In this document: piece by piece, positions 1 through 32,000 of the stretch
Numbering within the stretch: position 1 is the stretch's first letter
Layout: each line of letters starts with the position of its first letter
Source of the DNA: Pyrodictium abyssi
Lineage (GTDB): Archaea; Thermoproteota; Thermoprotei_A; Sulfolobales; Pyrodictiaceae
Assembly (NCBI RefSeq): GCF_036323395.1
Contig: NZ_AP028907.1
Coordinates: forward strand, 1,950,001 to 1,982,000
Direction: 5' to 3'
DNA length: 32,000 nucleotides
Translations under genes and position numbers: made by a program
Notes under the pieces: model-generated
Databases searched by the model: none
What the model was told of the DNA's origin: nothing
Seen by the model: only the letters and a program-made list of their open reading frames with translations

Positions 1-1959
1 GTCCGGCGCAACCGAGACCACCGCCGAGCCGCCCGGAAGCCCGCTGAGAGCCCGCTTGACCTCCTCCGCGAACTCCTTGTCCACGGCAGCGAGCACGTCC
101 ACGTCGCGGGCGTCGGCTACGGGGAAGAACACCTTCACCAAGGTGTTCGTGAACATGCTCCGCAGAAGCACATCCGGGACCTGCCGCGGGTGCTGGTGAG
201 CCATCACGAGGACCACGCCATACTTCCTGGCCTCGCTGAGAACCGTGTCCACCACCTCGGGGATAGCCTGCGCCACGTTCTGGAACTCGTCCATAATGAT
301 GTACACCGGGGTCCGCTTCTTGCCGAGGAGAGCCCGCTCCAGCGCCCAGAACCAGATGCGGAGCACCACCATGGGTATGAGCAGCCTGAGAAACTGCTCC
401 CCCAGCACCTTCGGCAGCCTCAGTATCAGCAACCCGCCGGGCTGCAGCACGGTGTCGAGGTCCAGAGTTGACTCGGAGGTCATCGCACGGAGCAGCTTAT
501 TGTTACGGAAAGGCTCCAGCCTCGAGAAGACACCGAAGAAGCTGTCCTCGCTCATGTCCCTTAGGAGTTCGAGCTGGTGGCGCCACTCCGGGTCGTCGAT
601 CGGCAGGTCTAGCTCCTCGCGGTACAGCGCCACAAAGGTGTCGTAGAGGTCGGCGAGCGTCACCCTGCCGCCGAGCCGGTGGTACATGTAGCGGAGCACG
701 ACCTGGAGAAGGTACTTGATGCGGACACTCGTCCCGCTTAGCTCCAGCACCTTCTCGAACAGGTCCACCAGGTGGTCCGTGGCTATGTCATAGGCTTGCT
801 CCCTGTCGCGGAGGCGAGGCGGCTCCAGAGGGTTGAGGCTGGCGAGGAAGGGCCTCTCCCCGTCGTCGGTCTCGTAAACGGGGTCCACTAGCCAGACGCG
901 CTCGAGGCTAGGCAGCGACTCCAGGATGTCGTAGGAGACGTCGCCGTGGGGGTCGATGAAGACTATAGCAGCGTCGCTCTCCTCCCGGAGCCTCAGAACG
1001 AGGTTCCAGAGGAACGTCGACTTCCCGCTCCGGGTGCGGCCCACCACCCAGGTATGGAGCATCTGGCGCAGGGGAACGCAGTACTCCTTCCCGTCCAGGG
1101 TCTCCCCGAACCGGATACACTTCTCCCGCGGCTTCACCCGCGGCGTTATGCTCGGCAGCTCCCCGCCCCGGGCAAACTCCACGAAAGCTGAGACCTCGTC
1201 CGGTCTCGGCAACCTCACAAGATGCATGAAGCTCTCCTGTGGTATCCACGGGTACTCCTTCTTCGGGGAGAACCGGCCCATGAGGCTCATGGGGTCCCTT
1301 AGCTTGGAGGGGCTCCCCCTCCGGGAGACCTTCACCTTGAGTGCGGGGGTGAAGAGGCCCGCAGCCCTCTCCCCCAGCTCCCTAGCACGCTCCTTATCAT
1401 TGGTGTAGAACCTGACTGCTGTTATGTAGATGCGCTTGGTGCTCAGCTGGGAGAGGTGCCGGGCCATGTCGGGGTCCTTCTTATGGTACTCCAGGGGGCC
1501 TAGCCCCTTGAGCTCGGGGCGCTCGCCTAGACGGTAGTGCCTGGCCTTCTTGGCCAGCTCCCGGTGGGTCCTCGCATCGTAGAAGCCGACTATCTGCACC
1601 GCCTCGCCGGGCTCCAGCCAGTCGTAGACCGAGAGCCAGGCCTCGCTAGCCTCGACCCCCGTCTCCCAGGCGCCGCTCGGCGCCCTTAGCTCGGCCACCC
1701 ACTTCTGGGGGAGCTCCGGGGGCTCCTCGAGCAGCTCCACGCTCGCCCGGCGCCGCAGCAGCGGCAGCGCAATGTCGCGTATCCACGCGTAGAACTCGAT
1801 GCGGTCCTCGAGCCGGTGAGCCTCCAGCACCACGTGCGGGCTCAGGGAGACCAGCTGGGCGAACTCCCTCTCGTAGCCGAGACGCGGCTTCAGACGAACC
1901 CAGCCCACGTAATGGGTGCCCCCGAGAACCCGGCTCCTCTCAACATCCCTCCTGCCCAA
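1..1959 (-). CDS. FtsK/HerA-superfamily P-loop ATPase (T4CP TraG/VirD4/TrwB-like or DUF87-like); C-terminus runs off the left edge
   Basis: Hand translation of the minus frame (codon low coordinate = 1 mod 3). Walker A 'WVVGRTRSGKST' at ~1015-1050. 'AIVFIDPHGD' at ~934-963. 'SLNPLE' at ~823-840. Walker B 'YIIMDEFQNV' at ~274-303. 'ARKYGVVLVMAHQHPRQ' at ~181-231. The frame is open from position 1 up to a stop at 2104-2106. The only start codons are TTG 1957-1959 and GTG 1906-1908; the first ATG is at 1465-1467. It is absent from the ORF track because it is truncated by the window edge. Confidence 0.75.
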   Translation of the reverse strand, partial: MGRRDVERSRVLGGTHYVGWVRLKPRLGYEREFAQLVSLSPHVVLEAHRLEDRIEFYAWIRDIALPLLRRRASVELLEEPPELPQKWVAELRAPSGAWETGVEASEAWLSVYDWLEPGEAVQIVGFYDARTHRELAKKARHYRLGERPELKGLGPLEYHKKDPDMARHLSQLSTKRIYITAVRFYTNDKERARELGERAAGLFTPALKVKVSRRGSPSKLRDPMSLMGRFSPKKEYPWIPQESFMHLVRLPRPDEVSAFVEFARGGELPSITPRVKPREKCIRFGETLDGKEYCVPLRQMLHTWVVGRTRSGKSTFLWNLVLRLREESDAAIVFIDPHGDVSYDILESLPSLERVWLVDPVYETDDGERPFLASLNPLEPPRLRDREQAYDIATDHLVDLFEKVLELSGTSVRIKYLLQVVLRYMYHRLGGRVTLADLYDTFVALYREELDLPIDDPEWRHQLELLRDMSEDSFFGVFSRLEPFRNNKLLRAMTSESTLDLDTVLQPGGLLILRLPKVLGEQFLRLLIPMVVLRIWFWALERALLGKKRTPVYIIMDEFQNVAQAIPEVVDTVLSEARKYGVVLVMAHQHPRQVPDVLLRSMFTNTLVKVFFPVADARDVDVLAAVDKEFAEEVKRALSGLPGGSAVVSVAPD

Positions 1960-1970
1960 GCCCGGTTCCC

Positions 1971-1987
1971 CCGCCCTAGTAGGGCGG
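1971..1987. promoter_or_regulatory. perfect 17-bp palindrome CCGCCCTA-G-TAGGGCGG just upstream of the ATPase start
   Basis: Read directly: ccgccctagtagggcgg, 8-bp arms with a 1-nt centre. It lies in the divergent region between the ATPase (minus) and the small plus-strand ORF at 2052/2100. Confidence 0.4.
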
Positions 1988-2099
1988 GCCGGGAGAAGTG
2001 GAGCTGCAAGACCGTCTCCCCGCCCCGGGCCTCTAACCGGGGGAGGACCCGATGCCGGCGCCAGCCCCGGGCCTCGAGGAGCTCTTCTCGCAGATAGCC

Positions 2100-2315
2100 A
2101 TGGCTATCAGCTGCGCGCTCCACCCTGTGTCGACACTGCTAGCCCGGGCAGGGGTATCGGGCCCGGGCCTCGAGGGCCTCGACACCGCGGCCTACGCCAT
2201 GCTGGCGTGGCTCCTAGGCTCGAGGGAGAGGGAGGGCGTGAAGAAGGCGGGCTTCGTGCTGGCGGTCCTTCTCGCGGCGCTGGCGCTGCTGGAGCTCAGC
2301 CTAGCGTCAGGCTAG
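2100..2315 (+). CDS. hypothetical small protein with hydrophobic segments (possible membrane protein)
   Basis: ORF 2052..2315 with an internal ATG at 2100. The C-terminus 'AGFVLAVLLAALALLELSLA' is hydrophobic. It is divergent from the ATPase. High GC makes chance ORFs common, so support is weak. Confidence 0.3.
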   Translation: MAISCALHPVSTLLARAGVSGPGLEGLDTAAYAMLAWLLGSREREGVKKAGFVLAVLLAALALLELSLASG

Positions 2316-2496
2316 AAGGAGAGGGGGTTGAAGGCCCCGCTTCACGACAATCCACGGGGCCCGGGCCGGCTCACCCCCAGGGTCCCCGGCCCGTCATGCT
2401 CCTCGGGGGCGGCAGGGGCGCCCAGGGGCGGGGGCGGCAGCCGAGGCTCAATTCTACAGCTATATGCGCTGCGGGATAAACGCTGCGGAGCGTGGG

Positions 2497-2793
2497 CTAG
2501 CCCGGCTCTAGGGCCAGGAGCAGCTTCTCGGTAACGACAACCTCCAGCTCCTCTCCGAGCTCCTCCACGTAGACCCTCCGGGTGCCCGTCATCCTGCTGC
2601 ACATCTGGTGCCACGCCGAGGCGTAGTCGCTGCATCTGTAGCCGCTGGCCTCCAGCTCCTCTAGTCTCTCTATGAAGGCCTCCCTGGCCTCCTCCCACTC
2701 CTTGTAGCGCCGCTCCTCGATGGGCTGCGCATGCCATGGGTCCTCGCTGAGGACCCTGTAGAGCTTGACAACATAGGCCGCGGCCATGGCCAT
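2497..2793 (-). CDS. hypothetical protein (98 aa), mobile-element orphan
   Basis: The ORF has a balanced, charged composition ('EERRYKEWEEAREAFIERLEELEASGY'). It lies 6 nt downstream of ORF 2800..3006 on the same strand. Confidence 0.5.
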   Translation of the reverse strand: MAMAAAYVVKLYRVLSEDPWHAQPIEERRYKEWEEAREAFIERLEELEASGYRCSDYASAWHQMCSRMTGTRRVYVEELGEELEVVVTEKLLLALEPG

Positions 2794-2799
2794 GGCTGG

Positions 2800-3006
2800 T
2801 CACCCTAGCCGGGCTATCACCACCATCCTCTTCGCCGGCCGTACCATGGCCTGCCACATCCCGCCCTCCTGGTCCTCGTATACTAGGGTGTCCCAGCCGC
2901 CTCCGTAGAGCCGGGCATGCAGCGGAGCCCGGTCCATGAACACCACCCTGAAGCCCAGCCTGGTGAACCGGGCTACTAGCTCCCGGAGGGTCTCGGGCGC
3001 CTGCAT
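2800..3006 (-). CDS. hypothetical protein (68 aa), mobile-element orphan
   Basis: The ORF has a plausible composition. It is the first gene of a two-gene unit that is divergent from the AbrB-like gene. Confidence 0.45.
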   Translation of the reverse strand: MQAPETLRELVARFTRLGFRVVFMDRAPLHARLYGGGWDTLVYEDQEGGMWQAMVRPAKRMVVIARLG

Positions 3007-3146
3007 GGCTGTCTGCCTCCGTGTCTGCTGCTGTGTCGCTCGCCGCTAATAAGCTTGTCGCTCGACACTGGCGGGCAACACTGATATACTCTCTGTCGTG
3101 CGGCACTAGGGGTGGGGGTGCCTGGGCTGTGCCCACGGGCAATAGG

Positions 3147-3317
3147 GTGAAGGTGAGGAGGGGGCGCGGCGGCGGGGGGAGAGAGTACTACTTCGTGACC
3201 ATCCCGAAGCCTATCGCGCAGGCCCTAGGCCTAGAGCCCGGCAGAGTACTGGAGGTACGGGTGGAGGCGCGGGGAGGGAAACAGGTACTAGTCCTAGAGC
3301 CCGTCGACGAGGCCTAG
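3147..3317 (+). CDS. AbrB/SpoVT (swapped-hairpin) family DNA-binding protein
   Basis: The C-terminal part of ORF 3021..3317 reads 'YYFVTIPKPIAQALGLEPGRVLEVRVEARGGKQVLVLEPV', matching the SpoVT-AbrB pattern (hh.IPk.h...lgl..Gd.v.v...). The likely start is the in-frame GTG at 3147. AT-richer TATA-like stretches (ctaataagc, gatatact) lie upstream. Confidence 0.6.
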   Translation: MKVRRGRGGGGREYYFVTIPKPIAQALGLEPGRVLEVRVEARGGKQVLVLEPVDEA

Positions 3318-3568
3318 GCGGGCACCGGTACCCGCTTCCTCTCCCGGGCCTCGGTCTCCTCGATGTAGCGCTGCTCCCACTCGCTTGTCGGGTCCATGCC
3401 CCTCTTCTCCAGCTCGACTATAGCCATGAAGAGTATGCTGTCTACCTCGCCGGGCTCTACGCCCGGCGGGCAGTCGCCGTGCTCAGCGCACTTCCACGCC
3501 TCGTAGAGGCTGCCTATGCCGAGCCTCCGGAGCTCCCGGAGAGCCTCCTCCACGTACCCGGGCTTCAC
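3314..3568 (-). CDS. hypothetical protein (84 aa)
   Basis: Part of ORF 3314..3643. The preferred start is GTG at 3566-3568 ('VKPGYVEEALRELRRLGIG...'). It overlaps the TGA of the upstream ORF as GTGA. Its stop shares a CTAG with the convergent AbrB gene. Confidence 0.5.
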   Translation of the reverse strand: MKPGYVEEALRELRRLGIGSLYEAWKCAEHGDCPPGVEPGEVDSILFMAIVELEKRGMDPTSEWEQRYIEETEARERKRVPVPA

Positions 3569-3822
3569 GCTCCCCTCACCTCGCGGTAGAGCCGGGGCCG
3601 GGGGCAGAAGACTAGGCTCCACCCGGCCACATGTATATGCCATGCTACCCGCCCCTTACACGCCTTATGCATGTGCCTATCCACGCCGAATCGGCGCCGG
3701 AGCACCACGAGTAGTAGCCGCCACCTCCGGGGCCGGGTGATGGACAGCTTGACGTGGAGCTCTAGGAGCCCAGCTAGCCCAGCCTGCACAGCGAACCCCC
3801 AGCGCCACGCCGCCGCCCGCAT
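3565..3822 (-). CDS. hypothetical Arg/Trp-rich small protein (85 aa)
   Basis: ATG at 3820-3822 inside ORF 3565..3930. A TATA-like TTTTTATA (minus strand, 3882-3889) lies ~60 nt upstream. There is a GTGA stop/start overlap with the next gene. The composition is odd, so confidence is low. Confidence 0.3.
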   Translation of the reverse strand: MRAAAWRWGFAVQAGLAGLLELHVKLSITRPRRWRLLLVVLRRRFGVDRHMHKACKGRVAWHIHVAGWSLVFCPRPRLYREVRGA

Positions 3823-3881
3823 GATAGCCCTGGGGCGCCCCACAGCCCCCGGCCCACAAACACCCCCGGGAAGAGACACCG

Positions 3882-3889
3882 TATAAAAA
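3882..3889 (-). promoter_or_regulatory. TATA-box-like element (TTTTTATA on the minus strand)
   Basis: The plus strand reads gtataaaaacc. This is the only strong A/T box in the area and sits ~60 nt upstream of the ATG at 3822. Confidence 0.35.
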
Positions 3890-4545
3890 CCTGTCGAGCG
3901 ACAAAGAGAGAGACACCCAAAGAAGCACACCGGGGAAAGAACCCCCTCCCCGTCGACACACTACAACTATAACATGTATACCATACAGAAAGAATACTTT
4001 GTAGTATTCTAGGCCCGGATTGCCTCCCACCGCGTGATTGCCGGGAACTCAGGCGATAGACTCCCGGCCCCGTGCAACTCCACATGCCTCTCCTCTGCAG
4101 ACGGGCTAACAGCTGCTAGCTCGAGGAGAACAGGTAAGCTCGGCAGCTGACTCGATTACGTGGGCTTACCCAGCGGTTAGGCGATATTATGGCCGGCCTA
4201 TGTAGCCTCAGGCGATAAGCCCCGGCCATAGGAGCGGTGGTGTCTGCACCAGGCCGATACTATTCTACTCTCCATATAGGATCCCGGGGAGAGCTCACAC
4301 CCCTCGACAACATAGAATAGTTCCGGCCCAGGCCTTGCGGAGAGAATAGATTCATCCACCATAGTTCTGGAATCGGCTTACCGGGACGGTTTAAAGAGAA
4401 TCGGTTAGGTGCGAGACAGGCTACAGGCTATGAGGAGGGGGCGGGTGCATGGAACTGTTGGTATTACCCATGGCGAGTGGTTAGCGATTGAGAGAAAAGA
4501 TAGTATTACCGTTTAACCAATTGTGCATAGGGGGTCTAGGACGCC
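3890..4545. repeat. ~650-bp non-coding, AT-richer, repeat-dense region (candidate replication origin, iterons or regulatory hub of the element)
   Basis: No credible ORF. AGGCGATA occurs at 4051, 4179 and 4210, with the variant AGGCCGATA at 4251. The three exact copies are each followed by CCGGCC within ~5-6 nt. GGCTTACC..CGGTT occurs at 4163 and 4375. AGAATAG occurs at 4314 and 4343, with an inverted copy at ~4261. GTATTACC occurs at 4461 and 4503. There is a perfect inverted repeat AGAATACT-ttgt-AGTATTCT at 3991-4010. Confidence 0.6.
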
Positions 4546-5148
4546 TCAGGCGCGGGTCATGGCCTCGACTTCGTGTAGGGTTATGTCTACGGGTCCTAGC
4601 CTGGAGGCTAGGAGGTAGAGGACGCGTAGCAGCTCGGCTAGCTCGCCGTAGGCCTTGGCCTCCTTCTCCCTGAGGCTCTGGATTAGCCCCCGTAGCCTCT
4701 TCGCCAGGTAGCCCCGTAGCGCTCCTAGGACCTCCTGCGGGTGTCCTAGGGCTACCTTGTTCCTCCGGGCCCTCCTCCTGGCTGGCCCGGTGACCCGGGC
4801 CCGGGGCGACGCCGTCACGACGGCTACGAAGGTGTCCCGGGCTGGCGGGGCCCGCTGGGCCACGTACCGGCGTAGCCGGAGAACCTTCGCCGCGACCCTG
4901 CTCCAGGTCAGTGGCCGGGCCTCCTCCGTGGTGGAGTAGACTGCGACCACCAGGGGGGCCGAGGCCGGGAGCTCTATCTCGACGAGGTAGGCCCTCCTAT
5001 CGCTACTTCCCTCGTCGAAGCGGTAGCGGAGCTCCAGCCCCAGCCTCTCACGCACAAAGCGGAGAACACGGGCAAGAACAAGCCTAACAACATTATACGC
5101 CCCGAGCGCTAGGTTCATCCTCTCCTCGCTCCACCGCTCCCCCGCCAC
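4546..5148 (-). CDS. hypothetical protein (200 aa), last gene of the long minus-strand operon
   Basis: The ORF starts 4 nt after the upstream stop. It has a basic central stretch, 'RARVTGPARRRARRNK'. I recognise no family. Confidence 0.55.
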   Translation of the reverse strand: MAGERWSEERMNLALGAYNVVRLVLARVLRFVRERLGLELRYRFDEGSSDRRAYLVEIELPASAPLVVAVYSTTEEARPLTWSRVAAKVLRLRRYVAQRAPPARDTFVAVVTASPRARVTGPARRRARRNKVALGHPQEVLGALRGYLAKRLRGLIQSLREKEAKAYGELAELLRVLYLLASRLGPVDITLHEVEAMTRA

Positions 5149-5152
5149 GGCT

Positions 5153-5392
5153 TTACACCCTCTCCTCGGCGCAGTATACGACGTGGCCTCTCCTCTGCAC
5201 GCGCTTCCAGAGCCTCCCCGTGTACTCCACGAGAGTATCCTGGACCTTTCCGCGGCCCACGTCCACGCCCATGGCGCGGAGCGCCTCCGCTATCTCCCGG
5301 GGCCTCATACAGCCAGCGCTGCGGAGCAGCAGCCACACCATGCCCGCTATCACGTCCCGGCTCAGCCCCCTCCGGAGCAGCACCTCAACCAT
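5153..5392 (-). CDS. small winged-helix/HTH DNA-binding protein (79 aa)
   Basis: Internal ATG at 5390-5392 of ORF 5153..5422. 'MRPREIAEALRAMGVDVGRGKVQDTLVEY' resembles an HTH recognition unit followed by a wing. It lies 7 nt after the stop of the TGT-like gene. Confidence 0.5.
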   Translation of the reverse strand: MVEVLLRRGLSRDVIAGMVWLLLRSAGCMRPREIAEALRAMGVDVGRGKVQDTLVEYTGRLWKRVQRRGHVVYCAEERV

Positions 5393-5399
5393 GGCATAC

Positions 5400-6332
5400 T
5401 CACCCCTGCGTGAGCAGCTCAACCATGCGCTCTAGGAACGTCGCGAAGTAGACGACCCTCATGCCCCCGTCCTTCGCAGACCACAGGTACGGTACTCGAG
5501 GAAACGTCCAGGTCTTGCTGTCCCACGAGCCGGGCGGCAGCCTCGAGGAGACGGCAGCGTCCAGCGGGGCGCCGAAGAGGTGGAGGTGGAGCCTGTCCAG
5601 CCCATGGTCTTCTAGGAGCCTTCTCGCCTCCTCTACGGCGTGTATCCACGCCCGCTTCTGCCGCCCGGCTAGGAGCTTCAGGCTGCCGAGCGCGACTACC
5701 CCGTACTTCTCCACGATACCGGTCTCTGCCAGCCATGCTAGGTGCTTAGAGTGGCCTGTATCCCTCGAGGCCTGCGCGACCGGTATCCATGGCAGCTCGG
5801 GGTGCTCGGCTAGCAGCCGCTCCTGCAGCCTCATGGTGTGCTCCACGTTGCCCTCAACGGTGGCCGGCACGTCGGGCATCACGACGCGCCACGAGAAGCC
5901 ATGCCTCCTAGCCAGCAGCCTCGCCCTGTCGACGCTGCTCCACAGCGTGTCCCAGAACCTGTCGCTGTACTCCGCCGTCTTCCCGTTGAACCAGTCCATG
6001 ATACCCACGTCGAGGACCACACTAGAGGGCCTCGCCCCCAGCCCCCTCATGTTCTCCAGTAGCTTCTCGAGCACGTCAATGCTCTTCACCGGGACGAGTA
6101 TCCAAGGCCACAGCGGCACCGGCGGCAGCGTGTAGTAGGCGAGCCGGTTCCTCGCCAGCGCCAGCACGGCCTTGATTACCGTCTCCACAGCGCCTCCATG
6201 GATAATTCCCACGTCGGGATTATCCATGCGCCTCATGTGCCGGGGCCCAATGCCCAGTAGGCGCCAGAGGCTACGGTACGCGGTAACATAGGGCACGCCC
6301 AGGCTGGCGGCTATGCTGCGTAGGCTGGTCAT
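5400..6332 (-). CDS. N-terminal HTH fused to a TGT-superfamily (tRNA-guanine transglycosylase / DpdA-like) TIM-barrel protein
   Basis: Start taken at the ATG at 6330-6332, an ATGA overlap with the upstream gene. The longer track ORF adds an Arg/Pro-rich leader that is probably not translated. HTH: 'LRSIAASLGVPYVTAYRSLWRLL'. Five segments fall in the canonical TGT order:
- 'VLDVGIMDWF' (cf. TDSGGFQ)
- 'VVMPDVPAT' (cf. MAFDECTP)
- 'WIPVAQAS' (cf. FGIVQGG)
- 'YGVVALGSL' (cf. GYAIGGL)
- 'LHLFGAP...GSWDSKTWT' (cf. YLMGVG...DMFDCV.PT)
No CxCxxC..H zinc motif is seen. Confidence 0.55.
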   Translation of the reverse strand: MTSLRSIAASLGVPYVTAYRSLWRLLGIGPRHMRRMDNPDVGIIHGGAVETVIKAVLALARNRLAYYTLPPVPLWPWILVPVKSIDVLEKLLENMRGLGARPSSVVLDVGIMDWFNGKTAEYSDRFWDTLWSSVDRARLLARRHGFSWRVVMPDVPATVEGNVEHTMRLQERLLAEHPELPWIPVAQASRDTGHSKHLAWLAETGIVEKYGVVALGSLKLLAGRQKRAWIHAVEEARRLLEDHGLDRLHLHLFGAPLDAAVSSRLPPGSWDSKTWTFPRVPYLWSAKDGGMRVVYFATFLERMVELLTQG

Positions 6333-6640
6333 GGCTCCTCGGCCTCCCACCACGTCTCTCCGAAGCTGTCTGGCACGCCGGCCTCCCGGAGCGCCTCGGC
6401 GAGCAGGCGCGCGGAGGGGCCGCGGCACGCGCCGCCCTCGCACAGCGTGCCGTCGCTGGCCTCTATGCGGCAGCGCCACGTCTTGAAGAAGCGGCACTCG
6501 GCGCGCACAACCAGCCCCGCCGCAGCGTACACGGCGCGCGCCTCGCAGCCGCCGCCGGCTACACGGTGGTCCACGGTGTGGCGGAGCACGGGCACACGCC
6601 GGTCCAGCGCCCCCGCGAGCTTGCGCAGCGCCTCAGCCAC
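6329..6640 (-). CDS. hypothetical 5-Cys protein (103 aa)
   Basis: The ORF overlaps both neighbours (8 nt upstream, 4 nt downstream), consistent with operon membership. It contains 'ECRFFKTWRCRIEASDGTLCEGGAC'. Confidence 0.5.
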   Translation of the reverse strand: MAEALRKLAGALDRRVPVLRHTVDHRVAGGGCEARAVYAAAGLVVRAECRFFKTWRCRIEASDGTLCEGGACRGPSARLLAEALREAGVPDSFGETWWEAEEP

Positions 6641-6929
6641 GGCCCATCCGCCTCATTCCCCTCGCTCTGCCCTCCTCCAGTAGCTTCCTCAGCTCCTCGG
6701 CCCTGACCGCTGTGCACTCGTCCATGCACGTCTCGGGGTCGCAGTAGTCGCAGCTCCTACACTCCACGTCGCAGATGCTCCACGCTACCAGCTCCACGGC
6801 CCTCTCCACGGGCAGCTCGTCGAGGGCGCTGCCGAGGACCAGCACCAGCCTGCCCAGCACCATGGGCGCCGGCAGCCCAGCCATGCTGTTGGCGAGCCTC
6901 TCCGCTAGCACCGCCCCGTGGCCCGCCAC
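6633..6929 (-). CDS. hypothetical Cys-cluster protein (98 aa), possible metal or Fe-S binding
   Basis: 'CDVECRSCDYCDPETCMDEC' has six Cys spaced Cx3Cx2Cx2Cx4Cx3C. It lies 16 nt after the stop of the DUF5591-like gene. Confidence 0.5.
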   Translation of the reverse strand: MAGHGAVLAERLANSMAGLPAPMVLGRLVLVLGSALDELPVERAVELVAWSICDVECRSCDYCDPETCMDECTAVRAEELRKLLEEGRARGMRRMGRG

Positions 6930-6945
6930 CCTCCATCACCCCGCC

Positions 6946-7599
6946 TCACAGGAGCTCCTGTAGCTCCGGCACTCTACGGAGTGGCTCGAGGACTCGGGGC
7001 AGATCGCCGAGCCCGAAGATGGTGAACCTCACGAAGACCTCGTCTGGCCAGAGGTTGGTGAGCCTCCTCGCCTCCCGCCAGAGCGTCATGTGCTTCCGGG
7101 GGAGGAAGAGCACTACCCGCTCTAGGCCCCGTGCGGCGAGCTCCTCCACCACGTCGCGGAGCGTCTCCACGACCAGGCCCCGTAGCAGCGGGCGCTGGAG
7201 GACCTCATCGGGGTGGAGCTCGTAGCAGCAAGCGGGGTAGGTCTCGGCCCGCTCATAGGGCACCAAGAGTAGCAGGTCGCTGAAGTAGAGCCATTCTATC
7301 CCAGCGGGCCTGTCCACGTCGCTGCTCCAGAGCCCGAGGCGGCGGAGCAGCCCACGTATCTTCCGCGATGTGGGGCTCCTGGTGTAGGGCTTCACGCTAG
7401 AGCACGGCGTTACGAGGGCCACGGGGCTCCGTGGCCTGTACTCCCTCCGGAGCCACTCCCACCAATCCTTCACCGCGGGATGCTCGAATGCGCGGGGCCC
7501 CGCCAGCCTGGGGTCTAGGCCGTTATGATGTCTCGGGGGCCACCGGCCGTCCTCCTTCCGGACTACGTACCTGTAGCCACGCTTCACGGTCAGCGCCAC
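6946..7599 (-). CDS. stand-alone DUF5591 / ArcS (archaeosine synthase) catalytic-domain-like protein
   Basis: Start taken at the GTG at 7597-7599 ('VALTVKRGYRY...'). 'FEHPAVKDWWEWLRREYRPRSPVALVTPCSSVKPYTRSPTS' matches the ArcS signature PC-x3-KPY-x2-S-x2-H, except that the final His is Ser. The downstream 'LLLVPYERAETYPACCYEL' resembles the DUF5591 'VP.E.e..YPa..Yd' segment. Confidence 0.6.
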   Translation of the reverse strand: MALTVKRGYRYVVRKEDGRWPPRHHNGLDPRLAGPRAFEHPAVKDWWEWLRREYRPRSPVALVTPCSSVKPYTRSPTSRKIRGLLRRLGLWSSDVDRPAGIEWLYFSDLLLLVPYERAETYPACCYELHPDEVLQRPLLRGLVVETLRDVVEELAARGLERVVLFLPRKHMTLWREARRLTNLWPDEVFVRFTIFGLGDLPRVLEPLRRVPELQELL

Positions 7600-7709
7600 C
7601 GCCTCTCCCTCCTCTCCATCCTCTTGACGTGGACGACAGTGTAGACGATGAAGGGGAGCACGAGGAGCTCTAGGAGAAACAGGGCGAGCGGGTCCAGGGC
7701 TACTGTCAC
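7590..7709 (-). CDS. candidate 39-aa single-pass membrane micro-protein
   Basis: GTG at 7707-7709 overlaps the TGA of the upstream gene (GTGA). The translation is 'VTVALDPLALFLLELLVLPFIVYTVVHVKRMERRERRWR', a hydrophobic helix with a basic tail. It ends 10 nt inside the next gene. It is below the 60-aa cut-off of the track. Confidence 0.3.
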   Translation of the reverse strand: MTVALDPLALFLLELLVLPFIVYTVVHVKRMERRERRWR

Positions 7710-7969
7710 CCCAGCCTGAGCGCCATGACGCGGTGCATCTCCGGCCCCATAGCCCCATGGAAGGGTTCGGCCACTGCCTCGCAGCCAGTAGCCTCCATGA
7801 CCGCCCTCTTCACGAGCCTGGCTACCACGTCGCAGTCGCTGAGCCTCTGCGGTATGGCACCCATGGCTAGCAGCCCCTTCATTATCTCCTCGAGGTCCGG
7901 CACCGTCCTGCCACTGCAATCCGTGATGATAACCTGCAGCAGGCACTGCCCCACCACGAACAAGGCCAC
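7706..7969 (-). CDS. hypothetical protein (87 aa)
   Basis: The ORF has a GTG start at 7967-7969 and lies 3 nt after the stop of the upstream micro-ORF. Its composition is plausible ('DLEEIMKGLLAMGAIPQRLSDCDVVARLVKRAV'). Confidence 0.45.
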   Translation of the reverse strand: MALFVVGQCLLQVIITDCSGRTVPDLEEIMKGLLAMGAIPQRLSDCDVVARLVKRAVMEATGCEAVAEPFHGAMGPEMHRVMALRLG

Positions 7970-7972
7970 GGC

Positions 7973-8110
7973 CTAGCCCTCCTCTTCGCACTTCACGGTG
8001 GCCGGGACGATGACGCTGCTGTAGAGCCACTCGAGGAACACGGCTCTGGCATCCTCCACGTTCTCCGCGACGACCTGGCTCTCGACGCGGCAGCGGTAGA
8101 GCCTCGCCAC
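7973..8110 (-). CDS. candidate 45-aa micro-protein
   Basis: GTG at 8108-8110, 4 nt after the RHH gene stop. The translation is 'VARLYRCRVESQVVAENVEDARAVFLEWLYSSVIVPATVKCEEEG', with TAG at 7973-7975. It exactly fills an otherwise empty gap in the operon. Confidence 0.3.
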   Translation of the reverse strand: MARLYRCRVESQVVAENVEDARAVFLEWLYSSVIVPATVKCEEEG

Positions 8111-8114
8111 CGTG

Positions 8115-8333
8115 CTACACCTCGACCTCAAAGACCAAGGCTCTAGAATCGTGGCGGAGGACGGTGGGGCTGTGGCGAGGGCGGCGCGGCAGGGGCAGGC
8201 CCTGCTCGCGGAGGTACCGCTCTATTGCTTCGCGTATGACCTCGCTCCTCGTGACGTGCTGAGCCTTGGCCACCTGGTCAAGCTCCTTTACTATGCACTC
8301 GTCAACCTTGAACGTGACTACACGCATCGGCAT
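8115..8333 (-). CDS. ribbon-helix-helix (CopG/Arc/MetJ-type) DNA-binding protein
   Basis: 'RVVTFKVDECIVKELDQVAKAQHVTRSEVIREAIERYL' is the classic RHH pattern of a beta strand followed by two helices. Confidence 0.65.
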   Translation of the reverse strand: MPMRVVTFKVDECIVKELDQVAKAQHVTRSEVIREAIERYLREQGLPLPRRPRHSPTVLRHDSRALVFEVEV

Positions 8334-8338
8334 GGCTG

Positions 8339-8827
8339 CTACCCCGTTTTCGCGCCCCAGTATGGGTGGGCGTACTCTGCGGGGACCCGGGCGTAGGCTA
8401 GGATGAGGGCCGCTGCCACTGCAAGCTTATTGTCTTGGCCATAGCACTGCATCTTACAGTCAACGAGCGCGCCGGTGTTCTTGGCTCTTAGCTCTGCCTG
8501 GCAGCCCTTGTAGTCGTATATGCACTGTATGCCTAGCACATAGCTCTTGGACCTGGCTATCACTCTCACATCGTATGTGCCGGCTTTCTTCGTGACCTGC
8601 GGCTTTTCGCCTAGGATTAGCTCGAACGCCTTCACGAGCCTCTCGGTGTCGATACAGCTTATGCAGCCCGGCGGCACGTAGAAGAGTATGCTGCCGCCGA
8701 AGGCCCGCGCGTCTGGCAGCTCCTCAACCAGCTTAGCGGCCTCCTCGCCCAGCAGCCTAGCTACACGCTTCCGAGCCTCCCGCCGTTCCTCCACAACCCA
8801 GTCCAAGCCCATAGCCACACTAACCAC
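8339..8827 (-). CDS. hypothetical Cys-containing protein (162 aa)
   Basis: The ORF lies 3 nt after the upstream stop and 5 nt before the RHH gene. I recognise no family. Confidence 0.5.
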   Translation of the reverse strand: MVSVAMGLDWVVEERREARKRVARLLGEEAAKLVEELPDARAFGGSILFYVPPGCISCIDTERLVKAFELILGEKPQVTKKAGTYDVRVIARSKSYVLGIQCIYDYKGCQAELRAKNTGALVDCKMQCYGQDNKLAVAAALILAYARVPAEYAHPYWGAKTG

Positions 8828-8830
8828 CCC

Positions 8831-9136
8831 CTACGCGCAATCAGAAGAAGCAAAGGACTCCGGAGAGCGGAGCAGAGACTCGACATCACTCTCAAGAAGC
8901 CTTAGACGCGGTAGGAGCTCGGAAACAGGGACACCCTCCCCGAGCTCCTCCTGCAGCTCAGTAAGCCTCACGAGAAGCCGGCACGCCGCGGCCACAACGC
9001 GGGAGCAGCGACTCCTATAAGCCAGGTCCGCCACACGGTTCTTGAGAAGACGTATCCGGGCCTCGAGCGCCTCCACAGGAAAAACTATATGGTGAGACGC
9101 CCTCTTACCCACAACCACAGAGGCTCCCACAGACAC
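8831..9136 (-). CDS. hypothetical coiled-coil-like protein (101 aa), first gene of the operon
   Basis: GTG start. It has heptad-like Leu/Arg/Glu repeats ('EALEARIRLLKNRVADL', 'LVRLTELQEEL'). A ~390-bp non-coding region lies upstream. Confidence 0.45.
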   Translation of the reverse strand: MSVGASVVVGKRASHHIVFPVEALEARIRLLKNRVADLAYRSRCSRVVAAACRLLVRLTELQEELGEGVPVSELLPRLRLLESDVESLLRSPESFASSDCA

Positions 9137-9208
9137 CTTGGCCCCTCCGGGCCCCCGTGGGGCACAGGTGCCCCCGGGAGGCCCACAAATTGGGTAGGGA
9201 CACTACCG

Positions 9209-9216
9209 ATTTATAG
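9209..9216 (-). promoter_or_regulatory. TATA-like box (CTATAAAT on the minus strand) upstream of the 12-gene operon
   Basis: The plus strand reads gatttatagc, ~75 nt upstream of the start at 9136. Confidence 0.3.
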
Positions 9217-9444
9217 CTTGCTCTGGAGACCATAGACTGGGCTCCTACATGCTATGTTCCGCTTGGGAGTGGCTAGGGGCTGCGGCTTCTCTGCTGCACG
9301 GTGCCCTGCTAGTCTTTTCTTTGAGTCCGGCCGGAAACGCAAGGGGAGTTTAATGGGCCGCGCCAGCCTTTTCTTAGAACCGGTAGGGTGCCGGGCAGGG
9401 TTTATCAGGGAGTCTTCTGCCTGTCAGGCACATAGGGGAGCTAC

Positions 9445-9466
9445 GCGTAATACACGTATATTACGC
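9445..9466. promoter_or_regulatory. 22-bp near-perfect palindrome GCGTAATA-cacgta-TATTACGC (candidate operator overlapping a TATA-like box)
   Basis: Read directly. The arms are perfect 8-bp repeats and the spacer contains ACGT. It lies ~65-80 nt upstream of the 9529/9544 start. Confidence 0.45.
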
Positions 9467-9543
9467 CCCAGGCTGCCCGGGCCGGCATTTTCGGAGAAGC
9501 CTCGTCACCTCCGATATGCGTCTCCCCCGTGGGTGCCGGTTTG

Positions 9544-10071
9544 ATGGCTGCGCGGGTCTGGCTCACGCCCGAGGAGTGGGCCCTACTCATAATTGGGCTC
9601 GCCGGCAGCGAGCTCAGAGGAGCGACTACTCTACAGAAGCTGGGCTTCCTCGGCGTAATGGAGGCTGGCGGCGAAGGCCTCGAGTACGTGCCGTGGAAGT
9701 ACGGACCCTTCAGCGAGGACCTACACGAGGCGGTTAAGCAGCTGCGTCGCGAGGGCCTCCTCAAGCGCCATGTTGTGTTCGAGAACAGGATGCTCTATAC
9801 AGCCACGGTCTACGTCTACGAGCTGACCCCCCGGGGGGAGGCCGAGTTTCGCAAACTCCTCCGCCGGCTTGAGAAGGAGCACCCTGACTTCCTCCGCAGG
9901 ATGAGGGAGATAGTTGAGGAGTGGAAGGACAAGCCGTTCCACTTACTCTACTACGTCTACAAGCGCTACAAGGACTGGACATACTTCAGCGAGATAAGAG
10001 ACGAAGTAATGAGGCTAGGAAGGCTCCTCGAGCGTCAAGGCGAGCGCCAGAGCAAAACTCGCGGAAGCTAG
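9544..10071 (+). CDS. Panacea (SocA/DUF4065)-like domain protein followed by a winged-helix-like region
   Basis: 'TTLQKLGFLGVME...EYVPWKYGPFSEDLHEAVKQLRREGLL' matches the Panacea core (LqKLlY..., W.yGPv...ly..l). The alternative start is GTG at 9529. Confidence 0.5.
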   Translation: MAARVWLTPEEWALLIIGLAGSELRGATTLQKLGFLGVMEAGGEGLEYVPWKYGPFSEDLHEAVKQLRREGLLKRHVVFENRMLYTATVYVYELTPRGEAEFRKLLRRLEKEHPDFLRRMREIVEEWKDKPFHLLYYVYKRYKDWTYFSEIRDEVMRLGRLLERQGERQSKTRGS

Positions 10072-10690
10072 GAACCTCGCTTGCCTCGCGATAGCCTAGA
10101 ACCGTGTAAACTCTTCTAGCACGCTCAAACAACATGTTGCAGACATCTTTTCTCATATCCTCGCTCCTCCATCCGATAGCTACCACTAGGACAATCATTG
10201 CTATGAGCATTCCTGCAGTTATGGTCTCGAGGCTTAGCAGTCCTTGTGGAAAGTTGCGTGGTGCTTCGTTGATCATGTACGCTGCAAGGTTGGCTAGGAT
10301 TGGCGGGGCTACACTAAGAAGGACACCATGTTGTATAGTGGGGAGTTGTTGCGTTCTCTCCACGATTCTACCGCTTAGCCTGTATATTTCGCCAATACTC
10401 TGTTGAAGCTCTGCACGAAGATTTTTCAAAACCTGCATATAAAGTGCTTGGTCCTCTTCTGTGCTCGCCTCTACAGTGCTGCGTGGTGGGTAAGGTACAG
10501 AGGTAGCGATGTTATTGTTGAGACCAATTAGCTCTGCAAGTTTGGTTTCCAGGACATCGGCGTCCTCGCTGTCAAGTTTAGACTCAAGATCATGAATGCG
10601 CTCTCTAAGCTTTACAGCCCTATACATGAGTATTCCAGTGACGGAGGATGCAGCACCTCCCAGAAGGGTTGCTAAAAAGCTAAACGGCAA
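9986..10690 (-). CDS. membrane protein with an N-terminal TM helix, a coiled-coil and two further TM helices (234 aa)
   Basis: 'FSFLATLLGGAASSVTGILMY' (TM). 'KLRERIHDLESKLDSEDADVLETKLAEL' (coiled-coil). 'GVLLSVAPPILANLAAYMI' and 'ITAGMLIAMIVLVVAIGW' (TM). Local composition is lower in GC. It lies 12 nt downstream of the AbrB-domain gene. Confidence 0.55.
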   Translation of the reverse strand: MPFSFLATLLGGAASSVTGILMYRAVKLRERIHDLESKLDSEDADVLETKLAELIGLNNNIATSVPYPPRSTVEASTEEDQALYMQVLKNLRAELQQSIGEIYRLSGRIVERTQQLPTIQHGVLLSVAPPILANLAAYMINEAPRNFPQGLLSLETITAGMLIAMIVLVVAIGWRSEDMRKDVCNMLFERARRVYTVLGYREASEVPSFREFCSGARLDARGAFLASLLRLLSR

Positions 10691-10702
10691 CCTAGCAACC
10701 CT

Positions 10703-11155
10703 CTAGGCAGGCTCAACAACTATCCGAGAACCCTCGATACGGATACGGACAAAGAGAGGCTCTCCTAGCGCTTCATACACCCATTTAGGAATCGGGATAC
10801 GCAGTGAACTCTTACGGTCGCGACGCACTTTAACATCGCCATTCTCATATACTGGTTCATAGATAGCTCTCTTTGCCTCTGTGCGAACTTTGTACTCGCC
10901 GTCAGGCAAAGACGCTCTTACATAAACCGCGTAGATGCGGCCATAGCGGGAAACTTTCCTCACGATTTCTTCTTCGCTTGCCGTGGGTCGTATTCGGGCT
11001 TCTACCTCCTTTAGGGCTAGTATTCTTTCATGGGGGGCTAGGCCACGCAGAATGTCAAGTATGCTGTCAACTGCTCTTGCTACACTTAGACTCATTTCTT
11101 GTGCCCCCGGGGTTTTAGCATCCCGGGGTATGACCTTTTGTGCTTCGGTGGCCAT
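10703..11155 (-). CDS. protein with a C-terminal AbrB/SpoVT/MazE-like swapped-hairpin domain
   Basis: The C-terminus reads 'SLRIPIPKWVYEALGEPLFVRIRIEGSRIVVEP'. The N-terminal ~110 aa are unassigned. An internal alternative start is 'MSLSVARAV'. Confidence 0.55.
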   Translation of the reverse strand: MATEAQKVIPRDAKTPGAQEMSLSVARAVDSILDILRGLAPHERILALKEVEARIRPTASEEEIVRKVSRYGRIYAVYVRASLPDGEYKVRTEAKRAIYEPVYENGDVKVRRDRKSSLRIPIPKWVYEALGEPLFVRIRIEGSRIVVEPA

Positions 11156-11215
11156 GAAAAGACCCCTTCGCGTGAACTTAGGGTCGAAGATGAGGGGGAA
11201 GGCCCGCAGCTGGGG

Positions 11216-11291
11216 TGGAGCCGCCGCCGGGATTCGAACCCGGGACCTCCGCCTTACCAGGGCGGCGCTCTGCCGGCTGAGCTACGGCGGC
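11216..11291 (-). tRNA. tRNA-Thr (anticodon GGU), CCA encoded
   Basis: The reverse complement GCCGCCGTAGCTCAGCCGGCAGAGCGCCGCCCTGGTAAGGCGGAGGTCCCGGGTTCGAATCCCGGCGGCGGCTCCA folds as a 7/4/5/5-bp cloverleaf. The anticodon loop is CUGGUAA and the T-loop is TTCGAAT. There is no intron. Confidence 0.9.
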
Positions 11292-11432
11292 ACGCTCCAG
11301 TGCTACCGGCTCTACCCGTGGTCCCGGGTAAATCCCTTACGGCTCCATGTCGCGTGGCTTGTCTGATTGGGCTACAGTAGCAGTATTATTCCGGTAGAGC
11401 CTATCCGCCCTTCCCCCGGGGTGCTGGGTAGA

Positions 11433-12434
11433 ATGAGCTACAAGCTGCCAAAAGCGCTTGTAACGACGGTTGTCGGTAGCTACCCTAAGCTGCCGGAGGC
11501 CGAGCAAGCTATCCAGAAGAGGAAGCATGGCCTCGTGAGCGAAGAGGAGTTTCACGAGCTCGTCAAGCCCGCTATAAAGGCTGTGGTTATGGACCACATT
11601 GAGGCTGGTGTGGACGTCATAAGTGATGGCGAGCAAGCGCGCGAGGACATGGTAGTGTACTTTGCCGAGAGGCTGGGTGGCTACAGGAGCGGCGACTGGG
11701 TCCGCATATTCGATAACGTGTACTTCCGTAAGCCCGTGGTGGCCTCCCGGCTGAGCTACATAGCCCCGATGGCTGTGGCTGACTGGGAGTATGCGAAGAG
11801 CGTAGCCCAGGGTAGGCCTGTCAAGGCTATAATAACTGGCCCCTATACTATGGTTGACTGGAGCTTCGACCTCGCCTACGGTGACCGCCGCGAGCTAGTA
11901 CTGGAGATGGCCCGGGTGCTACGCCACGAGATAGAAGAATTCGCGCGCCGAGGCGCCGAGTTCATACAAGTAGACGAGCCAGCTCTATCAACTAGGCCCT
12001 ACCGCGAGGAGGCCGAGCTCCTACGCGAGGCCCTCGAGATAATGTTCAAGGGCATCAGCGCCAAGAAGATCATACACATATGCTTCGGCAGGATAGAGAA
12101 GATACTACCCTATGCCCTCGACTTCCCCGTGGACCAGATAGACCTAGAGTTCAAGAACAGTAACTTCCGCCTTCTACCATACCTTAAAGAGTACGGCTTT
12201 GACAAGGAGCTAGGCTACGGCGTAATAGACGTGCACAGCACCCGCATAGAGAGTATAGAGGAGATAAAGAACGACATCTACCGGCTCATAAAGATGGACA
12301 TCATACCGCCAGAGAAGATATACATAGACCCCGACTGTGGTGTTAAGAGGCTCCCACGCGAGATAGCGAAGGCAAAGCTACGTAACATGGTCAAAGCGGC
12401 GCGCGAGGTACGCCGCGAGCTAGGATACGAGTAG
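11433..12434 (+). CDS. metE: cobalamin-independent methionine synthase, short archaeal MetE C-terminal-domain type (COG0620)
   Basis: '[10 protein letters not shown]', '[10 protein letters not shown]', 'IIHICFG' and 'DPDCGVK' (zinc-ligand motifs). ATG at 11433 is preferred over the track start at 11367. Confidence 0.8.
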
Positions 12435-12625
12435 CCAGCCCCTGAACAACAACGCGTGGTGCACCATAGTCTTTCTCATTCCTTATGTTTTACCGCAGCA
12501 CCGCGTTCTCCTCTGCAGCCTGGGAGCCAGGAGCCACCACCAGCAGCGTAGAGGGTATTGGCTTATGCTATGGTATGCGAGTGTGATGCCGTGACAACGG
12601 CCAAGGGTAAACGAGGGATGCTGTC

Positions 12626-13840
12626 ATGGTGGTGGAAGGGCTACCCTATCCAACTAAGAGGATAAAAGAGGGGAAAGCAGAGATAATAATTCCAGACCCG
12701 GATGCTTATCGCCGTAAAGACGGTGTATACGAGCCAGCATGGGCGCCAGTATTCTATAACCCGCGGATGCGCTTCAACCGCGACCTTGCTGTGCTGTTTG
12801 CCAATGCTTACCGGGAGCTGGCAGGACTAGAACGACTCGTAGTAGTGGAGCCTCTAACGGGTAGCGGTGTCAGAGCAATACGCTATGCAGTGGAATCTGG
12901 TGCGCGAGTGTATGCAGCAGACATAGACCCTGATGCTGTGCACTTAGCCAGGATCAATGTAGAGAACAACGGTGTGGCAGACCGTGTAACCGTTGAACGT
13001 GCTGATGCGAACGAGTACCTAGCTCGGCTGAAGAGGGAGGGAATAAGACCATCAATAGTAGATATAGACCCCTTCGGAAGTCCAGCCCCGTTCATAGATA
13101 CGGCTATACAGTCGATAAGTGTACGGGGAGTACTGGCGGCAACGGCCACGGACACAGCCCCGCTTTCCGGTACACATTCTCGCGCCCTGCGCCGGAGATA
13201 CGACGTAAAGCCAGCTCGTACTGCATGGGAGAAAGAGCAGGCTGTGAGAATCCTTGTGGGCTACATAATAAGGAGGGCGGCGAGCCACGAGTATGGAGCA
13301 CGCATACTTCTAGCATACTACGCAGACTACTACGTGAGGATATATGCCGAGATTAGGCGGGGTGCATCGCGGGCAGATGAAAGCCTCTCAATGCTAGGCT
13401 ATGGTGTCTACTGCCCCTACTGTGGCTACACGGGATACACCGATACGCCAAGTCATCAATGCCCCTACTGTGGGGGTAGCCTCCAAGTTGTAGGCCCCCT
13501 TTACCGGGGGCCGCTATGTGACCCCGAACTTGTTAAGCGTATGAGGAGGCTAGCTGAGGAGGAAAACACTACGCTGGCAGAACATAGGCGTATAACTAGG
13601 CTGCTTGAACAGCTGGAGGCCGAATGCAGTATAACAAAGCCGTACTATCGGCTCGATAGGCTGTGCAGTATACTGCGCATGAACATGCCAAAGCTGGCTC
13701 AGCTCGTAGACGCTCTCCGCGCCAGAGGCTATAAGGCTACGCGTACACACTTTGACCCACGCGGGTTCAGGACAGACGCGCCACACCCAGAAGTAGTCAA
13801 TACCCTAATAGAGCTACGGACAAGACCTGACCAGGTGTAG
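12626..13840 (+). CDS. trm1: tRNA (guanine(26)-N2)-dimethyltransferase Trm1
   Basis: 'FYNPRMRFNRDL', 'EPLTGSGVRAIRYA', 'DIDPFGSPAPFIDTA', and a C-terminal CPYCG...CPYCG zinc motif. Confidence 0.9.
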   Translation: MVVEGLPYPTKRIKEGKAEIIIPDPDAYRRKDGVYEPAWAPVFYNPRMRFNRDLAVLFANAYRELAGLERLVVVEPLTGSGVRAIRYAVESGARVYAADIDPDAVHLARINVENNGVADRVTVERADANEYLARLKREGIRPSIVDIDPFGSPAPFIDTAIQSISVRGVLAATATDTAPLSGTHSRALRRRYDVKPARTAWEKEQAVRILVGYIIRRAASHEYGARILLAYYADYYVRIYAEIRRGASRADESLSMLGYGVYCPYCGYTGYTDTPSHQCPYCGGSLQVVGPLYRGPLCDPELVKRMRRLAEEENTTLAEHRRITRLLEQLEAECSITKPYYRLDRLCSILRMNMPKLAQLVDALRARGYKATRTHFDPRGFRTDAPHPEVVNTLIELRTRPDQV

Positions 13841-13928
13841 CCAGTAGCCCGGCTACAATAATACGTAGCCAAGCTGCTACCGATACCAGGTTTGGCCTCC
13901 GCTGTGCATCGTCGGCATTAGCAGTGTT

Positions 13929-14378
13929 TTAGACAGCCATAGCCTGCTTTAGCCTAGCTATTTTGGCTGCTAACCAGTTGGCTAGCACGGGGCACGTAGT
14001 TGGATCGAAGAAGCCCCCGTTATGGCAGCGCTCGAGGTTCTTGCAGCTGAAGCACGGTACCTCTATCACGCTGCCTATCTTTATATCGATAGTAACTGCT
14101 TGCTTTGAACGCTTGGCTATGAAGAGCTTGTATGTGCGCCTGCCTTTGTGTACTGTTGGCTCACGTGTTATGAGGCCCTTCTTGAGGAGCCTTAGAGCCA
14201 GCCTCGAACCTTCTCGGCTGTCAAGACCTAGGGTTTTCCATAGTTCGTGCTGGTAGATGCCCTCGTCTCCATGGGCCTTGATTATCTCGAGAGCCTTTGC
14301 CTCGAGGTCCTCGAGGCTCTTCTTCTCGCCGACGGAGGGCTCGATAGCGGCTGCCAAGGCCTCTAAATCCCCCACCAT
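13929..14378 (-). CDS. winged-helix protein with a C-terminal 4-Cys motif; candidate TFE-beta (RPC34/hRPC39-like)
   Basis: WH region: 'IYQHELWKTLGLDSREGSRLALRLLKKGLITRE'. C-terminus: 'CFSCKNLERCHNGGFFDPTTCP' (Cx2Cx5Cx11C). It neighbours the TFB gene. Confidence 0.5.
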   Translation of the reverse strand: MVGDLEALAAAIEPSVGEKKSLEDLEAKALEIIKAHGDEGIYQHELWKTLGLDSREGSRLALRLLKKGLITREPTVHKGRRTYKLFIAKRSKQAVTIDIKIGSVIEVPCFSCKNLERCHNGGFFDPTTCPVLANWLAAKIARLKQAMAV

Positions 14379-14764
14379 GCACCGGTTCTACATTTGTGAT
14401 TGTTGGTATTCTCCCGGGGTGCCCGGGTGGACACCATGACTTTGTGTATGTCTGGGCTGGCCCTATAACCTTATCCCAATCTGGTTCTACGGTTTACCAT
14501 GCTCAGAGCATAATGAAGCAGCATAAGGACCGGTCTATAAAATCGTTGTGTAGCTAAAGAGAGGCTAGGCCAAACTATAGGAGTACAACAATAATAGGAG
14601 AACGTAGCCAGGGCAGCAGCGTGTTAGAGATAGAATCCTGAGGTATATGATCAGGAGTAGTGGAAAATGCTAACAGTATTATGCCCGGCAGCCGTGAAAA
14701 CAAGTCATGCCCAAAAGCTACGTGAGGCCACATATCGCGTCAAAGTGTTTAATGCGACTACTGT

Positions 14765-15646
14765 TTAGAGTCGTACCTCGATATAGAAGTTGTCGACTAT
14801 GTCGCGGTACCGGTTGCGTATGGTAGCATCGGTTACACCTATAGCCTTAGCCACCGTTAGCTGGTTTCTCTTCTGGTCAAGCAGTATAGAAGACACGTAC
14901 ACAGCGGCAGCCGCCAGGGCCTCTGGTGGCTTCCCCTGCGCAAGTCCTGTCCTTGCAAGCAGTACAGTAAACCTTGTAGCCAGTGCCTCAACTTCACCGC
15001 TCAGCCCAAGCTTAGATGCTATTCTAGACACGTACATCTGCGGCTTAGGTGGCGTAGCAACACGAACCTTTAGCCTGGTCACTATACGGCGGTAAGCTCT
15101 CCATACGTCTTGCTCGTTGAGGCCAAGTATATCGGCGGCATCACGCATAGTAAGGGGGTGCCTTTCGATACGTGCAGCAACTACAGCAGCAGCCGCGAGA
15201 TACTCGTTCACGTTATTCTTCTTTATCATGCCGAGGGATTGTAGCTGTCTAACGATACGGGCCATCGTCTCTGCTACGCGTGACGGCAGCTGCAGTCTTG
15301 TCGCTACACGGTTGGCTTCCTGGAGCACCTTGATGAGCTTCTTGTGGCCGTGGCTCCGCAGGCTCGCTTGTATAGCAATGAGCTTCCGTGCACGTATATC
15401 GTTCCTAGGAGCATAGATGTACGTCGTAAGACCCTTGTCGTGTACACGCTCCGTAAGCGGCGCGCCTACACGGCTCCTCCTTGTTCTATCCTCCTCGGTA
15501 AAGCTGCGCCACTCGGGCCCAGAGTCTATAGGCGACTCCTCAATAACATAGCCGCACGATGTACATACCAGCCTACCGTCGCTCTGCCTACGTGCATACA
15601 GACGTAGAGGTGAGCCACAGTTCGGGCACTTGTCAGACATAATCAT
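14765..15646 (-). CDS. tfb: transcription initiation factor B (TFIIB homologue)
   Basis: N-terminal zinc ribbon 'CPNCGSPLR...CTSCGYV', followed by two cyclin-like repeats. Confidence 0.92.
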   Translation of the reverse strand: MIMSDKCPNCGSPLRLYARRQSDGRLVCTSCGYVIEESPIDSGPEWRSFTEEDRTRRSRVGAPLTERVHDKGLTTYIYAPRNDIRARKLIAIQASLRSHGHKKLIKVLQEANRVATRLQLPSRVAETMARIVRQLQSLGMIKKNNVNEYLAAAAVVAARIERHPLTMRDAADILGLNEQDVWRAYRRIVTRLKVRVATPPKPQMYVSRIASKLGLSGEVEALATRFTVLLARTGLAQGKPPEALAAAAVYVSSILLDQKRNQLTVAKAIGVTDATIRNRYRDIVDNFYIEVRL

Positions 15647-16062
15647 CTCTTACCCCTCCTGCCGCGCGGCCTCCCGCCTCCGCCACCCCCTCTACGCCGC
15701 TCTCCACGCCTGGGCTGCCCTCTCCCAGCGCCCTGGCGGCGCGCCTCTGTCCTCTGTTTCCCGCCTTTACGCTGGCGTGGTGGCTTCCTCGCCTGCCTCC
15801 TGCCACGTCTCCGCCGCGGAGTAGGCGGCCTATAGTAGAGCCTCGTGCCCTCCCCAACCCGTACTTCGCGTGATGAAGGCTTAACTACTGCGTAGGGGGA
15901 GGCAACAGGGCCAATTATGTCCAGGAGTATACCCACCCTGTTCATGTCCTCGTCGTAGACTGCAGTATTGAGTGGCGGTACACTGTCGTCTTCTCTCTCT
16001 AGCTTTGCTACTATGTACCCATTAGGGGTCGTGTGAAGCACCGTGCCAAGCCTCTTCAGCAT
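15643..16062 (-). CDS. gar1: H/ACA RNP protein Gar1 with a long Arg/Gly-rich C-terminal tail
   Basis: 'LGTVLHTTPNGYIVAKL...VYDEDMNRVGILLDIIGPVASPYAVVKP'. It has a 4-nt overlap with the tfb start. Confidence 0.85.
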   Translation of the reverse strand: MLKRLGTVLHTTPNGYIVAKLEREDDSVPPLNTAVYDEDMNRVGILLDIIGPVASPYAVVKPSSREVRVGEGTRLYYRPPTPRRRRGRRQARKPPRQRKGGKQRTEARRQGAGRGQPRRGERRRGGGGGGRPRGRRGKR

Positions 16063-16191
16063 AAGACGTGCCCTCGTTGCTGGGGGTGGCGGGCGGCTCC
16101 TATTAGTTACAATGAAGTAATCAGAATAGGGGGACGAAGCGGGTTAAAAGCCACAGGACCCGTAGTACCGAGCCATCCAGGCGGTACGGCA

Positions 16192-17106
16192 TTGAACGAA
16201 GGTATAGCCATAGTAGGCTGCGGGCCAGTGGGGCTATTCCTGGCAGCTAGCATTGCGTCAGCAGGGTACAGGCCGAAGCTACTATGCCTCAGCGCTGATA
16301 GTGCTACGCTCCTTCTGCAGAGAGAGATACGTGTACACCATGGCGGGGGTGAAGCCAGGGCAAGGGTGTCGGTGGCCCATGTATCGGCGGCTAGAGGCGA
16401 GTATGACTACGTAGTAGTGGCGTCTAGGCTAAACAACATAGAGGAAGCGTTCAGCTCCGTTAAGGCCCTCTTGTCCCCTGAGGGCGGCGTGATACTGGTC
16501 CAGCCATCGCCTTATGTTCTCGAGCTCAGCGAAAGCCTAGGGGTAAAAGTGGCTGGCGTGATAGGCCTGTACACGTGTATAAGGAAGATAGGTGTTGGCG
16601 AGATAGAGTGGCCTGGGACGGGTGTTCTCCGCATTGCAGTGGCGGATCCCAGCGTGGACACTGTGAGGCGCATTGTCAGAGTCCCCGGCCTCCGGACGGA
16701 GGATAAGGGTGGGCTAGTGAAAGAGCTGCTATGGGACTACAGCATAGTTGCGGCAGCGCTCCAGCCCATATCAGCGGTGCTGGGCCTCCCGTATTCGAGG
16801 CTCTGGAGGCTACGTTATGCCCGCGAGCTAGCTACTCTGGTAGCAGGGGAGGCCGAGAGAATAGCAGAGAAGGCAGGCGTGAAGCTATGGAGGAGGGCGA
16901 ACGAAGCCCTCGAGGAGGCAGCGAGCGTTAGAGGGTGTATGCCAAGGATGCTCCAGGATGTTAATGAGCGCAGGGAGACGGAGGCAGACTACATACTAGG
17001 CTACTTCCTGAAACAGGCTATAAGATACGACGTCTATACACCGTACATGGACTCGGTATACCTAATGGTTAAGGCAGTCGAGGAAGGTATGAGGAACGTC
17101 GCCTAG
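16192..17106 (+). CDS. 2-dehydropantoate 2-reductase (PanE/ApbA) family oxidoreductase
   Basis: Rossmann motif 'IAIVGCGPVGLFLA'. C-terminal 'MLQDVNERRETEADYILGYF' (cf. S.lqD...gr.tEid). Track ORF 16033 overlaps gar1. The in-frame TTG at 16192 is preferred, with 'ttaaaag' ~45 nt upstream. Confidence 0.65.
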   Translation: MNEGIAIVGCGPVGLFLAASIASAGYRPKLLCLSADSATLLLQREIRVHHGGGEARARVSVAHVSAARGEYDYVVVASRLNNIEEAFSSVKALLSPEGGVILVQPSPYVLELSESLGVKVAGVIGLYTCIRKIGVGEIEWPGTGVLRIAVADPSVDTVRRIVRVPGLRTEDKGGLVKELLWDYSIVAAALQPISAVLGLPYSRLWRLRYARELATLVAGEAERIAEKAGVKLWRRANEALEEAASVRGCMPRMLQDVNERRETEADYILGYFLKQAIRYDVYTPYMDSVYLMVKAVEEGMRNVA

Positions 17107-17141
17107 ACGACATTTATGCTCGGTGCAGCGGTGTATAGGTA

Positions 17142-18497
17142 ATGGCTCTGAGGATCGGCAAGAGGCACGTCAAGGCTCTTATCGAGGTACTTGAGGTGTC
17201 AGAGAGGATAAAGCCATTCCAGGTTGTCAAGAGGAGGGTTTTCGCGAAGTATGGTATTCTCGGTACACGCTATGACAGTGTGTTCACAGCGGTAGTGTAC
17301 AAGATGTACCGTATGCAAGGCATACTAGACAAGATAGTGGCGAGTAGAGCGGCTATAGAGCCGTCAAGGCTTCCGGCAGCACTACGGCAGGCAGCAAGAC
17401 TAGCTGTAGTCCTGGCAATGTTCGACGATGTAGGCGACGAGGAGTTCAATAACACGGTGATAACCGGTGTTACGCGACTCCTTAGGGCGCGGTTCGGCGA
17501 CAAAGCAGAAACAGTGTCGAGCCTCTACCGGAGCCTCCTGAGAGAGCCATGGAAGCCCGGAGATAGGATAGAAGAGCTCGAGCTACGCTACCTCCTCCCC
17601 GGCTTGCTGATAAGGAGGCTAGAGAATATACTAGGCCGCGAGGAGCTCGAGCATTTTGCGAGGGCGGTGAATACCCGGAGGCCTATCCTAGGATTCCGTG
17701 TTAATAGGCTCAAGACAAGCGTAGACAAGGTTGTGCGGGCGCTCAGAGACCACGGGGTAGAAGCCTGGGAGAGCACTAGAGTGCCCTGGCATGTGAGGTA
17801 CCGTGGCCAGCTAGACTATAATAACTTCAAGCCGCTGCTAGCCGGCGAAGTAGTGCCACAGGACGAGGCAAGCGCTGCAGCCGGAGAGGTACTAGGCGCG
17901 AGGCCGGGCGAACTCATTGTAGATATGTGTGCAGCGCCCGGCGGGAAGACCACGCATCTGGCAGAGATAGCTCATAATAAAGCCAGGATAGTTGCTCTCG
18001 ACGTGTTTAGCGACCGTATGGAGAGGCTCCTGGACCTAGCTAGAAGGACCGGCACGATACCATCCATTGACCCCGTTATAGGTGACGCCCGGAAGGCGTC
18101 TCTCGCTCTGCGTCTCCACGCTGACCGCGTGCTGCTAGACCCTCCCTGCACCAGCACTGGCGCGTTAGCGAAGCATCCCGAAGCCCGCTGGAGGCTCACG
18201 GAGACAGCGATAAAGAAGCAGGTAGAGAGGCAGCGTGTCATGCTACTAGAGGCGGTTAGACTGCTCAAACCAGGTGGACTCCTACTCTATACCGTGTGCA
18301 GCGTTCTTCCCGAAGAGGGAGAGTACAATATACAATGGCTCCTAGACAGTAGGAGTGACATCGAACTAGTGCCGATTCAAGGCCCCTACGACGAGTCACC
18401 GATCCTACCAGGAACCATGAGGGCATGGCCACATAGGCACGAGACTACTGGATTCTTCTACGCATTGATACGCAAGCGGCCAGCTATAGGCTCCTAG
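17142..18497 (+). CDS. NOL1/NOP2/Sun (RsmB-like) RNA cytosine-C5 methyltransferase
   Basis: 'DMCAAPGGKTTHLAE' (SAM motif I), 'LDPPCTSTGA' (motif IV PC) and 'LLYTVCSVLPEEGE' (motif VI TC). Confidence 0.85.
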   Translation: MALRIGKRHVKALIEVLEVSERIKPFQVVKRRVFAKYGILGTRYDSVFTAVVYKMYRMQGILDKIVASRAAIEPSRLPAALRQAARLAVVLAMFDDVGDEEFNNTVITGVTRLLRARFGDKAETVSSLYRSLLREPWKPGDRIEELELRYLLPGLLIRRLENILGREELEHFARAVNTRRPILGFRVNRLKTSVDKVVRALRDHGVEAWESTRVPWHVRYRGQLDYNNFKPLLAGEVVPQDEASAAAGEVLGARPGELIVDMCAAPGGKTTHLAEIAHNKARIVALDVFSDRMERLLDLARRTGTIPSIDPVIGDARKASLALRLHADRVLLDPPCTSTGALAKHPEARWRLTETAIKKQVERQRVMLLEAVRLLKPGGLLLYTVCSVLPEEGEYNIQWLLDSRSDIELVPIQGPYDESPILPGTMRAWPHRHETTGFFYALIRKRPAIGS

Positions 18498-18556
18498 CGG
18501 TGTAGGCATATACCCCTAGCCGGGGAGAGCTGCATACTGCAGGGTACTGGGGAGCA

Positions 18557-19150
18557 TTGACGACGCAGCAGGCATGCCTAGTAGCAGTAGGCTCTACTAA
18601 CCCCGTTAAGGTGAACGCTGTAAGGCGTGCAATAAGGCTGCTATGCCTAGCCGACGTGCAGGGAGTAGAAGTAGATAGTGGTGTGCCGTCACAGCCACTC
18701 GGCGCCCATGAGATAGTCCTAGGGGCTGTAAACCGGGCGGTAAACGCTCTAAGAAAGCTAGACGCCGACTACGGTGTAGGCGTAGAGGCGGGTGTGGTAG
18801 AGACTGGTATAGAGCCGCTAGAGCTACAGGCAGCGGCCATAGTGGACCGGGAGGGCTACGTGACAGTCGGGCTGAGCCAGGCTTTCCCGCTTCCCCGTGA
18901 CTGGATAAGCGAGCGGAATAACAGAGTAGAGCTGGGAACTATCGCCGCAAGAATAACTGGGCGCAAGGGTATCGGGGAGAAGCTGGGCCTCATAGGCTAC
19001 CTTACAGCAGGCCTTGTAACCCGGACAGACCTCGCATACAATGCCGTGGTGATGGCACTAGTCCCCAGGCTGAACCCGAGCCTATACAAGAGCCTCCCGC
19101 GCATAGACGAGATAATCGAGAAGCTAAGAAGGGAAAAGCAGAGCTTATAG
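18557..19150 (+). CDS. inosine/xanthosine triphosphatase (YjjX / DUF84 family NTPase)
   Basis: 'VAVGSTNPVKVNAVRRA' and 'VDSGVPSQPLGAHEIVLGAVNRA'. Confidence 0.7.
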   Translation: MTTQQACLVAVGSTNPVKVNAVRRAIRLLCLADVQGVEVDSGVPSQPLGAHEIVLGAVNRAVNALRKLDADYGVGVEAGVVETGIEPLELQAAAIVDREGYVTVGLSQAFPLPRDWISERNNRVELGTIAARITGRKGIGEKLGLIGYLTAGLVTRTDLAYNAVVMALVPRLNPSLYKSLPRIDEIIEKLRREKQSL

Positions 19151-19193
19151 CCAGGCAAGCCCTGGTGGCATTACCGCCGGGGGCGAAGGCTAG

Positions 19194-19589
19194 ATGGGCG
19201 TATACCAGGGTAACGACCTCAAGAAGCCCACTGGAGGCAGAAAGTGGCCACACCAGAAGGTAAAGAGGAAGTACTGGATGGGCAGGTACCCCACTCACAC
19301 AAGGCTAGCGGACAAGGAGGTACGCCAGCTGATAAGAGTACGTGGAGGCAACTACAAGGTAAGGCTAAAGCGCGCAGTATACGCTAACGTAGTCGACCCT
19401 GAGACAAAGACCGCCAAGAAGGTGAAGATACTACGCGTTTTAGAGACGCCTGCAAACCCCCACTATGCACGCGCCAACATAATAACCAAGGGGACTATCA
19501 TAGAGACTGAGCTCGGCAAGGCCGTCGTAACCTCCCGCCCAGGCCAGGATGGCGTCATAAACGCTGTACTAGTGGAAAAGAAGCAGTAA
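19194..19589 (+). CDS. rps8e: 30S ribosomal protein S8e
   Basis: '[12 protein letters not shown]...KRKYWMGR' and '[14 protein letters not shown]'. Confidence 0.9.
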
Positions 19590-19632
19590 AGCGCTAGACT
19601 AAATCCAATAGGATATTTTACAAAGTCGTTTC

Positions 19633-20862
19633 TCACCGTGGGAGCATACTGGCGAGCCTCTTCAGCCTATCCAATGCTCTCTTTCGGCTCTTCTCGTCAA
19701 GCCTAGCCTCCTCAACTACCTTCTCAAGGAACTCTATCACTTTCTCGGCATAGTCTCGGCGGAACGGGTACGGAACACCGTCCTTTCCTCCAGCTATGTA
19801 TGCGTACCTGAATGGGTCGATGGGGGTATTCGCTGGATCCCTGTGGCTTACGGGGACGCCGTATATTATCTCGGCTACGAGCGCCAGGCTGCGCAGCGTG
19901 GCGGGCCCGACACCCTCGACCAGTATGAGTTCTTCTATATTTCTGGGCGAGACTTCGTGGACCTTGTTTAGAACCTTCTCTATGTGGCGAGGAGGCCTGC
20001 TCTGCGGACGATAGTACCTAGCATACATCCTCAAGGCTTCGAGGGAGCTTGTAGGCCTGTTCGCCTGGAATGATGAGAGAGGCACGACCCCCTTTACCAG
20101 GGTGTACGCTTGGCGTATCTGGTGCAAGAGCTTACGGGGGTTCTCGCGTACAAGGTCAAGTATAGTGCTGCGAGCCTCGCTACTAGCTCGGCTCGTCATA
20201 TCTATTACAAAGTTCTCTCTTTTGATAGAGGCTATCGCTTTGTGGGGCTCCAGTGTTGGTATAGGAGGCAGAGGCTTCGCCCAGTGGTAGCGTCTTGCAA
20301 GCCTTGCCTCTAGGTTCATTCCCTGCTGTATTATAGTCCACTTGCCAGTACTAGACACTATGACCGCGTGATGGTACAACTGGTATCCGTCCTGAAGCAG
20401 CACAGAATCAGTCTTGGCCGAGAGTTTCGAGACGAGTTTAAGCTCCTCAACGGCCGAGGAAGGCATGTTGAACGTCTCGGCTATACTCTCTATCTCGCGG
20501 GGCGCCTCCCTAGCTTTCTCGCCCTTGCCACCGGCTACGGCTATGCCCAGGCCGGGATCCTCCATAGCTACCTGTTTCACTATGCCAATAGTCACTGTAG
20601 TGGAGCCACTGCTGTCCCAATCCATGCCAATAGCGTTGTTAAATGCCTGGAACCATATAGGGTCTGAAAACCACTCGACAACCCTATCCGGCCCATGAAT
20701 CTCAACCATCACAGAGAGCATAGCCTTGGCTAGCCTCTTCATGTAGCGCGCAAGCCATGCAGGTACATGGCCGTCATGGAGAGGCAGTTCAGCTATGCCC
20801 TGCATCCCCGCACTACCCGGGGCTCGGCCTACTGGTACAGTATTTGGCGCCCTGGAGTACAT
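19633..20862 (-). CDS. DUF763-family protein
   Basis: 'LPLHDGHVPAWLARYMKRLA...FSDPIWFQAFNNAIGMDWDSSGSTTV'. The start may instead be the internal 'MQGIAEL'. Confidence 0.65.
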   Translation of the reverse strand: MYSRAPNTVPVGRAPGSAGMQGIAELPLHDGHVPAWLARYMKRLAKAMLSVMVEIHGPDRVVEWFSDPIWFQAFNNAIGMDWDSSGSTTVTIGIVKQVAMEDPGLGIAVAGGKGEKAREAPREIESIAETFNMPSSAVEELKLVSKLSAKTDSVLLQDGYQLYHHAVIVSSTGKWTIIQQGMNLEARLARRYHWAKPLPPIPTLEPHKAIASIKRENFVIDMTSRASSEARSTILDLVRENPRKLLHQIRQAYTLVKGVVPLSSFQANRPTSSLEALRMYARYYRPQSRPPRHIEKVLNKVHEVSPRNIEELILVEGVGPATLRSLALVAEIIYGVPVSHRDPANTPIDPFRYAYIAGGKDGVPYPFRRDYAEKVIEFLEKVVEEARLDEKSRKRALDRLKRLASMLPR

Positions 20863-20875
20863 ACCCCTTCGCTAT

Positions 20876-22003
20876 TCACCACAGTATAGAGGGGAACCTG
20901 CTCAATACTCTAGCACCTTTGCGTGTAACTAGAACCAGCTCCTCTATCCTCACGCCGAACTTCCCAGGAATATAGACGCCAGGCTCTACAGTTACCACCA
21001 TTCCCTCACGAAGCTCTACATCGCTCCTGTAGGATATGCGTGGCTTCTCGTGAACCTCTATGCCTACTCCGTGGCCGAGACTGTGTATAAAGTACTTGTC
21101 AAGACCGTTCGACGCTAGCACACGGCGCGCCGCCTCATAGACCTCGTGTGCCGAGACACCGGGTCTGATAGCGTCTATAGCCGTGTATACAGCTTCGTGT
21201 ACGGCCTCCGCTACTTTCCTAAACTCTGTGGTGGCCCCGTCCATAAGGGTCCTGGTTATGTCGCTGCAGTATCCCTTGTATACGGCGCCAAGATCTATGA
21301 GCACGGGCTGTGGCTTGTAGCCTAGTACTCGGCGCGGAGAGGGCTCTGCATGTGGATACACAGTGTTCTCGCCAAATGCTACTATCGTTGGGAAGGCGTG
21401 GTCTATGGCGCCTCTCCGCCTCATCTCATACTCGATGATAGCTGCTATCTCCGCCTCACTCATGTCAGCTTCAAGGCTAGATATGGCTGTGTTAAGCGCT
21501 GCCTCCGCTATCTCGGTTGCCACCTCTATGCGCTCTATCTCCCATGGCTCCTTAGTAGCCCTCATATCCTCCACAGCCCCAGATACGTCCTCCACGGTGA
21601 ATGATTTCTCGAGCTTCTTCACAAGGGTTATGGAATCTGTTTCGACGAGTAGCTTGCAGCCATCCTGAAACATGGATGATATGACGTCGCTTGCTCTACC
21701 AGTAACCAGCTTATAGTCGTCTGTGGCATCCAGTGCAAGCCCGCCAGGAAGCCCATAAGGTGTAAAGGCTACGACATCCAGATAGCCCTCTAGTGCTTCC
21801 TCGGTTAGAGCCTTCTTAGCGCGTAGGAACTCTAGCGCAGGGACGAGTAATGTAAACGAATCGTCAGCAATACTGTAGACCAGGTAGCCCGGGCCCCGGA
21901 ACCCAGTAAAGTAGAATACACTAGCCTCAGTGGACACGACGATTCCGCACGCGTTTCTCTGCTCGGCTAGACTCCTAAGCTTCTGGAGCAGCGCATGACG
22001 CAT
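20876..22003 (-). CDS. pepQ: Xaa-Pro dipeptidase/aminopeptidase (peptidase M24B)
   Basis: 'DLGAVYKGYCSDITRT', 'HSLGHGVGIEVHEKP' and 'MVVTVEPGVY'. Confidence 0.85.
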   Translation of the reverse strand: MRHALLQKLRSLAEQRNACGIVVSTEASVFYFTGFRGPGYLVYSIADDSFTLLVPALEFLRAKKALTEEALEGYLDVVAFTPYGLPGGLALDATDDYKLVTGRASDVISSMFQDGCKLLVETDSITLVKKLEKSFTVEDVSGAVEDMRATKEPWEIERIEVATEIAEAALNTAISSLEADMSEAEIAAIIEYEMRRRGAIDHAFPTIVAFGENTVYPHAEPSPRRVLGYKPQPVLIDLGAVYKGYCSDITRTLMDGATTEFRKVAEAVHEAVYTAIDAIRPGVSAHEVYEAARRVLASNGLDKYFIHSLGHGVGIEVHEKPRISYRSDVELREGMVVTVEPGVYIPGKFGVRIEELVLVTRKGARVLSRFPSILW

Positions 22004-22075
22004 AGCTGGTGCACCCTAGACTAGCAGCTGTGCCTTCTCCCGCCGGACAACTTGTATCACCCCGGTACATGGAAA

Positions 22076-22624
22076 TTAAGAGCTTCCGCGAGCCCTATAC
22101 CCGCAGAGCCTCTCTAGCAGCTCTTCTACCGAATCGAAGTATTCGATGCAGCGTCCTATGCGGTCATCTACTACGCCGTCTCTGAAGCAGTTGGCAAACT
22201 TGTCGGTTGGCAGGCCAGACCCCTTGAGGAAGAACACTGGTACCCCATAGCTACACGCTATGAAAACCTCGAATAGCGTCCCTATAGCGCCCCCAAGAGC
22301 CACTACCACGTCGCCACTGCGTACGAGGATGCTACTCCTTTCACGGGTATCCAGGCCAGTCCTAACAACTATGGAGCCCTCAGGGTAGACATCCCCCTCG
22401 TAGCCTCGTGGGATCACGAACACTATGGGGAGCCCGGCATCTCTCGCAGCATCAGCTACTTCGCGCATGAGACCACGGTATCCGCCAAGCAGCACAACTG
22501 AGCCAGGACGACAAGCCCCAAGGCCATGTACCAGGCGGCGTGCTTGCTGGCGCAGCTCTTCTGGCGCGTTGCCGCTATAGGCGGCTATGACAACTTGCAG
22601 AGGCATGACACCCAGCCCCGGCAT
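22076..22624 (-). CDS. TIGR00725 / LOG-like (SLOG fold) protein
   Basis: 'LLGGYRGLMREVADAARDAGLPIVFVIP' and 'VVALGGAIGTLFE'. Confidence 0.65.
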   Translation of the reverse strand: MPGLGVMPLQVVIAAYSGNAPEELRQQARRLVHGLGACRPGSVVLLGGYRGLMREVADAARDAGLPIVFVIPRGYEGDVYPEGSIVVRTGLDTRERSSILVRSGDVVVALGGAIGTLFEVFIACSYGVPVFFLKGSGLPTDKFANCFRDGVVDDRIGRCIEYFDSVEELLERLCGYRARGSS

Positions 22625-22730
22625 ATCCGCTACAGCCAGCCAGGGGTATAGATAGTCCCTAGTCCTGGAGTGTAGCCTAAGAAACCCCGGGGCCTTAGGC
22701 GGAGAAGATTCTAACCCGGGATACTACGCG

Positions 22731-23456
22731 TTGGGCATACTGTCGGAACAGCTGCTACACCCGGTAGACGTTGTAGTAGACAGCCGTGAAGCATCAAAAA
22801 ACAAGGATATCGTCGATGAGCTGAGACGTAAAGGGCTACGCGTTGCTATACAAGCCCTAGAAGCTGGAGACTACTACCTACTCGCCAGGGATCACCGTAG
22901 GGCCCTTCTAGTAGAGCGTAAAACGGTCACAGATTTCGCCAACAGTATACGTGACAACCGTATATGGGAACAAGCAAAACTCCTAAGAGAAGCAGCACAG
23001 AAGGAGGGCGTAAAGCCGCTAATAATACTAGAAGGCTGGCTCGGCGTAATAGAGAAGCGTACGAGATGGAACATAGCGGCACTCCTAAGGATACTCGACG
23101 AACTGGTACTGGACTGGGGCATACCAGTTATACCGACGCACAACAAGAGAGCCACAGTAGCCTGGCTCGCTGCAAAAGCTAAGAGCCTAGGCAAAACGGA
23201 AGAGAAACGCGTCATACGACTGCGTGTCGAGAAAAAGCCGCTTACACTAAACGAGCGCATACTATACGTGGCGGAGGGCCTCGTGGGGCCAACACTAGCC
23301 CGCCGCCTCCTCGAGAAGTTTGGAACGCTTCGGAGGATAGCAAACGCGAGTATACAAGAGCTTATGACCGTAGATGGTATAGGAGAGAAGCGTGCAAAGG
23401 AAATATACGCGATATTCAACACGACATGGGAGCCTAACGACAAGGACGAGATGTAG
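22731..23456 (+). CDS. xpf: short-form XPF/ERCC4 structure-specific endonuclease with a C-terminal (HhH)2
   Basis: 'VVVDSRE', 'GDYYL...LLVERKTVTDFANSI' (ERCC4 GDx..ERK motif) and 'LVGPTLARRLLEKFGTL...VDGIGEKRAKEI'. Confidence 0.85.
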   Translation: MGILSEQLLHPVDVVVDSREASKNKDIVDELRRKGLRVAIQALEAGDYYLLARDHRRALLVERKTVTDFANSIRDNRIWEQAKLLREAAQKEGVKPLIILEGWLGVIEKRTRWNIAALLRILDELVLDWGIPVIPTHNKRATVAWLAAKAKSLGKTEEKRVIRLRVEKKPLTLNERILYVAEGLVGPTLARRLLEKFGTLRRIANASIQELMTVDGIGEKRAKEIYAIFNTTWEPNDKDEM

Positions 23457-23589
23457 TGGCACAGCACTACCGGAGGCAATGGCGTATGATTACTATGCGG
23501 CATAAGAAGGGTTATTTCCTGTTACGCGATGCACTCGTTGTCCTCGGATCTCCTGTTAACTAGTAATTAAACTGCCGCGGAATAGCCGA

Positions 23590-23627
23590 CCCCGGCAAAA
23601 ACCCGGTCCTGTAGCCCCGGTAAAAAC
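23590..23627 (-). terminator. two oligo-T tracts downstream of the ferredoxin gene, within a 13-nt imperfect direct repeat
   Basis: The minus strand reads ...CCTGTTTTTACCGGGG...CGGGTTTTTGCCGGGG. The plus-strand repeats are CCCCGGCAAAAAC (23590) and CCCCGGTAAAAAC (23615). Confidence 0.5.
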
Positions 23628-23642
23628 AGGATGTATGCAGCC

Positions 23643-23885
23643 TTACTTCTCCTCGAAGTGGATGATGCTCACAGGGCAGGCCTCGGAGGCGGAAGCTACA
23701 CAGTCCTTAAGGTCAGCGGGCACAAGGCCCTCGGCAGGGTTGTCGTCTACACGCCACTTAGACACTATCTGGGCCTTGCCATCCTCCTCGCTCATCTCGA
23801 AGACATCGGGACAAAGGCTTACACACACCATATCAGCTATGCACTGTTCACGGTCAATCCATACACGTATCTTAGCTTCGGCCAC
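23643..23885 (-). CDS. small mono-cluster ferredoxin
   Basis: 'IDREQCIADMVCVSLCPDVFEM' plus a distal 'ACP', 80 aa in total. This resembles single-cluster archaeal ferredoxins. Confidence 0.75.
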   Translation of the reverse strand: MAEAKIRVWIDREQCIADMVCVSLCPDVFEMSEEDGKAQIVSKWRVDDNPAEGLVPADLKDCVASASEACPVSIIHFEEK

Positions 23886-24015
23886 GAGCGTTCACCGTTT
23901 CCAGGGTGGTCACACAAGGGAGCTTTTAATGCTTATCCGGCCTCATTCAGCCAGTTATAGCAGCTAGGAGGACCTTGGAGTCCTCCATTTTGAAATGGTG
24001 TCGCATGGCGGCCTG

Positions 24016-24591
24016 CTAGCTAGTATCGCTACAAATGCCGGGACGAAGCACATACAATACACCATCATCTGCACTAACCTGGAGACCACAGTCCCTATGC
24101 ACGCAGTAGGCTACTAGGGCAGCTACAAGTGCGTCCATCTCGTGTCTAGACATGTCTGAAGGAGGGTGTAGGCCGAACAAGCTATACAACTCATGGTAGG
24201 TGCTGCACTTGCCTACTCTCAGCACGCTTGTTGGGTGGGTCTCGATAACGGTGATTCCATGCTTGTCTAAGACCTTGCGTAGCTCGTTAGCTCTCTCGGC
24301 TAGGCGCCTCATAGGCTCCATAGTTAATGGGAGTAGACGGCCACCAATGGATAGAAGCTTTCGCTCCACATGTCGAAAGCCGTGTCCTGGAGGAGGCAGT
24401 GATAATGGCGCGTCAATGGCAGCTACGGACACGTTGTGCTCGAGTAGGAGCTGAGTTATCTCGTCATCGTGATAAAGCTCTGAAACGGCGGCCAAGGATG
24501 GAAGTTCTCTAGACTCTAGGGCGCAGATTATGGCAACACCAGTAGGCTTCCTTGGCAATGCTGCTAAGTCTACTCCTGCAAAGCAGGGCAT
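24016..24591 (-). CDS. DUF429-like (RNase H-fold, predicted nuclease) protein
   Basis: 'FAGVDLAALPRKPTGVAII' and 'VAAIDAPLSLP...RHVERKL'. It overlaps the upstream DHH gene by 22 nt. Confidence 0.45.
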   Translation of the reverse strand: MPCFAGVDLAALPRKPTGVAIICALESRELPSLAAVSELYHDDEITQLLLEHNVSVAAIDAPLSLPPPGHGFRHVERKLLSIGGRLLPLTMEPMRRLAERANELRKVLDKHGITVIETHPTSVLRVGKCSTYHELYSLFGLHPPSDMSRHEMDALVAALVAYCVHRDCGLQVSADDGVLYVLRPGICSDTS

Positions 24592-25568
24592 CCTCCTAGC
24601 TCCTCCAGCGCGCGCTCGATAAGCTGTCTAGCGTAGTGCAGCCTTGCGCGTGGCCAGAAGAAGGCTAGAACCCGGTAGCGGAGAGGCATATTGAGAGGCG
24701 CGCCAGCAGCACGCGGGTGACCGCCACCGCCTAGCCTAGCAGCTATCTCCCTTACATTTACGCTACGGGAGCGCAGGCTTAGGCCGCGCCCCTTACGCCT
24801 AATGATTACCGCTACGTCGGCCGAATAGCGGTCCAGGAGGCTGTTACCCAGTATACTAGCGTTAGGCGGGCCAGGGCGTTTGAGCACAAACACTACACGG
24901 CAGCCACGTATGGTGGCGAGAACCACGTTCCTTAGGGCGTCGTTAAACCCGGTAAACTCTTTCTCGAGATACTCGTTGAGGGCCTCGTCTAGCTCAGGCC
25001 ACCAGAAGCTACCCTCCCAGAAGCCGCGTAGTATCGTGCGCTTCCACTTGTCCCCCTTGCCGCCACGATAACGGTCTACGACACGGTACAGCTTCGGGGC
25101 TAGAGGGTCGTCCCACTTCCATAGGTCGGCTGCACATGTGGCCTTCACTAGTCTTGCTATAAACTCGTCAGGTTCAGCGTCCAGCTCGCCCGGGGCATAC
25201 TTAGCAACAACACCAGCTCCGCATGTCGTGGTATCTATGTACATCTTTGCTCCCAGCGAGCGGAGCTTCTCCACCCACTCCGGCCTCCAGCGGTGATGAT
25301 CATACCATTCTACCGTGATGCCCCGCTGCCTTAGCTCGGTGATGGTCTCCACTATGCTATCGAATGTCCCGGTGTTAGGCCCTAGATCCATTATGGCTAC
25401 TCTCTCCACGTTGCCCACATCGGCTAGGACGCGGTGCAGCTTGTAGGGCTCCGCGAACATGATAGCTGCGTCTACGTCGGGCTCGGCGCCAGCGAGCCGC
25501 AGATATATGGCGGCAGCAGCTATACCGTCTAGATCAGTGTGTGTTACTACAGCATACCGGTGCGTCAA
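24570..25568 (-). CDS. DHH/DHHA1-family phosphoesterase (NrnA/RecJ-domain-like)
   Basis: 'VVTHTDLDGIAAAAIY' (motif I) and 'GGGHPRAAGA' (DHHA1 GGGH). Confidence 0.8.
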   Translation of the reverse strand: MTHRYAVVTHTDLDGIAAAAIYLRLAGAEPDVDAAIMFAEPYKLHRVLADVGNVERVAIMDLGPNTGTFDSIVETITELRQRGITVEWYDHHRWRPEWVEKLRSLGAKMYIDTTTCGAGVVAKYAPGELDAEPDEFIARLVKATCAADLWKWDDPLAPKLYRVVDRYRGGKGDKWKRTILRGFWEGSFWWPELDEALNEYLEKEFTGFNDALRNVVLATIRGCRVVFVLKRPGPPNASILGNSLLDRYSADVAVIIRRKGRGLSLRSRSVNVREIAARLGGGGHPRAAGAPLNMPLRYRVLAFFWPRARLHYARQLIERALEELGGCPALQE

Positions 25569-25882
25569 GCCCCTCTTACCCCAGCGCTGCAGTAGCCGCT
25601 AACCCGCTAGCACCCCTATAGGTGTTTAACCCGCGTAGACGCAGCCTGGAGCAGCACTGCCCCCGGAGGATTCCTGTTACAAGGGGAGGGGCCTCAGCGA
25701 CGCCGACCCAGCTCATAGCCCCAAGGCTGCAAGGAAAGGGGCTCACGCCGGTGTCTATCCTCACTGGCCCCTCTTGCCAGACTAGGCTAGGGAATCCCCG
25801 TGTCCTAATATAGTATCGATGTATACCAGAGAGGCCAGTGGGCCAGAGAGCCCCGTAAAAAGGGTGTGCAAGAGCCTTGACG

Positions 25883-26737
25883 ATGCTAGACGAGTCAAGG
25901 ATAGCAGCTGTAGCGTCCGTGCTGAGAAACATACCGGCCTCCGCGGTGGAGGTCATAGAGCTTAATGACCCGCAGTACGCGGCCATAAAGAAGCTCGTAG
26001 CCGTGCACGGAGACCGCGCTGTTGCGCTTGCAGTGGCCAACGCTTTGATAAGTTACCGGCTGAGCCTACCCGGCGAAAAATACTGGTTAGAGTTCGCCGA
26101 CTGGGGCTCACGCATACCTACACCGTCCGCCGGCAAGGAGCTAGTAGAAGCCATGAAGGCGTTCCTAGCAGAGAGCCGTGGCAACAGGATGGTGGTCCAG
26201 CAGAAGGCTCGAAGGCTAGAACGAGCGGCCCCGGTGCTCGAACGGGTACTTAGAGAGCCCGGGAGGTACAGAGACTTGGGCGTTCTGGTCAAAGAACTAG
26301 CTGGCGTGCTTGGCGCGCGCCCCGAGGAAAAGACAATAGTGTTTGCAGCGAAGATGGCCTACTATGCGTACAGGGCGCTAGGCCTAGAGGTGGCCGGCAA
26401 GAACGAAATCCCGGTGCCGCTGGATAGGCGGATGGCGTTGCTCACCTCGGCCTCGGGCATGATAAACTCTACGCCAGACAAGGTATTCACAAGGTACAGG
26501 CTTGACGCTGTCAGGGCATGGCAAAAGGTATCGCGTGAGTCCGGTATACCGGCACTACACCTGGATGCAGTAGTCTGGCTCCCAGCGCACGGTATAGAGA
26601 GGAACCTACGGAGAGGGCTTGAGTACGCACGCGACGAGTTTGCTCGTAGACTAGTAGGCTACAGTAAGGGCATCGTAGACTGGAACACGGCTAGGCAGGT
26701 AGCCGGCCAGATAATATACCGCGACCCATACTCCTAG
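25883..26737 (+). CDS. archaeal 8-oxoguanine DNA glycosylase/lyase (AGOG)
   Basis: 'NDPQYAAIKKLVAVHG...ANALISYRLSLPGEKYW' matches my recollection of the Pyrobaculum AGOG N-terminal region. ATG at 25883 is preferred over TTG at 25877. Confidence 0.75.
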   Translation: MLDESRIAAVASVLRNIPASAVEVIELNDPQYAAIKKLVAVHGDRAVALAVANALISYRLSLPGEKYWLEFADWGSRIPTPSAGKELVEAMKAFLAESRGNRMVVQQKARRLERAAPVLERVLREPGRYRDLGVLVKELAGVLGARPEEKTIVFAAKMAYYAYRALGLEVAGKNEIPVPLDRRMALLTSASGMINSTPDKVFTRYRLDAVRAWQKVSRESGIPALHLDAVVWLPAHGIERNLRRGLEYARDEFARRLVGYSKGIVDWNTARQVAGQIIYRDPYS

Positions 26738-28515
26738 CCCAGGCTCTCAATAGCTTCGGCCAGAATACTGTATACTTCCTCTAAACTCTCTGCCGCCCGG
26801 GTACTAGACACCCACACCATGTGTCGGGCAGCGCGCTCAACAGCGGAAAGTGCCCTGGCAAGGCTGCGGCAGTCTCGCGTGCTAGTCGTACCCAGCAGGC
26901 CAGCAGGTGCCGGAACTAGACCGCCTCGGACGGTGGCACGGAACACGTCTAGACCTCTTATCGCAGATAGTGCTCTCTCGCAGTCGCCCTTCTCAGCGGC
27001 GTCCCTCGCAGCCCGTAAGGTATCCAGGTCACGTAGATACAGCAATGGAAGCGCAGCATAACTCTCAAGCTCTACATCGCCAGAGTATTTCTCGCTATAG
27101 ATCGTAACCGGCAAAACGGCGTTTAACATACGGTACGCTCTGCCAAGGAGACGATAAAGGCCATGGCTCTCAGCAGCCTCTGTGACACGTTGTAGCTTAT
27201 AGAGGCTAGCCGCGAGTGGAGGGAACACGCGGAGACTATCATGTAGCTCCTTCACGTAATCACTGTAGCTAAACAGCCTCCAGCCCTTCTTCAGCAGCTC
27301 CATGCTGGCCTCAGCGTAGAGTCTCACAGCCAGCGCGAGAACCTCGTAGTCAAGCCTAGCAGGAGTATCCATATCTGTATGGTACAGTTCCAGCCAGGTG
27401 TCATACCCCATTATAGTCGCTGCTTCAAGCCCTATCGACGAGAAGCTAAAGCTGTCACTATCAGTTGTATCCGGCTCCACAGAGGCGAATTCGAGCCCCA
27501 GTCTGTCAGCAAGCCTTACCAGTATGCGTCTAAGCATAGGGGTCGAGTAAAGCGAAGCCCCATGGCCAGCGGCAATGTCGAAGTTCAGAACCGCTACAAC
27601 ATCATCTAGTAGGCCAGCAGCCCTGAGCATAGCAGCATACTCGCGCGAGCCGTAAGCCCAATACCACCCAGGTAGCCTAGGGTCACCAAACTCCTCTGCG
27701 GTAAAGCTGACCAGTCTAATACGACCGCTGGCTCCTGCCAGCGATTGTGCAAGCTTAGCTACAGCGAGGACAGCGGCTACACCAGATAGATTGTCATTAG
27801 CCCCGGAGAACCAGTGGTCGTGGTGAGCTGAGACTATTACCTCGTGGTCGCCACCTCCGAGCTCCAGTATGGCTTCCACAATGTAGCCATAGCTGCTCTC
27901 CATGCGCCCGCCATGAACGAGCCTGAGTCCTCTACACGACAATATATCGCGGGCATCCTCACGCCTAACATGTACTACGGGTATACCCGCGAGCCCGGTA
28001 GACTCTAGCGTAAATGGCGCGTCGGATACGACTATCCTTCGAAACCTCCCTGGAAGCCAGTCATAAAACACTATGCCAGCAGTCCCACGCCTCCGGGCCA
28101 CATTGTAGAAGACAAGAGCCCTATCCGGATCGCGAGGGAGCTCTGCAACAACGACTCTCCCTTCTACACTCCTCTTCCAGAGGTCATCAATACTATTGAT
28201 GACTACGGCTTCTCCTTCCACCTCGCTGCCAGCGTGGCCAGGCCAAGCGGCGGCGCGAACCTCGCGGCCACAAGCATGGACCAGGGACCCTTCGTCTACC
28301 CAGGCGTTTACAGGAAGCGGTATAAGCCTAGCATCAACACCAGACTCCTCCTCGAAGAGGCTCTTAATCTCCTTAGCGAGGAGGTACTCACTACGCGTGC
28401 CAGCCGGAGCCTCGCCGTACCGGGCGAGCCTTTCAACAAGAAGCCTTAATGTATCCGCTATGTTGCTTGTCGTAGACATGTGCCATGCGCCCCGCGTGGC
28501 ACAGAAGACTCGCAT
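26734..28515 (-). CDS. M28-family metallopeptidase with a long C-terminal extension
   Basis: 'VIVSAHHDHWFSGANDNLSGVAAVL' and 'RLVSFTAEEFG'. The alternative start is 'MSTTSNIAD' at ~28479. Confidence 0.75.
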   Translation of the reverse strand: MRVFCATRGAWHMSTTSNIADTLRLLVERLARYGEAPAGTRSEYLLAKEIKSLFEEESGVDARLIPLPVNAWVDEGSLVHACGREVRAAAWPGHAGSEVEGEAVVINSIDDLWKRSVEGRVVVAELPRDPDRALVFYNVARRRGTAGIVFYDWLPGRFRRIVVSDAPFTLESTGLAGIPVVHVRREDARDILSCRGLRLVHGGRMESSYGYIVEAILELGGGDHEVIVSAHHDHWFSGANDNLSGVAAVLAVAKLAQSLAGASGRIRLVSFTAEEFGDPRLPGWYWAYGSREYAAMLRAAGLLDDVVAVLNFDIAAGHGASLYSTPMLRRILVRLADRLGLEFASVEPDTTDSDSFSFSSIGLEAATIMGYDTWLELYHTDMDTPARLDYEVLALAVRLYAEASMELLKKGWRLFSYSDYVKELHDSLRVFPPLAASLYKLQRVTEAAESHGLYRLLGRAYRMLNAVLPVTIYSEKYSGDVELESYAALPLLYLRDLDTLRAARDAAEKGDCERALSAIRGLDVFRATVRGGLVPAPAGLLGTTSTRDCRSLARALSAVERAARHMVWVSSTRAAESLEEVYSILAEAIESLG

Positions 28516-28653
28516 GGTACGGGTTTGGTGTAGGGTTGTGGAAACCTAGGGTACGCGGCAAAAACGGTTACTAGGGGCTCATCTCTATGCGGCAGCTCCG
28601 AATCAAGAAACCCTGCTAGGGCAAAGGTAGCGCCTGGCAGTGCTGCGTCGGCT

Positions 28654-30477
28654 TTAGAGTGTAAGAGCGTAAGTAGGGTTTTGCTTCCTCTTTATCTTTA
28701 TTATCTCCTTGAGCACTACTTTCTCGTCGTCGCTCAGCTCGCTCTTATACTTGGTGAGCCACATTATTGCATGCTTCTCCGGTATGTCTGTATAGAGCAC
28801 GTCACCCTCGTCTATGTGCCTCCCTACTAGGACATGGCCGCGTATAGAGATGGCTACAGCCATGCCGGCTCTCGCCTCCTGTACAGTCTTCCCGCGGTCC
28901 TGGATCTGGTGGATAGTGCCTATCCTCTTGCCGTCCTCCCTCATAAGCGGGTATCCCGGCTTTATCACACCGCCGAGCACCTCTACACCCACTATTGCCG
29001 GGTTGCTGCGCCTGAACACGTAGCCGGGTATGATCCTTATCTTGCCTGGGCGTATCAGCTGCTCTAGCTCCTTCCTCTTCTCTGCTTCTATCTGCTCGCG
29101 GTACCACTTTTCGAAGTCCTCGAGCAGCTGGTAGATCACATTGTGCTGGAATATCTTGATCTCGTGCTTCTCTGCCTCGGCCTCAGCCTCTGGGAGAATC
29201 TTCACGTTGAAAGCCAGTATCACGGCATAGAACTTGTTGATCTCCTTGCTCGCGACAGCCTCTATCACGTCACGCTTAGCTACGGGGCCCACGTCGGCGT
29301 AGCGTATTGGTATGTTCTTCTGGCGTAGAGCCTCCACCAATGCCTCGAGGCTGCCTAGTGTGTCGGCCTTAACTACGACGCCTTCAGCGTCAGTCTTTAT
29401 ACGCAGTGCCTCTATCTCGCGCCGTACCTTCTCGGCTAGCTGCTTAGCCTCTTCCTCGCTTGTGGCGACGTATATCGGTGCACCGGCCACAGCGTTCTCA
29501 ATGCCCGGGGCTACTACACGTACACCGGCAGCTGCATAGACCTCGTCAACTGGCTCAAGCTCGCGCTTTGCTACGCGTATCTCCTGTAGAGGCTTCGGCA
29601 TTAGGAGGGCGCGTACACGTGTTATAACTGGCCCCTCAAGCCCACCAGTGACTATTAGGTCGCCGCGCCTCAGCACGCCATCGTATATTATGACGTCGGC
29701 GGCTGTTCCGAGGCCCGGCTGCTCGCGCAGCTCGAGTATAACGCCCCTTGCCGGTCCTTCGGCGAAGCGTAGCCTGTTCTGCAGATACCTCTGCGCGAGA
29801 CCAGCGAGCACGGCGAGGAGCTCGGCTATGCCCTCGCCCGTCTTAGCCGAGATAGGTATGACCGCTACTGTGCGGGTGAAGTCCTTTACACGGTCGAACC
29901 GGTCAGCCTGGAAGCCCACCTCGTAGAGCTTCGCTATCACGTTGTCCCATAGCCGTCTCTCCAGCTCTTCTTGTACCCACTGGGGCTGCTTGCGATGCGA
30001 TATAACGAATGGCGTGTTGGGGTTAGGCTTCCAGCCCGGTATCTTGTCAATCTTGTTAGCAGCTACTATGAATGGTACACGGCGCTGCTTGAGTATTTCT
30101 ATCGACTCGTAGGTCTGGGGCTGGAACCCCTCATTGATGTCCACAACGAGTATAGCGAAGTCTGCGACGCTCCCGCCACGGCGCCGGAGATTGGTAAAGA
30201 GTTCGTGGCCAGGCGTATCTATGAAGAGGAGCCCTGGTATTATCAGCTTGAAGGGAATAAGCTTCTTCAGGGGCTCGGCGAGCTTCTCTATGACGCTCGC
30301 CGGTACAACGCTGGCGCCGACATGCTGCGTGATAAGCCCGGGCTCCTTGGCTGTCACCGCTGTTCCTCTTATCCGGTCAAGGAGCGTGGTCTTGCCATGG
30401 TCCACGTGGCCTAGCACAACCACTATAGGCTGCCTTAGCCGCTTGCCTGTAGATTGTCCGCCGGCCGTGCCGGACAA
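28654..30477 (-). CDS. infB: translation initiation factor aIF5B (IF2 homologue)
   Basis: '[18 protein letters not shown]', 'IDTPGHE' and 'NKID'. Length 607 aa. Confidence 0.93.
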   Translation of the reverse strand: MSGTAGGQSTGKRLRQPIVVVLGHVDHGKTTLLDRIRGTAVTAKEPGLITQHVGASVVPASVIEKLAEPLKKLIPFKLIIPGLLFIDTPGHELFTNLRRRGGSVADFAILVVDINEGFQPQTYESIEILKQRRVPFIVAANKIDKIPGWKPNPNTPFVISHRKQPQWVQEELERRLWDNVIAKLYEVGFQADRFDRVKDFTRTVAVIPISAKTGEGIAELLAVLAGLAQRYLQNRLRFAEGPARGVILELREQPGLGTAADVIIYDGVLRRGDLIVTGGLEGPVITRVRALLMPKPLQEIRVAKRELEPVDEVYAAAGVRVVAPGIENAVAGAPIYVATSEEEAKQLAEKVRREIEALRIKTDAEGVVVKADTLGSLEALVEALRQKNIPIRYADVGPVAKRDVIEAVASKEINKFYAVILAFNVKILPEAEAEAEKHEIKIFQHNVIYQLLEDFEKWYREQIEAEKRKELEQLIRPGKIRIIPGYVFRRSNPAIVGVEVLGGVIKPGYPLMREDGKRIGTIHQIQDRGKTVQEARAGMAVAISIRGHVLVGRHIDEGDVLYTDIPEKHAIMWLTKYKSELSDDEKVVLKEIIKIKRKQNPTYALTL

Positions 30478-30626
30478 AGTGACGTCACCCGTGCTAGCAG
30501 CATGCAGCCACCCTACTATAACGTAATAGCCGCAATAGCTGTACGAGACTTCCCGGCCCGGGGGCCTACACTAGGCTCCTGCTCCAAGATACCAAATAAA
30601 GGGGTCCGGACTCCTCCACGCCGTGG

Positions 30627-30666
30627 CCCTCCGTTGAAGGAGGGATGCTGGGCCCGCAAAGGGCCC
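30627..30666 (+). promoter_or_regulatory. two tandem GC-rich stem-loops in the putative S6e leader
   Basis: CCCTCC-gttgaa-GGAGGG at 30627-30644. GGGCCC-gcaaa-GGGCCC at 30650-30666. The TATA-like 'aaataaa' at 30594-30600 lies upstream and GGAGGTG lies 8 nt before the GTG at 30698. Confidence 0.4.
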
Positions 30667-30697
30667 GGGGATGAACCTCCTGGAGGTGTAGGAGACG

Positions 30698-31351
30698 GTG
30701 CCCGAGTTCAAGATAGTAATATCGGACCCTGGAGCTAAGGCAGACTCCCCCGTGCTAAAGGTGAAGATCAAGGGCGACGAGAACATAGAGTATGGCGAGG
30801 AGGAGAAGAGCCAGCGCAAGCTACCAGTCTGCAAGGCCAATCCCAAGCTTATAGAAAAGCTGGGCGCGATACACAACATAATCACTGTGAGGATAAGGAA
30901 GGAGGAGAAGAAGATTAAGCACACTTGCAGGGTAGTGGCCGATGCAGAGGTGCCAGAGGACGAGGTACGCGTAAGCCTAGAATGGCTCGGTGACGCTGCT
31001 GGAGTGGAAGAGGCAGAGGGTGAGGTATTCCGCGCTAAGGCGTGGCAGATAGCGATAACAAGTCCTCAGGCAGACCAGCTGATAGGCCTAAAGATAGGCG
31101 ACACCTTCGACGGCGGGCTCGTAGGGCTCCCCGGCTACCAGCTAAAGATACGCGGCGGTAGCGACAGCAGCGGCTTCCCAATGCTTCCCTCAATACCCGG
31201 CCCAGTGAAGAAGCGAGTACTGCTATCCGGCCCACCGGGCTTCCATCCACGTGAGAAGGGCGAGAGGAGGAGGAAGACAGTACGCGGCAATACGATAACA
31301 CACGACATAGTCCAGATAAACACCGTAATAGTTTACCCAGAGAACAAGTAA
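30698..31351 (+). CDS. rps6e: 30S ribosomal protein S6e
   Basis: 'FKIVISDP', 'GLPGYQLKIRGGSDSSGFPM' and 'RRRKTVRGN'. Confidence 0.9.
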   Translation: MPEFKIVISDPGAKADSPVLKVKIKGDENIEYGEEEKSQRKLPVCKANPKLIEKLGAIHNIITVRIRKEEKKIKHTCRVVADAEVPEDEVRVSLEWLGDAAGVEEAEGEVFRAKAWQIAITSPQADQLIGLKIGDTFDGGLVGLPGYQLKIRGGSDSSGFPMLPSIPGPVKKRVLLSGPPGFHPREKGERRRKTVRGNTITHDIVQINTVIVYPENK

Positions 31352-31531
31352 AAGCCGCGCCAGAGCCGGGCAGCCTAGCACCAAAGGCTTGATGGATGGT
31401 TTTAGGTGGTCTCTACCTCTGCCTCCTCCTCTCCGGGCAATCAACTACAGCAGTGATACAAGCCTAGCCTTCTTTATTCCCTTAGCTCTAGGCACTAGGG
31501 GTGGGGTGCGTCAGTATTGGCGAAGTTCGAT

Positions 31532-32000
31532 ATGGATGAAATTGAAGCACAGCGGCAACGGCAGCCCGAGGTCAACATAGGTACTGCAGGACACGTAGAC
31601 CATGGCAAAACTACGCTGGTGCAGGCCCTTACCGGCGTCTGGACAGCAAAGCATAGCGAGGAGCTGAAGAGAGGCATGACTATAAAGCTTGGCTATGCCG
31701 AGGGCGAGGTATGGTACTGCGAGGGCGCCGAAGGGCCGGAAGCATACCAACCCTTCCCCGAGCTCTGCCCGGAGGGTACGGTGCCTAAGCTTCTCCGAAA
31801 GGTCTCCTACGTGGACGCGCCTGGACACGAGATACTAATGGCAACGATGCTTTCAGGAGCAGCGTTGATGGACGGCGCTCTCCTCGTCATAGCGGCCAAC
31901 GAGCGTTGTCCCCAGCCACAGACCTACGAGCACCTAATGGCTCTAGACATAGTAGGGGTTCACAACATAGTCCTGGTGCAGAACAAGGTTGATGTAGTAA
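31532..32000 (+). CDS. eif2g: translation initiation factor aIF2 gamma subunit (5' part; continues beyond the window)
   Basis: Hand translation from the ATG at 31532 gives '[38 protein letters not shown]...SYVDAPGHE...LVQNKVD'. It is not in the track because it runs off the window. Confidence 0.93.

Follow-up and report, generated by a model that had tools for sequence, protein, structure and literature searches.

What does the GC-rich block that abuts the 3′ end of a tRNA-Thr(GGU) gene in Pyrodictium abyssi represent, and could it move from cell to cell? The window, i.e., the whole 32,000-nucleotide stretch of DNA that was analyzed (assembly GCF_036323395.1, contig NZ_AP028907.1, positions 1,950,001 to 1,982,000), bears this block at its left end, and the original prediction held it to be the tRNA-proximal part of an integrated conjugative-plasmid- or provirus-like element. 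Window positions 1-11267 very probably constitute the tRNA-proximal third of a complete integrative conjugative element (ICE) of 35,465 bp, which would belong to the pNOB8-type plasmid lineage and be inserted in tRNA-Thr(GGU). Judged by its gene content, this 35.5-kb element is an archaeal ICE of a known kind and of the self-transfer type; no such element has been reported from the Pyrodictium lineage in the literature searched.

Boundaries, target and relatives of the element

As anticipated, the 3′ end of the tRNA gene faces the block, and the window holds neither an integrase nor a partial copy of the tRNA; both the integrase and the other att copy are found left of it, where the search for a repeat of the tRNA 3′ portion had been proposed. 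The repeat found there is 74 nt long without mismatches and comprises 52 nt of the tRNA and the 22 nt downstream of it (Table 1). Beyond the left edge extend 24.3 kb of further element DNA, which carry the transfer module, pilus genes, cargo, integrase and attL. The tyrosine or SSV-type integrase that was to be looked for on this side is an intact ORF for an archaeal tyrosine integrase adjoining attL (Pfam Phage_integr_3, PF16795, 30.3 bits against a cut-off of 27), with its stop codon inside the element, 16 nt from attL. Joining the element ends in silico yields no ORF across att, and integration leaves the int gene uninterrupted, att being located outside the ORF, as is the case for the non-partitioning pNOB8 type. 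A small local search aligned its product with the pNOB8 integrase over 143 aa at only 25% identity (E 8e-5).

Comparison with related strains, another check put forward at the outset, revealed that the element is absent from the same site in a congeneric genome, in which its flanks are joined, 114 nt apart, and an L38e-like gene is contiguous with tRNA-Thr/MetE. The repeats, the integrase and this empty site bear out the view that the block is the tRNA-proximal part of an integrated element with its distal end left of the window. Two sister elements, 38.8 and 35.3 kb long, reside in tRNA-Val of P. delaneyi and in tRNA-Asn of a Pyrodictiaceae MAG, with repeats of 48 and 52 nt of tRNA-Val and tRNA-Asn, respectively. 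All three elements have one gene order in common, in which the integrase is distal, and both sisters keep the complete gene set. Module identities are mosaic, at 65-83% versus 25-41% in genome G002 and with the reverse pattern in genome G008; of 40 related genomes, only 5 contain strong homologs of the coupling-protein-like ATPase. In P. delaneyi, the tRNA gene used by the P. abyssi element is occupied by another, unrelated integrated element.

Base composition had initially been invoked as a mark of the block. The local step is real, since GC content falls from 65.0% at window positions 1-9200 to 55.5% at 11300-32000 (genome mean, 59.2%), but the argument is weaker than was claimed: among genome windows of the same size, the block stands at only the 90th percentile and the right flank at the 25th, with the element in its entirety at the 59th, so that the contrast is partly due to a low-GC neighbor. 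Tetranucleotide usage is no outlier. GC content alone is weak evidence for the element, whose overall composition is unremarkable for this genome and does not mark it as foreign.

Table 1. Features of the window and the partner repeat (window positions unless labeled as genome positions).
Feature	Position	Strand	Evidence or remark
Coupling-protein-like (TraG/VirD4, FtsK/HerA-type) ATPase, N-terminal 653 of 1168 aa	1..1959	-	Pfam
Small genes: 87 aa (TM), 98 aa, 68 aa, AbrB/MazE-type regulator, 84 aa, 92 aa	2052..3843		
AbrB/MazE-type regulator	3129-3317	+	E 3.6e-7
200-aa and 79-aa conserved proteins, operon end	4546..5392	-	81% and 68% identical in G002
DpdA-like TGT-superfamily transglycosylase (predicted), 310 aa, HTH-like N-terminus	5400..6332	-	AF2 fold, hhalign
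Two small Cys-rich proteins, 103 and 98 aa, between DpdA-like and ArcS2-like genes	6329..6929	-	77-84% identical in G002
ArcS2-like protein, 217 aa, stand-alone DUF5591 archaeosine-synthase core	6946..7599	-	PF17884, motif
Operon head: 87-aa, 45-aa, RHH/CopG regulator, 162-aa and 101-aa genes	7706..9136	-	Junctions 3-5 nt
RHH/CopG regulator	8115-8333	-	RHH_1 E 3.7e-10; resembles CopG proteins of pNOB8, pARN3
180-aa protein, weak SocA/Panacea match	within low-GC right end, 9529..11155		
234-aa membrane ORF, element-specific	9986-10690	-	
att-proximal 150-aa protein, conserved	10703-11155	-	Adjoins tRNA in three elements; three tandem copies in G008
attR, tRNA-proximal copy of perfect 74-nt direct repeat	11194..11267 (genome 1961194)		Repeat search
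tRNA-Thr(GGU), intact, integration target	11216..11291	-	ARAGORN; Rfam tRNA 72.6 bits
attL, partner repeat	genome 1925729-1925802, 24.2 kb left of window		Repeat search

Window genes and a candidate DNA-modification pair

Several of the small genes at the left of the window are conserved in G002 and G008. The tightly packed minus-strand operon described between 9136 and 4546 stands, with 11 genes called and not 12, and with successive junctions of 3, 5, 4, 3, 106, 16, -8, -4, 7 and 4 nt; two of the three GTGA/ATGA stop-start overlaps claimed were verified (ATGA at 6329-6332 and GTGA at 3565-3568). The RHH regulator proved correct as predicted, as did the AbrB protein, here called from 3129 instead of 3147. 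The wHTH protein proposed at 5153-5392 found no such backing: no protein encoded at 4546-5392 matches a family in Pfam, PHROGs or NCBIfam.

Within the operon, the genes for the DpdA-like and ArcS2-like proteins form a candidate 7-deazaguanine DNA-modification module. The AF2 model of the DpdA-like protein (pLDDT 89) has a TGT-type TIM-barrel fold, matches DpdA 7ui4 with a VIA Z of 14.7 and an rmsd of 3.4 Å over 222 residues, and retrieves the TGT family in all of the best 50 rows of a fold search. Alignment with the ArcTGT of the host by hhalign (90% probability) puts PDVP and WDSKTW opposite the Asp motifs. All 17 homologs compared retain residues D108, D154 and D271, D154 and D271 being aligned to the host motifs by hhalign and D108 (LDVG versus TDSG) being matched by eye only; PF23859 is matched by 3 of the 17. 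The protein contains no cysteine and therefore lacks the structural Zn site CXCX2CX22H, reported to be conserved in both DpdA and TGT. IMG/VR contains no relative of the 310-aa family.

The ArcS2-like protein has a borderline match to PF17884 (25.9-26.6 bits against a cut-off of 26) and matches phrog_34505 (E 1e-10). Its motif PCSSVKPYTRSPTS, conserved in three orthologs, agrees with the C1 motif PC-X3-KPY-X2-S-X2-H except at the last position. QueC and TGT genes are present in the host genome. DpdA and ArcS2 are paired in the Sulfolobus virus STSV2 and the Vibrio phage nt-1 (Hutinet et al., 2019, 2023), and here, too, a candidate TGT-superfamily DNA transglycosylase is encoded near a stand-alone DUF5591 core with no preQ0 synthesis genes of its own. 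However, the carrier in P. abyssi is a conjugative element and not a virus, the transglycosylase is very divergent, Cys-free and endowed with an HTH-like N-terminus, and S takes the place of the final H in the ArcS motif.

Transfer genes, known systems and alternative readings

The FtsK/HerA-superfamily ATPase with T4CP-like motifs noticed at the left edge of the window is upheld by Pfam matches to TrwB_AAD_bind, TraG-D_C, DUF87 and FtsK_SpoIIIE; its gene extends to genome position 1948453, 1547 nt beyond the left window edge, and no domain was recognized in the C-terminal ~500 aa of the protein. It is 66% identical to its homolog in G008 and 44% to that in G002, and shares 30-33% identity over 56-76% of its length with TraG-like proteins of Sulfolobus conjugative plasmids. 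A VirB4/TrbE-like ATPase, which matches PDB 4ag5, is 33-35% identical over 95% of its length to the TrbE-like proteins of Sulfolobus conjugative plasmids (pNOB8-type). The gene directly beside virB4, found at the same upstream position in the three elements, encodes a candidate pilin of the TrbC/VirB2 family, assigned by way of its orthologs: the protein of the element itself has no Pfam match to TrbC/VirB2 (PF04956), the G008 ortholog (49% identical) scores 34.3 bits against a cut-off of 27.9, and the domain is present in 9 of 15 homologs. A signal peptide is followed by a two-helix hydrophobic hairpin, according to a TM map, the alignment and the secondary structure of a low-confidence model (pLDDT only 58); Foldseek returned no match for this fold and a sequence search of the PDB only designed coiled coils. 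Other proteins may fill VirB6-like and VirB3-like roles, as judged from topology and position alone. The element also encodes a type IV pilus set, consisting of a T2SSE ATPase (PF00437, E 3.9e-22), a T2SSF platform protein from the adjoining gene (PF00482, 25.8 bits, above the cut-off) and pilins with class III signal peptides, such as RRLRG|LSPLVASAILL in a 134-aa protein, with a weak Pilin_N match (E 0.004).

With the conjugative plasmids of Sulfolobales (pNOB8, pKEF9, pHVE14, pARN3/4, pAH1 and the pING family) and their integrated copies, the element has in common two hallmark ATPases, one TrbE/VirB4-like and the other TraG/VirD4-like, together with a polytopic membrane protein whose gene adjoins the TrbE-like one, a regulator of the CopG/RHH type, insertion into a tRNA gene, an integrase that is intact after integration and no recognizable relaxase. 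It differs by its host, a member of the Pyrodictiaceae, by having only ~5 proteins detectably in common (tblastn), and by adding the T2SSE/T2SSF/type IV pilin set, a VirB2-family pilin recognizable by Pfam via its orthologs and the DpdA-like/ArcS2-like pair; homologs of ParA/ParB and PlrA were not found in it. By description, T4SS and type IV pilus components are combined in the same way in the tRNA-integrated ICEs of Thaumarchaeota, which encode VirB4, VirD4, VirB6, VirB3, TadC, FlaI-type ATPases and pilins (Krupovic et al., 2019; PMC6563490). Those elements belong to another phylum-level lineage living at moderate temperatures and carry TFIIB and ParB genes, neither of which was found here, whereas the P. 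abyssi element lacks a prepilin peptidase of its own, the host encoding one.

Could such an element have lost the ability to transfer and persist as a fixed island or a cryptic element of conjugative ancestry that gives its host pili, regulators or DNA modification? Cryptic ICE-derived elements have indeed been described (Krupovic et al., 2019; PMC6563490), the low-GC cargo segments suggest later insertions, and neither a relaxase family, in Pfam scans of ~55 ORFs, nor an oriT was recognized. Since all described archaeal conjugative plasmids likewise have no recognized relaxase, this absence does not set the element apart from them. Loss of transfer is made unlikely by the att repeats, perfect over 74 nt, by the intact genes for the integrase, both T4SS ATPases, the T2SSE ATPase and the pilins, with no internal stops, and by the complete gene set retained in two sisters at other tRNA genes.

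The earlier alternative of a conjugative-plasmid- or provirus-like element is settled on its conjugative side by the two ATPases, full-length homologs of their TrbE-like and TraG-like counterparts in pNOB8-type plasmids, no virion gene being recognized. It is highly improbable that the locus is a provirus at a tRNA gene in which the ATPases package a genome and pilin-like proteins act as virion or egress parts: the integrase family is named for archaeal viruses, archaeal viruses, STSV2 among them, carry pairs of DpdA and ArcS2, and the same tRNA of P. delaneyi houses an unrelated integrated element, but no capsid, portal or terminase family was recognized in the ~55 ORFs compared with Pfam, the sole PHROGs match among 10 window proteins is a family of unknown function, the 310-aa family lacks IMG/VR relatives and the core genes are those of conjugative plasmids.

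The Ced and Ted systems are encoded on the chromosome and serve DNA import, and no coupling protein is listed in the cited descriptions (Beltran et al., 2023; PMC9905601). They resemble the present set by a VirB2-like pilin, a VirB4-like ATPase, a VirB6-like membrane protein and their occurrence in hyperthermophilic Thermoproteota, and the VirB2-candidate pilin has a cleavable signal peptide, as do TedC and bacterial VirB2. That the locus is a domesticated, non-mobile chromosomal system of this type is scarcely credible: CedA1 homologs are reported in all Pyrodictiaceae, and genomes G033 and G034 bear only a VirB4-like and short T4CP-like gene pair, yet the present set lies on a mobile element with att repeats, an integrase and a coupling-protein-like ATPase, an empty site exists in a congener, the sisters occupy different tRNA genes, and the locus was seen to be the opposite of syntenic and repeat-free in all relatives.

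A possible transfer cycle

Returning to the integrated conjugative element, we tentatively propose, as a possibility still open to considerable doubt, that the Pyrodictiaceae elements are active self-transmissible ICEs operating at ~100 °C and joining a type IV pilus of their own, a T4SS with a recognizable VirB2 and a Zn-less, HTH-fused DpdA-like/ArcS2-like pair that tags the DNA being transferred with a 7-deazaguanine against restriction. For the integrated conjugative element as such, the integrase would carry out recombination between a circular form and the 3′ portion of the tRNA gene, thereby restoring the tRNA. Once the element had excised, its pilus (T2SSE ATPase, T2SSF platform and class III pilins processed by the host peptidase) would draw cells together, and the DNA would then be moved by a T4SS-like apparatus made of the VirB2-family pilin, the VirB3-position protein, the VirB4-like ATPase, the polytopic membrane protein and the FtsK/HerA-type coupling ATPase. 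RHH, with AbrB nearby, may act as regulators in the operon on the window side. The DpdA-like/ArcS2-like pair probably swaps some guanines in the element DNA for 7-deazaguanine derived from host preQ0, which would protect incoming DNA from restriction. If the proposal of active, self-transmissible ICEs is true, it would provide a direct link from plasmid conjugation to the domesticated Ced/Ted systems and the first conjugative element, as opposed to a virus or a defense island, shown to use 7-deazaguanine DNA modification.

Indirect support for excision and transfer comes from the sister elements at different tRNA genes, together with element-related CRISPR spacers of the host. These spacers match the element in part, with exact cores of 28 and 19 nt against a longest match of 16 nt in 58 control segments; one of the matches falls in the ArcS2-like gene (positions 7437-7464), with 38 of 48 positions identical and the 28-nt exact core.

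Boundaries, integration site and sister elements

The GC-rich positions 1-9200 of the window had been read in the original prediction as the tRNA-proximal part of an integrated conjugative-plasmid- or provirus-like element, with an integrase and a second copy of the tRNA 3' portion expected to the left. Both were found. A whole-genome search with pieces of tRNA-Thr(GGU) located the distal att copy as a direct copy of the 3' part of the gene, 24.2 kb left of the window; the two copies form a perfect 74-nt repeat, comprising the 3' 52 nt of the tRNA and 22 nt past its end, and their positions (see table) give an element length of 35,465 bp. The integrase ORF (about 300 aa) is intact, terminates 16 nt inside the left-hand copy and scores above the Pfam cut-off for archaeal integrases. 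A split integrase of the SSV type is ruled out, since joining the ends in silico yields no ORF across att and integration therefore leaves the integrase unsplit. The target tRNA gene is itself intact, and the neighbours of the element, MetE to the right and an L38e-like protein to the left, are ordinary genes of the chromosome. A 24-nt tRNA-like match 1.4 kb left of the left repeat is not the remnant of an old att site: it belongs to an intron-containing tRNA-Pro(CGG) (49-nt intron; genome 1924280-1924405, minus strand), which default ARAGORN and Rfam overlooked and the intron mode of ARAGORN detected.

The predicted GC discontinuity stands only as a local step. The genome is a single contig of 2,224,219 bp with 59.2% GC, and GC content is indeed 65.0% in window 1-9200 vs 55.5% in window 11300-32000; however, among same-size windows of the genome the GC-rich block reaches only the 90th percentile, the whole element the 59th and the right flank the 25th, and the tetranucleotide usage of the element is unremarkable for this genome. 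Composition was thus rejected as proof of foreignness, the element being no outlier by either measure.

Comparison with related genomes, which had been proposed as a check, revealed both an empty site and sister elements. In a congener (G001) the flanks adjoin each other, 114 nt lying between tRNA-Thr and the L38e-like gene. Of 40 related genomes, only 5 contain strong homologs of the coupling-protein-like ATPase (T4CP-like, 1168 aa), and two of these carry an entire sister element in which the gene order is kept: one of 38,804 bp in P. delaneyi, bounded by a 48-nt repeat of tRNA-Val(CAC), and one of 35,335 bp in a Pyrodictiaceae MAG, bounded by a 52-nt repeat of tRNA-Asn(GUU), each with an integrase just inside its distal repeat. 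The P. delaneyi copy is 65-83% identical to the present element in the minus-strand operon and 25-41% in the transfer module, and in the MAG copy this pattern is reversed, a mosaic that would fit recombining mobile elements. A pattern search of the genome contigs built on the VirB4 alignment, with narrow patterns, returned only the MAG record and distant bacterial VirB4s.

In all three elements, a 150-aa protein adjoins the tRNA, and it is present in three tandem copies in the MAG element (G008 C7:886432-887831). Its C-terminus resembles by eye an AbrB/SpoVT-type DNA-binding hairpin, and the protein is a candidate recombination-directionality or regulatory factor.

Coordinates of the features of the integrated element, in genome or window positions as marked
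Feature	Position	Strand
attL	genome 1925729-1925802	
Integrase	genome 1925815-1926708	-
Conserved 104-aa protein	genome 1928399-1928713	-
626-aa protein with class III-like signal	genome 1928904-1930784	-
106-aa pilin-like protein	genome 1930850-1931170	+
T2SSE ATPase	genome 1931185-1932798	+
T2SSF-like 654-aa membrane protein	genome 1932653-1934617	+
294-aa protein, weak HTH match	genome 1934706-1935590	+
134-aa type IV pilin	genome 1935782-1936186	+
107-aa TrbC/VirB2-family pilin candidate	genome 1936223-1936546	+
2-TM ORF, VirB3 position	genome about 1936527-1937080	+
VirB4-like ATPase	genome 1937023-1938891	+
Exported 485-aa protein	genome 1938885-1940342	+
774-aa polytopic membrane protein	genome 1941428-1943752	+
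Low-GC cargo, including DUF5131 protein (1945364-1946383)	genome 1943749-1948082	
Coupling-like (T4CP-like) ATPase, extends into window	genome 1948453-1951959	-
AbrB/MazE regulator	window 3129-3317	
Operon	window 9136 to 4546	-
310-aa DpdA-like protein	window 5400-6332	-
217-aa ArcS2-like protein	window 6946-7599	-
RHH regulator	window 8115-8333	
150-aa att-proximal protein	window 10703-11155	-
Right att repeat	genome 1961194-1961267 (window 11194-11267)	
tRNA-Thr(GGU)	window 11216-11291	-

Transfer module, pilus genes and relation to known conjugative elements

Conjugation in archaea is poorly understood, and Pyrodictiaceae live close to life's upper temperature limit. Genes were predicted by a codon model that had been trained on the present genome, and about 55 ORFs were scanned against Pfam. 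The FtsK/HerA ATPase with coupling-protein-like motifs that had been noticed in the block is confirmed by TrwB/TraG, DUF87 and FtsK matches; its N-terminal 653 residues occupy window 1-1959, and a search of its C-terminal ~500 aa and N-terminal 280 aa for a nuclease- or relaxase-like domain gave no match in Pfam (E<=1) or in the atlas. The T2SSE ATPase was overlooked by the gene caller and recovered by comparison with P. delaneyi (PF00437, E 3.9e-22), and the polytopic protein adjoining it scores above the T2SSF cut-off in a genome scan. Class III (type IV prepilin) signals are present in three proteins (626, 106 and 134 aa), and a prepilin peptidase is encoded by the host.

In the 107-aa pilin candidate, a signal peptide is followed by two hydrophobic helices. 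The MAG ortholog scores 34.3 bits against the TrbC/VirB2 family (threshold 27.9), and the same domain is found in 9 of 15 database homologs; the protein of the present genome gives no TrbC/VirB2 match in the Pfam scan. Its AF2 model is poor (pLDDT 58) and found no match in Foldseek, and a profile search of the PDB returned only designed coiled coils, dismissed as spurious. The mating structures have concrete candidates in this putative VirB2-family pilin and in the type IV pilus genes.

Over 95% of its length, the VirB4-like protein shares 33-35% identity with proteins of pNOB8, pKEF9, pHVE14 and others. The T4CP-like ATPase shares 30-33% with the TraG-like proteins of these plasmids, over 56-76% of its length, and both ATPases also match a Thermococcus nautili plasmid. 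When all proteins of the element were compared locally with pNOB8, pARN3 and the T. nautili plasmid, a small common core emerged: the two ATPases, the RHH regulator and, weakly, the 774-aa membrane protein and the integrase. The element shares neither its operon, nor its type IV pilus genes, nor the putative VirB2-family pilin with these plasmids. Thaumarchaeal ICEs mix T4SS and type IV pilus parts as the present element does, and the combination is therefore already known (Krupovic et al., 2019). Archaeal conjugative elements are listed in reviews from Sulfolobales and Nitrososphaeria only, with a pilin or relaxase recognised on none (Beltran et al., 2023; PMC9905601).

The minus-strand operon and a putative DNA modification pair

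The regulators foreseen within the block fared unequally: the AbrB gene placed at 3147-3317 and the RHH gene were both recovered, and the winged helix-turn-helix proposed at window 5153-5392 was not confirmed, Pfam, PHROGs and NCBIfam all being blank. The tight packing of the predicted operon is borne out by its junctions (3, 5, 4, 3, 106, 16, -8, -4, 7 and 4 nt). Its 200, 103, 98, 87, 162 and 101-aa proteins, of which those of 103 and 98 aa are Cys-rich, had no match in any library tried.

The 217-aa protein scores at the DUF5591 threshold and carries PCSSVKPYTRSPTS, which is the archaeosine-synthase motif PC-X3-KPY-X2-S-X2-H save for the last residue. The 310-aa protein has no direct family match; an exhaustive search yielded 17 homologs, three of which match Pfam DpdA, and its profile matches the host's own TGT-family gene (E 2e-8), with PDVP and SWDSKTW aligned by hhalign to the substrate-binding and nucleophile aspartate motifs. 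Its AF2 model is confident (pLDDT 89), the best structural match being the DNA preQ0 insertase DpdA (Z 14.7), and the top 50 rows are all TGT-family enzymes. The Zn site that DpdA and TGT conserve is missing from the protein, whose N-terminus is HTH-like. As the host has QueC and TGT genes, preQ0 should be available. In Sulfolobus virus STSV2 and Vibrio phage nt-1, a pair of DpdA and ArcS2 is the known mark of 7-deazaguanine DNA modification (Hutinet et al., 2019, 2023), and the counterpart of this pair here suggests that such modification may serve conjugative elements as well as viruses.

The alignment of the 17 homologs being too diverse for pattern scans, a closer set was used instead, and with it no homolog was found in IMG/VR. 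On two metagenomic contigs, distant homologs are neighbours of T4CP-like and VirB4-like genes. On metagenome contig Ga0315272_10006892 (L056), a distant homolog and a homolog of the DUF5131 cargo protein (56% identity) lie ~2 kb apart, and the two families may be functionally linked. The host genome has another stand-alone ArcS2-like (DUF5591) gene elsewhere (genome 1398504-1399079, minus strand; L051:8504-9079), which shares 65% identity with the 217-aa protein and has no copy of the 310-aa family nearby. A 373-aa TGT/DpdA-like ORF (genome 1140384-1141502, minus strand; L050:10384-11502) has a CxCxxC site as well as VDSG, LDYP and SMDSKTY motifs. Next to it is a homolog of the element's 84-aa protein, and the GC-rich stretch around them (~1132-1147 kb), which has CRISPR arrays on its flanks, may be another mobile element.

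CRISPR spacers, proposed mode of transfer and related loci

The host CRISPR arrays (genome 615.6-616.6 kb, 1123-1163.5 kb and 2188.7-2189.3 kb), with repeats of two types (GAATAACTCAATAGAGAATTGTAAG-like and CTTTCAGTTCTATTGTTTATGATTC), yielded 130 spacers. One 48-nt spacer is identical at 38 of 48 positions to the ArcS2-like gene, with a 28-nt exact core (window 7437-7464), and another has a 19-nt exact core within the 774-aa gene; the longest exact match in 58 random 35.5-kb segments of the genome was <=16 nt. The spacers look derived from related, non-identical elements, and are indirect evidence that the element family enters cells of the host lineage.

Taken with the anatomy, the homologies, the empty site and the sister elements, these matches make an integrative and conjugative element (ICE) the most likely reading, in keeping with the predicted integrated mobile element. 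Such an ICE would integrate by tyrosine recombination at the tRNA 3' part, excise as a circle and probably use a type IV pilus of its own for cell contact; its DNA, presumably modified against restriction, would pass through the VirB2/VirB4/T4CP apparatus, and no classical relaxase would take part, as has been suggested for the plasmids of Sulfolobus. The kind of element being already known, the finding extends it and overturns nothing: it provides a complete, cleanly bounded example from Pyrodictiaceae, a family for which the literature searched held no report of such elements and whose temperature range it did not cover. Its extras (the DpdA-like/ArcS2-like pair, the type IV pilus genes and the putative VirB2-family pilin) are testable. 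Excision and mating are directly so, since sister copies exist in two genomes and a cultured congener offers an empty site.

In P. delaneyi, the same target, tRNA-Thr(GGU), is occupied by a distinct insert, 14.2 kb long and delimited by a 45-nt direct repeat of the tRNA 5' part (about 1206-15489 of L027, locus G002 C1:61501-78500), in which an ORF running into the right repeat may be a split integrase. Six host spacers match this insert over nearly their full length (e.g., 43 of 45 aligned positions of a 47-nt spacer, and 44 of 44 with 4 mismatches), which marks it as a real invader known to this host. Lastly, in two genomes of the same taxonomic order, G033 (C4 ~68-72.5 kb) and G034 (C1 ~89.8-96.5 kb), a VirB4-like gene adjoins a short T4CP-like gene (~640 aa), the remainder of the element being absent there (L035-L038); the pair may represent a reduced or domesticated transfer module.

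Follow-up and report, generated by a model that had tools for sequence, protein, structure and literature searches.

A candidate DpdA/ArcS2-type 7-deazaguanine DNA-modification module on a probable integrated element of Pyrodictium abyssi

Two genes in a 32,000-nucleotide stretch of the Pyrodictium abyssi genome (contig NZ_AP028907.1, positions 1,950,001 to 1,982,000; hereafter the window) raise the question of whether a mobile element in this hyperthermophilic crenarchaeon carries its own enzymes for writing a 7-deazaguanine into DNA. An initial sequence-only reading had proposed this from short peptides resembling tRNA-guanine transglycosylase (TGT) and ArcS motifs. Both open reading frames were confirmed on the minus strand, at 5400–6332 (310 aa) and 6946–7599 (217 aa), and the quoted peptides were all found: SVVLDVGIM, VMPDVPATV, PVAQAS, ALGSLKL, LHLFGAP, SWDSKTWT and the N-terminal SIAASLGVPYVTAYRSL in the first protein, and PCSSVKPYTRSPTS (7366–7407) in the second.

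Family, fold and active site of the 310-aa protein

The 310-aa protein gave no direct match in Pfam, NCBIfam, PADLOC, PHROGs or PDB sequences. Permissive E-values likewise brought up nothing against PF23859, PF01702, NCBIfam, the PADLOC Dpd models or PDB sequences, and PF20314 (DUF6610, DpdA4 of haloarchaeal viruses) matched neither the protein (E ≤ 1) nor one of the 42 relatives (E ≤ 0.01). This silence of the curated TGT, DpdA and DUF6610 models counts against reading the pair as a DNA-modification module. Its close family comprises 15 members, all from Pyrodictium or relatives, with a Pfam match in 0/15. A profile (A1) was built from 12 close relatives and searched against 1.8e9 representative proteins, yielding 51 matches. 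With HMMER, the A1 profile matched P0114 (E 3.7e-11) and P0122 (E 1.2e-8), two Pfam-DpdA proteins that score 45 and 53 bits, respectively, on the Pfam DpdA model (cut-off 27). Among 42 aligned relatives, 13 are PF23859 DpdA proteins and 2 are TGTs. In a non-circular hhalign comparison, the Pyrodictium clade matched 6 Pfam-DpdA proteins at 98.5% (E 3.6e-15, 171 columns), and a broad profile built without any Pfam-DpdA member matched the mycobacteriophage DpdA-type proteins Bella96 gp63 (95.5%) and OSmaximus gp20 (94%).

The AF2 model of the protein (pLDDT 80.9, pTM 0.83) consists of alternating strands and helices arranged in an alpha/beta barrel. The best Foldseek matches of this barrel were Cap10, Z. 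mobilis TGT and phage DpdAs ('queuine tRNA-ribosyltransferases'); TM-scores were only 0.41–0.46, with generic TIM barrels close behind, which counts against the module reading. The protein might do something else, such as attaching a base to protein in the manner of CBASS Cap10, cleaving bases from DNA as a glycosylase or exchanging a different base, since Cap10 was the top PDB fold match (E 3.4e-5), AP endonuclease-type TIM barrels were among the Foldseek matches and the curated family models are silent. Against this, the window ORFs and family searches revealed no CD-NTase or QueC-like partner near the barrel gene, the sequence-profile links point to DpdA, and its conserved partner belongs to the ArcS-core proteins, whose only substrates, to our knowledge, are preQ0 derivatives. 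We consider such a function quite improbable. The earlier claim of a TGT fold for 5400–6332 is borne out by the reach of the relatives' profile to DpdA and by the fold match to TGT, although not by any direct match to a curated model; together these data support assignment to the TGT superfamily as a divergent member of the DpdA kind.

The predicted catalytic domain (TIM-type, from the AF2 model and alignment) spans residues about 62–310 plus the stop codon (5400–6149, minus strand). Key codons were checked in the sequence: D108 (6009–6011), D154 (5871–5873), Q187 (5772–5774) and D271 (5520–5522), with G216-S217 and H251/F253/G254 as further key residues. Across 42 distant relatives (17–65% identity), D154, Q187, H251, F253, G254 and D271 do not vary, and D108, G110 and S269 are nearly invariant. 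In hhalign alignments, the key residues fall on the motifs of Pfam-DpdA proteins. When mapped by sequence alignment, D108, D154, Q187, the Gly loop G216-S217 and D271 correspond to D95, D130, H181, G206/G207 and D256 of the S. Montevideo DpdA active site, residues on which guanine exchange depends (PMC10164549).

The protein contains 0 cysteines and therefore no zinc site; the canonical TGT zinc subdomain is missing, as the sequence-only reading had stated, an absence that counts against the module reading. The chain ends about 40 residues past the nucleophile motif, and neither the Pfam search nor the AF2 model gave a match to a PUA or other further domain. The protein does not qualify as a canonical bacterial TGT or arcTGT, which are marked by the zinc CxCxxC...H subdomain and, for arcTGT, by C-terminal tRNA-binding domains including PUA. 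At the other end, AF2 predicts a three-helix, HTH-like head over residues 1–40 (MTSLRSIAASLGVPYVTAYRSLWRLLG...; 6213–6332, minus strand), with helices at residues 4–10, 15–26 and 30–37. Weak matches to HTH_5 (4.7e-4), HTH_28 and MerR lie at this position in the relatives P0102, P0104 and P0106, and no Pfam HTH match was found in the 310-aa protein itself. Of the 'resolvase-like HTH' described earlier, the predicted head thus stands, and its likeness to resolvases is not established.

The DUF5591 protein and its linkage to the DpdA-like gene

The 217-aa protein encoded at 6946–7599 (minus strand) was assigned as a stand-alone, ArcS2-like DUF5591/ArcS core (C1) protein. The Pfam PF17884 match was borderline (E 6.2e-6, 26.6 bits versus a cut-off of 26), NCBIfam ArcS models matched weakly and phrog_34505 matched at E 1.1e-10. 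Precomputed matches placed PF17884 in most homologues, and the family profile identified 2q07 (AF0587) among PDB sequences at E 4e-7. The same structure was the sole significant Foldseek match of the AF2 model (E 7e-6), and tblastn recovered the ArcS2 genes of STSV1/2/4 at 27–29% identity (E down to 4e-7). The DUF5591 assignment, supported by PF17884 and by the AF0587 fold, therefore exceeds chance. The protein is a single domain, without PUA or TGT-like domains, so that the earlier remark that PUA/tRNA-binding domains are missing holds for both proteins.

PCSSVKPYTRSPTS keeps every residue of the motif PC-X3-KPY-X2-S-X2-H but the last, where Ser takes the place of His; this change counts against reading the pair as a working module. 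It had been presented as a feature of the element protein. The substitution is indeed there, but it is no speciality of the element, as it is common to about 80 stand-alone crenarchaeal DUF5591 proteins, chromosomal ones included. Element copies form one clade nested in the chromosomal crenarchaeal family, and carry a distinctive LQELL C-terminus; the 217-aa protein shares 59% (alignment) or 63% (BLASTP) identity with the host copy. Judged from these alignments, the element gene is a paralogue captured from the chromosomal stand-alone family of Pyrodictiaceae and relatives. The proposal that the pair represents an ArcS split into its two modules was abandoned, given this origin and a barrel closest to the DpdA type.

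The chromosomal close paralogue presumably serves tRNA, which counts against a DNA-directed module. The pair might instead place archaeosine in RNA, as a minimal arcTGT and ArcS supplied by the element to (re)modify tRNA of the host or the element, or some other RNA. Both folds stem from the tRNA archaeosine pathway, the element DUF5591 arose from the host family, RNA is a documented substrate of ArcS chemistry (PMC11298593) and two distant relatives of the barrel protein score slightly higher on Pfam TGT than on DpdA. However, PUA, arcTGT C-terminal tRNA-binding domains and zinc site are all absent, with an HTH-like head in their stead, profile links to DpdA (13 members) far outnumber those to TGT (2), and a tRNA-directed copy on the element would merely duplicate the DUF5591 gene that the host already possesses. 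An RNA substrate is thus given only a slim chance compared with DNA.

The two genes are separated by two small ORFs, 6633–6929 and 6329–6640 (both minus strand). Going from the DUF5591 gene to the DpdA-like gene, 16 nt separate the first two ORFs, the second and third overlap by 8 nt and the last two by 4 nt (ATGA), and the description of the locus as a tight operon is therefore correct. The start of the DpdA-like gene was placed at 6332, as 12 aligned homologues all open with M[AT]SLR. The first intervening ORF encodes a Cys-rich protein of 98 aa (..CDVECRSCDYCDPETCMDEC..), which L003 (84% identity) and L004 (67%) also have and L010, L023, L024 and L025 lack; the second encodes 103 aa and occurs only in L003 (77%), being missing from L004, L010 and L023–L025. 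Neither matched a family in Pfam, NCBIfam or PHROGs, and both are variable accessories outside the conserved core. In L010, L023, L024 and L025, the DUF5591 gene directly abuts the DpdA-like gene. Two downstream genes of 89 aa and 200 aa (4546–5422, minus strand) belong to the same gene string; both are kept in L003, L004 and L010, and the 200-aa gene also in L011, and neither gave a significant family match (Pfam, NCBIfam, PHROGs). Upstream in the string, 8115–8333 (minus strand) encodes a CopG-type ribbon-helix-helix protein (Pfam RHH_1, E 3.7e-10), found at the equivalent place in L003, L004, L008 and L025, that is likely an element regulator.

The DUF5591 gene lies immediately upstream of the DpdA-like gene, save for such accessories, in 7/7 loci examined, with surroundings that vary; these loci span 53–100% identity and include the most divergent close member (53%). 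This agrees with the view that the two genes form a conserved module. Alternatively, the genes may be neighbours that serve separate pathways, the DpdA-like enzyme modifying DNA alone (e.g., to dPreQ0) and the host-captured DUF5591 protein using preQ0 nucleotides, free or in tRNA, or having drifted to other nitrile/amidine chemistry. The HTH-DpdA-like relative P0102 (35% identity) sits in a similar element with no DUF5591 nearby, which also counts against a module; many phage DpdAs need no partner (PMC10516641); and the element DUF5591 is nested in the chromosomal family with the same motif and the identity to the host copy given above. This explanation is improbable in our estimation because the genes stay adjacent or overlapping in all seven loci while the flanks change, and because the element copies have a clade and C-terminus of their own, which implies a long shared evolution with the DpdA-like gene. 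A paired DNA-modification module remains the preferred reading.

The carrier element

The island described earlier as plasmid- or virus-like is probably an integrated mobile element: it is flanked by a tRNA gene, collinear with elements of P. delaneyi and encodes a TraG/VirD4-like ATPase. The N-terminal 430 aa of this TraG/VirD4-HerA/FtsK-type ATPase are encoded at 1–1290 (minus strand), where the window start cuts the gene; full-length homologues have 1216 aa in L003 and 1136 aa in L004. Matches to TrwB_AAD_bind, TraG-D_C, FtsK_SpoIIIE and DUF87 mark the carrier, at the level of domain content, as a conjugative-plasmid-like element. The boundary with the chromosome lies at a tRNA-Thr(GGT) gene (11216–11291, minus strand; ARAGORN, Rfam), the probable integration site. 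Collinearity with the P. delaneyi elements stops at 11155, related elements adjoin tRNA-Val, tRNA-Val and tRNA-Asn, and housekeeping genes lie to the right of the boundary. GC content is 60–69% over 1–10000, 50% over 10001–11000 and 51–59% beyond. Neither an integrase nor an att repeat was seen in the window part of the element, because the element runs past the window start.

In bacterial Dpd systems, dpdA is accompanied by an ATPase (DpdB), by DpdC and by restriction components (DpdD-K). Identity as such a restriction-modification system (dpdA-K) was rejected, since no DpdB, DpdC or DpdD-K was found among the neighbouring ORFs scanned, which encode small proteins without family, the RHH protein and the TraG-like ATPase. 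PADLOC gave no match for the pair. The visible part of the element contains no preQ0 synthesis genes, which counts against the module reading, and no gene for the radical-SAM protein RaSEA.

Comparison with known systems and proposed mechanism

A sequence-only reading had held that no such system was known from any hyperthermophilic crenarchaeal mobile element. This is contradicted by Sulfolobus virus STSV2, which encodes adjacent DpdA and ArcS2 genes and whose DNA carries dCDG (PMC10516641). With the pair type also present in Vibrio phage nt-1, the novelty claim was overstated; what is new in Pyrodictium is the DpdA clade, the HTH fusion and the non-viral carrier. The STSV2 genes (STSV2_15/STSV2_16; also in STSV1 and STSV4) likewise form a two-gene module on a thermophilic crenarchaeal mobile element, in which a stand-alone DUF5591 protein accompanies a small, divergent TGT-fold protein that has no direct Pfam TGT/DpdA match; the two genes are neighbours on one strand, and the element has no preQ0 synthesis genes. 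The gene order is reversed, DUF5591 coming first in Pyrodictium, and the kinship of the two barrels is remote (hhalign 38–85%, depending on the profile). The STSV2 barrel protein lacks the HTH-like head, STSV2 ArcS2 retains the terminal His of the motif where the Pyrodictium protein has Ser, and the carriers are a bicaudavirus and an integrated TraG-encoding element, respectively. In STSV2, dCDG was measured in DNA, whereas the product in Pyrodictium is predicted.

The sole tested pair with the same logic, likened here by description, is that of nt-1: in E. coli, DpdA2 alone yielded dPreQ0 in plasmid DNA and DpdA2 with ArcS2 yielded dG+ (PMC10516641). Unlike the visible part of the Pyrodictium element, this bacterial phage itself encodes FolE, QueD, QueE and QueC, and its ArcS2 motif is degenerate in a different manner. 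Many phage DpdAs function without a partner (PMC10516641); mycobacteriophage Rosebush encodes DpdA and carries dPreQ0 (PMC6884629), and the DpdA-bearing mycobacteriophages Bella96 and OSmaximus have no ArcS2, in contrast to Pyrodictium. PF23859 and mycobacteriophage DpdA proteins share the motifs xDSG, VQG, IG(S/T)L, IHxFG and SxDSxxWT with the Pyrodictium protein, which differs from them in falling below every curated threshold, in its HTH-like head and in its second Asp motif (PDVPAT). Canonical or split ArcS (A. fulgidus AF0587, PDB 2q07), which acts on tRNA, shares the DUF5591 core and the PC-x3-KPY-x2-S motif with the 217-aa protein; the latter lacks the PUA, C2 and TGT-like N-terminal domains and has Ser for the motif His.

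Membership in the DpdA-kind and ArcS-core families, pairing in all seven loci, a tRNA-flanked mobile element and the lack of PUA and zinc domains together make DNA-targeted 7-deazaguanine modification the best reading. We estimate at roughly 0.6 the probability that the pair is a DpdA/ArcS2-type module of this kind on the integrated, conjugative-plasmid-like element. The mark most likely goes into the element's own DNA. In the proposed mechanism, the 310-aa protein would dock on DNA through its HTH-like head and use the TGT/DpdA double displacement, in which D271 would be the nucleophile, D108 would serve in general acid/base catalysis and D154 and Q187 would recognise the base, to swap guanines of duplex DNA for preQ0 supplied by the host archaeosine pathway. 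The DUF5591 protein would then turn the nitrile of DNA-bound preQ0 into an amidine-type derivative, which would also prevent reverse exchange. ArcS accepts preQ0 nucleoside or nucleotide irrespective of how the tRNA is structured, the transglycosylase can no longer use the ArcS product, and T. kodakarensis ArcS works only in complex with RaSEA (PMC11298593). The product would most likely be dG+, with a lysine adduct or a carboxy/amido form as possible alternatives; the dCDG of STSV2 illustrates that the product of a pair can depart from prediction and counts against dG+. The mark may shield element DNA from restriction upon entry into a new host. We infer DNA as substrate, host preQ0 as donor, the product and this protective role; the analysis itself establishes the families and folds of both proteins, the conserved catalytic residues, the strict pairing of the genes and their setting on a mobile element.

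The nearest relatives outside Pyrodictiaceae form an unannotated clade of archaeal viruses and elements (Methanobacterium virus PhiF1 ORF12; IMG/VR L013/L014; hhalign 96.7–99.9%) that shares all motifs with the Pyrodictium protein; the second Asp motif reads PDVPAT in the latter and PDYPDDY in the relatives. Most members are about 250 aa long and, unlike the Pyrodictium protein, have no HTH head or DUF5591 partner. A bolder reading, which we regard as unlikely, is that these and the Pyrodictium proteins constitute a sixth DpdA subfamily unseen by curated models, of which the Pyrodictiaceae branch would be fused to a sequence-reading HTH and would therefore insert deazaguanine at defined element sites. 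In this reading, the Ser in place of His and the missing RaSEA partner on the element suggest that the DUF5591 product might be an undescribed DNA base (e.g., a preQ0-lysine adduct) and not dG+. If true, this would place a site-defined deazaguanine on a conjugative element that has to persist at close to 100°C.

Two gene neighbourhoods speak for the DNA-modification module: in viral contigs, relatives of the PDYPDDY type adjoin DNA methyltransferase genes, and one Pfam-DpdA relative has a QueT transporter gene two genes away.

Conservation of the gene pair

All peptides quoted in the sequence-only reading were present at their positions, and the 310-aa product of the DpdA-like gene (5400–6332, minus strand) was 100% identical to a P. 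abyssi hypothetical protein; its start at 6332 is backed by 12 homologues beginning M[AT]SLR. The order on the minus strand is a DUF5591 gene (6946–7599) encoding a stand-alone ArcS core, a 98-aa ORF (6633–6929), a 103-aa ORF (6329–6640), the DpdA-like gene, an 89-aa ORF and a 200-aa ORF, and among the first four the successive junctions are 16 nt of spacing and overlaps of 8 and 4 nt.

Pairing was counted over the seven loci that contained a close DpdA-like homologue and enough flanking sequence: the window, the P. delaneyi element loci L003 and L004, the Pyrodictiaceae MAG locus L010, and loci L023, L024 and L025. The DUF5591 gene lay just upstream of the DpdA-like gene on the same strand in all seven, abutting or overlapping it in four; in the other three, which are the window and both P. 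delaneyi elements, one or two small ORFs come between. Pairing was kept even for P0015, which at 53% identity diverges most among the close members, and the flanks varied among loci, those of L023, for example, encoding a 547-aa protein and an AAA_14 ATPase. Such constancy amid differing flanks speaks against the two genes being merely loosely coupled, an explanation that we consider unlikely but that has one relative on its side: P0102 (35% identity, with the HTH head) lies in a similar RHH-rich element with no DUF5591 gene within 6 kb, so the transglycosylase can occur alone. Since the small ORFs occur in only some of the seven loci, the pair is the conserved unit and these ORFs, the Cys-rich 98-aa one among them, are accessories.

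The 98-aa ORF, between the two enzyme genes, encodes a cysteine cluster (CDVECRSCDYCDPETCMDEC) that includes a CxxxCxxC spacing, and gave no family match. It is kept in the P. delaneyi elements and absent from the four other pair-bearing loci, for which reason it was dropped as a supplier in trans of the zinc site missing from the DpdA-like protein.

The DpdA-like protein and its relatives

The 310-aa protein had no match in Pfam, NCBIfam, PADLOC or PHROGs, none by tblastn against 50,697 phage records, and none among PDB sequences searched with the profile of its close family (A1) or with a broader alignment (A2). The close family has 15 members only, all from Pyrodictium or related metagenomes; a locus search with A1 reached two species genomes only and no viral contig, and one further homology search added almost nothing. 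Searching 1.84 billion representatives with a 13-member profile in HMMER gave 51 matches at E ≤ 1e-3. Among 42 aligned relatives, PF23859 (DpdA) matched 13 and PF01702 (TGT) matched 2. One relative, P0114, which the Pyrodictium profile picked up at 3.7e-11, reached 45 bits on the Pfam DpdA model (cut-off 27); another, P0122, scored 53 bits on the same model (cut-off 27) and has matches in ~400 mycobacteriophage genomes. Circularity was avoided by aligning the Pyrodictium clade alone with six Pfam-DpdA proteins in hhalign, which gave 98.5% probability and E 3.6e-15 over 171 columns. With every Pfam-DpdA member removed, the broad profile still led to mycobacteriophage 'queuine tRNA-ribosyltransferases', that is, phage DpdA (Bella96 gp63, 95.5%; OSmaximus gp20, 94%). 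Against STSV2 DpdA, hhalign failed with the narrow profile (0.3%) and gave 85% or 38% with broad profiles, depending on the profile.

Six residues are invariant in the 42 relatives, at 17–65% identity (D154, Q187, H251, F253, G254 and D271), and four more are nearly so (D108, G110, T166 and S269). These residues sit in six motifs that follow the canonical order and can be aligned with the Pfam-DpdA motifs. The counterparts in Salmonella DpdA are D95, the general acid/base, D130 and H181, which recognize the base, D256, the nucleophile, and G206/G207, the loop reading the 7-substituent; D95A and D256A abolished guanine exchange (PMC10164549). The absence of a zinc motif, as first read from the sequence, held: the DpdA-like protein has 0 cysteines and thus no zinc subdomain of the kind present in canonical TGTs. 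Its catalytic region is not followed by a PUA or any other C-terminal domain.

In the AlphaFold model (pLDDT 80.9, pTM 0.83), three helices form an N-terminal head, after which strands and helices alternate. The head is called HTH-like on the basis of the predicted helices and of weak HTH_5, HTH_28 and MerR matches at the same position in three relatives. The top Foldseek matches in the PDB were Cap10, a TGT-like CBASS protein, and Z. mobilis TGT; in BFVD, the very top matches were unnamed phage proteins and the named ones near the top were almost all phage queuine tRNA-ribosyltransferases. With modest TM-scores (0.41–0.46) and other TIM barrels close behind, the modeled fold supports the TGT-like assignment without being decisive alone. 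Cap10 as the first PDB match favors a different chemistry, of a Cap10-like kind, which we think improbable beside the profile matches to DpdA.

Most of the 42 relatives are ~250 aa long, carry PDYPDDY as the second motif and are unannotated; curated DpdA, TGT and DUF6610 models mostly miss this clade. One relative, ORF12 of Methanobacterium virus PhiF1 (locus L015), has a PAPS-reductase-like gene and a gene for a C5 DNA methyltransferase in its vicinity; a second relative directly follows a large DNA methyltransferase gene on an IMG/VR contig of 87 kb. A Pfam-DpdA relative of 487 aa, P0151, lies on the metagenome-assembled contig L016 (GCA_004196295.1). Two genes upstream of it is a QueT-family transporter gene, and next to it on the downstream side a gene for a radical-SAM protein of 421 aa; L016 may hold a further 7-deazaguanine DNA-modification cluster. 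These contexts fit, circumstantially, DNA modification together with 7-deazapurine metabolism.

The PDYPDDY clade is sizeable in archaeal viruses and elements (L015; IMG/VR contigs L013 and L014). PhiF1 ORF10, suspected to be QueC, is PAPS-reductase-like.

The DUF5591 protein and the proposed modification

The DUF5591 protein narrowly passed the cut-off of PF17884 (E 6.2e-6, 26.6 bits; cut-off 26), matched phrog_34505 at 1.1e-10 and gave weak matches to NCBIfam ArcS models across the motif region. PF17884 is recorded for most of its 85 homologues. The family profile had one match among PDB sequences, A. fulgidus AF0587 (2q07; E 4e-7), and 2q07 was also the sole significant Foldseek match (E 7e-6) of the AlphaFold model (pLDDT 86.2). 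The motif reads PCSSVKPYTRSPTS, i.e. PC-x3-KPY-x2-S-x2-S. Essentially all of ~80 stand-alone crenarchaeal homologues share its final Ser, so the substitution is a family trait and not a peculiarity of the element.

The second P. abyssi DUF5591 copy, P0026, is 63% identical to the element copy by BLASTP and 59% in the alignment. Orthologous chromosomal copies occur in P. delaneyi (L021/L022) and Hyperthermus butylicus (L005) in a syntenic housekeeping neighborhood, with an ABC peptide transporter upstream and an aminotransferase, a ~358-aa radical-SAM gene and PAP2 downstream. In a neighbor-joining tree, the element copies, marked by a C-terminal LQELL, formed one clade nested within the chromosomal family; from this distance tree, which carries no support values, a single capture of a host DUF5591 gene appears probable. 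In P. delaneyi, a 632–641-aa radical-SAM protein is encoded ~7 kb from the chromosomal DUF5591 gene; this protein or the ~358-aa one may be a RaSEA-type partner in making tRNA archaeosine.

Beyond the observed homology, residue conservation, gene pairing and element context, we infer substrate, donor, product and biological role of the pair as follows. The DpdA-like enzyme would exchange guanine in DNA for host preQ0, the DUF5591 protein would then convert the preQ0 nitrile, and the resulting mark would shield element DNA from restriction; we give this reading a probability of about 0.6 and consider it unlikely that the target is RNA. A host preQ0 pathway is hinted at only by the paralogous DUF5591 gene on the chromosome and by a published description of archaeosine as near-universal in Archaea (PMC5485725). 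ArcS accepts preQ0 as nucleoside or 5′-phosphate whatever the tRNA structure, and the product it makes is resistant to reverse exchange (PMC11298593); this indifference to tRNA structure makes action of a stand-alone core on DNA-bound preQ0 chemically plausible.

The sequence-only reading had proposed such a function, which largely stands, but had described the pair as resembling an ArcS split in two and knew of no characterized system of this kind on a mobile element of a hyperthermophilic crenarchaeon. The origin does not hold, since the profiles link the 310-aa protein to DpdA and the DUF5591 copy nests in a chromosomal family, and neither does the novelty: a 2019 survey listed 16 archaeal viruses with such genes (PMC6884629), and Hutinet et al. 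reported a DpdA in STSV2 together with a protein that consists of nothing but the ArcS core (DUF5591), renamed ArcS2 (PMC10516641). The two genes are adjacent (STSV2_15 and STSV2_16), and STSV ArcS2 genes were retrieved with the window DUF5591 as query. Phage nt-1 DpdA2 alone gave dPreQ0 in plasmid DNA, and DpdA2 with ArcS2 gave dG+; in STSV2 DNA, dCDG was 0.04% of G (PMC10516641). That product did not match the STSV2 gene content, and the pair here likewise consists of transglycosylase-type and DUF5591 genes only. STSV2 is a virus, whereas the carrier here is a probably integrated, TraG-encoding element, and the ArcS2 motif of STSV2 ends in His where the present one ends in Ser. The kind of system is therefore already known; new are the DpdA clade unseen by models, with an HTH-like head and no zinc site; the ArcS-core partner, of probable host origin and with Ser in place of His; and the non-viral, TraG-encoding carrier.

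DNA marks of the 7-deazaguanine type are known mainly from phages, from a restriction-modification island of bacteria and from a small number of archaeal viruses. The present system, if confirmed, would carry their range over to non-viral, conjugative-type elements of hyperthermophilic Crenarchaeota, bring in a DpdA clade that escapes current models, in which case present surveys undercount such systems, and provide a natural example of a host tRNA-pathway ArcS-core gene captured and re-used for DNA. It would also be, besides STSV2, a second transglycosylase and DUF5591 module whose product could be determined, and a thermostable, zinc-free, HTH-fused DNA transglycosylase, if true, could serve site-directed DNA labeling.

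The element and its surroundings

GC content was 60–69% over 1–10000, 50% over 10001–11000 and 51–59% over the remaining window. At the boundary between element and chromosome lies a tRNA-Thr(GGT) gene (11216–11291, minus strand; ARAGORN/Rfam), the sole match of the Rfam scan, to the right of which lie ordinary chromosomal genes (MetE-like, Trm1, TFB, PanE, RsmB/NSUN methyltransferase, aIF5B and others). Collinearity with L003 and L004 extends from 11155 down to ~124, and the central string genes (DUF5591, DpdA-like and two downstream ORFs) also occur in L010; each of these three loci likewise has a tRNA gene directly before its start (Val, Val and Asn, respectively). At 1–1290 (minus strand), the window edge truncates a TraG/VirD4-HerA/FtsK-type ATPase to its N-terminal 430 aa; full-length P. 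delaneyi homologues have about 1136–1216 aa. The GC shift, the collinearity, the tRNA starts and this ATPase therefore point to an integrated, conjugative-plasmid-like element as the probable carrier of the pair, with its far end beyond the window, and the ATPase suggests that the element is conjugative. Neither att direct repeats nor an integrase was found in the window, past the start of which the element runs, and megablast of the island against phages gave no match.

A ~600-nt non-coding stretch (3950–4555) is shared with both P. delaneyi elements at a column identity of 83%, above that of most element proteins. Within it lie short repeated words (CTCAGGCGATA, twice; GGTAATAC; TTCTCCTCGAGC) and an inverted repeat of 16 nt (arms 4252–4267/4313–4328). 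The stretch has no called gene in the relatives' equivalent and matches no Rfam family; candidate roles are a replication or transfer origin or an element ncRNA. The segment 9250–10700, with lower GC (0.50 at 10–11 kb) and no collinearity to the P. delaneyi elements, looks like strain-specific cargo within the element; it encodes a 180-aa ORF with weak SocA/Panacea and hemerythrin matches (9529–10071, plus strand) and a 234-aa ORF with no family match (9986–10690, minus strand).

The host side of the tRNA (11367–31351) holds several RNA-modification and translation genes, among them Trm1 (m2,2G tRNA methyltransferase; 12626–13840), an RsmB/NSUN-type methyltransferase (17142–18497) and aIF5B (28654–30477); ten ORFs scanned there included no queuosine or archaeosine gene. 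The element also encodes a MazE/AbrB-type SpoVT-like protein (3021–3317, plus strand) and a CopG-type RHH protein (8115–8333, minus strand), and an RHH gene occupies the equivalent position in four related loci (L003, L004, L008 and L025).
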